NCBI GenBank assembly: GCA_004431415.1
Contig: QPMI01000589.1
Coordinates: forward strand, 1 to 64,000
From: Cyanophora paradoxa CCMP329
Taxonomy: Eukaryota > Plantae > Glaucophyta
DNA: 64,000 nt
Direction of reading: 5' to 3'
Position numbers and translations under genes: made by a program. Positions 1-64,000 of the stretch are shown piece after piece. Position 1 is the stretch's first letter, and every line of letters starts with the position of its first letter. The notes beneath the pieces were generated by a model that was not told where the DNA came from, ran no database searches, and saw nothing but the letters and a program-made list of their open reading frames with translations.

Positions 1-228
1 AAAGAGCTGAGCGACTCGCTAGCCGCGGAAGCGGCGCGAGGCGAGCACGGGATTAGCAGCAGGCTGCTGCGAGCGCCCGCAAGGGACTAGCTGAGCTAGC
101 CGTTGGGCCGACCGGCGGGCTTGAAGCCGCGAGCTCCGGGGGTACGCTGATTCGGGGTTTCCCTTCACGCCCAGCTTCGCTCGCGGCCGCCCCAGGCCAC
201 GAAGCGACCAGCGGCGAAGCGAAATCGC
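1..228. repeat. Partial copy of the retroelement-associated block also present at 10422-10653
   Basis: Near-identical to 10422-10653, differing mostly by 1-bp deletions in C/G runs. Homology stops abruptly after GAAATCGC at 228. Confidence 0.9.
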
Positions 229-852
229 CACAGCCAGCACTGCAGTCACTCCTAAACAGCCCTGTCGGACCGGCGGCCGCACTTCTCGGCCGTCCTCCAA
301 TTGCACAGAGCTGACCAACTCTGCAGCACCACGGCTCGCCATAGCTGCAGTGGAGCGCGATCCCGCGGCAGCAACTGCGCATGCCTCGATGGCTGGCCGG
401 CGCAAACCCTGTTCCCAGCGATCCTCCCCGGAATCGGCCTCGGGCCCCGATTCACGCTTGAATCTGGTTCCTTACTGCCGTGCCGGTACGTGGATTCACG
501 TCCCGGGCCCGCCCGCCACGCTCGCATCGCCGCGCGCGCTGGCTATCCCGGGGGCCCACCGTCAGTCCGCGGCCGCCGGCTTGCCTATACACTCTATATA
601 AGCGTGTATTGAGACCCGCCGCGCGATTCCTCCGGTTCCCTGACATTCCTGCACGCAATGCTCCGGAGCTCCTCGGCGCTCGCACCGGACGTCGACACCG
701 CCGCTGTGCCACGCCGGCGGAGCTCGCGCAGGACTGCCCGGCTGCTGGCGCGCGCGCTGCAGACCCACCGCGAAGTCGGGGCTTGGATCGTGCTTACGCG
801 TGATCCCACCGACGGACGGTGCCCAGCCGCTCGCGCGGCTCGGGGAGGCGAC

Positions 853-2135
853 GGAGTACGGCTCTCGCGTGCGCCTCGCGCTGTGGGACGGCCCGCGTGC
901 GCCTCGCGCTGTGGTCCCTGTACTCGGAGTTCGGAGGCCGCGCGCGACTCTCGCTGTGGCCCGATCCCCCCGGCGGATTCCGGCCGCGACCGCGGCCGGC
1001 GAACTTCCACCAGGAGCACGGATCTCGCGAGCGCCTCGCTGTGAGATGGGCCCGCGTGCGTTCGTCGCTGTGGGCCCCCGTGCAAGGAGTTTCCGGGGCC
1101 GCGTGCGCCCCGCTGTGGCCCCAGACCGCTTCAGCGGCACCAGCCGCTCCCCGCGGCGAACTCCCAACCTGGCCTTCGAATTCGACTCCCGCGTGCGCCT
1201 CGCGCTGCGGACGGCCCGCGTGCGCCTCGCGCTGTGGCCCTACTCGGAGTTCGGAGGCCGCGCGCGACTCTCGCGGCGGCCCGCTCCGCCCCCGGCGGAC
1301 CCCGGCCGCGCCCGCGGCCGGCGAACTTCGACCAGGAGCACGGGTCTCGCGAGCGCCTCGCTGTGAGATGGGCCCGCGAGCGTTCGTCGCTGTGGGCCCC
1401 CGTGCGCGGAGCTCCGGGGCCGCGTGCGTCTCGCTGTGGCCCCAGAGCTTCACCCCGGAGTACGGCTCTCGCGTGCGCCTCGATCGCTGCGGGACGGCCC
1501 GCGAGCGTGCGCGCTGTGGGCCCTGTACATATATATATATACTCGGAGTTCGGAGGCCGCGCGCGACTCTCGCTGTGGCCCGATCCGCCCCGGCGGACCC
1601 CGGCCGCACCCACGGCCGGCGAGCTTCCACCAGGAGCACGGATCTCGCGAGCACCTCGCTGTGAGATGGGCCCGCGAGCGTTCGTCGCTGTGGACCCCCG
1701 TGCGCGGAGCTCCGGGGCCGCGTGCGTCTCGCTGTGGCCCCAGATCTAGAGCTTCACCCCGGAGTACGGCTCTCGCGTGCGCTCGCTCGCTGCGAGACGG
1801 CCCGCGAGCGTGCGCGCTGTGGGCCTGTACTCGGGTTCGGAGGCCGCGCGCGACTCTCGCTGTGGCCCGATCCGCCCCGGCGGATTCCGGCCGCACCCGC
1901 GGCCGGCGAACTTCCACCAGGAGCACGGATCTCGCGAGCGCCTCGCTGTGAGATGGGCCCGCGAACGTTCGTCGCTGTGGACCCCGTGCGCGGAGTTCCG
2001 GGCCGCGTGCGTCGCGCTGTGGCCCCAGAGCTTCACGCCGGAGTACGGACCTCGCGTGCGCCCCGCTGCGAGACGGCCCGCGAGCGTGCGCGCTGCGGGC
2101 CCCGGACTCGGAAGTGCGTTACGCTGCGGACTATA
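853..2135. repeat. Tandem array of ~280-305-bp units (about 4.5 copies) built from CGC(G/T)CGCTGTGG sub-repeats
   Basis: GGAGTACGG unit starts at 853, 1457, 1761 and 2041, with a variant unit near 1180. GGAGTTCGGAGGCCGCGCGCGACTCTCGC recurs in each unit. Confidence 0.92.
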
Positions 2136-2272
2136 GCTACGACTCTCGCTGGCGCGCGCGCTGCGAGTATTAGTCGGCCGCTGGCGCGTCTCGAGCTCGC
2201 TGCGGACTAGCCGCTAGCGCTAGCGCTGCTGGCGCGACCGCTACAGCCTCGCGATCGATCGCGATCGCAGAG

Positions 2273-2363
2273 TGTTTTGTTTTTTTTTGGTCAATTCTAG
2301 TCGATTCAAGGATTGACTCGACCTTAAAACAAAAACAAAAACAAAACAAACAAAAACAAAACA
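2273..2363. repeat. T-tract, short core and (CAAAA)n tract separating the two arrays
   Basis: GTTTTGTTTTTTTTT...AAAACAAAAACAAAAACAAAAC seen directly. Confidence 0.8.
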
Positions 2364-2749
2364 ACGGACGTACCCGTTGTACCGGCCGGACTCCGGACTC
2401 CGGAGCCGCCGGACCCGCGGTACCGGTCCCGCGCCGCGCGGTCTCACTGCCGCAGTGCCAGGCCGCTGAGGCGGGCACTTCCGGGGGATCCGCTGCCGCA
2501 GTGCGCCGCTGCGGCGCCGCACGGCATGCGCAGTCTGCAGTGGCAGTACAGCCGCAGTGCCGCAGTGCGAGCTCGAGTCGGCCGGCGCCCGCAGCTGCAG
2601 TTGCCAGGCGGCGCTTCCGCTACCGCAGTGCTGCCGCTGCCCCAGTGGCGCGTTACGCTGCGGACTACGGTCCCGCTTGCGCTCTAGATCTCGCTGCGAG
2701 TCGGCCTGCTGGCGACCTTCCGCGCATCCGCGCCGCACCCTTGCGCAAC

Positions 2750-5700
2750 CCGGGCCCCGCACCGCAGCTCGCTCGCCGCCGCCGCCGGACCTGCCTGCGC
2801 AGGGCGGGCCGGCCGCTGCCCGCCTGCGGCACTCCCCGGCTGGAGCCCAGGGCTCCACCTCCGTCCCGAGGTCCGAAAACGACCTCGCGCGGCCCCGCAC
2901 CGCCACGCCACCGCCGCCGCCGCCTGACCTGCTTGCGCGGGGCGGGCCGGCCGCTGGCTCGCACGCAGCGCTCCCCGGCTGGAGCCGCTGAGCCCAGGGC
3001 TCCGCCTCCGTCCCGAGGTCCGTCACGGCCTCGCGCGGCACCCGCGCCGCCGCTCGACCCGCCGCCGCCGCCTGACCTGCTTACGCAGGGCGGGCCGGCC
3101 GCTGGCTCGCCTGCCGCGCTCTCCGGCTGGAGCCTTGGTCTCCACCTCCGCCCGAGGTCCGTCACGGCCTCGCGCGGCCCGTGCCGCCGCTCGACCCGCC
3201 ACCGTGGCACCGCCGCCTGACCTGCTGCACAGGGCGGGCCGACCGCTGGCGCGCCTGCGACGCTCCCCGGCTGGAGCCCAGGGCTCCACCTCCGCCCCGA
3301 GGTCCGAAAACGACCTCGCACGGCCCGCCCCCCCGCGCCACCCGCCGCCGCCGCCTGACCTGCTTGCGCAGGGCGGGCCGACCGCTGGCTCGCCTGCGGC
3401 GCTCTCCGGCTGGAGCCCAGGGCTCCGCCTCCGCCCCGAGGTCCGTCACGGCCTCGCGCGGCCCCCGCGCCGCCGCTCGACCCGCCGCCGCAGCCTGATC
3501 TGCTTGCGCAGGGCGGGCCGGCCGCTGGCTCGCCTGCCGCGCTCTCCGGCTGGAGCCCTTGGGCTCCACCTCCGCCCCGAGGCCCGTCACGGCCTCGCGC
3601 GGCCCCGCACGCCGCTCAACCCGCCACCGTGGCACCGCCGCCTGTCCTGCTTGCGCAGGGCGGGCGGCCGCTGGCTCGCCTGCGGCGCTCCCCGGCTGGA
3701 GCCCCGGGCCCCACCTCCGCCCGAGGTCCGAAAACGACCTCGCGCGGCCCCACGCCCGCGCTCGACCCGCCGCCGCCGCATAACCTGCTTACGTAGGGCG
3801 GGCCGGCCGCTGGTGCGCATGCAGCGCTCCCGGCTGGAGCCCAGGGCTCCACCTCCGCCCGAGGTCCGTCACGGCCTCGCACGGCCCGCGCCGCCGCTCG
3901 ACCGCCGCCGCCGCCTGACCTGCTTGCGCAGGGCGGGCCGACCGCTGGCTCGCCTGCCGCGCTCTCCGGCTGGAGCCTTGGTCTCCACCTCCGCCCCGAG
4001 GTCCGTCACGGCCTCGCGCGCCCCGTGCCGCCGCTCGACCCGCCACCGTGGCACCGCCGCCTGACCTGCTTGCACAGGGCGGCCGACCGCTGGCGCGCCT
4101 GCGACGCTCCCCGGCTGGAGCCCAGGGCTCCACCTCCGCCCCGAGGTCCGAAAACGACCTCGCACGGCCCCGCCCCCGCGCCACCCGCCGCCGCCGCCTG
4201 ACCTGCTTGCGCAGGGCGGGCCGACCGCTGGCTCGCCTGCGGCGCTCTCCGGCTGGAGCCCAGGGCTCCGCCTCCGCCCCGAGGTCCGTCACGGCCTCGC
4301 GCGGCCCCGCGCCGCCGCTCGACCCGCCGCCGCAGCCTGATCTGCTTGCGCAGGCGGGCCGGCCGCTGGCTCGCCTGCCGCGCTCTCCGGCTGGAGCCCT
4401 TGGGCTCCACCTCCGCCCCGAGGCCCGTCACGGCCTCGCGCGGACCCCGCACCGCCGCTCAACCCGCCACCGTGGCACCGCCGCCTGTCCTGCTTGCGCA
4501 GGGCGGCCGGCCGCTGGCTCGCCTGCGGCGCTCCCCGGCTGGAGCCCCGGGCCCCACCTCCGCCCCGAGGTCCGAAAACGACCTCGCGCGGCCCACGCCC
4601 GCGCTCGACCCGCCGCCGCCGCATAACCTGCTTACGTAGGGCGGGCCGGCCGCTGGTGCGCATGCAGCGCTCCCCGGCTGGAGCCCAGGGCTCCACCTCC
4701 GCCCCGAGGTCCGTCACGGCCTCGCACGGCCCCGCGCCGCCGCTCGACCCGCCGCCGCCGCCTGACCTGCTTGCGCAGGGCGGGCCGGCCGCTGGCCCGC
4801 CTGCGGCGCTCTCCGGCTGGAGCCTTGGGCTTCACCTCCGCCCCGAGGTCCGTCACGGCCTCGCGCGGCCCCGCACCGCCGCTCGACTCGCCGCCGCCGC
4901 CGGACCTGCTTACGCAGGGCGGGCCGGCCGCTGGCTCGCATGCGACGCTCTCGGGCTGGAGCCCTTGGGGCCCCACCTCCGCCCCGAGGTCCGTCACGGC
5001 CTCGCGCGGCCCCGTGCCGCCGCGCGACCTGCCGCCGCCGCCTGACCTGCTTGCGCAGGGCGGGCCGACCGCTGGCTCGCCTGCGACATTCGCCGGTTGG
5101 AGCCCTTGGGCCCCACCTCCACCCCGAGGTCTGAAGCGGCCTCGCGCGACCCCGCGCCGCCGCCCGACACACCGCTGCCGCCTGACCTGCTTGCGCAGGG
5201 CAGGCCGGCCGCTGGCTCGCCTGCCGCGCTCTCCGGCTGGAGCCCAGGGCTCCACCTCCGCCCCGAGGTCCGTCACGGCCTCGCGCGGCCCGCGCTGCCG
5301 CTCGACCCGCCGCCGCGCATAACCTGCTTGCGCAGGGCGGGCCGGCCGCTGGCTTGCATGCAGCCCTCCCCGGCCGAGCCTTGGTCTCCACCGCCGCCCC
5401 GAGGTCCGTCACGGCCTAGCGCGGCCCCGCGCCGCCGCTCGACCCTCCGCCGCCGCATAACCTGCTTGCGCAGGGCGGCCGACCGCTGGCTCGCCTGCGG
5501 CGCTCCCCGGCTGGAGCCCAGGGCTCCGCCTCCGCCCCGAGGTACGTCACGGCTTCGCGAGGCCCCGCGCTGCCGCTCGACACGCCGCCGCCGCCTGACC
5601 TGCTTGCGCAGGGCGGGCCGGCCGCTGGCTCGCACGCAGCACTCCCCGGCTGGAGCCCAGGGCTCCACCTCCGCCCCGAGGTCCGTCATGGCCTCGCGCG

Positions 5701-8700
5701 GCCCCGCGCTGCTGCTCGACCCGCCGCCACCACATAACCTGCTTGCGCAGGGCGGGCCGACCGCCGTCTCGCCTGCGGTACTCTCCGGCTGGGGCCCAGG
5801 GCCCCACCTACGCCCCGAGGTCTGTCACGGCCTCGGGCGTCCCCGCGCCGCCGCTCGACCCACCGCCGCCGCCTGACCTGCTTGCGCAGGGCGGCCGGCC
5901 ACTGGCTCGCCTGCCGCGCTCTCCGGCTGGGCCCAGGGCTCCACTTCCGCCCCGAGGTCCATCACGGCCTCGCGCAGCCCCGCGCTGCCGCTCGACCCGC
6001 CGCCGCCGCATCACCTGCTGGCGCAGGGCGGGCTGGCCGCTGGCTCGCACGCAGCGCTCCCCGGCTGCGCCCAGGGCTCCACCTCCGCCCCGAGGTCCGT
6101 CTCGGCCTCGCGCGGCTTCGGGCTGCCGCTCAACCCACCGCCGCCGCATGACCTGCTGGCGCGGGGCTGGCCGGCCGCTGGCTCGCATGCAGCGCTCCCC
6201 GGCTGGAGCCCAAGGCCCCACCTCCGCCCCGAGGTCCGAAAACGACCTCGCGCGCCCCGCACCGCCGCGCCACCCGCCGCCGCCGCGTAACCTGCTTGCG
6301 CAGGGCGGGCCGGCCGCTGGCTCGCACACAGCGCTCCCCGGCTGGAGCCCAGGGCTCTACCTCCGCCCCGAGGTCCATCACGGCCTCGTGCGGCCCGCAC
6401 TGCCGCTCGACCAGCCGCCGCCGCAAAACCTGCTTGCGCAGGGCGGGCCGTCCGCTGGCTCGCATACAGCGCTCCCCGGCTGGAGCCCAGGGCCCCACTT
6501 CCGCCCCGAGGTCCGTCACGGCTTCGCGCGGCCCCGCGCTGCTGCTCGACATGCCACTGCCGCCTGACCTGCTTGCGCAGGGCGGGCCGCTGGTGCGCAT
6601 GCAGCGCTCCCCGCTGGAGCCCAGGGCCACACTTCCGCCCCGAGGTCCGTCACGGCCTCGCGCGGCCCGCGCTGCTGCTCGACCCGCCGCCGCCCCAGAA
6701 CCTGCCTGCGCAGGGCCGGCCGCTGGTGCGCATGCAGCGCTCCCCGGCTGGAGCCCAGGCTCCACCACCGCCCCGAGTCCGCCACGGCCTCGCGCTCCCC
6801 TGTGCTGCCGCTCGACACGCCGCCGCCGCATAACCTGCCTGCGCAGGGCGGGCCGGCCGCTGGCTCGTCCGCAGCGCCCCCCGGCTGGAGCTCAAGGCGT
6901 TACCACCGCCCAGAGGTCCGTCACGGCCTCGCCCGACCCCGCGCTGCCGCTCGACCCGCCGCCGCCGCATACCCTGCTTGCGCAGGGCGGGCCGGCCGCT
7001 GGCTCGTATGCAGCGCTTCACGGCTGGAGCCCAGGGCTCCACCTCCGCCCCGAGGTACGTCACGGCTTCGCGAGGCCCCGCGCTGCCGCTCGACACGCCG
7101 CCGCCGCCTGACCTGCTTGCGCAGGGCGGGCCGACCGCTGGCTCGCCTGCGACATTCGCCGGTTGGAGCCCTTGGGCCCCACCTCCACCCGAGTCTGAAG
7201 CGGCCTCGCGCGACCCCCGCGCCGCCGCTCGACACACCGCTGCCGCCTGACCTGCTTGCGCAGGGCAGGCCGGCCGCTGGCTCGCCTGCCGCGCTCTCCG
7301 GCTGGAGCCCAGGGCTCCACCTCCGCCCCGAGGTCCATCACGGCCTCGCGCAGCCCCGCGCTGCTGCTCGACCCGCCGCCGCCGCATAACCTGCTTGCAC
7401 AGGGCGGGCCGGCCTCTGGCTCGCATGCAGCGCTCCCCAACTGGAGTCCAGGGCTCCACCTCCGCCCGAGGTCCGTCATGGCCTAGCGCGGCCCCGCGCT
7501 GCCGCTCGACCCGCCGCCGCCGCATAACCTGCTTGCGCAGGGCGGGCCGGCCGCTGGCTCGCATGCAGCCCTCCCCGGCCGGAGCCTTGGTCTCCACCGC
7601 CGCCCCGAGGTCCGTCACGGCCTAGCGCGGCCCCGCGCTGCAGCTCGGCGTACCGCCACTGCCTGACCTGCCTGCGCAGGGCGGCCGGCCGCTGGCTCGC
7701 CTGCCGCGCTCTCCGGCTGGAGCCCTTGGGCTCCACCTCCGCCCGAGGTCCGTTCACGGCCTCATGCGGCCCTGCACCACCACTCGACCGCCGCCGCCGC
7801 ATAACCTGCTTGCGCAGGACGGGCCGGCCGCTGGCTCGCATACAGCGCTCCCCGGCTGGAGCCCAGGGCTCCACCTCCGCCCCGAGGTCCGAAAACGACC
7901 TCGCGCGGCCCCGCACCGCCGCGCCCCCGCCGCCGCCGCCTGACCTGCTTGCGCAGGGCGGGCCGACCGCTGGCTCGCCTGCGGCGCTCTCCGGCTGGAG
8001 CCCAGGGCCCCGCCCCGCCCCGAGGTCCGTCACGGCCTTGCGCGGCCCCGCGCCGCTGCTCGACCGCCGCCGCCGCCTGACCTGCTTGCGCAGGGCGGGC
8101 CGGCCGCTGGCTCGCATGCCGCGCTCTCCAGCTGGAGCCCAGGCTCCACCGCTACCCCGAGGTCCGTCACGGCCTCGCGCGGCCCCGCGCTGCAGCTCGG
8201 CGTACCGCCACTGCCTGACCCGCTGGCGCAGGGCGGGCCGGCCGCTGGCTCGTCCGCCGCGCTCTCCGGCTGGAGCCCAAGGCTCCACCGCCGCCCCGAA
8301 GCCCTTGACGGCCTCGCACGGCCCCACTCCACCACCCGGCTTGCCGCCGCCGCCTGACCTACGGGTGCAGGGCGGGCCGGCCGCTGGCCCGCCCACCGCG
8401 CTCCTGCTGGAGCTCAAGGCTCCGCCACCTCCCCGAGGTCTGCAGCGACCTCGCGCGGCCCGGCGCCGCCGCCCAGCTCGCTGCCTCCGCCTGATTGGCT
8501 GGCACAGGGCGGGCCGGCCCCTAGCCCGCCCGCGGCCGTCGGACGCTTCCTGGCTGGAGCTCAAGGCTCCGCCACCGCCCCCAGGGCGGGCCGGCTGGTG
8601 GACCGCGCGCAGCGCCTCCTGCGGTAGCTAAAAGCTCCGCCGCCGCCCGAAGGTCCGTAGCGGCCTTGCGCGGCCCCGCGCGGCCGCTCGACCCGCTACC

Positions 8701-9420
8701 GCCGTCGGACCTACTCGCGAAGGGCAGGCCGGTCGCTGGCTCGCCAGCAGCGCTCTCCTGCTGGAGCTCAAGCCTCCACCACCGCCCGAGGTCTGCAGCG
8801 ACCTCGCACGGCCCGCACTGCCGCTCGGCTCGCCGCCGCCGCCTCGCCTGCTTGCGCAGGGCGGGCCGGCCTCTGGCTCGCCCGCGTCGCCCCCTGCTGG
8901 AGCTCAAGGCTCCTTCGCGGCCCCGAGGTCCGTCACGACCTCGCGCGGCCCCGCGCCGCCGCTCGACCCGCCGCCTCCGCCCGACCTGCTGGCGCAGGGC
9001 GGGCCGGCCCCTGGCTCGCCAGCCGCGCTCTCCTGCTGGAGCTCATGGCCCCATCACCGCCCCGGGGTCCGTCACGGCCTCGCGCGGCCCCGCGCTGCCG
9101 CCGCCTCGCCTGCTGGCGCAGGGTGGGCTGACCGCTGGCTCGCCCACGGTGCTGTCCCACGGGCGCTCCAGGCCCTGAGGCCCCGCGACTGCTCCCGCGG
9201 TCTTATGCGGCCCCCACGCCTCCGCGCGGCGCGCTTCCGCCGCCTAACCTGCTTGCACAGGGCAGGACGGTGGTGGGCTCACTTTCGGTGCTCACCGGCT
9301 GGGATGGTTTTAGATTCCGCCGCGGCCCCGAGGTCCGTAACGGCCTCGCGCGACTTCACGCCGACGCGCAGTGCGACCGCCTTGCCCGCCCTCCACCCGT
9401 AGCGCGCCCTGGCCCGCACC
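2750..9420. repeat. GC-rich satellite, ~139-bp monomer, roughly 45-48 copies, with higher-order repeats
   Basis: The GACCTGCTTGCGCAGGGCGGGCCG core recurs at about 2789, 2926, 3075, 3219, 3357, 3497, 3645, 3783, 3917 and so on (4764 to 4903 = 139 bp). Monomers degrade beyond ~8300. Confidence 0.97.
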
Positions 9421-9781
9421 GCCCAGCATGACTTGTCGGCGGCGGGGATCTGGCGGCGCAACTATCAAGCGCCGCCCCGGTTCGTCGACTGTCCCATAGG
9501 GGTACGACGAGAACCCCCCAGCCTTCTGTGCCGGCTCGTTCCCTCGGGCTTCTTGGCCCGCCCCGGCCCCATGTTGTTGTCCGAATTCACGCTCTCTGCC
9601 CGTCCCTCCTACAGCGCAGTGCGCTGGGGGATAGGGGCTCAGCGTCCGAGACACGTTGGGGTGGCGGGGGAGGAGGAAAGAGAGGGGGGGGGGGCAGGAG
9701 GAGGGTGGATCAACCCTCGCCCTCTTGATCACTTTTGTCCTTATGTATGCTATTCTGGCTGGCTGTGACCTGACTCTTGTT

Positions 9782-10336
9782 TGGTAGGGGGTACTGCATT
9801 CGTGCTGCGTTCGCTACGCTCACCCCCGCGGCCTCCGGCGGCGGTACCCGGCTTCGGATCCCCGAACCCGGAAGAAACCGCGTACCCCTCCCCGGGTACG
9901 CCGTTCGCCCCAACCGGCCCCACAAGGCGCGGCCCGAGGCCGAACGCGTACCCCGGAGAGGGGTACGGCGTCAGAGCGGCCCCGATCAAGTGTACCCCGA
10001 GCGGGGTACCACGATCGGCCCGCGACGGCCCCGAGCGGAGTACCCCGAGCGGGGTACACCGTCTCGACCCGCAACGGCCCTCCCCGGGGTACAGGCGCCT
10101 AGCACGCTTACCCCGGAGAGTTCTTGTTCCGGAACTCGCAAGGGCGAGGCCGGAATGGCATACGGCGATCCGCCCTGGTCGATCGCCAACGTATTATGAT
10201 ACGTGGTTCCCGGGAAAGCAGCCTTGAGCTGCCGTACCTCAGGGCCCAACCCGATGCGCTATCCCGTGCATCTAGCTAAGTAGTGTCAGGCGTAAGATAG
10301 CTAGGTCTTCTGCATTCGAATGAAGCGAGGCGTAAA
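9782..10336. repeat. ~555-bp direct repeat, copy 1, rich in GTACCCC...GGGGTAC hairpins
   Basis: Near-identical to 11300-11858. Confidence 0.95.
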
Positions 10337-11299
10337 TCGGGATTTGCGCTCTCAATGCGTAAATCGAGTTTTGCGCCGACGGAATGCGAACAAAGAAGAC
10401 CGTAGCCGAGCGCCAGGCACGAAAGAGCTGAGCGACTCGCTAGCCGCGGAAGCGGCGCGAGGCGAGCACGGGATTAGCAGCAGGCTGCTGCGAGCGCCCC
10501 GCAAGGGACTAGCTGAGCTAGCCGTTGGGCCGAGCCGGCGGGCTTGAAGCCGCCGAGCTCCGGGGGGTACGCTGATTCGGGGTTTCCCTTCACGCCCAGC
10601 TTCGCTCGCGGCCGCCCCAGGCCACGAAGCGACCAGCGGCGAAGCGAAATCGCGCCCGCCCACCTCCCCGCGATTTTTCCTTCCGGGGCGCCGAACCTCG
10701 CCACCCAGCGAGCCCCGGCGCCGCGAAAAGTTCGCGCAAAAAGGCAATGCATACGGCGACCAGCGCCAGCGTTCGCCGAGGGTATTATAATACGTGGTTC
10801 CTTGCCGTCTCCTGTGCACACGGTTCCGGATGTTACTCCCGCTCGGTGCCGGCCACCAGCGCGGACGTGGTCGTGCACAGCTGATCCGTGGTAATTTACA
10901 ATGGTTCGTCGAAGATTCGGGCACGAACCGCGCAGACTCGGTGTACCGGTCGTCATTCGTGTTTCCACGCGCGTCCGCTGGGCCCACTTGTGCCGGGCCG
11001 GGGTCCAGCGCGCCCCCAAGAAACAGTCGCGCGGCTTCGTGGAGAATCTCGAGTTTTCCCCGCTGGGTTTTACCCTGTTTTCCTCTGGACCCGTGGGTGC
11101 CGAGCCGGGGTCCAGCGCGCATGACCGTTACGCGGTTTTCCCGCGGTAACTTGCTGGTTTTCGAGTCTGCCGCCCCGGCGCGGGGGAGACTTCGCGCATG
11201 ATTCGGAGTCCTGTTGGTTTTTGATGAGCCTCGGTTGTCGTACGTTGTACGACTCCTTGGTCTCATGGTCGTCTGCGGACGACGGGCACGCTACGCGTG

Positions 11300-11858
11300 T
11301 GGTAGGGGGTACTGCATTCGTGCTGCGTTCGCTACGCTCACCCCCGCGGCCTCCGGCGGCGGTACCCGGCTTCGGATCCCCGAACCCGGAAGAAACCGCG
11401 TACCCCTCCCCGGGGTACGCCGTTCGCCCCAACCGGCCCCACAAGGCGCGGCCCGAGGCCGAACGCGTACCCCGGAGAGGGGTACGGCGTCAGAGCGGCC
11501 CCGATCAAGTGTACCCCCGAGCGGGGTACCACGATCGGCCCCGCGACGGCCCCGAGCGGAGTACCCCCGAGCGGGGTACACCGTCTCGACCCGCAACGGC
11601 CCTCCCCGGGGTACAGGCGCCTAGCACGCTTACCCCGGAGAGTTCTTGTTCCGGAACTCGCAAGGGCGAGGCCGGAATGGCATACGGCGATCCGCCCTGG
11701 TCGATCGCCAACGTATTATGATACGTGGTTCCCGGGAAAGCAGCCTTGAGCTGCCGTACCTCAGGGCCCAACCCGATGCGCTATCCCGTGCATCTAGCTA
11801 AGTAGTGTCAGGCGTAAGATAGCTAGGTCTTCTGCATTCGAATGAAGCGAGGCGTAAA
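11300..11858. repeat. ~559-bp direct repeat, copy 2, fused directly to the integrase frame
   Basis: TGGTAGGGGGTACTGC...GGCGTAAA matches 9782-10336. Confidence 0.95.
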
Positions 11859-11859
11859 G

Positions 11860-13872
11860 AGGGGCCCGTCGCGCCCCTGCCGCGCGACCTGCGACCGCCT
11901 GAGGCCCCGCGCCCGGGCAAGACGCCCCGCAAGGCGGACAACCCGCGCCACTGGCGCTGCGGCCCGCCGCTGTACCCTCACCAGGACGACCCTGATGAGG
12001 GGCCCGAGGGCGGCGCCCCGGCGGCGTCGTCCTCCGCGGCCGCGTCGACCGCCGCCGCGACGGCCGGCTCCTCTGAGCCGCCGGCCGCCTCCGAGGCGCC
12101 CTCAAGCGGCGACGCCGGCTCGAGTGGCGGCCCGGCCGCAGGCCTCGAGCGAGAGGTCCTCTCGTCCAGCGCTATCGCCCCCGGCCCTGAGCTGGGCGAG
12201 GTCCGAGACCGCCGCAAGCCGCGCTTGCTCGAGCTGGTCCAGGACACTTGGGATTGCGCTCCGCCGCCTTCCCTCGACGGGCCCTTGCCCGAGACCCTGC
12301 GGCACATGTTCCCTGCCCGGCGAGTCAGGCTGCTCGCCGCGCAGAAGGCGGACCCGCTGTGCCGCAAGCTGTTCTCCTGGCTAGAGAATGGCGTGAACGA
12401 GGCCCGCTGCACGCGCGCCTCTTGCCACACGGGCGACTGCTACCTCTGCAGTCAGGCCAAGGCGGCCTTCGTCGGATTCGCTGGGAAATTCGACGTGGAC
12501 ACCGACGGCGTGCTTGTCCGCCGCCCGGTCGCGCCTCACGGCCGCTTCGTGCCCGTCCTGCCTGAGTCCTGGCAGGACCGCGTCCTGTACGCGTACCACG
12601 ATGGGTGGGGCCACCGCGGCGCCTCGATCGTCGCCCGCCGGATCCTGCTGAGGTTCTGGTGGCCGGCATGCTCGCGGCCGTAGCCCGCTACGTGCGGAGC
12701 TGCCCTGCTGCCAGTTCGCCAAGGCTGTGAAGCCGCGGCGAACTGCGATCGCAGTCATCGAGGCCGAGGGCCGGAATGACTTGTGGCAGGTGGACGTGTT
12801 CCACCTCGACCCGACGCCGCGCGGCAACCGCTATTTGGTCGCCTGGGTGAACGCGTGGGACAAGTACACGCGGCTGTACCCAAAGGCCGACCTGGACGGC
12901 TGGTCCATGCTCGAGATGGGCCGAGACTTCGTCTCGAATGAGGGCGTGCCGCTGCGCCTCCTCATGGACAACGGGTCCAGCCTGAAGGGCGGCCCGTTCA
13001 ACGAGTACTTCCGGAAGCTCGGGACTCGTTTCATTTACGCCGCGGCGTACCACCATTCGACGAATGGGCTGGTAGAGCGGCTGGGAGGCGTCGTGAAGAC
13101 GCTGCTCCACGCGGCGTGCCGCGCCGAGCGCGAGCCGATGCACGAGTGGGACCAGCACGTGCACGAGGTGCAGCTGGCGCTCCGCACGACCGTGCACGCG
13201 GCCACGGGCTACTCGCCCGCGCTCCTGCACCTGGGCACGAGCTCACGCTGCCCGCGGACGTGCGCTTCGGGTCGAAATGCTCGACACCTTAGCTACGCCG
13301 ACTACGTCGCGACCGTAGTGCGCGCCGCGAAGAGCCGCGATGACGCGGTCCGCGAGCACCGCCGCTGGTACCGCCGCCAAATGGTGCACCGGACGGGTGA
13401 CCTGCCGGACCGTCGCCGCTTCGAAGTGGGCGACAAAGTCCTGTGCTGGCTGGGCGACCGTGACAAGGGGTTGTTTAACTCCTGGGTCGGCCCGTTCACC
13501 GTCATGGACGTGCACCCGGGCGGGTACACGTACGTCGTGCGCGGCCTGGCCGGCCCTACGGCGCCGTGGGCGCTGTCCGCCAGAAGGCCCGCGACACCCG
13601 CGAGACGATCGTGCACATCGATTGCATGATCCCGTTCCGCATGCGCGATGCGAACGCGCCCGCGCGGCCGGCCCGAGGGCGGCCGCGGGCGGCGGGTGCA
13701 CCGGGAGCCGCGGCCGCAGCGCCGGCGGCCCCGGCGGGAGCAGCATGAGGAGCTGGCTCCGAGCCGCGTCCCGGCCCCACAGGAGGGCGAGGACAGAGAG
13801 CGGCCGCGCCTGCAACTGCGCAGCGCGAGAGTGATGAGCTGCCCGCGGAGGGTTGAGCTGAGAAGGGCCTAG
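11860..13872 (+). mobile_element. Ty3/Gypsy-type integrase (5'-truncated pol, apparent frameshifts)
   Basis: LLAAQKADP tether. HHCC zinc finger (YAYHDGWGHRG...FWWP...SCPxCQ across frameshifts). rve core WQVD...MDNG-35aa-GLVER (D,D35E), followed by TGYSPA and GPY/F-like motifs (FEVGDKVL...WVGPF...VHID). No RT or recognisable RNase H. Confidence 0.93.
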
Positions 13873-14483
13873 CGCCCACCACAATCACTAAAGTCCCGGG
13901 CTAGGAAGGAGAGCCAACGGGCGGCTGACTGCCTCGAGCTATGCTCGGCTCAGTGACGGGCGGAGGGCCCTACGAAGACCTGGCCGAGCTCCGGGCGCGA
14001 CTTGCGCCGGCCGAGGAGTCGGAAGGCGGCTGAGGCGCCGGATTCTGCCCCGGGCCCAGTGACAGGGGATGAGCATTCCCCCTCCTTGAGATGCAAGACC
14101 TGGTGGGGTACCGGGGTGCGCCGAGCACCAACGGGGTACACACAGGCGGTCGTGACGCCGGGTCCCGCCCGGGTACGATGACTGGGGATGCACAATTCCC
14201 CATACAGGGCTCCACACCGGGGACGCTCGGTGGTGGACCGCCTGGAGGGCCGCGTCCCCTTAATGACGCGCGAGCACGGGTCGGGCAGGGTACCTCCCGC
14301 CGTACGATGGCGACGAGGGCACCTTGTGGGCGGCGTCTAGCCTTGCCCTGGAGTTACTAGCTCCACCGCCGTTGTGGGCTTCTCAGCCCCTAATCCGACG
14401 CCGTGGCGGACCGCGAGAGCGCGGCGCATGCCTGAGCAGTGGCGCTAGACGAGCTGCTTAGCCCTACGTTTCGGGACGGGCAT

Positions 14484-15230
14484 TGCGCTGGGGCTACTGG
14501 GCGCTACCGCGAGCGTCACGCCCCGCGTTGCAATTGCTGTTGCAGCGTGCGCCTCTGCGGTTAACTTGCTGCGCGGCGAGGACAGGGCCTCCTCGGCTTC
14601 CTCCCTTCCGATCCGCTCGCCTCGTGCGAGTTTCCTGGGCCGCCGGCCCGAAGTTGGACCTTGCCCCTGGGCGCTCCACGCTGGAGTCGTGCCGGCACCT
14701 GCCGGGCGACAGTCTTTTCGATTCCCGGCAGTTGCCGGACATGGATGGGCTCGGCGTCTTTTCGATTCCCGGCAGTAGCCGGTGACGCCGAGCGTGAGTG
14801 GCTCGGAGCCTTTTTCGATTCCCGGCAGTAGCCGGTAGCTCCGAGCATTTGTATATAGCGGCCGGGGTCGCGTTGTCTAGAGAGCTTAGGCTCGATCAAA
14901 TTCCCGGCTTCCCCGGCCCTCTTTCTGTTCGCCTTAGGGCGTAGACCCGCGCGGACGCGGGATCCGAGAGGAGGAGTTGTCGCATCCGACATTATAGCGG
15001 ATGCTCGTTTGTGAGCCGCTAGGGCTCTAGATGATGTGCGCAGCCTTCGTGCTGCTAGATCGACGGCGCCTAGGCTAGTTAGAGCGCCGCGGTCACTTGT
15101 ATGCGTGTGTCGGGGTACGCCGTAGCTGGACGGGTACACCCTCAGTCTACCATCACGGTGGCTAACAGCAGCAGCACTCGCCAAACCCCGCCCTGCCGAG
15201 CTTGCACTCCGCACGGGCTTCCCGCGCGCA
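14484..15230 (+). mobile_element. Candidate 3' LTR of the integrase element
   Basis: Preceded by purine-rich GGGACGGG. Termini TGCGC...GCGCA. Triple repeat at 14715-14846, then a TATA-like GTATATAG at 14851. No second LTR in the window. Confidence 0.4.
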
Positions 15231-16623
15231 CGATTAGACACACTAATCTCGCACGCGACACAGTATACGCCTGACGTACTAGTACCGTAGTACGTCCGAC
15301 GGTCTAGTTCTCCAGTATTACACGGTACCGGCCCGGCGGTATACGCGCGCGCGCGTCTGCCGGAGCTTCGAATTCCGATCCGAGTTCGAAACTTTTGAAA
15401 TGTCGAGCCTCGGAGTAGCGACGGTAAGCGTCGGTAACCCTACTAGACTCGATCATGATCATGATCAGTGACTACACGGCGCGCGAGTAGTCACTGTAGT
15501 CACGTGACGTGATCGTGTCACCGTGACGGACCACGCCGTCAGGGCCCGTCACCATGCACGGCCCGGCGGCCGCGGTCGTCGCCGACTCGTCGGTCGATCA
15601 TGTACATCATAGTACATGTGATCACGGCGCCGGCGCGGTGATCGAACTTTCGGAATTTCGAACCTCCGGCCGCCGGGCCGGCGCCGCCGCGCCGGCGCCG
15701 GCCCGCGCGCGGCCGGCCCGCGCCGGAGGTTCTTTAAGTTTTAAGTTAATTTAGTACAGGAAATTATAAAATATGTAATTAGTACTTCGAAAATTCGCGA
15801 AAACTGCGCATGCCACTTTAAAAACAATTTAGCAGCTGATAGATTTTAGTAGGTCAGTCTTCGCACATCATCATGCGGGCCATGATGCGGCATATATGTA
15901 CGCATACAAGCGCTCGCAGGGCTTTGCAATTGTATGGCGGAGAGTCGCCGGATCGGAGACAGGACGTCGACTACCCCTGAGAATTCTCGACTTGAGCAGG
16001 CTTTTAGTTCTATAATTTATATATGCAGCGTACTAAATATTTCTAGCTATAGTTCTACAGTAATTATAACGCTGCGTTAACGCATGCGCATGTGCAGGAC
16101 CCCTACATGTATACGTAGCTATAGCTTTAGCTATTTATATAGCAGGGGGTACGACCTAAATACACGTAGCTATTTTTTTATATTCGTATACGAGAAAAAC
16201 GACCTAAAACGACCCAGATTTCCGAAGTTTGCCCGGCGGCCGATTTTTCAGGCACTTTCGTGCTTTAACTGCGAGCTGTTTCCACGGGCTTCTAAAGTGT
16301 CGAATTTTGGAGGGACATGCCATGATGGTCAGCATCGCGCGCGGTGCTGCTAGCTACGCCTGTAGATCTGACTCAAAGTACCCCCAAATCGTTAGGTGGG
16401 GCGCCTGGGTCGTGATGTTTTGGCGCCAGATACCCCCACCTGGCGGAGGTCCTGCTCACGTGCACTGGCCTCATATATACATTTTTCTTTGTATACGTAG
16501 CCGAAATCCTTACTCGAGCTCATGATCAGTGAGTGGAGTGAGAGTCTGTGAGACCCTCGACCCTCCACTGATCTCACTGGACCCAGCCCTACTAGGCTAG
16601 TACTTACTAGTAGCCTAGTAGTA

Positions 16624-17403
16624 CCGTAAAACACTTAAGTAATGCGGGCACTTAAGTAATGCGGTCCCGAAATAATGCGTTTTCCGCTGGCAAAACGCAT
16701 TATTTCGGGACCGCATTAATATCGAAGCGCTCAGCCGGCGCTAAGAAAACTGCGGTATGTACCCCCCTCACGCAGCCAGAAGGCTTCTTTTTGTTCGACT
16801 GCCCGTCTCGACCCCGGTCGGCTTTAGTGATTCCTTTGACTGTCCTTTTGCCTGCTCTTGATCCGCCTGCTCCGCCTCCTGTGTCCTCCTCGACCTTGTG
16901 CCGTAGCTCTGCCCTTTCGCGTCGTCCTGCTTCGCCTCCGCCTCCGCGTCGTCTTGTTGTTCCTCTTACTTGTCTGCTTCCTGTTATTTATCTTTCTCAA
17001 ATTTGTCCTCCGCTTCTTAGTGATGTAATTCCTTCCGATATTGATGGTATCTCTAGCTCTGGCTCTTCTTTGTGTCAGTCATCCTCTGTCCCTAGATCTG
17101 CTCGATTTCTCGTCTCTTCTCGATCTGTCTCGAGCTCTGTGTCTTTTCTTTTTATTGTCGTTTTTGGCTCTTTGTCTTCTCTTTCTTCGTGCTCTTGTCT
17201 TAGTTATTTTGCTTTTTTGTCTTTAGGCCCCTGGGCAGCCCCCGCAGTGCTGGTGTCTAGAGACTGTGGCCGGTAATTCACCAAAAAAAAAAATTCAAAA
17301 CGCATTAATTCGGCGGCGCATTATTAACCGTACTGGGGGTCCGGGTCCAAAAACGCATTAATATTACTTACAATTACCGGCGCATTACTTAAGTGTTGTA
17401 CGG
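16624..17403. mobile_element. MITE A (Tc1/mariner superfamily, pogo/Tc2-like CCGT termini)
   Basis: TA-CCGTAAAACACTTAAGTAATGCG ... CGCATTACTTAAGTGTTGTACGG-TA: 23-bp TIR with one mismatch and a TA TSD. Internal TAATGCG/CGCATTA subterminal repeats. Confidence 0.9.
16793..17293 (+). mobile_element. 5'-truncated poly(A)-tailed retroposon (family 1) inside MITE A
   Basis: Matches 20231-20406 plus 21178-21516. Ends GGTAATTCACC followed by A11. Confidence 0.75.
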
Positions 17404-17719
17404 TAGTATCATACGCGCGCGTGACGGCGCGTCTAGATCTGCCGGAGCTTCGAAATGTCGAGTCGCGACGGTAACCCTACCGGGGCCGGTCCCTACGTAA
17501 CGGGTATACCGTAGTACGTACCCTAGTACCGTGTAACACTTAAGTAATGCACGGCGTTGCACGCACTTAAGTAATGCGATCCCAAATTTAAATTAATGCG
17601 TTTCCCGCTAGCGCTGGCAAAACGCATTAATTTAATAATTTTGGACCGCATTAATATCGAAACGCTAAGAAGCTACGTTATGTACCCCCATAACACAGCC
17701 AAGATCTAGAAGCTTCAAA

Positions 17720-18512
17720 TCGGCCTTGGGGAAAGGAGAGGCCCTTAGGTCTGTTGGTCACTTGTCACAAAATTTTAGAAAGCGAAATTCGTATTTTTGA
17801 AGACACCTACTACCCCATTTTAGACCCTGGGAGCACGATGGTCCGGCCCGTTTTCCTATGAGAGGCCTCTAATGGGCAGTAACAGCACGTCGAAAAGCAT
17901 CGAAAAGCATTTTCACGAAAAGCGCAAATAACATTGGTCGTCCGAGTCGAAATTTGAAAATTATTAATTTCAAGAGACCGCACCCCATTCGCTAGGAAAT
18001 AGTTTCCAAATTAACGGAGCGCCACGGGGCCGGCCAGCAAATTTGTATGAGACAGAGTCGATGTGTGCCACGAGGTGGGTTTTAAATATACTTGATGCGT
18101 TAGTTGAAAGATTATCAAAATAAACAATTTAGACAGAGCCTTATTACTGCGAATTACATTCAAATGATTCATAGATTATTATTAACCACCTCCAAAAAGC
18201 GCCGAAAGTCGTTTTCAATAACTTAGTAAGCTGAGACGACCAATGGCCCAGGCAATGGGCCCTCGGGACCTGTACTCGGTACAATTGCGGCCGATTGGGC
18301 TCCGCATCGATATCTGTACCCTTGCGACACAATTTTGTACCCTCTCACTTGAGTGTGTACCCTTGCCGAGTGGACCCCTGTTTCTCCTCCCCCTCCGGGA
18401 TCCCCCGTAACCGCGCGCGGTTGCGGGCCCCGTTTAAAAACAAAGAGCTGCCACCCTCACGCCTTGAAGCCCCAAGACCCAAGGCCACTCCTGCTCCGCA
18501 GGGACTCGCTTG
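17720..18512 (+). mobile_element. Non-autonomous Helitron-like element, copy 1
   Basis: 5' TC and 3' CTTG ends. CCTGC-TCC-GCAGG hairpin about 10 nt before the 3' end. Inserted between A and T with no TSD. A second copy lies inverted at 20407-21177. Confidence 0.8.
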
Positions 18513-18527
18513 TTTAAAACGCATTAA

Positions 18528-19168
18528 CTCTTTGTTTTTTTGAGAGACTACGGTGGGGCGAACCCCCGTATACGTAGGTAGTGATATTAAGGACAACAAA
18601 GCAATCACAAATCAAAGATACAGTAAAGTAGCACAAAATAGAGGATCACGAGAAGGGACACGGCCAGATCTAGAAGAACGCAAAAGATAAGGAGAACGAG
18701 CACGAGGAGAAGGAGTAGAAGAGCTCAAGGACGTCGACGCAGAAGTACTAGTCACACTAGAACGACGAGGAGCACGGGGACGCAGCGAATAAGGAGAACG
18801 AGCTCGAGCACGAGGAACTACAGTCGAAGACGAATTCGAAGATCTAGACGTCGACGAAGACGACAAAATAGAGCTAACAGCAGAATTAGAAGACGTAGTC
18901 GCAGGAGGCAGAGGCGGCAGAACAGTAGGAGAGGCGAAACGTAGGACACCACTAGAAGGGAGAGTCGACGTCGAAGCTGGCGGAGTGTCTAAACGGAATC
19001 GAGATTGTAGAGTTGGTAAAACAATGGACGGCTGAAGACTAATCTGAGGAACTGAGGACGACACGAGGAAAGGGCAGAACTCGGATTCAGACTCGGAGTC
19101 GGCAGTATAAGAGGAGGGGCAAAACGCAAGCCAGTAGTGACAGGGAAGGCAGACGATGGGGCTGAACC
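18528..19168 (-). mobile_element. 5'-truncated A-tailed retroposon (family 2) inside MITE B
   Basis: Flanked by a 9-bp TSD ACGCATTAA (18519-18527 and 19169-19177). A-rich tail on the minus strand preceded by a TACGGGGG-TTCG-CCCCACCGTA stem-loop. C/T-rich sense strand. Confidence 0.72.
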
Positions 19169-19489
19169 ACGCATTAATTCGGTACCGCATTAATATCCAT
19201 TGTAGGGTCGGGGTCCAAAAAACGCATTAATTATAATTTCTGGCGCATTAATTAAGTGTTACACGGTAGCTTTAGCTATTTATATATATAGCTATACTAT
19301 GATAGTCTGATTCAGTGATCATGGACTCTACATCTGATCATCGAGTCTGATCGAGTCTCCGAGGCTCGGCTCTGATCATCGAGTCTGATGTACATTTTGA
19401 CAAAGAATCAAAAAACAATTCGTATAAGAACAGAAGTACCCCAGGTAGTGTCTCGAATATAGTGTCTCAGTGTTTAAAATTTAAGCGGC

Positions 19490-21516
19490 CCGCGGCCGCT
19501 AGCGCTTGAGCTCCCCCTTCGGCGCCTCGGGTCCCATCTGCGCGTCTCTCTCTGCGCCGCCCCTGACCCCCGTGTCATCTGATCCGGCGCCACCCGACCT
19601 TTCTCCTGCTTCGCTGCCCTCTCTTCCGTCCTCGCGATCGCCTCTTCCGTCTCGTAGGCCTCCGCCGCGTTCCCGTCGGCGGATCTCTCGATCGACCCTG
19701 GACTCTCCGCCTGCCACTGTCTGCGGGGTACCTCCGCCGCCGTGTTCGGCGCCGGCTGTCAGTACTTTGCTCGGTAGCTCCCCCGTCGTGGCTCCCGGAG
19801 TCCTCGGGGGCCTCTTCGTCGTCGTCGTTCGCTGGGTTCCGGCTCCGGGTCAGATTTCTCGCCGGGCTTACCTTCTCCTGGCTCTGCTCCTGGGCCCTCA
19901 GCTCCGATCCGGGCCGGGACCGGCTTCCCCGATCTCCTCCCGGACTCGTGGTCGTACCCGTCGCCGGCTTGCCGAGCTCGAGCCTGCGTCTCCTTCTACT
20001 TCCCTCCGGCGGTTTGCCGGGCCGGACCCTCCGGCCTTTGTTCTTGATACCGGACTGCCGCCTTTGCCTTCGTCTTCTGCTTCGCTGGTCGTATCCCGCC
20101 GGCGCCGGCGTACTTCGTCTTATAGTTTAGTTCGGTCTGGTTCGGATTCTGATCGTAGTGTTGATGCTAGAGTTAGTTTCAATACTAGCTATAGTCCTCG
20201 TGCTCGACCTGTTGTTCGCCGTCGTTTGCAGTTCGACTGCCCGCCTCGACCCCGGCCGGCTTTAGTGATTCCTTTGACTGTCCTTTTGCCTGCTCTTGAT
20301 CCGCCTGCTCCGCCTCCTGTGTCCTCCTCGACCTCGTGCCGTAGCTCTGCCCTTTCGCATCGTTCTGCTTCGCCTCCGCCTCCACGTCGTCTTGTTGTTC
20401 CTCTTACAAGCGAGTCCCTGCGGAGCAGGAGTGGCCTTGGGTCTTGGGGCTTCAAGGCGTGAGGGCGGCAGCTCTTTGTTTTTAAACGGGGGCCGGCCCG
20501 CAATTGCAACCGCGCGCGGTTACGGGGGAGGGGGAGGAGAAACAGGGGGTCCACTCGGCAAGGGTACACACTCAAGTGAGAGGGTACAGAGTTGTGCTGC
20601 AAGGGTACAGATATCGATGCGGGGCCCAATCGGCCGCAGTTGTACTGAGTACAGGCCCCGCCGGGCGCCGGGCCGAGGGCCCATTGGTCGTCTCAGCTGA
20701 ATGAAAACGACTTTCGGCACTTTTTGGAGGCGGTTAAGAATTATCTATGAATCATTTGAATATAATTCGCAGTAATAAGGCTCTGTCTAAATTGTTTATT
20801 TTGATAATCTTTCAACTAACGCATCAAGTATATTTTTATACGCATCAACTAACGCATCATAGTGGCTCTCCGTTAATTTGGAAACTATTTCCTAGCGAAT
20901 GGGGTGCGGTCTCTTCAAATTAATAATTTTTAAATTTCGACTTGGAAGGCCAATGTGATTTGCGCTTTCTATTTTTTTCCGGGAAAATGCTTTTCTGTGC
21001 TTTTCGACGTGCTGTTACTGCCCATTAGAGGCCTCTCATAGGAAAACGGGCCGGACCATCGTGCTCCCCAGGGTCTAAAATGGGGTAGTAGGTGTCTCCA
21101 AATATACGAATTTCGCTTTTTGAAATCCGTCACATCAAACCAACAGACGTAAGGGCCTCTCCTTTCCCCAAGGCCGACTTGTCTGCTTCCTGTTATTTAT
21201 CTTTCTCAATTTTGTCCTCCGCTTCTTAGTGATGTAATTTCTTCCGATATTGATGGTATCTCTAGCTCTGGCTCTTCTTCGTGTCAGTCATCCGGATCCT
21301 CTGTCCCTCGATCTGCTCGGTTTGTCCTCTCTTCTCGATCTGTCCGACGGTCTCGAGCTCTGTGTCTTTTCTTTTTTATTGTCGATTTTGGCTCTTTGTC
21401 TTATCTTTCTTCGTGCTCTTATCTTAGTTATTTTGCTTTTTTGTCTTTATGCCCCCTGGGCAGCCCCCGCAGTGCTGGTGTCTAGAGACTGTGGCCGGTA
21501 ATTCACCAAAAAAAAA
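19490..21516 (+). mobile_element. Longer family-1 poly(A) retroposon, interrupted by Helitron copy 2
   Basis: C/T-rich strand with an S/P/R-rich open frame from 19506. Same 3' end and A-tail as 16793-17293. The 5' boundary is approximate. Confidence 0.6.
20407..21177 (-). mobile_element. Non-autonomous Helitron-like element, copy 2
   Basis: Reverse complement of 17720-18512. The empty site CCTCTTA|CTTGTCTG is visible at 16962-16976, confirming insertion with no TSD. Confidence 0.85.
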
Positions 21517-22077
21517 TTGAATATTAATTCAAGCTTAAATATGGGGACACCGGTACCCTCGTTTCAAATCCCGCGCCGGGCGCCGGGCGGTGCCCGGACG
21601 CGCTCAACTTGGCAAATTAATTAAAAGCTGAAGGCAGCGCGCGGCGGCAGCTGCAGCGATCTGAGCGAGCCTGAGCAATGCGATGCAATCGAAGTGTCGG
21701 CCGCGGGCGATCAGCAGATTCGGCCGCCGGGCTGGGCCATGGCCAGGAGCACTTCCCGCCGGGGAAGCTTAATTAAGGGGGGTCCCGGCCGCGGGTCATG
21801 CAGGGGGAGTCGGGGAAGGGGGGGACAAGGAACAGACCGGGATCGACCGTCGGACTTGGCGATGCGATATCGATAGATCTAGAATCGAGCTCGATCATCG
21901 AATCGCTCGCGCTGGGAGCGTCGCGATCGCAATCATCATGATCATGAAAACATATGCATGCACAGTCGATGTCGAAAGACGGCGGCGGCGGCTGCCGGCG
22001 GGCCGGCGCCGGGGCCTTGGGGCCTGCAGCCGCTCCGACTCTCCGAGGTTCATAAATAGCTATAGTGGCAGCGGCGG

Positions 22078-25000
22078 CTAGCCAAAATGCGACGGGCGGG
22101 CTAGCCGCGCTGGAGGGCTGCCCCCGGGTCGCACTTGAAGGGCGCCTCGCCGCAGGAGGCCGGCGCGGGCCCTCGACCTCCCCGCCGCCCGCCCTGCAGG
22201 TACACCCCGACCCGCCCCACGCCCCGCACCGAGCAGCCGCGCAGCGCCACGCGCGCCCCGGGCCGGCCCGCACGCCGAACTGGCGGCAGGGCCCCACCGC
22301 GCAGTCCGTGAGCTCGGCGCGGGCCCCGGGGAGGGCGTCGAGGCCCGTCCGGCACTGCCGCAGCCGGCACGCGTACAGCCGCGCCTCCGCCCCCTCTGCC
22401 GCCCCGTGAGATGGCGATGCCTCAGCAAGCGCGGCGCGAGTCGGGGCGGGGCGGGGGGCACGGTGGACGGCGACGGCGGGCTCGTCGGGGAGGCGCAGCA
22501 GGCAAGGCCCTCCAGCGCCCACCGCCCGCTCCGCACCGCCACGCCCCGACCCCCATCCCCTGGCCCCAGGAAGGGTGAGGGCGGGGGGGGGGGGGGCGGG
22601 GGGGTGGGGGGTGGGGGGGGGGGGGGGAGCGGACCTCCTCCGCGTCCTCTTCGTCGCCGTCCTCGTCGTCCCCGCTGCCCGCCTCGCCGCCCCGACGGCG
22701 AGCGAGAGGTTCGCGAGCCGCCCCTGGGGCGCGTCCAGCCACAGCACCGTGCCGCCCCTCCCCGCCCGCTGCGCATCCCCGTCGGATGTGGGGCTCGGGG
22801 GGAAGGGAAGGGGGGATGAGATACAGAGAAACGAGGCGTACCCGGAGGATGACCTCCCCTCCCCACCACCGCGAGCTCGCACGTGACGTCCAGCGTCTCC
22901 CGCTCCACGTACTCCCCTCCCCGCACCCGCACCTGTACCCGGATCAGGCGGGTAGGATGGAGCGCCGAGGGGGGTACGCGGGCGCGCCTCGTCGCCGTCC
23001 GTGGCTGCTGCGAGGGCCTCGCGGAGGGAGGGGTACGGGCCCAGGACGGCCCGCCCCGCCCCGTCCAGCGCCCCTGGCCTGCCGAAGGCTCGAGATTAGA
23101 TGGAGAGGCGTGGCGGCGAGGGAAGGGACGGGGGTACGCACGTAGGGCGCATCTCTTGGTCCACTACGAGGAGCCGCCCCTGCGGCCCCTCCTCCTCCTC
23201 CCCCTTCTCCTCCTCGCCCTCCTCTCTTGCAGTCTCCTCGGCCTCTTCAACGGCGGCCGCCGAGGGGACGCTGGCCCTGCGCGCCGCCTCGGCCGCCGCG
23301 GGGCACTCCGCCGCCGCCGCCGCCGCCGCCCCCGCCCCCGCTTCCTTTCGGACGCGTGAGAAGCGCAAGGGTTCAAGGTCGAGGGAGGGCCGCACGGCTC
23401 CCGAGCCGCCGGCGCCCGCCTCGGCCTCCGCCTGCTCCTCGGCGATGGCGGCCGCCCGGCGGGAGCGGCGGCGCGCCTCCGCCACCGCCTCCGCCTCCGC
23501 CTCGTCCGCCCGCAGCGCCCCCACCAGCTGCCCCGCCCGCGGCCACGGAGTCAGAGGAAGCGAAGCGACGGGTACCGCGCAACAGCAAAGCACCGCGCGG
23601 AGCTCGTCGACGGAGGGCCCGGCGTACCCCTGCGGCCTCTCGCCCCCGGCCCGCCGGCCTCGACGAGCTCGCCGCCCTTCTCGGTGCGGTAGGGCGCGCC
23701 GGCCGCGGCCCCCGGGCCCTGCTGGAGGCCCAAGCGCGGAGGCGCGAGACGCGGTCCGCCCCGGCCGCCCCCGCCGGCGCGACGACGCCGAAGCCCAGCG
23801 AGTCTGCGTCACGGAGCCGGTCCCTTCGGCTCGAAGGGGGCGGTGCGGGCGAGGAGAGAAGCACCGTGGACGTCGCAGGAGGAGAGAGTGACGTCCGACC
23901 CGCCTGCGCCTCGACGCACGCCCGCAGGCAGCCGTACACGTCGCACCTGAGGCGGGCGGGCGGCGTGAGGGAGGGAGGCTGCCTCCAAGGCACAAGTCAG
24001 CGAGGCGAGCGCACCCCGAGAGGGAGGCGCGGGCGCCGAGGCCGGCGCTGACGCCCACGCGGCAGCCCGAGACGGCGCAGCGCTCGAGGGCGGCGCGCGC
24101 GCCCTCTCGCACGAAGACGCCCACCGAGCCCCGGGCCGTCACCCGGAGCCCCTCCAGCGACCAGCGGCCCCCTGCCCCGAGGTTAAAGGGGGGAGGCCAA
24201 CGAACAAAGAGAAAGGGAAAACGGTGTACCCCGGACGAGGACGGCCATCATGCCGTCGCCCTCGCCGCCGAAAGAGGATGAGGAGGGGAGCAGGCCGGGG
24301 CGCCCCGCGGAGGAGGAGGAGGAGGAGGAGGGCGGCGGGGCGGGCGGGGCAGGGGCGGCGCGGACGGTGAGGTTCGAGACGGCGCCGACGGCGGCGCCGA
24401 GCTCGAGGACCACGCCGCTCGCCCCGCTCCGCGAGAGCACCACCTGCGGCGGGGAGGTGGGCGTTCGAGCTTGAGCACGGGGGGCGGGGGGCGGGGGGCG
24501 GGGCTCGGCACCCTGGAGGGGTCCCCTCGCCGCGGATGCGGACGCAGCGGGGCACGGCGAGCGCCCGCCGCGCCTCGTACTCCCCCGCCCGCACCACTGG
24601 CCCCGCGCCCCGCACGGCCCGGCTCAGAAAGACTCTGAGGCCTCCCGAGACGAGACGGGCGCCCGCCCGCACCGATCTCGTCGCCGCCGCGGGCCGCCAC
24701 CAGCGCGTCCTCCAGCGACACGAAGCACTGGGGGTACGCGCTCAGAGGGTGGGGTGGGGTGGAGGAAGAGGGGGTACGGGACGCGCCTCGGCGTCGCCGG
24801 GGAGGCCGGCGGGGAGGTTGCCCGTGAAGCCGGCGTCGACGAAGAGGGTGCGGCCGGACGGCACCGGCTCCGCCTTGATCGCGTTGCAGCGCAGGGCCTC
24901 CGCCCGCCCCTCCCCGACCACCCCGTCCGCCCCGCAGTGCCAGATCTGCTCTTCGTGTGAGAAACGACGAAGGCAAAGATAAACTGTTTTTTAAATAGGG

Positions 25001-25792
25001 AGCGCCTCGTTGTTGGTGAGGCTGGAGAAGCAGCCGTCGCCGGCGAAGACGCCGGCCTGCCCGACGTCGTGGACGCGGCACCGCTCCATGACGAGCGAGG
25101 CACCCTCCGCGAGGCTCACGCCGTCCGTGTGGCACAGCGACAGCTCGCAGCCGCTCAGCGCCGCCCGCACGCCCTCCCCCGCGAGGCGGCACCCGACGCG
25201 CCCGCCCCGCAGCGAGCACCCGCGCAGCGCCAGCGCGCACTTGCCCGTCGCCGAGACGCCTGCGCCGCGCGTGAGGCGCGTCGGCGAGCGGGCGAGCTCC
25301 CAGACTCGAGGGGGCGCACAGGGGGCGTCCTCGGTGGCCTCGACCTCGCAGTCGACCAGCTCGAGGTCGCCGCCCGAGCAGAGGACGCCGCCGACCATCT
25401 CGCAGCCCATGTCCTCCGCCGGCCGCATCCGCACGCCGCCCACGCGCGCCCGGCCGGCGCTGCACGCCAGCACGAAGCCGCCGATGCCGAGGCGCCCGAG
25501 GAGGACCTTCTCCGCCCCGGCGCCCCGGATCTCGACGTCCTTGGCCAGCACCAGCGCCTGCTCCTCGTAGTACACGCCCTGGGATAGAATGCGGCGCATC
25601 AGCGCTGCCCTCGCGCCCGATCGGCGGTGCACGCGGCACCTCTGCGATCTGGATGACGTCCCCGGCGCTCGCCTCCCGCAGGGCCTCCGCCGGCCACAGA
25701 AGCGTCCCCGGTAAGTTCGTCTGCTCTACGTACAACGTACGCGGCTCGCGCCTCGCCGCCGCAGGCGCCTCAACTCCAGGCCGCCGCTGCAT
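22078..25792 (-). CDS. Multi-exon right-handed parallel beta-helix (pectin-lyase-like) repeat protein
   Basis: Repeated modules EALREASAGDVIQIAEGVYYE...VEIRG, SLEDALVAARGGDEI and VRVRGGEYVERETL. Beta-helix coils such as LVDCEV, LRGCSL, LSGCEL, MERCRV. GT/GC-AG introns. The 3' end is approximate. Confidence 0.7.
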
Positions 25793-26004
25793 TCTGGCAA
25801 CGCTGTTCCGAGCTGGTAAACCTCTCTAGCTAACGATGCACAGCTCAAATCTGCTCGGTGTGGCGCCCTGGAGCGGCTGGCGTTGTTGCCAATTGGCCTG
25901 AGGGGGTACGCATTACCTTTCTTGGCGCTCTCATTCTTTTTCGCACGAACCGGAGGCGGATTTGAGCGGCGCGCAACGTCCACAGCACGGCGCTTGACGA
26001 GGCG

Positions 26005-27449
26005 ATGTCGTGGGTGGTGGTGCGCCGGCTGCCGGTCATCCCCCGCGCCGCTGATGCCGAGGGCGCGCCGCCCGCAGGCCCTCGCGCTCTTGTCGGCGTT
26101 TGCATACGTGTTTCGCGCCTATCTGGCCTTGAAGGGCAGGAAGGGCTCGAAGATTGGCCCCGAGAGCTACACCGGGCTCTCGCCGACCGAGAAGCCGACG
26201 CTGTTCGCCCCCGCTTCGGTCTACCTGTCCATCGTTGCACCCGCGTACAACGAGGATGAGCGGCTCCCGGCGTTCATGGCGGAGACCGCGCGGTACCTCC
26301 TCACGCGGTGCGCCGGCGAGGCGCGGGTCGCGCGGGCGCCGCCGGCTCACGGCCGGCGCAGGGAGACGAAGGACAAGTCATTCACGTGGGAGCTGCTCAT
26401 CGTGGACGACGGGAGCAGGGACAGGACCGTCAAGGTGGCCAATGAACAGGCCAAGGCCCTCGGCATCGAGTCCAAGACGCGCGTGATCAGCCTCCGCGTC
26501 AACTGCGGCAAGGGCGCCGCCGTCAAGACCGTGCGCTGAGCCCGAACCTCGCTGCTGCTGCTGCCGCCGCCCCCGTGCTGACGCGCCGGCGGCAGGGGAT
26601 GCTGAACGCGCGCGGGAGTACCTCCTCATGGCCGACTCGGACGGCGCGACGCTCATCACCGACGTCGAGCGCCTCGAGAGTGCGCCCGCACCGCCCCGCC
26701 CGCGCCGCCCGGCCCGCCCGCGCCCGACCGACCGGCTGCCCGGCAGCGTCGCTGAAGGGCGCGGCCAAGGGCGCCGACGGCTTCGGCATCGCCATCGGCT
26801 CCCGCGCGCACCTCAAGAACGAGGCCGACGCCGTCGCGCAGGTGGCCCCGTACCCCCTCCCCGCCCCGCCCCGCCGCTAACCGCGTACCCCCGCGCCCCC
26901 GCAGCGGAAGCCGCACCGGCAGTTCGTCTCGTTCGTGTTCCGCGTCCTGCGGGAGCTCTGCGTCTCCGGCCTCAAGGACACCCAGTGCGGCTTCAAGCTC
27001 TTCACCCGCAAGGCACGCCGCCCCGTACCCCCGGTCTCCCCCCCTCCCGACCCTGACACAGCGTACCCCCTCTCCGCGCAGGCGGCGCAGCGGATCTTCC
27101 CGCAGCAGCACGTGGAGCGCTGGTGTTTCGACATTGAGCTGCTCCTCATCGCGCAGGTGCCCCCGTACCCCGGCCCGCTGTCCCCCCCCCTCCCCTCACC
27201 CCCCCTTCTTCCAGACTTTGAAGTACCCCATCTGCGAAATACCGGTCAACTGGACCGAGATCCCGGGCTCCAAGCTCGGGGTCCGCGCCTCTCCCGCCCG
27301 CCCGCCCCCCGGCCCCCGCCCCCGCCCTTCTCACGCCTGGCGCGCGCCAGGTGGTGAGCGCGTCGATCAACATGATCAAGGACCTGATCCGCATCCGCAC
27401 CATGTACTGGCTCGGCTCCTGGCGCGTCCACAAGTCCACCCTCGCCTGA
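26005..27449 (+). CDS. ALG5: Dolichyl-phosphate beta-glucosyltransferase (GT2)
   Basis: Spliced motifs LSIVAPAYNEDERL, ELLIVDDGSRD, NCGKGAAV-GMLNARGEYLLMADSDGAT, IAIGSRAHL, KDTQCGFKLFTR, ERWCFDIELL, EIPVNWTEIPGSKL. N-terminal TM segment. About 8 introns. Confidence 0.95.
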
Positions 27450-27554
27450 GGGACCCGACCCCCGCCCCCGCCCCCCGCTTCCCCTCAACTGCCCCCGCCC
27501 CTTCCTCCCTTCGAATCCTGTAGCATATTGGTATCGCCCCTTTTTCTGTTCAAG

Positions 27555-29202
27555 TTATCTGGCTTGAGGCGACACGAGCCCAAGGCGGCTGCCCGCATCT
27601 GCCGCCGGCGCCCGGCGGGCGGCGGCGGCCTCCTCGAGGGCGCGCTCCAGGGCGGCGCGGAAGGCGGCGTAGGGCTCGGCGGCCGCGGGGGCCGCGAAGA
27701 AACGCCCGGGGTCCTCGAGGCTCAGCAGGGCCCTCTGCGGCCGCCCCGAGGCCAGCGCCCCCTCGAACAGCGCCGCGAAGTCCCCCGCGTCCACTGGGCG
27801 GGGTACAAGAGGCTCGCCGAGACCCTCGCGGGGCCGGGAGGGCGAGGAGGGCGGCGAGGAGGGGGCGGGCGGAGGGCGGGGCGAGGCGGCACTCGGACAG
27901 GTCGGCCGTGGCGAGGCTCGGGCGTGGGGGCCGGCGGCGAGCCAGGCGAGGGCCCCCTCCCCCACCTCGCACTGCTCCAGGAGCAGGTGCCGCAGCCCGC
28001 GGAAGGAATCCGGGCCCAGCGCGGCGGGGCCCGCGGGGAGCGCGCAGCAGGTCAGGACGAGCGAGGAGGCGGGCGGGGCGGGGGCGCCCGGGCCGGGGAA
28101 GGCGGCGGGTTCGAGAAGGCGGGCGGCGGCGCGGGGAGCGGGAAGGCGGCGCCGGAGGAGGCGCGGCCGAGGTGGAGGCTGGCGCAGCGCAGGCCGGCGG
28201 CGGCGGCGGCCTCGACGGCGGCGGCGGCGGCCGCCTCGCCGCCGGCCTCGGGCTCGAAGGCGAGGACAGAAGCGAGGCGGAGGGCGGGGAGGAGGGCCAA
28301 GTCCCCGGGGGCCCGCAGCTCCAGGCAGGCCTCCACCCGCTCCAGCCGCCCGTGGCAGTGCAGCCTCTGCAGGGGGTACGACGTCAGGTCGAATCGGAGG
28401 GCGGGGCGGGGTGGGGCGGGGGGCGCTGCGGCACCAGGTCGAGGAGGGGGAAGGAGCCGGGGCAGCTGAGGGCCCCGCGGAGGCGGACCTCGCGTACCCC
28501 CCCGGCGACGGGGGCGGCGAGGGCGCTGTAGACCATCCCCACGACATCGGCGTCCTCTCCCGGGAAGTCTATGGAGAGGGCCTCCAGGCGGCGCAGGGCG
28601 CGCCCCGCGCCGGGGGCCCGCGCCAGCTCCCGCACGCCGCCGAGGCGCGCGGACCAGGCCTCGCCGGCGCTCCGCGCGAGGAGCAGCCGCAGCCGCCGCA
28701 CGCCGCCGCACGCAGCGCCGGCGAGCACGTCCGCCGCCTCCGCCCCCGTGAGCACCGCGCACGGCCCGAAGCGCTCGCCGGGCGGCGGCGCGGGCGCCCC
28801 GGGCGGGCGCCCGCCGCGGCACTTGAGCGCCACCTCCGCCGCCGTCATGCCCGCCACGACGCTGCAGAGCGATGCACGATCGGAATGAAGCTGGAATGGG
28901 CGGACGCGGCGCGCGGACGCGCACTGGAGGTCGAGCTGCGCGCTGAGGGGCTCGTCGAAGGCGGCGCGGCGCCAGCGGCGGCAGGCGGCGGAGGCCCGGC
29001 AGCGCTCGTTGACGGAGAGCAGCGCGAGGACGTGCGTGAGGAGCTCCTGCGGCAGCGCCCGCGTCGCCGCACCCGCCTCTCCATGGCCATCGCAATCGCC
29101 GCCCCCCTCCGCTGCTCCGCCGCCGCCCGGGTCGCCATCTGCAAGCGTCGCTGTCAGCGAACTCGCGATTGGTGCCGCGCGTACGGCTCCGCAGGCGCGC
29201 AT
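27555..29202 (-). CDS. F-box/LRR-like protein
   Basis: F-box ALPQELLTHVLALLSVNERCRASAACRRWR, followed by LxxLxL repeats. Start uncertain. Confidence 0.75.
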
Positions 29203-29682
29203 GCGCCGCGCCGACCGGTTTGCAGCGAGGTCACGTGCACGCACCGGCCGCGCTGGACGAGTGAGCTGCGCAGCCTGCGCCTGCGCAGGTCGAGCTGGCG
29301 GCTTCCTGCTGCTCCGTCATGCGTGCCGCCTTTACCTGCGGCCGGCCCGGGTACCGGTTCGAATTCGAATTCGCCCGCCGGTTCGAATTCGAATCGAAGC
29401 GACGGGCGCTTCGAATTCCGGGTTGCGGGGCAGCCGGTGCTCGATCCAGGGGTCGGACAGGCTAATGACCGCTGAGCGCTAGCTGGCGCTCTGGCCGAGG
29501 CGAGCGAGCGCGCGCCGCACGCGGCGCGGGCGCGAGCGGGCGCGCGGAATTCGAATGCATGCCCACTGGGCCACGCAGATATCTTCTCCATTGCCTCTGG
29601 CGCGGCGTGCCTTCCACTGAAGGCACCCAATAAGTTGTATTATGTGTGCCTTCTACTTGTTCTGTAAATAATCCACGGAGGC

Positions 29683-31568
29683 TCAGGAGGTGTACTTGCG
29701 CTGGCCCATGACCTGCGGGTGCGTGAGGCTCGGTCCGCGGAGGGCGGCGGGGCGGCGGGGCGGGCGGGCGCGCACGTCTCCGAGGGGGTCGCTCTTCGCC
29801 CGCCACTGCCCGTCCCGCAGCAGCTCCCGCAACCTGCAGCGGGGACTTGCCGGGTCAGATCCATGAGAAACGGGAGGCTGGGCGGGACGCCGGGAGGAGG
29901 GCACCGCTGCTCGGGGGCGGCGGGGGCGGTCCCGCCGAAGGCGGCGCGGACGAGGGACCAGGGGTGCCCCGACGAGACGTACTGCAGGAACCCCGCCCCC
30001 TTCTGCATCTGGTATGGGGGTACGCGTGAAATTGGTTTGGGAGGGGGGAGGAGGGGGGAGGGGTTACGCGCCGACTCGGACTTGGAGCGGGCGAAGTCAC
30101 CCCAGGACTCGACGGGCTTGCCGTGGTCTCGGCGGCCCTCCCCCGTCGCCAGCGCCACTGCGCCGGGGCGTCAGAGGGGACAAGGCGCAAGCCCGATCAG
30201 AGAGGGGTACAGGACGCGCCGCCCTTGGAGCCCTTGATGAACCTGCGGGGGTACGCGTCGGACTCGGTCGCCGGGGCGGGGGGGGGGGGGGGGGAGGAGG
30301 CCCGGGGGGCACGCACGCCTCGGCCTCGTCGGGCTCGAGCCCCCAGTCGTTGATGAGGAGCACGCGCACCGCCTGCGGCTCCCGCCTCGCCCGCACCTGG
30401 GCCCGGCTCTCAGATCAGATCAGATCAGATCAGATCTGGGCGGGGGGCACCATGAGGGCGTGGGCGACGAGGGCGGAGGCCTCGTCGGGGGGCAGGCCGC
30501 GGGCGGTGAGGGCGAGGAGGACGTCGCGGGGCCGCTCCGCGCCGCGCTCCAGCAGCCCGAAGAGCTCCTTCAGCACCCCCAGCACCTCCTCCCGCCCTGC
30601 CCCCCGGAGCTCGAGGCGCGGCGGGGCTGGCGGGCGGGGGCCGGGGCGGACCGACGTGGTCGCCTCGGGCGATGCGCTCGTTCACGGCGAGGACGGCCGC
30701 GCGCTGCGCCCCGATCGACCGGAAGCTGTTGCTGTTCTCGTTGCCCCGCAGCACTGCCCCGCGCCCGGCTCGCCGCACGCCGGAGGGAAGGGCGCGAGGG
30801 CGGGAGGGGGGACGCACGGGACTGTGCGGTGCCGGCCGCGAAGTAGGGCGCCCACCTGCATCGGAGCCGGCGCCGTCGCACGCGTCCGAGCGGCCGCCGC
30901 GGGCGGGCGGGCGGGGCGGACCACTCGGGGGGGAGGGTCTCGAGGGGGACGAGGGGCCCGTCGGGCTTGGTGCGGGCCTTCCAGCGGTGGTCGGGGTGTC
31001 TCCTCACGTGGAACCCGCGCCGGAAGCAGTCCGGGCAGTTGTTGTGGCCCCAGCAGAAGTCTGCCCCCGCGCCCGCGCCGCCCCCGCCGGTCAGCCTAAA
31101 GGAAAGCGGCGGGCGGGCCATCTCGCGCTTCACTGCGCTAGCTGAGCGAGCTTGCCCGCGTCTGCCGCGCGCGGCCCCTCGCGCGCGCGCAGGCAGCTTG
31201 GCTTAGCAGCGGCGATCGCTCGGAAGCGATCGCGCATAGAAATGCTTGAGCCGTCTAGCCTCTATCCCGCCGGCTCCCGCACGCGGCGGCGCGCTCCGAC
31301 GTGCCGACCGTCGGACGCGGGCGGAACGTTCTAGCTGCCCGGCTGAAGCGGCGGGCGGGGGGGCGCACCGCAGACGAAGCGGATCCCGCGGATAGTGTTC
31401 TTGCAGTCGCTGCAGAAGCTGCCGACGTGCAGATCTGAGCGCGGGGGCGTGGGCGGATGTACGTCATGCGCGCGCTGCGAACGAGGACGCACCGGTCGGG
31501 GGCGCCTTCAGCCTTCGCGGCGTCTTGGGCTCTTCGCTGTTCGCCCACGGAAAGCAGGAGAGCGCCAT
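29683..31568 (-). CDS. ZZ-type zinc-finger-like protein of unknown function (multi-exon)
   Basis: Exons MALSCFPW..., LHVGSFCSDCKNTIRGIRFVC and ADFCWGHNNCPDCFRRGFH...HPDHRW match ZZ spacing. Downstream exons are unassigned. Confidence 0.55.
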
Positions 31569-31779
31569 TTCGTCAAACTGGCCGGGTACAGGCCAAATTC
31601 GACGCTCGGCGGCAGTTAGTCGACGCCGCGAGCGAACGTATCCGACCTCTACTACTTCGAACTACGACAAGAAACATCCACACAAACGGCGAGGTGAGGC
31701 CCAGCAGTATTTGAATTCGAACTTCCGGCGCGCGCTGACGAAGGCGGCCGCGGGCAGGCCGTAAGCAAGCCGGCTGGTC

Positions 31780-33990
31780 ATGGAGACTCCGTCGGTAGAG
31801 AAGGCAGTCAAACGGGCTCGCGTGGAGGGCGCCGCAGCGGGAGCGCACTCCCATGCGGGGCGGCTCGCGATGTCGATCGACGCGCTTCCAGACGAGGTCC
31901 TCGGCCGCATCTTGCAGAAGCTGGGGCTTCGGGACGGCTGGCTCGCGCGCGGCGCCTGCAGGTGCCCCCGAACCCGCGGCCGCGAACAGCGCTAGCGGCA
32001 TGCGGCGCGTGCACGTGGCCGCGCTAACGACGGCGTCGCAGGCGTTTCCGGAGGGTGGCGGAGGAGATGGGTTGGGACAGCTTCGATCTCAGGAGCGGCA
32101 TGAACATGACCCCGGGGGGCGATCTAGTCTCATCCGCGGCGCCGCCTGCCGTCAGATTGGAGCCCAGCGACGCGAAGGTCGAAGCATACCTGGCCGTCTT
32201 CGACGACGTGTCGTCCCTGATCGAGCGCGGAAAGCTGCGGCTCAGCGCCGGGGCCAGCGTCGCGCTGCGCGTGCGGCTCCTGCCGCTGCGGCACGCGAGT
32301 CGCTGCGCGTGCGGCTCCCCGTGCTGCCCCGACGCGCAGTCCAAAGATGTCACTCCAGTGCGGAGCATCCATCAGCGCACGGCGGCGGGCATCTGCAGAG
32401 TCGTCTCGGCGATCGTTCGCGCGTCCGGCGGCAGCGCGCAGCCGCGGGAGGTGACGGTCGCCCTCGGCGCCGGGTGGACGCGCGTCTCCATGAGAAGCGG
32501 CCACGCCGCGTTCTGCGACGTGGATGGCACGCTGCTGCGCGACGGCTACCTGCTCGGCGTGCTGCGGGCGCTGCACCCGCCGGCCGGCGCCGCGAGCGGC
32601 GTGGAGAGCCTGAGCCTCGGCTTCTTCGGAGAGGCCGATTCCCGCAAGGACAACTGGTGGCGGCTCTAAGGACAACTGGTGGCGGCTCTTCGAGGGCGGC
32701 GGCGGCGAGCGCGCGCTGCAGGGGGCCCTCGCCCCGCTCGCCCAGCTCCGCTCCCTCGCCCTCGCCGCGGAGGTGGAGGCCAGCAGGCGCCCCGGCATGC
32801 CGCCCAGGACCGTGGCGGCGATCGCGGCCGCCTGCCCCCGCCTGCGGTCCCTCACGTTCCTCCCGGAGAGCGCCGAGGCGATCGCGGCGCTGAAGCAGCT
32901 GCGGGAGCTCGAGGAGGTCGTCGTGGGCACCCACTCCAACTGCGACGACGACCTCGTCCTCCCCGGCGTCGTCGCGCTCTCGCAGGGCCCCGCCGCGCGG
33001 AGCCTGCGCCGCATCCGCTACGGCTTCGGCCCGCCCTTCGAGTTCAAGTGAGCCGGCCGTCCGCTTCTGCGCCGGCGCTGCTCGCGCCTCTGCGTCTGAC
33101 GCGGCCGACCGAGCGCAGCGCGGAGTTCTTCCCGAAGCCCTTCCCCAAGAACCTCTACTGGTTCGACCCGGACGTGCCCCTGGACGACGAGCTCGCGGCC
33201 GCCCTCTCCCGCATGCCCCGCCTGGAGTTCATCGGGCCCCTCAAGGCCCGCCGCCCCCGCCCCTGCCCCCTCTCTCTGGCCAGATCTCTCTCTGACCTCC
33301 TGCGTGCCCGCCGCAGATCTACGACTCCTCCGTGAGCTCCAGCGCCATCGAGGCGCTGGGCCGCCTGCCGTGCCTCCGGGAGGGCGACTTCGAGTACTTC
33401 GCCTCCGGATCCGGGCATTTCACCCCGCAGGACTTCTCCTCCTCCATCTCGCGCCTCTCGAAGCTCAACCTGAGCATCGCCGGTGCTTCCTTACTTGTTG
33501 ACCCGCCCGCCCGCCTTCCGCGCCCGCCGGCGCCCGCCCGCCCTGAGCAGCGGCCTCCGGATCCAGGGGTACTGAAGGAGGAGGACCTCCTCGCCCTCCT
33601 CGCCGCGTGCCGCCCGGCGCTGCGGGAGCTCAGGCTGGCCCTCGGGTGGCCCCTGGGGGTGCCCGAGGCGCGGGCCCTGGTGGAGCTCCCCGCCCTCCGC
33701 TTCCTCTCCCTCGACTGCCCCATCCAGGCGGCCCCGGGGGCCCCCGCCGCCTCCGCCGTCGAGCCCTACCTCGTGCGCCCCCGTACCCCCGGCCCCGAGG
33801 CGGCGGCCCCTCCGAGCCGCCCCGCCCCGGATCGCAGATCCTGCAGGGCCTGCGGCGGGGCGTGCGGGTGACGCTGAAGAGGGACCGGGGCGACTGCCGG
33901 ATGTCCGAGTCGCTGATGGGGCGCAAGACCGAGGCCGAGCGGGCCGTCTTCGCCATGTTCAAGGACCGGCGGGGGGGAAGCTCCAGTTAA
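31780..33990 (+). pseudogene. F-box/LRR gene disrupted by a 22-bp tandem duplication
   Basis: F-box SIDALPDEVLGRILQKLG...W.ARGAC(R)RFRR and LRRs IAAACPRLRSL. AAGGACAACTGGTGGCGGCTCT is duplicated at 32646-32689, giving TAA and a frameshift. Confidence 0.7.
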
Positions 33991-34325
33991 CACTGCCCCC
34001 CCCTCCCCCCCGCCACTCCCTTCCACCCCCCCCCCCCCCCCCCCCTCCCCCTCTCCCTCTCCTTCTCCCGCGGGCCCCCTCCCCGAAAGATCAGAAGTTT
34101 TGCGCACTCGGAGCGGGCGGGGCTGGGACGGGCACGGGCGGCCCCTGCCGCCCGCGCAAGCACCGGAGGGGGCGGGGGCAGGGACGGGGCGGTGCTTGCG
34201 CCGTCCGCCCCCGAGATGGGGCGCGGAGCTACCTAGCTACCTAGGCCTCGCCGCCCTCGCTGCTGCTGCACACGGAGTCGATCTCCTCTCCTCTCCTCGC
34301 CGAGGCCGCCGGGCTCCAGGGGCGG

Positions 34326-36964
34326 CTAGACGTTCGTCGACACGCGCACCCCGCGCGCCGCGAGCTCCCGCAGCAGGCGCGGCCCCGCCGCCTCCGGATC
34401 CGCATCGCCCCCGCCCGCAAGGAACCTGCCGCACAGCTGCAGGTTCAGGTCGGGGAGCGGAGAGGGGAAGCGTGCAGGGGGGTACGAGAGGGCGCACTCC
34501 TTGAGCTGATCGTCGCCGCGAGGGCGCCGCGCCGCGTCAGCGGAAGCCTCTCGAATGGGGCGCGGGGGCGGGCTGCACCTCGGGACAGTTGCGCACGCCG
34601 AAGTACCTCATGGCGGGGCATGCGGCGAGCAGGCCGGCGAGGCGCGGGGCCTCCTCCGCATCGAAGGGGCACCGAGTGACGGAGAGGTAGCGGAGGGCGG
34701 GGGGCGAGCCCGGAGAAATAGCCTAAGGTGGCTTAGGTGTGGCGGTAGAGTTAAGACTCTGCCCTGTCGGGCAAGACTTGCTTGCACTGGGTGTCCTCTA
34801 TCAACTCTAACCGTCCCGGGCGGCTGGCGCACGCAGTCCCAGAGGTAGAGCGAGCGGAGGGCGGGGGGCGGGCCCGGGGCCTGCAGAGCACCCAGGATGC
34901 GGCCGGCGCCGTTCACCTTCCATAGATTAAGCTGCGCGGGGCCCGTGTGGGCGGCGCGAGGGGGCGGAGCGTGCACATCGCACCATCCAAAGGGCGCCGC
35001 CGGCGTGGGAGCTCGAGGCGAGGGCGGCGGCCCACCAGCCGCAGGGCGTGGAAGCGCCGCGGAGGGTAAGGTCCCGCAGGGCGGGGAAGGAGCCGGCGGG
35101 GGGCGGTGGCGCCTCCGCAGCGCTGCCGGCGCCTCAGCCGTATCGCCGGCGCGGGCGGCGGGGTGGGGGATGGGGAGGGTACAGGCATCTGCGCATCCCC
35201 TGCCCCGCCGCGCGTCAAGGGGCAGGGGGGTGGGAAGGGGCCGAAGGGGAGCGAGGGGACCTCGTCGCGGCAGCACAGGAAGAGGGTCTCGAGGGCGGGG
35301 AGACCAGCAAAGAAGGCGGCGCGGCGCTGGGCCTCTCCCGCTCCGATGAGGCAGAGGGACCGCAGGGCAGGTGTCGGGCCCGAGGCATGCAGGGCCTCCA
35401 CCGCGCGCTCCGCGTCAGCAACCCAACACAACGAAAGCTGGGGCGGAGTTCGGTGGTGAGCGCAGGGGGTGGTGGGGAGGTTGCGCACGCGCTCGAGGCG
35501 GGCCCCCGCGGGGCCGGCGAGGACGGCGGCCCACCAGTCCGAGCGCGTGGAGCGGCCGAAGAGGGTGAGAGAGCAGAGGGCGGGGAAGGATCCGGCGGGG
35601 GCCGGGGGAAGCGCGGGCCGCTCGGAGCTCGCGCCGGGGTCGCCGAGGTCACCGGCCATCCCGAGGGAAACGAGGTCGAAGAAGAGGCTGGAGAGGGCGG
35701 GGAGGGCGGCCAGGGCGCGAGCCGCGTCCCGCCCCTCCGGCCCCGCGAAGGGGTCGCCGGCTTGGACGACGAGCGTCTCGAGGGTGGCCCCCGCCCCGCT
35801 CCGCTCCAGGCCGCCGAGGGCGACGGGGCCGGGCGGGAAGATGAGGTGCAGCTCGCGCAGGCCCGCCGTGGGGAACAGGAAGAGGTCCTCCAAGCGGCCT
35901 GCGCCCTCGTCAGATCGGGGGTACGGGAATATCGAGGGCGGGGAGGGGGGCGCTACCGCGTAGGGAGAGCCCCCTCAGCTTGAGGGTGCCGAGCGAAGGT
36001 GCGCAGCGGCGGACGATCGCGCAGACAAGAGCCGAGGCCTCTGCACTGTACTTGCGTGAAGAACTGACGTCGACCTGCGGGGGGAGAATCCTCAAGTGGC
36101 GGCAGCGGCCCAGCGCGGAGGTCGCGACGTCGACAGACCTCAAGAGAGCTGAGGCTCAGCTTTCCGGCCGGGACGGCGGTGAGGGCGTCGAGGCAGGCCC
36201 GGAGCTCGCCCGTGGCTCCCGGGGGAAGGGAGAGGAGGCGGAGGGAGACGATGGAGGGCCAGCAGGGGAGGGCGGCGAGGAAGCGGGCCCTATCCTCGCC
36301 ACTGCCGTTGACCGTCACTTCGCGGAGGCCGGTAAGGAGCGGCGCGCGCTCCGCGAGGAACGCGTCGACGCCGCCGCGGCGCCACGGCAGCCAGCACTCG
36401 ACGTGCATGTCCCAGGCGGCAGACTCGAAGAGCGCAAGCGGCCCGCCCGCCGCATCTATCTCCGCCTTGAACCGCTTGCAGACGGCGCGGAGTCCGTTCG
36501 CGCTGCGGAGCACCGCGGGCCATCGGCAGCCGCCCAGACTTTCAGGAAGCTGCGCGCGCAGCGGACCAGCTCCGAGTCAGCTCAGCTGCTAATGGACTGT
36601 GCTGCTAGCGCTACGGCAGTCATGTGCGCAGCCTCAGAGCGCGCATTGGGCGCGCGCCTACCTCGCGTGCCACGGCCCGCAGGATTTTCACGAGCAGCTC
36701 GTCGGGAAGCAATGCGATCGGCGGGGGCGCTTCTTCCGATTGAGAAGCTGCCAAAGGCGCGTTCTCCTGCAGCTGCATTCGCCGTGCGCGACCGTCAGCA
36801 ACAGCGACCGCGCCGCGCCCCGGGCAAATTTTAAAGGATATAGTACGCACCGCAGCGGCGCTCGAAGCTGAGAGTTGGCCGCGCCCGCGCTTCGAATTCG
36901 CTGCGCCCGGTCCATCATTGTCCTCGCTCGAAGCCGCGAGGGCCCGCTTGCCGTCGCGCGTCAT
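34326..36964 (-). CDS. F-box/LRR paralogue A
   Basis: MTRDGKR start, PIALLPDELLVKILR F-box, LRAVCKRFKAEIDAAGGPLALFES core, ends RLLRELAARGV... Confidence 0.75.
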
Positions 36965-37218
36965 TCCTACGATGCGCGCCGATAAGCTGGCCCGCTGGCC
37001 GATAAGCTGGCCCGCTAGCGCTGGCCTAGAGCTAGCTATAGCTATAGCTTTAGCTTTAGGCCTAGGCCTAGGTGTGGCGCGCTGCGGGCTGGCGCGGGCT
37101 GTACCCCCACCCACCCCCGGCCCGGGTCTCCCTTGCCCCCCCCCCCCCCCCCCCCTCCCCCTCCCCTCTCCCTCCCCTTGCCTTCGCTCTCGCGATCGCA
37201 TGCTGGGCGGCGCGCTGC

Positions 37219-39460
37219 TCAATACGAGTGGCCATGGCCATGAGAGTTCGGCCCCGTCGGGTTTCTCGGGAGAGGCGCGGCCGCGGGGGCGGGCTGCACC
37301 CCGGGGCACTGGCGGATGCTGAGCTCCTGCAGGGCGGGGCAGGCGGCCAGGAGGCCTGCGAGGCCGGCGGCCTCCTCCGCGCCGAAGTCGCACCGAGTGA
37401 GAGAGAGCTTGCGCAGGGCGGGGGGCGAGCCCGGGGCATGCAGGGCCGCCAGGATGCTCCATGCCGCTGGAACCTTCTCCAGCGCGAGCTGCGGGGGAGT
37501 CGGGGACGGGGGGGAGGGAACACGGCGGGGGTACCCACACTCTCGAGGGCGGCGCCGGCGCGGGAACAGGAGGCGAGGGCGGCGGCCCACCAGTCGAAGC
37601 GCGTGGAGGGCCCTCCGAGGGTGAGGTCCCGCAGGGCGGGGAAGGAGCCCTCGGGGGGCGGGGCGAGCGCGCCCCGCGACCCCTCGCGACCGGCTTCGGC
37701 ATTGCTGCCGGCGCCTCAGGCCCGCGCGGCACGAGCGGCGCAGGCGAGCGCGTACCCATTCGCATCCTGCGCGCCAAACGCTCTGTCAGCGGCCGAGGGC
37801 GTGTCCGGAGGGCGCGCGCCGGGGGGGTACAGCTGCACCTCGTCGCAGTCCCGGACGGTGAGGCTCCGGAGGGCGGGCAGGCCGGCAAGGAAGCCGAAGA
37901 GGCTGTCGGCGTCCGTCTTCGCAAAGGCGCAGCCGCTCAGGAAGAGGGCCCGCAGGCCGGAGGGCGGCCCCGAGGCCCGGATCCGGATCGCCTCCAGCAC
38001 GCGCCCCGCGTTGCTCACAAAGGCCAGCGAGAGCTGCGGCGGGCCGCGTGGGATTCGGCACCGGAATAAGCATGGAGGGCTAAGCGCACGCTCTCGAGGT
38101 GGGCCCCCGCGGGGGAGGCGAGGACGGCGGCCCACCAGTCGGAGCGCGTGCATGGGCCGCAGAGGGCGAGAGAACGGAGGGCGGGAAAGGAGCCGTCTGG
38201 GGGCGGAAGGAGCCTGTGCGGCGCGGGGCCCAGGCCGGGGCCCGCGAGGGACGTGTCGATGGTGAGGCGAGAGAGGGCGGGGAGGGCGGCGAGGGCGAGG
38301 GCCGATCCCGGCCCGCCCCGCCCGGCGAAGGGGTCTCCGCCGGCGATGTCGAGTTCGAGGGTCTCGAGGGTGGCCGCCGCCCCGCTCCGCTCGAGGCCGC
38401 CGAGCGCGACGGGGCGGGGCGATAAGCTGATTCGCAGCTCGCGCAGGCCTCCCGAGGGAAGGAGGTCCTCCCAGCGGCCTGCATCCCAGCGTGAGGATCC
38501 GGAGAAGAATGGGGGCGGGGACAGGGGCGCTACCTTCCAAGGCAATGCTCGCCAGCTCGAGGGTGCGGAGCGAAGAGGCGCAGCGGCGGACGATCGCCCT
38601 CACAAGAGCCGAGGCTCCCCTGCTATGCTCGTTTATCGCATTGACATCGACCTGCGCAGGACGAGTCCTCAGGCGGTGCGGGCAACCCAAGCGCGGGGGC
38701 CTAGACGTGCCTCGAGGAGGTTGAGGCTCAGCTTGGCGGCCGGGACGGCGGCGAGGGCGTCGAGGCAGGCCCGGAGCTCGCCCGTGGCCCCCGGGGGAAG
38801 GGAGAGGAGGCGCAGGGAGACGAGGGAGGGCCAGCAGGGGAGGGCGGCGAGAAAGCGGGCCCCGTGCTTGACTCTGGAATGGTGCTCGGCCACCACCGCC
38901 ACGTCGCGCAGGCCGGTGAGGCGCGGCGCGCGCTCCGCGAGGAACGCGTCGACACCGCCGGGGCGCCCCTCCAGCCAGCGCTCGACCTCCTCGTCCCATC
39001 CAACGGACTCGAAGAGCGCAAGCGGCCCGCCCGCCGCGTCGATCTCCTCCTTGAACCGCTTGCAGACGGCGCGGAGCTCGTTCGCGTTGCGTAGCGCCGC
39101 CGGCCATTGACAGCCGCCCTGACTCCGAGGAAGCTGCACAAAGGGCAGCCCAGCTCAGCTGCTAATGAGCTGCTAAGCCAGCCTCAGATCTAGAGAGCGC
39201 ATTGTCGCGTGCCGACCTCTCGTGCGCCGGCCCGCAGGATCTTCACGAGCAGCTCATCGGGGAGTAATGCGATCGGCGATGGCGCGTCCTCCGAATGAGA
39301 AACTTCCGTGGGCGCCGTCTCCTGCGGACCCGATCGTTATGATCAGCGACAGCGATCAACGAAGAATTCGATCCAGCTGACTTCGCACCGCTACAGCGCT
39401 TAGCTATAGCTCTCTCGTTCGAGAGCAAGCTAGCTGCGCCGTCGCGCGTGCCGATGCCAG
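37219..39460 (-). CDS. F-box/LRR paralogue B (start codon not evident, last exon apparently missing; possible pseudogene)
   Basis: PIALLPDELLVKILR and the same core as paralogue A. The position equivalent to the ATG reads GGCACGCGCGACGGC. Confidence 0.6.
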
Positions 39461-39628
39461 CGACAACGCTGCCTCGCGCTCGACGCGGTACCCCGGCGAC
39501 GAGCCGCACTACTGCCGCAGCTGCCACACCGCGCCGCGCAGCTGCCGCGCCGCCGCGACGCGGCCGCTTCCTTCCGGCACGTCGGAAATCGGACGTCGGG
39601 AACGCGTACGCTTGTCGTCGATGAGAGA

Positions 39629-42600
39629 ATGATGCGCGACGGCAAGCGGACTCTCGCGGCGCCAGCGTCGGGGTCAGACAAACGTGCACACGCGGCGCCG
39701 GCGAACCGAGGGCGTGACGTCCACCGCCCGTCTCCGGCCGCGGCGCTGCCGAGCGCAGCATCGAGTTCGTCAGAGGCGCCGGCGCCGGCAGCCATCGACG
39801 GAATTCCGGATGATCTCCTCCTCTCAGAATCCTGCGGATCGTGGCGGGCGAGGTCGGCGCCCCCTCTGCGCCGCTGCTGCGCGACCACCTGCGGATGCCC
39901 GCAGCTGACGCGCACGCGGACGCGGCCATGGTGCGCAGTTATCAGCGCCGGGGACAGGAAAAGGACACATTCATCCAGTCCAATGCCATTGCCGGTGGCC
40001 CGCAGCGCTGCGCAACGCGAACCAACTCCGCGCCGTCTGCAAGCGGTTCAAGGCGGAGATCGACGCGGCGGGCGGGCCGTTCGCGCTCTTCGAGTCCGCC
40101 GCCTGGGACGCAAACGTGGAGCGCTGGCTGGCGGGGCGCCGCGGCGGCGTCGACGCGTTCCTCGCGGAGCGCGCGCCGCGCCTCACCGGCCTGCGCGACG
40201 TGGCGGTCATGGGAGGCTCCAAAGTCAAGCACGGGGCCCGCTTCCTCGCCGCCCTCCCCTGCTGGCCCTCCCTCGTCTCCCTGCGCCTCCTCTCCCTTCC
40301 CCCGGGGGCCACGGGCGAGCTCCGGGCCTGCCTCGACGCCCTCGCCGCCGTCCCGGCCGGAAAGCTTAGCCTCAGCTCCCTCGAGGCCCGTCGCTCCCTC
40401 CGCGCCCGCCGTGCTGCGCGCGCCCGGCCCCTGCTGCATTATCTGAGGACTTTCTCCGACCCGCAGGTCGACGTCAGTGCTGGACAGCCGGGGCGCCCGA
40501 CGGCGTGGGGGGCGGTCTGCGCCCTCGCCCGCCGCTGCACGCGCTCCGCATCATTTCGCGCCCTCCGCCTTTGCGGAGGCGCCGATCCGGAAGGTGGCGC
40601 CCCCTACCCCTGCCCTTCTGCTCCTCTGCTCCTACGAGACCGCGTGCGCAGGCCGCTGGGACCAGCTGCTCTCCGATGAGCGCCCCCCGGGACCCGCCGG
40701 CGCCGCGGGCCTGCGCGAGCTGCGCCTCGCAAAGCCGTCCCGCCCCGTCGCGCTCGGTGGCCTGGAGCGGAGCGGGGCCGCCGCCACCCTCGAGACCCTC
40801 GTCATCCAAGCCAGCGACCCGTTCTTGCGGGAACCGGGCGCGCGGGACTCGGCCCGCGCCCTGGCCGCCCTCCCCGCCCTCTCCAGCCTGACCGTCGACT
40901 CGATCGGCTTCGTACCCGTCGGGCAAGACTCCATCGACACTGAGGGCGGCCTCCGGCTGCCCCGGCGCCCCGTCGGCCTCCCCCCGGCCCCCGCCGGCTC
41001 CTTCCCCGCCCTCCGCCACCTCACCCTCCACGGCACCCTCACCCGCTCCGACTGGTGGACCGCCGTCCTCGCATCTCCCGTCGGCGCCCGCCTCGAAAGC
41101 GTGCGTACCCCCGGCCCAGCGCGCTTCGCGCTCAGCCCACGGACTCGGCCGCAGCTCTCTATCGTCTGGGCGTCGAGGCCCGGGCGCCTGATGGGCGCGC
41201 TCGCGGTCTCGGGGGCCCCGCTGGCCCTGCGCTCGCTCTTCATGTACGGCTGCTCCTTCCGCTGCGCCGAGGGCGGCCCCTTCCTCTCCATGCTCGCCGC
41301 CCTCCCCGCCCTCCACACCCTCTCCATCGTCGGCTGCGACCTGGTGCCGCCGTACCCCCCCGTGTCCCCTTGAGCCTACCCCGCTCACAAGCACACGCAC
41401 GGCACGGCACGGCTCCCACAGGAGGATTACGAGTGCGCGCCCGCCCGCCCGCCCCCGGGGGGCTCGCCCCGCTCGCCCGCTCGCCCGCCTCTGAGGCGCG
41501 CCGCAGCCCCTCGGAGGCGGAGGAGGACGAGTCTTCGGACGAGGAGGACCCCGTGCTCCCCCGGCCCCCCGCCGGCTGCTTCCCCGCCCTCCGCCACCTC
41601 ACCCTCGGGAGCCTCCACACTCCGAGCAAGTGGTGGGCCGCCGCCCTCGCCGGCCCCGCCGGCGCCCGCCTCGCGACCGTGCGTACCCCTGCAACCCCCC
41701 TCCCTCATCCCCATCCGCACTCCGGCCCCCTGCCCCCACCCTTCCCCTACCCCCTTTCCCCTTCTTCTACTCTCTTCCCCCTTCCCTTTCCTCTCCCCTA
41801 CCCCCCTTCCCCAACTTTTCCTGCTCCCCTTCCCTCTCCCACTTCTCTCCCACCCACTTCCTATCCCCCCTCTATCCCCTACCCTACCCCCCACCAACCC
41901 CCGTATCCGCTACTCCCCTTCCCCCCTTCGTTGCCCGCCCGCCGCCCCGACCTCGGCGGCAGCTCGCGCTGGACTCGCCGGGGGAGGAGCAGGACGCGCG
42001 GCGCATCCTGCGCGCCCTCCGCGCCTCGCGGGCGCCCCCCGCCCTCCGCACCCTCGCCCTCAACGAGTGCCCCCTGCGCGAGGCGGGCCTCGCCAGCCTG
42101 CTGCACCTCCTCGCCGCCTGCCCCGCCCTCCGCGAGCTCCACATCGAGCGCTACCCCGAGGTGCCGCCTGTACCCCCTCGCCCCCTCCTTCGAGCCGCTG
42201 ACGCGGCGCGGCGCGGCGCGCAACGACGCCGACTACCGCCAGCTCTCCGAGTGCGCCGCGTACCTGTACCCCCCTTGCGCGCTGTCCCCCGCGAGCCGCC
42301 GGCGCGCAGGATCCTGTCGAAGGGCGGGGACCTCGCGAGGAAGGCCAAGCGGCGGCTGCGGGCCCTCACCGCGCGCGGCGTCGCCTGCACCCTCCCCGCC
42401 GTCCTCGACCGCAAGGAACCGGGCGAGAACGACCCGGGCGAGGGGAGCTCGAGCGAGGGGAGCGATGCGAGCGAGTGGAGCGAGTGGAGCGAGGAGAGCG
42501 GGTGGAGCGAGGAGCGCGGGTGGGACGAGGAGGGCGAGGAGGAGGAGGAGGGCGAGGAGGAGGAGGAGGGGGAGGGGAGCTGGGACCCGACCCCGGCGGG

Positions 42601-42676
42601 GTCGGACGTGGACGAGGAGGGCGGCTCCGGCGAGGACGAGGACGGCGCCTCGGTGGGCTCCAGCGAGGACGACTAG
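39629..42676 (+). CDS. F-box/LRR paralogue C with a long acidic C-terminal tail
   Basis: MMRDGKR start, IDGIPDDLLL F-box (1-bp frameshift near 39825), shared core, E/D-rich tail ending GSSEDD*. Confidence 0.75.
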
Positions 42677-43387
42677 CAGCCCCGCGGCGAGGGGCGGTGC
42701 GCGAGCTGCAGGGCGGCAGGAGAGAGCCCCGCGGCTCTCACTCCTTCAGGCCTAGAATGCAAGTTTTCTGATCATAATTATACATAATCGCGGGGAGGGC
42801 GAGGGGGGTTGGGACCCGACCCCGGCGGAGTGGGACTCGGAGGAGAGACCGCCGTCTTCGGGGCCCCCGAGCGAGGACGAGGAGGAGGGGGGCGGCCAAG
42901 CGCAGGACGAGGAGGGCGCCTCGGGGGGCTCCAGCGCTAGCGAGGACGGGTAGGAGCCCGGGGCCCGAGCCGGCGCCCTGCGGGCCCGAGCCGCTACATG
43001 TATATAGCTCACGTTCTCCCTCTCCTTCTGTCCATAAACACGACATCGATTGATGAGCATTAGCGCCCCCGGCCCGCGGCCCGTGAAGGTGGGAGACGGA
43101 GAGCTGGTCCGCATCCGGGGCCCGAATTCGAAGCTAGGCCCCGCGGCCGCCGGCGAGCTCGAGGCGCCTGCTGTGGTAAAAAGATGCACCCCGGCCCCGG
43201 CCCTGGCCCCTGCAGCTAGCGCTGTACATGCATATGTATCTTGGCATCTGGTCCCGAGCCCTAGGCCTCCGCGGCCGCATCCAATTATAAATCTAAACGA
43301 AGTTCTCTGCACCTAGCGCTGGCTAGCTAGATTATGCTGGGACAGGTTTGGGGGCCCAGGCGGTCAGCATGCGCAGGCTAACCGCTA

Positions 43388-45233
43388 CTAACCAAGATAA
43401 GGATCTCTATAGCCGTAGCTAAAGTACACCCCGCGCGCCTTGAGCTCCCGCAGCAGGCGCGGCCCCGCCGCCTCCGGATCCGCATCGCCCCCGCCCGCCA
43501 GGAACCTGCCGCCGCGCTCAGGTCGGGCGGAGGCGGGCGAGGGAGGGAGTGCGGGTCACACTTGGAAATCTGGTCGTGATCGTCGCCGCGAGGGCGCCGC
43601 GCCGCGTCAGTGGAAACCTCCAGGAAGGAGTGTGTGGGCGGGCTGCACCCCGTCGCAGTCCCGTACAGAGAGGTGCCAGAGGGCGGGGCAGGCGGCGAGG
43701 AGGCCGGCGAGGCCGGCGGCCTCCTCCGAGCCGAAGGGGCAGGCCAAGAGGTCGAGGGAGCGGAGGGCGAGGGGCGGGCCAGAGGCCTGCAGGGACCCCA
43801 GGATGCGGCCCGCGTCAACCACACGTTTCATGGAAAGCTGCGGGGTCCGTGAGCTCGGCGCGGTGAGAAGCGAGGGGGGGAAGAGCACGGACGAGCTCGA
43901 GGCGGGCGCCGGCGGGGGAGGCGAGGGCGGCGGCCCACCAGCCGACGTCGGAGCGGGTGGAGGAGCCGCGGAGGGCGAGGGACCGCAGGGCGGGGAAGGA
44001 GCCCTCGTGGGGCGGGGGGAGCGCGGGCAGCACGGAGGACGAGGCGCCCTCAACGGACAGTTTGGAGAGGGCCGGCAGGGCGGCCCGACGGGTACGAAGC
44101 CGATCGAGTCGACGGTCAGGCTGGAGAGGGCGGGGAGGGCGGCCAGGGCGCGGGCCGAGTCCCGCGCGCCCGGCCCCCGCAAGAACGGGTCGCCCCCGTA
44201 GATGGCGAGGGTCTCGAGGGTGGCGGCGGCCCCGCTCCGCTCGAGGCCGCCGAGCGCGACGGGGCGGGACGGATCCATGAGGCAAAGCTCGCGCAGGCCC
44301 GCCCCCGCGGCGGGCCCCGCGGGGCCCACGGCGGGGAGCAGGTCCTCCCAGGGGCCTGCCGCGCGTTGTGATGGGGGAGTCGGGATGGGGCAATAGGAGT
44401 TACCGTCCGCGGAAATCCCCGACAGGCTGAGGAAGCGCAGCGACGGGGCGGAGCGGCGAACGATCGTGCTTAACAGAGCCGGGATCTCCTCGCTCGATCT
44501 AGACTCGTCCAGGACCTGCGCGTGCGGGGCACCCTGAGCGGGCGCAGGCTGGCGCGGCGGGAGTGACGGGCCTGCAACCGTTCCAGGATTAATATTGGGG
44601 CCGGGACGGCGGCGAGGGCGTCGAGGCAGGCCCGGAGCTCGCCCGTACCCTGCAGGGGCTCGATGCAGAGGGAACGGAGGGAAGGCCAGCATGCGCTGGG
44701 GATGGCCGCCAGGAAGCGGGCGCCGTGCCTGGCTATGTAGAGGAAGGACGACGTCACTGCCACCTCGCGGAGGCCGGTGAGGCGCGGCGCGCGCTCCGCG
44801 AGGAACGCGTCGACGCCGCCGCGGCGCCCCGCCAGCCCGCGCTCGACGAAAAGGTCCCAGCAGACGGTCTCGAAGAGGGCGAGCGGCCCGCCGGCCGCGT
44901 CGATCGCCTCCTTGAAGCGCTTGCAGACGGCGCGGAGCGCGTGCGCCTCGCGCAGCGCCGGCACCCAGCGGAAGCCGTCCGGCCGCTGTTTGGACGGCAG
45001 CTATCTTGGTCGAGTGAGCTCGGAGTGACTCGGCCGCGCGGAGTGAGGTCGTGGGCGCGCGCCTACCTCGCGTGCCGCGCCACGATCCGCAGGATCTTCA
45101 GGAGCAGCTCGTCGGGGAGCAATGCGATTGGCGAGGGCGCGTCGGGCGCCTCGTCCTGCGTTCGCACCGCTGCAGCGCCCGACTCCTCGTCGTCGCCGCC
45201 AGCGCTCGAAGCCCGCTTGCCGTCGCGCTTCAT
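43388..45233 (-). CDS. F-box/LRR paralogue D
   Basis: MKRDGKR start, PIALLPDELLLKILR, shared core, ends RLLRELKARGVYF... Confidence 0.78.
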
Positions 45234-45477
45234 GCTCTCCTCGGCGCGGCGAAATATGATATGTTGGATACGCCAGGCGTCGCCAGCGGCCCAGCCGCCA
45301 GCCCGCGATTCCGGTACCTCCCCAGTGATGTAAATTGGTTTGGGATGATACCCCCAATTGTAAGTGATCATCAGTCCGACATCAGACTAGCTGACTTCTT
45401 GGCTGGCATCGCACAGGCGGCGCAGCGAGCGTACGCTTCAGCCTTAGTACGTCCCGGGTCCTGCGTAGTGGCAGCCA

Positions 45478-45644
45478 TGAGCTCGAGCTGCGGCGACGCT
45501 CCCACCTTCCAGGCCTCCTTCCTCCGGGAGCTGGACAGCGGCCTCCGCGAGCGGGTCCAGAAAGCGTACGACATCAGCGAAGACTACGCAAACATCCTCC
45601 TCGACGAGGGCGCCGCCATCGCCAAGGTGCTCTTCGAATATTAA
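45478..45644 (+). CDS. Small acidic protein (55 aa), unknown function
   Basis: GCAGCCATG context, GC3-rich codons, MSSSCGDAPTFQ...AKVLFEY*. Confidence 0.5.
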
Positions 45645-45806
45645 TTCCCGCCGGCGCGGCGCGCGCGCGCCGGTGCCATGCACATGCATGCATGCGCATG
45701 CCAGCTGCGCATATGTATGCAGCTGCAGATGCTGCGCATGCAGCGCCACGCTTGACTCGTTGCACCATGGTGCGCATCGCGCGCGCAGAGGACGTGCCTG
45801 AGTGAA

Positions 45807-46175
45807 ATGGTCGAGCGTGCGGCCTGCGTCGCCAGTGAAGACCCCTTCGGGACGTCGTCGAGCCTCTACGACGAGGGCGAGGTCAAGTGCGCGCAGGACC
45901 GCGATTTCGTCAAAGCAAACAACTGCAAGCCCACACCGCTGTACGCCGAGGAGCCGACGGCGGCCGAGGCCGCCGCCGAACTCGAGCACGCGTGCGCGTA
46001 CGCGTACTACGAGGCCGACCACCTCGCTGTGCGCCCGCCGCGGCGCGCCCGATCGCGATCGCGCCCGCGCCCGTGGCCGCCGCTGTTTGGTCTGACGATG
46101 GCCATGGCTCAGAGGGACGACTTCGAATTCGCGGAAGAGCTCGCGCAGGCCGAGGCGACCGCCTTCGAATTCTGA
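45807..46175 (+). CDS. Small acidic protein, unknown function (probably one intron)
   Basis: MVERAACVASEDPF...AYAYYEADHL, a GTGCGC...CAG intron with a CTGAC branch point, then RDDFEFAEELAQAEATAFEF*. Confidence 0.55.
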   Translation: MVERAACVASEDPFGTSSSLYDEGEVKCAQDRDFVKANNCKPTPLYAEEPTAAEAAAELEHACAYAYYEADHLAVRPPRRARSRSRPRPWPPLFGLTMAMAQRDDFEFAEELAQAEATAFEF

Positions 46176-46414
46176 TCATCGCGCGCCCGCGTGCCCGTGA
46201 CCAAGCGCGCGCGTACGCGCGCATGCCGCGCGGCCGCCACCGCGGCCGGCCGCCTATGTATACCGTAATTGTAAATACGCAATGTCTTGATGCGTATATG
46301 AGTTCGTGTCGACGAGAACGGGGGGCGGGGAAGACAGACGGATCGCGAGGTTCTATATCTAGATCACGATCGCGAGGTTCCATATCTAGAGCGAGGATCG
46401 GAGCGGAGAGAGAT

Positions 46415-49022
46415 CTAGCTGCCCACCCCGCGGCCGGCGCTGTCCTCCCCGCGGGCCGCGAGGCGCTGGAGGCCGGCGGGGAGGGCGCAGGCGACGCCCC
46501 GCGCCGCCAGCCCCCGCAGCACCCGCCCCGCCCGCGCCCCTTCGAGCTCCTCGCCCGCCAGGAACCTGCAGGGTGCCTCGCTTAGCGGTGGAGGCGGGGA
46601 GGGGGTTACGGGGGGGCGCACTCGGAGAGCTGGCGGTCGTCGACGCCGCGCGGGCCGAGAGGTCGACGCGTCAGCGAATCCAGAGTGCGTGGGGTACGGG
46701 CGGAGCTCGAGGGGGAGGGGGTACAGTTTGCACCTCGTCGGCGCGGGCGATGTAGAGGCTCTGGAGGGCGGGGCAGGCGGCGAGGAGGTCCAGCAGGCCG
46801 GCCGCCTCGCGCCTGCAGAAGCGGCACGACCGGAGGACGAGCGAGCGGAGGGAAAGGGGGGCGGCGGAGGCCTGGAGGGCCCCCAGGATGTGCCCCGCCT
46901 CCAGCACCCCCTCCAGCGAGAGCTGCCGCAAGGTCGGCGTGAACCGGCTGGCCTCGCAGGGGCGGAGGAGGGGTACGGCTCACGAGCTCCAGGCGGGCCC
47001 CCGCGGGGGAGGCGAGGGCGGCGGCCCACCAGCCGCAGGGCGTGGCGGGGCCGCCTAGGGCGAGGATGCGGAGGGCCGGGAAGGATCCCTCGGGGGGCGG
47101 GCACCCCAGGCCCGAGGGGCTGCGCCCCGGGAGGCCTCAAGACCAAGCCTGTACGGGCGGGGCGGTGCGGGGGTACGGCAGCGGGTGTGCACCCTTCACC
47201 GGTCGCATCCTGCGGGACCCGCGCCGCGCCGCGTCAGTGTCGGGTCCGAAGCTTAGCGAGGGGGTACAGGGGCACCAGCTCGCAGGCGTGGACGGAGAGG
47301 CTCTCGAGGGCAGGGCAAGCGGCCAAGAATGCCAGGAGGCCGGAAGTCTCCTGCCTGCTGAAGCGGCAGTTTCGCAGGGCGAGCGAGCGGAGGGCCAGCG
47401 GGGCTCCCACGAGCGAGGCCGCGAGCGCCCCCGTGATGCGCCCCGCCCATTCCACCCCGCTCAGCGAGAGCTGCGGCGGGCCGCGTGAGATACGGCGCCG
47501 GGCAGAGCGCGAAGAGCGCTGGGGGCGCGCACGCTCTCGAGGCGGGCGCCAGCGGGGGAGGCGAGGGCGGCGGCCCACCAGTCGGAGTTCGTGGAGGGGC
47601 CGCTCAGGGAGAGGTGGCGGAGGAAGGGGAAGGAGCCCTCGGGGGGCGGGGGGATCGAGGGCAGCGGGGGGCTGTGGGTGCCGGGCTCCGGCGTGTATGG
47701 CTCCATCGTGTCGACGGTGAGGCGGGAGAGGGCGGGGAGGGCGGCGAGGGCGCGGCCCGACTCCTCCCCGTCCGCCCCCCCGAGGGGGTCGCCCCCCGCG
47801 ATCGCGAGGGTCTCGAGGGTGGCGGCCGCCCCGCTCCGCTCCAGGCCGCCGAGGGCGACGGGGCGGGGCGGGGTCTGAAGCAAGAACTCCCGAAGGCCCG
47901 CCGCCGCAAAACGGTCAGCGGGGAAGAGGTCCTCCCAACGGCCTGCGCCCTCGTCAGGCTGGGGGTACGGTGTGATCGAGGGCGGGTCAGGGGGGGTACC
48001 GTCGAGGTCGAACTGGGTCCGGAGCCGGAGGGTGCGGAGGGAGCGGGCGCAGAGGCGGACGACGCTGCAGAGCGACTCGCGCGCCTCGTCGCTCGGCGGC
48101 TGCGCCCAGTCGCGGTAGACGTCGACCTGCCGGAAGCAAAAAGCTCAGACGGCGCGCGAGGGCGCCGGCGGGCGGGAGGGACCGACATCGAAGCAGCGAA
48201 GCCTTCGATTGGACGCCGGGACGGCGGCGAGGGCGTCGGCGCAGGCGCGGAGCTCGTTCGCGCCGTCCGGGGACAGGAAGTGGAGGCGGAGGGAGACGAT
48301 GGAGGGCCAGCAGGGGAGGGCGGCGAGGAAGCGGGCCCCGTGCTCGCCATCCCCGTTGACCGTCACCTCGCGCAGGCCGGTGAGGCGTGGCGCGCGCTTC
48401 GGATCCGCGAGGAACGCGTCGACGCCGCCGCCGCCGGGGCACCCCTCCAGCCCGCGCTCGACGCCGGCGTCCCAGGCGGCGGACTCGAAGAGCGCGAGCG
48501 GCCCGCCGGCCGCGTCGATCGCCTCCTTGAACCGCTTGCAGACGGCGCGGAGCGCGTGCGCCTCGCGGAGCTCAGCGGCCCACCGGCTGCCGTCCGGAGG
48601 AAGCTGCGGCGCCGGCGCGCGCGGCAGCCCAGCTCCAAGTCAGATCAAGGCCACATGCACAGCCGCGGGCGCGCATTGACCTCGCTCGCCACAATCCGCA
48701 GGATCTTTAGAAGCAGCTCGTCGGCGAGCAGCACAATCGGCGCTTCTGTCTCAGCGGGCGCCGCAGGCTCCGGCGCCTTTTCCTACGCGCCCGATCATTA
48801 GCGACAGCGACTCTCAAATGCGCCGGCGGGCGAAGAATCCGTTTCAGCTGAAATTCGCACCGTACGCGTTGCAGCGCTCGGATCTGCAGCTGAAAGCTGC
48901 AGTCGGCCGCGTCCGTGCTTGGAATTCGCCTGAAAGGCCCATGCGCGTGGGCACAATCCGGCAGGATCCTGCGCTGCCACAGCGCTTGACGCCGGCGTCT
49001 TTCGCTTGCCGCCGCGGGCCAT
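46415..49022 (-). CDS. F-box/LRR paralogue E
   Basis: MARGGKRK start, first intron conserved with A and B, PIVLLADELLLKILR, shared core, ends LRGLAARGVACALPA... Confidence 0.75.
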
Positions 49023-49679
49023 GCTAGAGCTCTCGAGCGAGCCTCTGAGCACGAGTTGGCACTAGGACGTGCACGATGTTGACCCCAGGCGACGCCACGC
49101 CGCGTAGACGTGATTCTCCCTAGGCCTACAGCTCAAGCTCGACTTCTCCTAAATTTCGGGGGGTACACTTACAAGGGCCCCGGCGGGTACATGTACATGC
49201 GCATGCAATTTCGGGGGGTACACTTACAAGGGTCCCGGCGGGTACATGCGCGCGCATGCAAGGCCAGGCCAGGCCCGCCCGCGCGCGGGCCCGGAGCTCG
49301 CGATCGACGTCGACTCGGCTCGACTCGGCGAGGGCGCCGCGGCGCGCCGGCGCCGGCCCGCGGCCGCAGCAGCCTGGCAGGCGCCTTCGACGTCGCCAGC
49401 CAAGCTTACAAGTGAAGAGCTAGCCAGCTATAGCTGAGCTCGGCGCGGCCGTGGCGCCGCTTGCGGCGAGCTTGAGCAGCGCTAGCACTAGTACTAGCTG
49501 CGCATGCGCGCTCTTGAGCGCACGAGCTCGAGCTCGAGGCTAAGCGGATTCCGGAGCAAGCCGGCGACAACTTTCGAATTGCAATCAGCGCTCGAAAACA
49601 CGAGGAAGAGGGCGAGTTGGTGGCCGCCGGGCACTTGGTGTTCGAGGGGGATTGATTCCGGGGCCGGGCGGGGCGGCCG

Positions 49680-49800
49680 TCAGTGGCGGCCGCCACCCTT
49701 GCCCTTCCCCTTGTTGCCCCTGCCGCCCTGCCCCGGCTGCTGGCCCTGCTGCTGCCCGGGCTGCCCCCTGCCCCTTCCCTGTCCCCTCTGCTGCTGCTGC

Positions 49801-49846
<46 letters not shown>

Positions 49847-52768
49847 CGGCGCCCCGCGCCGGCCCCTTGCCCGAAGGCCCGCGGCTTCCGCGGCCGGCCG
49901 CCGCGCCGCCGGCCTGCGCGTTGCTCTCCGCGCTGGCGCTCAGGAGCGCGTTGCGGAAGCTGAAGGCCCCTCCGGCGGAGCCGCCGCGCCCGCGCTGGGC
50001 CGGGCCGGGGGCGCCGCCGCCGGCGCCGGCACGGCCGCCGCCTCCTCGGCGGGGGGCTCCCCGGCCGGCCCGCCCCGCGTGCTCCTCGCCCGCGGCGTCC
50101 GCCGAGGGGCCCGCCGGGCTGCCGGGCGCCCCGCCTCGGCCGCGGCCGGCGCGGCGTGCGCTGGCGTTCCCTGCGCCGCCGAGGCCTGCGAGGGCGTCAA
50201 GGACGCCTCGGAGAAGAAGCGGCGGAGGCGGCGGCGGCGGCGCACCGAGTTCGGAATGCTGGCGAAGCGGCGCATGGACGTCGGAGTCGCCGCGGGCCGC
50301 CGCCGGCAGCGGTGGGCGCTGGCGAGGCCGCCGCCGCGGAGGCGCCGGCGCGGCCGGGGACGCGGCGGCGTTCTGCTTGAACTTTCTCTGCCGCGCCGCC
50401 GCCGGCGTCGCTGCTGCTGCCGCGGCCGGCGCCGGCGTCGCAACGGCCGCCGCCGGGGCTGCGGCGGCGGCGGTGACGGCCGGCGTGGCGGCTGCCGCTG
50501 CCGGATGCGCGGCGGGAGTGGCGGGCGCTGGGTGGCCGGGGCGGCGGTTGGGCCGGGGTGGCCGGAGCAACGAGGGCGGCGGGCGGAGCGGAGGGGTCGA
50601 GGCGGGCGGAGCGGGGCAGAGGTTGGGGCGGCCGGGGCGGCCGGGTGGGAGCGGGGGCGGGGCGGGCGCAGGGCGGGGCGGGGGTCTTGGGCCCCGCGGC
50701 GGAGGCGTCGGAGGAGCGGGCGGGTGCGATCCAGCGGGGCGGAGTGGCCGGGGCCGGCGCGCTGGCCGCCGCCGCCGGCGTCAGTACGCTCTCCAGCGCC
50801 TCAAGCACATCCGTTGCCGACACCGGCGCGGCCTCCGCCGCGACGGGCGCCGCGGGGCCACCGCCGCCTCCGCCGCCGCCGGCTGGAGGCGGCGCAGCTG
50901 GCGCAGCGATGCGCGGCCCGCCGCCGGCGCGGCCGGCGCGGCCGGCGCGGCGGGGGGCGGGGCGGGAGCGGCCGGCGCGGCCGAAGGAGCAGGGGCGGCA
51001 CGGGTGGCGGCGGTGGCGGGGCGGCGGCGGCCCGGGCGGCCGGGGCAGAGGGACGGGACCGCTTCGGGGGCGGGGCACCTCGCCCGAGGGGGCGGCCGCC
51101 GCGGGGGCGCCGGGACGGGGATGGCGGTGGGGACGGGGCCGGGGGCGGGGGCAGGGCAGGACGGGGTAGTCGCGGGGCCGCTTGGCGGCGGCGAGGCCCG
51201 TCGTGGCCTCGAGCAGCACGAGCGCCTGCGAGACCGCCGAGGTCATCTGCGCGGGCGGGCGTGCGGCGCTCAGCTCAGCGTCGCGGGACAGAGAGACGGG
51301 AGGGGGCGGGGGCCTGCCTCGACGTTGACGGGCGCCGAGGCGCAGGCGGGGGTCAGGGCGTGCAGCAGGCGCTCCCAGCCGGGGCGCGACGGGTCCGCAG
51401 CCGCGCTGAAGACGCCGACGATGCGCGAGAGGCGCGAGCGGCGCCGCCGCGCCGGCGCGCCCTCGCCCTCGCCGCCCTCCTCCTCGTCCTCCTCCGCCGC
51501 CGCCCAGTCCTCCATCGCGACGTCCCCGTCCCCGTCGGCGCCCGCGGCGCCCTCGCGGCCCTCCTCGGCCGCGTCGGGCGCCTCGGCGCCGGCGGCCCAG
51601 GGGCAGAACCAGCGGTGCTCCTTCACTGGGTCCAGCGGCGGGCGCCGCGGCGGCCGCGCGGCCGGCCGCGGCGGGGGCGCCGGCGCCATCGACGGGAGCT
51701 TGAGGACGTGGTCCAGGTGGGCCGGCGGCAGGGCCCCGGGGCGGGGCCCGGCCGCGCCGTCGCCGGCGCGGCGGGGGCGGCGGCGGCGGCGTCGCCCTCG
51801 AGCTCCATGTCGGCCTCGGCCACGTCCGTCACGCGGGGCGCCGGGGCCGGCCGCGGCGGCGGCGGCGGCATCTCCTCCTCCTCCTCGACGGCCGCCCCAC
51901 GGGGCTCGCCGTGCGCGCCGGCGACGGCTGCGCAGGCAGGCTCGCCCGCTGCGCCGCCGCCGGCCCCGCTGGCGTCCCCGCGGCCGGCGACGCGCTGCGG
52001 GGGGTCAGCCACGCGCGAGGGCGCGGGCGCGGGGCGCGGGGTGCCGCGCGGGACGCACGGGAAGGGGAGGCGGGGTCGGACTTGCGCGGGGTGCACGAAG
52101 CACGCCCGAAGAGCATCGTGTCGATGTCGGCGGCGCGCTCGGCCGGTGGCTCCAGCAGCCGCCGGTAGAAGTCGTCCACCTCGGGCGTCGGCTCGTACGC
52201 CGCGGGCGGCGGCGGCGGCGGCGCGACGCTCTCCCCCGCCCGCAGCTCCTCCGCCGACACGTGGTCGCCGGGGAGGCGCGCGGCGAGGCGGCCGCCGGGC
52301 TCGCCCAGCGCCCGCGCTCGACCTCCATCGGCTCGTCCAGCCGCACCGAGACGCGCCCCGCGCCGGCGCGCGCCTCCTCCTGGCTGATCTCCGCGGGGCC
52401 GCCGCCGAGGCGCGGACGAGGCCGGCGCCGGCCTCGGAGGGCGGCAGCTCGTCCCCCGGCAGGTGGTAGTTCCAGAGGCCGAGCGTGCGGCTGCACGTCT
52501 CGCACGTGAGCGTCACGTCGCGGATCGGCTCCCGCCGGTCGCCCGGCCCCGCGCTGCAGCGGCCGCCGGAGGAGAGGCGCCCCTGCCGCTCGGCGCGCCA
52601 GCCGCAGAGGGCGACGAGGGCGGCGGCGCGGCACCAGGCCGCCTCCATCAGGTGCGGCGCCTCGAAGCTCGTCTCCGTCATGAAGTGCGTCAGCGCCATC
52701 TTCAGCAGCGCCCCGACCCGCTCCTGCACCGGCGTCTGCGGGGCGGAGGGGCGCCGAGTCGGCGGCGC

Positions 52769-52831
<63 letters not shown>

Positions 52832-53589
52832 GCCGGGACGCACGGTAGCGGCCTCGAAGGAGCGGCTGAGGGTCGGGAAGGGGTACGCGGAGGCGAGGCT
52901 GGAGAGGCGCGCGCGCCACTCGGCGGCGTACTCCTCCGTCGACTTGTTCGGGAACTCGGTGAAGGAGCGCGGGCACGGGTTGCCCCGCCACGGGCAGTGG
53001 TCGAAGTGGCCCGTGCTCAGCGACGCCGCCATCTTCTGCGCAGCCTCCCGCGCTGCGGCCGGCGCGTGAGCTGGGGCTGGGGCCCCAGGTGGCGTGTGGG
53101 CTGCGGCGGCGGACCGGCTTGAAGCGACAGGTTTGCATCGAGGCGGAAAGAGCGCATGGCACCGCAGATGCGGCAAGAGAGCATGTCGGGGCCCTTGTTG
53201 ATCCAGCCGAATCGGGCGCACTCCATCGCGCCGATGCTGTGGCGAGCGCGAGGCCGTGAGCAGCACGGCCGGACGCTGCCGTGTGCGTGCGATCGGAGTC
53301 ACCTTGCTGGCTTGCCGAACCACGTCGAGATGCGAAATGACTTGACGCGCTCGAGAAACGCGGCCCGATCCCACGGCCGGCAGGACGTGAGGCTTTCTGA
53401 CGATGCGTCGGGCGCAGGGGCCCTGTGAAAGAACGTGAATGAGCGCCAGCAGCGTCCGACAGGCCGAAAGGCGTACGATGGGCCGGCCGAATCCGACACG
53501 GCCGCGGCATCCGTCGCAGGCCGCTGTATGTACACCAGAGATGAGAGGGCCGCCTGCAGGCGCTGCTCCAGCTCCTCCGGAGCCGCCAT
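49680..53589 (-). CDS. ZC3HC1: NIPA/ZC3HC1 (Rsm1/Pml39-like) C3HC zinc-finger protein
   Basis: CRPWDRAAFLERVKSF...WFGKP, CARFGW...LSCRIC, GHFDHCPWRGNPCP, LVALCGW, LTCETCSRTLGLW, DPVKEHRWFCPW, PGWERLL. Low-complexity C-terminus with poly-Q. Confidence 0.88.
49788..49844 (-). repeat. (CAG/CAA)19 polyglutamine tract
   Basis: CTG/TTG trinucleotide run seen directly. Confidence 0.9.
52773..52829. repeat. (GGC)n microsatellite, apparently intronic
   Basis: About 19 GGC units between a GTGCGT donor and a CGCAG acceptor on the minus strand. Confidence 0.85.
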
Positions 53590-53716
53590 GGCGCCCGAGC
53601 CCGACCGCGAATCGTTTTGCGTACCCAGACAGGCGAAACCCAGCTCGCTCAGCAGCCGCGCCAGACGCTTCGTGTACGTTTTTCTTGGCCCTCCGAAGCT
53701 TCTAGAAAGCGCAGCA

Positions 53717-54690
53717 ATGGTCGCCGCATGGTTCTTCGTGGACGACGGCACGAGCCAGTTCGAGGAGCACAGGGGGGCGGAGGTCACGCTGGAGGATCTG
53801 CGCGCCCGCGGCGTGCTCTACTGGCAGTGCGCGCTGCTTCCCCCGTGCCTCGCGTTGCGCTCCCTCCGATCGAGCGCTCCGCAGGCTCGACGCTGACCGG
53901 TACGAGGAGGAGGGCAAGCTCGAGGGCATCTGCAAGGAGCGGAACTACAAGAACCGCGACCAGGTCGGCGCGCGCCCCCTCGACTCGCTGGCGCCGGCCG
54001 ATCGCGGCGAGCAGGTCACCATCACGCCCGAGATGCAGGGCTTCGACGACAAGATGAAGATGTTCTTTGAGGAGTGCGTTCCGAGCCTTAGCTCCAGATC
54101 CCCGCCCCGCGCCCGGCCCGCTCCAGCGGCGCGCGCCGGCGCCGCCCTCTGTCATAGCTATCGCGGCGCGCGCCGCTGTTCGCCGGCCTTAGCATGCGGC
54201 GAGCCTAGGCCCCGGCGGGTTTGCGGTGTTCTGTAGCTAACGGGCGGCTGGGCGGCGCGCAGGCACCTGCACGACGACGAGGAGATCCGCTTCGTGATGG
54301 ACGGCAGCGGCTACTTCGACGTCCGCGGTGCGCTTCCGAGCGCCGGCGCCGCCCCGGCCCGCCGGCGCCTGAGGGGGCGCAGGGTACCCGGACGAGCGGT
54401 GGATCCGTGTGGCGGTGGAGAAGGGGGACATGCTGGTCCTGCCGGCCGGCATCTACCACCGCTTCACCGTCGACGCGCGGAAGAGCGTCAAGGCCATGCG
54501 CCTCTTCCAGGTCCGCATCCCTCGCGGCCCGGAGCAGGCCGTCTCTGAGGCGCCGCGCTCGCTGGGGCAGGACGAGCCGAAGTGGGTCGCGATCTCGAGG
54601 CCGGCGGCGGAGTCCGCCAAGAACGCCGCCCGGCAGCGCTACATCGAGCACTTCAGCTGCCCCGCCCCCGCCAAGGCCACCCCCGCCTGA
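53717..54690 (+). CDS. ADI1: Acireductone dioxygenase (methionine salvage)
   Basis: [75 protein letters not shown]; 5 introns. Confidence 0.96.
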
Positions 54691-54939
54691 GCGCCGGAGC
54701 GAGCGCGGGCGCGGGCCGGCGGCGCCGTCCCCGGTCGATCCGGTTGGCCTAGAGTACGTTACGTGCAGATGTGAGCGGCGGCTCGCCTTAGCTTAGCCGG
54801 GCATGCAGTCCCAGCGCGGGCCGGCGCGAGGCGGGAGGCGAAAAGCAAAGGTTATTGTACAGGCCGAGGCGCAGCTGCAGAAAACAGCGGGCTGCGGGCC
54901 GGCCGCGGGCGGAGGGGGCGGGGCGGGGCGGGGCAGCGG

Positions 54940-56400
54940 CTAGCGGAAGAGGAGGAGGGCGCCGGCGAGGATGGAGAAGAGAGCCCCGCAGGCGGTGTTG
55001 ATCACGTTCACCAGCTCGTTCGTCAGGTACCTGCGAGCGAAGCGGGGGCGGAGCTGAGCGGGGGGTACGGGCACCGCGGCGGGGCGGGGCGGGGCGGGGC
55101 GGGCGGACTCGTAGCCGGGGCGGCCCTGGAGGGCGGCGCCGACGTAGCTCTCGACGTTGTTGGCGAGGAAGGCGGAGACGACGCAGACGAGGACGCCGGA
55201 GAGGCCGCCGAGGACGAGGCCCACGCGGGAGCCCAGCGCCGCGAGGAGCACCGATGCCGCCACGCCGGCCAGCGTCCCCTCCGCGCTCACCGCCCCCTCC
55301 GTGCCCCGCGGCACCACCTTGAACGACGTGATGAGGTACGTCGTCTGCCGGCGGGGCGGCCCGGGTCAGAGGGGCAGGGGAGCTGAGCCTGGGGAGAGAA
55401 GGGGGGTACAGCGCGCCTTGCCATAGGCCTTGCCGACCTCGGAGGAGACGGTGTCGGCCAGCTTCGTGCTGAAGCTCGCCACGTACGCCAGCTGCAGCAG
55501 CGCCACCAGCCGGTCCGCCGCCAGGTTGTTGTACCCTGCGCTGCGGTGAGGCGCCGAGAAGCTGACGGGCGTTGCGGGGGGGGGCACCGAAGACGGCGGG
55601 GAGGAGGGAGGCGAGGAGGGCGCAGGCAGTGGAGACGGCGGCGGAGCCCCAGACGTTCTCGGGGCCTCGCCGCCCGCCGCGCTTCTCCGCGATCCCCTCC
55701 GCCTCTTTCCTGCGGGCCGCGGCGCCTCGGCGGAGGACGGGCGACGGGCAGGCGGCGCCGGCAGACCGCTTGATACCGATCTTGGTAACGGCGACGCCCA
55801 GGATGAAGTACGCCGCGACGACGGCGTATCCCCGCCAGTTGAGCGTCGTCCACACGACGGTGCCCAGCAGGCCGGCGTGAAGCGCGCCCTCGGGCGTGAG
55901 GGCCTTCTTGAGCGGGCCTGCGACCCTGCGCACACCCGTCGAGCGCATGTCGGGAGAAGGCGGAGCCGCAGGGGGCAGCGCGCGCACCACAGCGAGCCGA
56001 TGAGGATGCTGTTGAGGATGGCCGACGCCGCCCAGTTCTGCGCGGCGCCGACGAGCGAGCAGGACACTTCGCACGGCGTTGCCGGCGGCCGGCCGAGCGG
56101 CGTTATCCTCGCCTCCGATCCGTCGTAAGTGCGGAGCTTGCGGCCGAAAAACTGGGCGCGCAGGGCGGCCGAGGCCCGGTCGGCGACGCGCATGCGGCCA
56201 AACGACCGCTCTGATGAGTCGTCGCGTCCCAAAAACCGCCGCGGGGCCGCCGCCTGGCCGAGCGAGCCAAACAGAGCTGCATGCCTAGCTACCCGCGGCC
56301 GAGGCTGATCGATGACGCCGCAGGTACACGAAGTCGATGCTGCGGCAGAGTCCCGCGTCCTTGCCGGCCGGAGCGCGCCGGAAACCACAAACGAGGCCAT
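54940..56400 (-). CDS. VTE6: DUF92/TMEM19 protein; plastid phytyl-phosphate kinase VTE6-like with transit peptide
   Basis: LTPEG..HA..LG, GIAEKRGGRRGPENVWGSA, VASFSTKLADTVSSEVGKAYGKTTYLIT.FKVVPRGTEGAVSAEGTLAG, ESYVGA.LQ, LTNELVNVINT. N-terminal MASFVV S/A/R-rich extension. Confidence 0.9.
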
Positions 56401-56490
56401 CGCAACTTCTTTGCTGTGTACCCCCACCCGGCACTTTGCGAAACAAAGCAACCTGCATTCAGCACTCCGCGCGCCTCTACAGCCGCGGGA

Positions 56491-57583
56491 ATGAACGTTA
56501 TACGTGACCTCCTGCCCTCGGCACACCCCGAGGAGAAGCTCTTCGAGCCTCCTCCGCCGCGTGAGCTTCCCTCGCGCCGAGCGCACGATTAAATCGCCCT
56601 CCTTAACTCACTTCATGTTTGTAGGAGTGCGGGACGAGGGGACGCAGACTGACGAGGAGGGCGAGATTCGAGACGCGTACGAGCGCGCGCGGGGCCAGGA
56701 GTCCGGCGTCTCCAGCGTGGGCGCCCACGCGGACTCGGAGCGGGAGATCGGCGACGAGGCCGACGATGACGCTGCCTCTGACGCCGACCTGGCGGAGATC
56801 ATGCACTACGAGCAGCGCGGCGCGCGACCGCGTCGCGCCGCTCGCGGCGTGCAGGAGCTGCAGGAGATGAAGGAGGTCGCGTGCGCGGCGCCCTCCGAGC
56901 TCAGCCTCGCGGGTGCGCCGCGATGCGCCGCTCGCTCCGATCCTCGGCGTCGCGCTGCCGACACGCGCGCCCCGCGCTTCCCCTCTTAGCGCGTTCCCGC
57001 GCACGCTCCTCAGCTGCTGGCGTGGCTGCTGCGGGCGCTGCGGGTGCGGCAGCGGGAACCATCGGCGCGGGTGCTGCCCTGGCCTGCGCGCTGCCGCGCG
57101 TCCCGCGCGCTTCGCTCTCACAAGGCGCCGCCCTCGCCCTCAGCCGTGCTGTGCCTCATGATGGACCCTGGCATGACCGGCGGAACGTCCTACCGCATGC
57201 TGCCGGTGCGCCCCTCCCCTCCCCTCGCCTGGCCTTCCGCCCGGCCTCTGGCAATCGCCTCTGCTGACGCGCGAGCACCAGGTCGTGTTCGGAGTGCTCC
57301 TGGGCGCCATCGTCCTCGGTCCGCATCGGCCCGCGCCGCGCCGCGACGTCCTCGCGCACGCGCACCGAGACGCCTCGCAGGGGCCGGCGCGGCGACGATG
57401 ATCGGGACGGGGACCTCGGACCTCGAGCACGAGGCGGAGCTCGCGGAGGAGGAGCGCGAGTACGGCCCCGCGGCCGCCGCCGGCGCGGCGGCGGGCGAGG
57501 CCGGCGACGCCAGCGCCGGCCGCGCGAGCTCGAGCAACGGCGAGGCGCCCTTCCTCTGCCCGGGGCCCAGCGTCGTCAAGTGA
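56491..57583 (+). CDS. Unknown protein with acidic ends and hydrophobic (probable TM) central exons
   Basis: MNVIRDLLPS... exon with a GTGAGC donor, an acidic exon, then AVLCLMMD, VVFGVLLGAIVL and GAGAATMIG segments. Confidence 0.55.
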
Positions 57584-58133
57584 GGCCCTGAGGCGCGCGC
57601 CGCCGCGCGCTCCGAGACTCCCCATGTTCTCGCCCTTTGTTGTACATGTTTCAGCTATTATAGCGCAGCTCTCGGGCCCCGCGTCCTGCCCCAGGCTGTG
57701 TCCTTCCAGTTTTGATCTTCAGCTAGCACTGTACATGTGTGCCGCCGTTTTGAACGCTGTAGATCTATAGCTAGCGCTTGAGTTCGACCTCGAGCCCTGC
57801 AGCTGCATGCGCAGCTGCAGGCTCGAGTCTCCCTTCTAGTCGATTTTCGGAATTGCAGTCGCATTTGGAATTTGCAGTCGATCCTCGCGATCGGCATTCA
57901 TGGTCAATTTTCAAAGTTGGTAGAAATCCGATGATCCGATCTTCGGTAGGAATTCAAACTCGTAGGTGCCTGCTTTAATTATACAGTAACAATATATGTA
58001 CAGTGCCTCAGCTGCAGCAGCCGTGGTCATGACTCTGAAGAAATCAACACTACGTATACTACTATAGCTACAACTCGTAGACTCTAGTAGACCCTGGGAC
58101 CGTTAAAAACGCTACTATAGCTAACTGTACAAG

Positions 58134-60295
58134 CTAGACGCTTCCGTGCAAGATAGGGCGATGTACATGCACGTATCCCAACGCTACACTCTCCGCTCGG
58201 CGCCATCTCGCTTCGTACGTCTGCGTGGCCCGGAAGGCCCCGGCTGGCAACCGCCCGGCGAGCTCTGCCCCGAGCGGCCCTGCCGCTCGAAGGCTCTCCC
58301 ACAGCCGCAACCGCCGCACCCGCTCGCGCGCCGGGCCTCCGTCGTCCTTGCCTGCATTGCGCTCGTAATCCACGTCCGAGTCGTCTATGAAGAAGACGGC
58401 GGCTGAGCGGAGGACGGGCGCGGCGGCCGCCAGCAGGCGCCGTAGGGCTTCGCCGTAGGGGCCCCAGTCCTCGGTACGAGGCCAGCGGCTTTCCGTGCCG
58501 CCGCAGATAACTGCAAGTCAGATCGTCAGACGACGGGCGGACTGCGCGCGCCTAATTCGAAGCCTAGAAGGCTTATGTAATTAATATAAGCGCCTCCACG
58601 AGCGCGCATCACCTCGAAGACTAGAGCTCTCGAGCTAGAAGCGCGCACCTAGGAGGAGGTCGAGGTGGCGGAGGCTCGACGACCGCTCGAGGGCGTCCGC
58701 GAGGCCGTGCAGGACCTCCGTGTCGACTGCCGAGCCGGCGCTGCAAGCGTACGAGAGCTCCGCGAGCTTCGGGCAGGCGCCCAGGCAGGCCACGGCCTCC
58801 CGCGCCTGTGCGAGCTCCTGGCCATCGTACTTGATCTGCCAATCGCAGTGTGAGCGCTCGTCGCACGCTTGTGCCGCTTGCGAGTGTCGCACGAGGGAGA
58901 GGCCCTTTGTGAACAGGAGGCGCTCGAGGCTTCGCATGGCCGGCAGCGCCCGCATCGTAGCAGGCGCAAAATCAGCCCCACGGCACCAGGTGCCGGCGCC
59001 GTCATCGTCTGAAATTTGCTCTGGAATACTGATCGAAAGCTCGAGTGAGGGAACTCCACGCAAGGCGTTTGGGGCCGGGATCGGGGCTCACGTGTCACCG
59101 AGGATGCGCAGGTTCCGCCCAGCCGGGCTGGCGGCGAACTCGGCAAAGCCAGAACCGAGTATCAGAGTGTTGTGGCACCACAAACGCAGCTCTTCCAACT
59201 GCCAGAGAGAGTGAGCCCGGAATCTAAATCTAGATCTAGCTAATTATATAAGAGCCGAGGGGGTGGGGGGGGCGGGGGGGCGGGGGGGGGGGGGGGGGGG
59301 GGCACCTTCGAGAGTGATGACAGACCAACAAGAGCGTCGTCGTTCAACGGGCGGATCCACAAACGCTGCAGGGCGGGGCACGAGGCCGCAATGGCGGCTG
59401 CATGTTGTTGATCGATGCGTATGGAGTTCGGAAGGAGCAGCAGCTGGAGGCGGGAGAAGGGCGCGAGCGCGTGGCGGAGCGCCCCCCCGCTGATGCCGGC
59501 CGCGATCTCCTCTTCCTCCTCGATGTGATCATCGTCCACCGGGCGATCATCATCCGCGATGATGAGGCTGGACAAGTGCACGTGGCTCGTTGTCGAACGC
59601 GGTGGCTGCAGCGCGCGCAGCGTGCTGAATAACTGCGAAGGAATGATGCAGCGGCAAATTTCATACAGATGCTGAAGCTGCTGACGGTCGATGTCGACGT
59701 CTCGCGAAAGGCGCTCTAGATCCAGGTTCGGCACGCGGTGGAAGACAGCGACGTGCCGGAGGCCCCCCGCCGCCAACACGCACGCCCGAAGAGCGTCGTG
59801 CGCCGCGTGCCCGGGCGCATCGACTTCGGCTTCCGCGAGTAGCTCCTCATTGAGCGCACTGGTTGTGGGTGTGTCGTCAGGGCTGCTGCTGCGCATGCGG
59901 TCGACGTCGACGTCGAGATCCAGATCTAGATAATTGATGTCGAGCTCCACGGCCGCCGCCCCGCCGCGTCGCAGCCGCAGCCGCCCGCTCCGCACGACCG
60001 CTGCTAGTGTTCTGAACGTTTCTGGGCGCGTCCCGTCCACCTGCAGCTCGCACCACTCGATCTCCTCCACAAGCCGCCGCCACTTGCGGCACGCCTGCCG
60101 CGCCGTCCGCCAAGCCTCGGCCGCGCCGAGGTGTTCGCTGAAGATGCGCTCCAACAGCGCGTCCGGGAGCACGTCAATGACGCTGCCGTACGCGTCTGTG
60201 TCTGTCACCGAGCTTTTCGCGGCTGCTGCTGCTGCTGAAGAAGAAGCCTGTCCCGCATCGATATCGGGTCTGGCGCGCTTCGTACTCGGCTCCAT
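58134..60295 (-). CDS. F-box/LRR protein related to the 31780 gene
   Basis: KRAR N-terminus, VIDVLPDALLERIF...W.TARQACRKWRRLVEEIEW, IAASCPALQRL and LEELRL repeats. Confidence 0.8.
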
Positions 60296-60562
60296 GACGC
60301 TGCGCCGAGCGAAGTGAGTCAGACATCGGCGAGCGACCGCGCACTTCGCTCCACGAACGCACTTCGCACGCTTTCAAAATGATCTAACCGCGCCCCCGGC
60401 GCCACAGTGAACGTTTCGGGGCTCTTCAAGTAGCCGGCATATGCAGATGCAGCCGCAGAGCCAAGGGCGACTGCGGCGAAAGCTGGGGGGACGAGCCCGA
60501 GACGGCTACGTATACGCAAGCCGACCAAGCCGAGTCTAGAAGCTTAAGCTTAAGACAGACGG

Positions 60563-62257
60563 ATGTCCCTCTCGGAGCAAGGCGGCGGCGATCAGCTGCA
60601 GCAGGTTCCCGGAGCTCACTCCGCCTCGGTACGCGTCGCCGAATGCGCCGCGACGTCGACGCCGCGCGCGCTTCATCTGAACCCGCGGGCCGGGGCGCAG
60701 CTGGAGCTGCTGCCCGCGGACGTGCTCGCGCGCATAATCGAGATCGCTTACGCGGACCCGCTGGAGGCGCTGCCCTTCCTCCCGCGGGGCCGGCCGGGCC
60801 TCCCCTTCGTCCCAGCCGTCCGGGCGGCCCTCCCGCTCGTCGTCTGGCGCCGCGCCAGCCTCCCCGCCGGCTTCCAGGCCTTCGAGCACGTGTCCCGCCT
60901 CGTGCGGGTGGGCCTCGTGCGCGCCGCGCGGCGCCTGGAGGTGCGCGTGGCCTCCGGAGGCGACCCGCTCGCCGCGGCGGAGGCGGCGCGGCGACTCGCG
61001 ACGCGGCACCTGACCGAGGCCGAGCTCTCCGTGTCCGCCGAGCTCCTCGACTGCCTCGGCAGCGGCCCGCTCGCGGCGCTGTGCGAGGCCCTCGCCCCCT
61101 CCGCGAACCTCGCCTCCCTCCGCCTCTCCTGCGGCTCCCTGCGACAGCGGCGCCGCCTCGACTGGCGCCCCCGCGACGCCCGCGCCCTCCTCTCCCCCTT
61201 CCCCGCCCTCCGCCGCCTCCACCTCAGCGACCTGCGGCCCTCGCCCCGCGCCGCCGCCGGCATCGCGGCCGGTGCCCCCCGCCTCGCCGAGCTCGTTGTC
61301 GACTTCTACGGCGAACCCGATGCCCCCCTGGACTCCAGCTCCGCCGCAGCCTTCGGTACCCTCCCCGAGCTGACCTCCCTGACCCTTCGCGGCGCGCCCG
61401 TATCCCCCGACGTCATCCCCCCCTTCCGGCGGCTGACCGACCTCTCGGTGGACGAGCTGAGCCGCACGGCCGCCGCCGCCGCCGCCCGCGTACCCTCCCT
61501 CCGCCGCCTCTCCGCCGCCCTGCCCCACCCCGAGGCCCTCCCCAACCTCCGCCCCCTGTCCCTCACCGAGCTCGAGCTCGCCGGTACCCCCCCTGAGGCC
61601 CTCTCCGGCCTGCCCGCCTTCCTCGCCGGCCCCTCGGCCTGTACCCTCCGCGTCCTCGGGCTGCCCCGCTTCGAGCCCGTGCCCGCCCTCCCCGACGCCG
61701 CCGCCGCCGCCCTCGCCTCCCTCTCCTCGCTGGAGGAGCTGCGTGCCGGCCTCCTGACGCCCGCCGCGGCCGGCGCCCTCGCCGGCCTGCCCCGCCTCCG
61801 CCTCCTGCACGCCCACGTCTCCGACCCCGCCGCCCTCTTCCCGCTCGTGATGGCCCCGCCGCCCTCCCTCGCCGAAGCGGAGCTCCGGCTGCGCGGCGGC
61901 CAGCGCGCGTGCGCCCTCCTCTCCGCTGCGGCGGGGCCCCTGGCGGCCGCCCCCGCCCTCCGCCGCGCCACCGTCGCCCTCCTCGGGCCCGCCGCCCTCG
62001 ACCCCTCCCCGGACTCGGCGCTCGAGCTCGTCGAGGCGGCCGCCCGGCTCCTCCGCGCCGCCGCGCGCCCCGGCCTCTCCTCCACGGTCCACCTCGCCGC
62101 CGCGCACCCGCTCTCCGGGCAGCTCGTCGAGTGGCCGCCGGCAGCCCGCGCCGCCCTCGAGGGCCTCGAGCCGCGCCTGGCCGCCCACTGGCCGTCCCTC
62201 TCCTTCCCCGGCTGCCCCTCCCCCTGCGCCGCCTGCCTCGCCCCTCCCAGAACATGA
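60563..62257 (+). CDS. F-box-like/LRR protein, single long ORF (564 aa)
   Basis: LELLPADVLARII and many LxxLxL repeats (NLASLRL, ALRRLHL, RLAELVV, ELTSLTL, SLEELRA). Confidence 0.78.
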   Translation: MSLSEQGGGDQLQQVPGAHSASVRVAECAATSTPRALHLNPRAGAQLELLPADVLARIIEIAYADPLEALPFLPRGRPGLPFVPAVRAALPLVVWRRASLPAGFQAFEHVSRLVRVGLVRAARRLEVRVASGGDPLAAAEAARRLATRHLTEAELSVSAELLDCLGSGPLAALCEALAPSANLASLRLSCGSLRQRRRLDWRPRDARALLSPFPALRRLHLSDLRPSPRAAAGIAAGAPRLAELVVDFYGEPDAPLDSSSAAAFGTLPELTSLTLRGAPVSPDVIPPFRRLTDLSVDELSRTAAAAAARVPSLRRLSAALPHPEALPNLRPLSLTELELAGTPPEALSGLPAFLAGPSACTLRVLGLPRFEPVPALPDAAAAALASLSSLEELRAGLLTPAAAGALAGLPRLRLLHAHVSDPAALFPLVMAPPPSLAEAELRLRGGQRACALLSAAAGPLAAAPALRRATVALLGPAALDPSPDSALELVEAAARLLRAAARPGLSSTVHLAAAHPLSGQLVEWPPAARAALEGLEPRLAAHWPSLSFPGCPSPCAACLAPPRT

Positions 62258-62409
62258 TTCCAGATTCTGCGGGGACGGCGGCGGGCCCCGGGGGCGGCGG
62301 GGGCGGGGGATCCCGGAGCCTCGGAGGCCGCCGCGCTTGCTTTGCGCCGCGTGGGGCGAGCCTCGGACTCTCTCTCCCGAGTCCGAAAGGGACTCGAACA
62401 CGTCGCCTC

Positions 62410-63008
62410 TGTTGCGTGCAGTGTGAGGACCCGGGATGATTCGGGGAATCACTAGCCTCTCGCGAGATGGCCTATTGGTAGAACTGCCGCCTTGACACCC
62501 CTTAGTCGTTGGTTCGACTCCGGCTGGGTCCGGGTCGCAACGCGTCCATAACATGGGGGCTGCTAACGGACCTGGTTCGACTCCCGACGAGGGATAGACC
62601 GGGCTTCGAATCCCACGCGGGGCGCTAGGAAGCGCTGGCTGAGGGCCGCTGCATCGCGGTACCCCGATAAGCCCGGCACCTGCATCGGTGGCCGCCGAAG
62701 AGCCTAGAAACTGCGCGCACGGAAAAAAGCGGCAGTTGCGGCTGTGTGAAGTGGGTGTCACGTGCGGCATGTGACCGAGGTTGAGATCGCGAGTTGTGAG
62801 GTGAAATGCAGCAATGGAACCGCACGGAAGGATCTCGGGGTCGAGATCACCGTGGCGGGGGGGATGTTGCGTGCAGTGTGAGGACCCGGGATGATTCGGG
62901 GAATCACTAGCCTCTCGCGAGATGGCCTATTGGTAGAACTGCCGCCTTGACACCCCTTAGTCGTTGGTTCGACTCCGGCTGGGTCCGGGTCGCAACGCGT
63001 CCATAACA
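62410..63008 (+). mobile_element. TRIM (599 bp) with tRNA-derived LTRs (Helenus/TRIMp3-like)
   Basis: Identical 144-bp LTRs TGTT...AACA at 62410-62553 and 62865-63008. TSD CCTC at 62406-62409 and 63009-63012. PBS TGGGGGCT at 62554. PPT GGCGGGGGGGA at 62854-62864. Confidence 0.95.
62461..62531 (+). promoter_or_regulatory. tRNA-like Pol III internal promoter in the 5' LTR (second copy at 62916-62986)
   Basis: A box TGGCCTATTGG (62468-62478) and B box GGTTCGACTCC (62511-62521). The 3' half CCTTAGTCGTTGGTTCGACTCCGGCT resembles tRNA-Tyr. Confidence 0.8.
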
Positions 63009-63574
63009 CCTCCTATCGTGCCCGACGTCGACAGACTCTGAGAGTCACCTTCCGACGTACTCGCCGAGTCGACCTCGATCTTCAAGGCTTAGAACCAGAT
63101 CAGTTTAACTGCCAGGCTGAATCATTGAATTCAAGTAGGCCACAGCGTAGAAGAATTTGAACTTCAAGCTTAAGTGGCCCGTGGGGACCGCCAGCGCCAG
63201 GCCGGCCCGGCGGGGGGGTCACGGGTGCAACTTGGCAATGATCATCGGATCCGGAGGCTTCCAAGTTCAAGTTTCGAATTCAAGTTCACAGCTGCAGAGT
63301 CATGCCATGATGATCATCGGATGATCATCAGTGTACTCCGAGGCTCCACGATTCACCGTGGCACGGTCATAATAGTTCGAACCGCTGAGCTAGCGCTGTC
63401 ACGGTGTTTCAAGTCACTGAGTTTCAAGTCGTTTCAAGTTTGTTAGCTAGAGTGGCAGAGGCGCCTCGAGCTCGGTGCTAATCGGAGGACCCAACGCCAG
63501 GCAAGGGGCAACGCCAGGCCAACTGCAGCTGGGCCAAAATGAACGTGTGCACATAGTGCAAAAGGCCTGCTAGG

Positions 63575-64000
63575 CTAATGCGCGCCATTCGAATCAGGCT
63601 GCGCAGGCGGGGGCCACTCGATCTCCCGCTCGACCCTCAGCACCGGCTCCGCGTCGGGGCCGAGGGGGGCCCCCAGGGGGTACACGGCGAGCCGCAGGGC
63701 CCCCGAGTGGCGGACGACCTCGAGGCGCCCCCGCCACGCCTCGGTCTCGGCGCCGGCACCAGTACCCCCCAGCTTCCCAGAGGCCTGCTGGAGGAGGGCC
63801 TCGAGGGCGGCAGCGAGGGCGGCGAAGAGGGCCTGGGGCTCCACGCCGGGCGCCAGGCAGCACGCCGCCAGCCGCGCCGCCGTCAGCGCGTGCATCCCGT
63901 GCACCCTGCCCGAGACTCCGGTCAGGGCCTAGGGGGCTAGGGGCTGAGAGGGGCGCACGGACCGGGCGGCGTTGTGGTAGGCGACGAGGGCGCCGCCGGC
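63575..64000 (-). CDS. 3' end of an unknown gene running off the window
   Basis: Coding-like frame ...LTAARLAACCLAPGVEPQALF...EIEWPPPAQPDSNGAH*. Confidence 0.5.

Follow-up and report, generated by a model that had tools for sequence, protein, structure and literature searches.

To our knowledge, Cassandra is the only TRIM of the Pol III type that has been validated. Each LTR of this plant TRIM carries a copy of a small-RNA gene (5S rRNA), and with it an internal Pol III promoter. As summarized in PMC10886601, the account of Kalendar et al. (2008) proposes that transcription begins in the copy of the 5' LTR and runs into that of the 3' LTR, where a Pol III terminator, conserved in the LTRs, leaves a terminal redundancy of just 18 bp.

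Helenus elements are TRIMs with tRNA-derived sequence in their LTRs (Kojima 2024, Biology 13:119, PMC10886601). They are 311-1263 bp long, and the motifs TRGCY, YGG, and GGTTC are conserved in them, although their tRNA-like parts are mostly not functional tRNAs. The hosts on record are fungi, animals of six phyla, and a single lycophyte (Selaginella). The animal families have TSDs of 4 bp and are linked to gypsy elements; the TSDs are 5 bp in fungi and Selaginella, and the fungal families are linked to Copia. In Kojima's model, the LTR module was probably donated by a tRNA-derived SINE. It is structure that defines the group, several origins are held likely, and Pol III transcription is explicitly stated to be unvalidated (PMC10886601). 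What the preliminary description of our locus stated about Cassandra and Helenus, including the TSD lengths, agrees with that paper.

Two other kinds of elements are close enough to be compared. The tRNA-derived SINEs (SINE2), which are copied by LINE enzymes at the target, are non-autonomous and begin with a tRNA-derived head that has decayed except for its A and B boxes; in SINEs, these boxes serve as an internal Pol III promoter. The canonical TRIMs ("TRIMp2") occur in plants, green algae, bivalves, cestodes, and ants. Their LTRs lack a module from a small-RNA gene, and Pol II is presumed to transcribe them. They depend on an autonomous LTR element and tend to sit in or near genes.

We analyzed a stretch of 64,000 nucleotides from Cyanophora paradoxa CCMP329, an alga of the Glaucophyta (assembly GCA_004431415.1, contig QPMI01000589.1, positions 1 to 64,000), which we call the window. 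Near its right end lies a complete, young TRIM with a tRNA-Tyr-derived segment in its LTRs (Table 1). The anatomy that the preliminary description gave for a complete TRIM was confirmed in these features: two identical 144-bp LTRs with TGTT and AACA ends, the CCTC TSD, the polypurine tract (PPT), and the non-coding interior of 311 bp. Both a repeat search and a direct string comparison found no differences between the LTRs across their 144 bases, and the LTR borders are exact, as the bases immediately outside the two repeats differ. The 4-bp TSD surrounds the whole unit and was seen for one copy. The GC content of the element is 61.6%, versus 70.6% for the window.

Table 1. Features of the element, in positions of the window
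Feature	Positions	Strand	Basis or remarks
Whole TRIM, 599 bp, non-coding			Order LTR-PBS-interior-PPT-LTR; known here from one copy at base level
Left TSD copy, CCTC	62406..62409	+	Read directly; same four bases 3' of the 3' LTR
5' LTR, 144 bp, ends TGTT...AACA	62410..62553	+	100% identical to 62865-63008
tRNA-Tyr-derived segment of 5' LTR (LTR 53-125)	62462..62534	+ (sense)	Intron-less; acceptor stem broken
A box of 5' LTR (LTR 59-69), TGGCCTATTGG	62468..62478	+	Read directly, and alignment to tRNA-Tyr
B box of 5' LTR (LTR 102-112), GGTTCGACTCC	62511..62521	+	Consensus scan of the window
Putative PBS, TGGGGGCTGCTAACGG	62554..62569	+	TGG-type, adjoins the 5' LTR; at the 5' end of the interior; read directly
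Interior, 311 bp, non-coding	62554..62864	+	Short ORFs only, without relatives
Second B-box copy, in the interior	62574..62584	+	Within the 12-mer TGGTTCGACTCC (62573-62584), identical to the LTR 12-mer
tRNA-Asp-like 3' half (T arm and acceptor strand)	62592..62622	+ (sense)	Alignment to tRNA-Asp(GTC)
Polypurine tract, GGCGGGGGGGA	62854..62864	+	G-rich, directly 5' of the 3' LTR; at the 3' end of the interior; read directly
3' LTR, 144 bp	62865..63008	+	A box 62923-62933, B box 62966-76, tRNA-like segment 62917-62989
Right TSD copy, CCTC	63009..63012	+	Read directly

At 599 bp and with ORFs of at most 83 amino acids, the element is within the size expected of a TRIM (under about 1 kb) and has no coding capacity. 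We found no relatives of its ORFs, either by exact look-up (the 66-amino-acid ORF) or by homology search (the 83-amino-acid ORF), so the gene calls of those collections do not include the element. Rfam contained no match to the 5S rRNA that marks Cassandra and Ajax, to the hammerhead ribozyme that marks Retrozymes, or to any other ribozyme, even at E values of up to 10. No other RNA family was found in the element, and the LTR halves and the leader, when searched alone, gave chance-level matches only.

These features place the element with Helenus. It has short LTRs, a putative PBS, a PPT, and no coding capacity, and its length is inside the range of 311-1263 bp. [quoted passage not shown] The 4-bp TSD is as in the animal families, whereas the fungal families and the one plant family described (Selaginella) have 5 bp. 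It also differs from the described families in its glaucophyte host; in the source of its module, which is tRNA-Tyr rather than the Thr, His, Ser, Ala, Pro, and Val-like types in PMC10886601; and in the additional tRNA-like pieces of its interior. As every structural feature of Helenus that we tested for was found, we assign the element to Helenus by structure, in a new host lineage (Glaucophyta) and not as a new kind.

The other systems share less with it. With Cassandra, as far as the summary in PMC10886601 describes it, the element has in common an LTR-borne internal promoter of the Pol III type from a small-RNA gene and a proposed transcript from one LTR copy into the other, but its module comes from a tRNA, without an Rfam match to 5S rRNA, and it has no terminator. 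It resembles SINE2 elements in its decayed tRNA part, its intact boxes, and its lack of autonomy, but SINEs lack LTRs, PBS, and PPT, and here the LTR anatomy is full. Canonical TRIMs are alike in size, LTR length, TG..CA ends, PBS, and PPT, as well as in their dependence and their location, but not in the LTR module or in the presumed polymerase.

The LTR segment is very likely derived from tRNA-Tyr. LTR positions 53-125 are collinear with mature, intron-less nuclear tRNA-Tyr(GTA), with identity in 51 of 76 columns. The match is strongest in the 3' half, where LTR 90-118 has 25 of the 29 bases of intron-bearing nuclear tRNA-Tyr genes; the alignment score for this half is 36, compared to 14.2 +/- 2.2 in dinucleotide shuffles, and none of 5000 shuffles reached 36. 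However, the tRNA-Tyr genes used for comparison were fetched from metagenome contigs with a pattern taken from the LTR itself (the 25-nt motif of LTR 90-114, with three degenerate positions and one optional base). The 3'-half match therefore marks the motif as a signature of tRNA-Tyr and is not an independent test; only the 5' half provides one. The degenerate motif matched at least 120 metagenome contigs, mostly at tRNA-Tyr genes. Among the matches listed, ARAGORN called 114 of 229 tRNAs as Tyr, and the motif falls in intron-bearing nuclear tRNA-Tyr(GTA) genes. The exact 25-nt pattern had no matches in the metagenome contigs, as expected for an alga that is rarely sampled. We also considered ranking the isotypes by alignment score, but we dropped this ranking because tRNA-Tyr genes that have an intron are wrongly called Leu, Asn, or Thr by ARAGORN.

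In the 5' half, LTR 66-73 is identical to the D-arm 8-mer TTGGTAGA and is in register with the match of the 3' half (an offset of 25, versus 24 in the mature tRNA). A run of this kind at offsets within +/-2 was found in 480 of 200,000 random genomic pieces (p = 0.0024). In an anchored global alignment, the similarity of the 5' half was modest (23 of 39 identical, p about 0.05).

The promoter boxes are intact. The A box agrees with the consensus TRGCNNAGTGG at 10 of 11 positions. Its TGGCC..TGG also fits the Helenus motif TRGCY...YGG (PMC10886601). The B box agrees at 11 of 11 positions with the consensus GGTTCGANTCC and begins 43 nt downstream of the first base of the A box. In all 64 kb there are three occurrences of the B-box consensus, versus 0.12 expected, and all three are within the element. 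The correctly spaced A and B boxes that the preliminary description saw in a tRNA(Tyr)-like LTR segment are thus borne out.

A check of the LTR with tRNA finders, which the preliminary description had suggested, came out negative. ARAGORN called no tRNA in the LTR. Rfam gave a sub-threshold match to the tRNA clan at 62881-62987 (15.3 bits versus a threshold of 47, E = 5.6, with a 49-nt insert) and no match for the tRNA-like segment alone. The acceptor and anticodon stems are unpaired, and the LTR RNA folds no better than its shuffles (z = +0.55). The segment does not form the cloverleaf, with paired acceptor and anticodon stems, of a functional tRNA gene. Judged by its sequence, it is best described as a decayed copy of tRNA-Tyr that has kept its promoter boxes, which is the state described for SINE heads and Helenus LTRs.

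The interior has tRNA-like pieces of its own. The 12-mer around its B-box copy is identical to that of the LTR, and the tRNA-Asp-like piece matches the 3' half of tRNA-Asp(GTC) at 26 of 31 positions, with a score of 33. As a null, we used the best score over 186 tRNAs, which had a maximum of 31 in 300 shuffles and of 28 in 300 pieces of the window. Both of these T-arm-like pieces are in the sense orientation and lie just 3' of the PBS. As for the PBS, which the preliminary description had placed immediately next to the LTR, a TGG-type sequence is indeed there, while the choice of its primer tRNA is something we infer. Over its first 8 nt, the sequence is the same as that of the PBS that murine leukaemia virus uses for tRNA-Pro (PMC1769482), and by this analogy the primer is probably tRNA-Pro. 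In the 229 tRNAs that we tested, none of which were Pro, the PBS matched at most 5 bases from the 3' end.

The element belongs to a multi-copy family. In one DNA run (X1), the depth was 46-49 for the flank contig, 1286 for a single 368-nt contig that covers the interior (62525-62892), and 2627 for the LTR contig, or 27 and 55 times the flank depth for the interior and the LTR. In another (X13), these depths were 18, 278, and 710-750, or 15 times the flank depth for the interior and 40 times for the LTR. From these depths we estimated about 15-28 full, nearly identical copies and 40-55 LTRs; contig depth gives an estimate rather than a copy number, and it cannot rank the parts of a gene. The depths amount to about two LTRs per interior, which suggests that there is room for only a few solo LTRs. 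Because the copies are nearly identical and collapse into contigs equal to this one, the family is young. Both the youth claimed in the preliminary description, on the grounds of the identical LTRs, and a family of copies rather than a single genomic one are upheld, the latter by the contig estimate. Other contigs have diverged LTR ends that are joined to other flanks. Within the 64-kb window, BLAST found no copies beyond the two LTRs.

The locus is present in 14 runs of the DNA type. In contigs of two of the DNA runs (from 2019 and 2024), both LTRs are joined to its unique flanks. Since these joints are present in two DNA samples, the insertion is not an assembly artefact. No joints that skip the element or mark a solo LTR at the locus were found in the contigs of the two DNA runs.

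The window also has a fragment of a gypsy element, with an integrase ORF (12727-13629, rve domain) after an H2C2 zinc finger (12225-12683). When we searched this ORF against 1.84 billion representative proteins, the five that we looked up among the best six matches (P0002-P0006) were all EukProt proteins of Cyanophora paradoxa. Positions 11850-13272 of the window correspond to residues 634-1108 of one of the EukProt C. paradoxa proteins at 97-99% identity, and the matched proteins have the PR-RT-RNaseH-IN order of Ty3/gypsy elements. These matches establish C. paradoxa as the source of the window, and they show that near-identical, young Ty3/gypsy pol copies exist in its genome. BLAST found no sequence shared by the TRIM and this sole gypsy fragment of the window. 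The 4-bp duplication, together with the presence of young gypsy copies in the genome, makes a gypsy-type partner of the TRIM likely. Elsewhere in the window, we rejected an ARAGORN call of tRNA-Cys at 37406-37492 as false, and an exact look-up of a neighboring F-box ORF found nothing. In the C. paradoxa genome, LTR elements account for 1.77% and unknown repeats for 11.5% (PMC6704402).

Our preferred reading, to which we give a probability of about 0.6, is that this is a young non-autonomous family of the Helenus, or "TRIMp3", type in the nuclear genome of C. paradoxa that is transcribed by Pol III and mobilized by a gypsy element. We consider it very likely that it is a Helenus-type TRIM. The chances that Pol III transcribes it are about even, and the chances that the Pol III RNA is the main template for transposition are somewhat lower. 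According to this reading, TFIIIC and Pol III would start transcription near LTR 40-50 (about 62449-62460), some 10-20 nt upstream of the A box. Pol III would then continue across the PBS, the interior, and the 3' LTR, and it would stop only in the flank, as the element has no T-run. The part of the LTR downstream of the start would be present at each end of this RNA and would be usable as a long R region. Proteins supplied by an autonomous LTR element, likely Ty3/gypsy, would package the RNA, reverse-transcribe it with a tRNA (probably tRNA-Pro) as the primer, and integrate the product.

The main alternative is that this is an ordinary Pol II TRIM, whose promoter lies within the initial ~50 nt of the LTR, or which is transcribed by read-through from host genes. 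The tRNA-Tyr piece would then be an inert relic of a tRNA-derived SINE or of a tRNA retrocopy that landed in the LTR and was copied to both ends. We regard this as a serious possibility, with the odds against it. One observation that was offered in favor of Pol III does not discriminate between the two. The preliminary description noted that the plus strand of the element has no TTTT, so that Pol III could read from LTR to LTR. The absence is real: neither TTT nor TTTT occurs on the plus strand of the element, and there is no TTTT between the element and the end of the window. However, the meaning attached to it does not hold, as TTTT is likewise absent from 68% of shuffles and from 213 of 355 window pieces of similar GC content (TTT was absent from about 10% in the same comparison). 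Lacking TTTT is at chance level at ~70% GC and is therefore no evidence for Pol III. Without a T-run, the element has no Pol III terminator of its own, so a Pol III transcript would end in the flank. This would be compatible with LTR-type replication, as strong-stop DNA can pair with an internal R.

The missing terminator, and a tRNA part that is too decayed for any tRNA model, fit the Pol II alternative, and the copies are so young that their intact boxes need no selection. On the other hand, decay has affected the acceptor and anticodon stems, whereas both boxes match the consensus and have the canonical spacing, and this pattern of decay is that of SINE heads and of over 200 Helenus families (PMC10886601). 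The tRNA copy is also oriented along the transcription of the element, and when we read LTR 1-58 directly, we found no TATA-like motif.

Contigs from probable RNA runs bear on the same question. Six runs that are likely to be RNA contain part of the stretch, and we examined two of them (X15 and X18) as contigs. The pattern is RNA-like: an upstream transcribed region (61900-62270) has a depth of 8-10, while 62332-62385 and the far right flank are empty. The depth over the element is 34-112, which, per copy, is less than that of the neighboring gene, so that read-through transcription or traces of DNA may be the source of these contigs. In addition, foreign flanks are joined to the start of the LTR (an X18 contig beginning at 62410 and a loose end in X15 at 62865), and the contigs include LTR position 1, as read-through would give. 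This evidence for read-through is weak, however, because contigs cannot show the ends of transcripts. In X15, the depths are 62 for LTR 1-68, 75 for the interior, and 112 for LTR 39-144, and the ratio of LTR to interior departs from the 2:1 of the DNA runs. These depths, which are contig means with no readable start, end, or polymerase, fit transcripts that start inside the LTR.

It is very unlikely that the tRNA-derived pieces act in reverse transcription or in the packaging of RNA, by mimicking or binding a tRNA, instead of in transcription. The two additional T-arm-like pieces directly after the PBS would suit such a role, but they are in the sense orientation, and the LTR RNA has no special fold. 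Furthermore, BLAST of the LTR and the interior against both strands of the window found no antisense match to the PBS elsewhere in the element, and none was found in Helenus either (PMC10886601). Least likely of all, and refuted as far as contig depth allows, is that there is no mobile element and that 455 bp were duplicated locally in tandem, or that two SINEs inserted independently 311 bp apart. The 64-kb window does have just a single copy, but the interior also has multiple copies, with a depth of about half that of the LTR in each of two DNA runs, and the TG..CA ends, the one shared 4-bp duplication, and the PBS and PPT, each placed precisely where an LTR borders on the interior, speak against it.

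Returning to the Pol III-driven Helenus reading, a fuller version can be proposed tentatively. The tRNA-Tyr module may be a working Pol III promoter whose read-through RNA is copied by a currently active Ty3/gypsy element, in a live Helenus/TRIMp3 family, and the LTR elements of this lineage may build their LTRs and leaders from tRNA-derived modules. We hold this combination less firmly than Pol III transcription by itself.

In the literature that we searched, we found no earlier report of such an element from an alga or a protist, in agreement with the preliminary description. No paper linked Cyanophora to TRIMs, and for the term TRIMp3 we found no relevant paper besides Kojima 2024.

LTRs of this kind yield tRNA-like and B-box (TFIIIC) matches that can mislead the annotation of tRNAs and repeats. 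A family with an estimated 25-30 near-identical copies in a small (~100 Mb) genome of a culturable, unicellular alga would be a convenient test system for Pol III-driven LTR retrotransposition, and twelve or more independent DNA samples of C. paradoxa could be screened for new insertions. More broadly, a member from Glaucophyta lends support to the view that TRIMs with a tRNA promoter have arisen repeatedly and independently across eukaryotes.

Two host genes lie close to the insertion of the TRIM, the 599-bp non-coding miniature LTR retrotransposon at 62410-63008; one encodes an F-box-like protein, the other a DUF92 membrane protein. The TRIM begins about 150 bp downstream of a 564-codon open frame, which is covered by contigs from sequencing runs that are likely to be RNA. 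A short, low-complexity tract of only G and C (62278-62331) lies 80 bp upstream of the TRIM. This tract attracts very many unrelated contigs (depth above 2000 in X1, a DNA run of Cyanophora paradoxa), and it interrupts all of the contigs of the neighboring transcript, so the 3' end of the host gene can be read only to a limited extent.

Features of the window
Feature	Position	Strand	Remark
139-bp GC-rich satellite	2716-9120		long array, some 45 units
Direct repeat, ~565 bp	9779-10341 and 11297-11863		copies 98-99% identical, small indels
Truncated Ty3/gypsy pol	11850-13650	+	C-terminal part only: H2C2 and rve integrase domains
DUF92 membrane protein gene	54788-56586	-	apparent introns
F-box-like protein gene	59240-60295	-	
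564-codon open frame	60563-62257	+	

The truncated gypsy pol matches residues 634-1108 of the C. paradoxa protein tig00021608_g22846.t1 at 97-99% identity. The window contains neither the reverse transcriptase nor the RNase H part of this pol, and we found no sequence that it has in common with the TRIM. It adjoins the second copy of the ~565-bp direct repeat. The two copies of the repeat are spaced about 1,520 bp apart, and TG..CA ends are not evident on them; the repeat could be a rearrangement or another non-autonomous element.

Units of the 139-bp satellite are 60-99% identical to each other. Between 34500 and 48600, several dispersed families (100-280 nt, 63-86% identity) recur every ~2.6, 3.1, 3.6, and 5.8 kb, a pattern suggestive of a unit that was duplicated locally or in tandem. 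The window also includes an AT-rich island (about 15700-22000) with a GC content of 47-53%, versus 70.6% for the window; its open reading frames have no match in Pfam, and it may be mobile or foreign DNA. ARAGORN called a tRNA-Cys at 37406-37492, but this is very likely a false positive of GC-rich sequence: it lacks a T loop and does not match the Rfam tRNA family.

Finally, we considered the tRNA-Tyr-derived segment of the LTR, which carries the A and B boxes. In X1, the summed depth of contigs was 9570 for the tRNA-like core (62926-62979), compared to 2627 for the contig at LTR positions 29-80. In X13, another DNA run, one contig has variant sequence immediately 5' of the B-box CTCC. This tRNA-like module may be common to further repeat families of C. 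paradoxa, such as SINEs or other families that resemble Helenus (TRIMs with tRNA-derived sequence in their LTRs; Kojima 2024).
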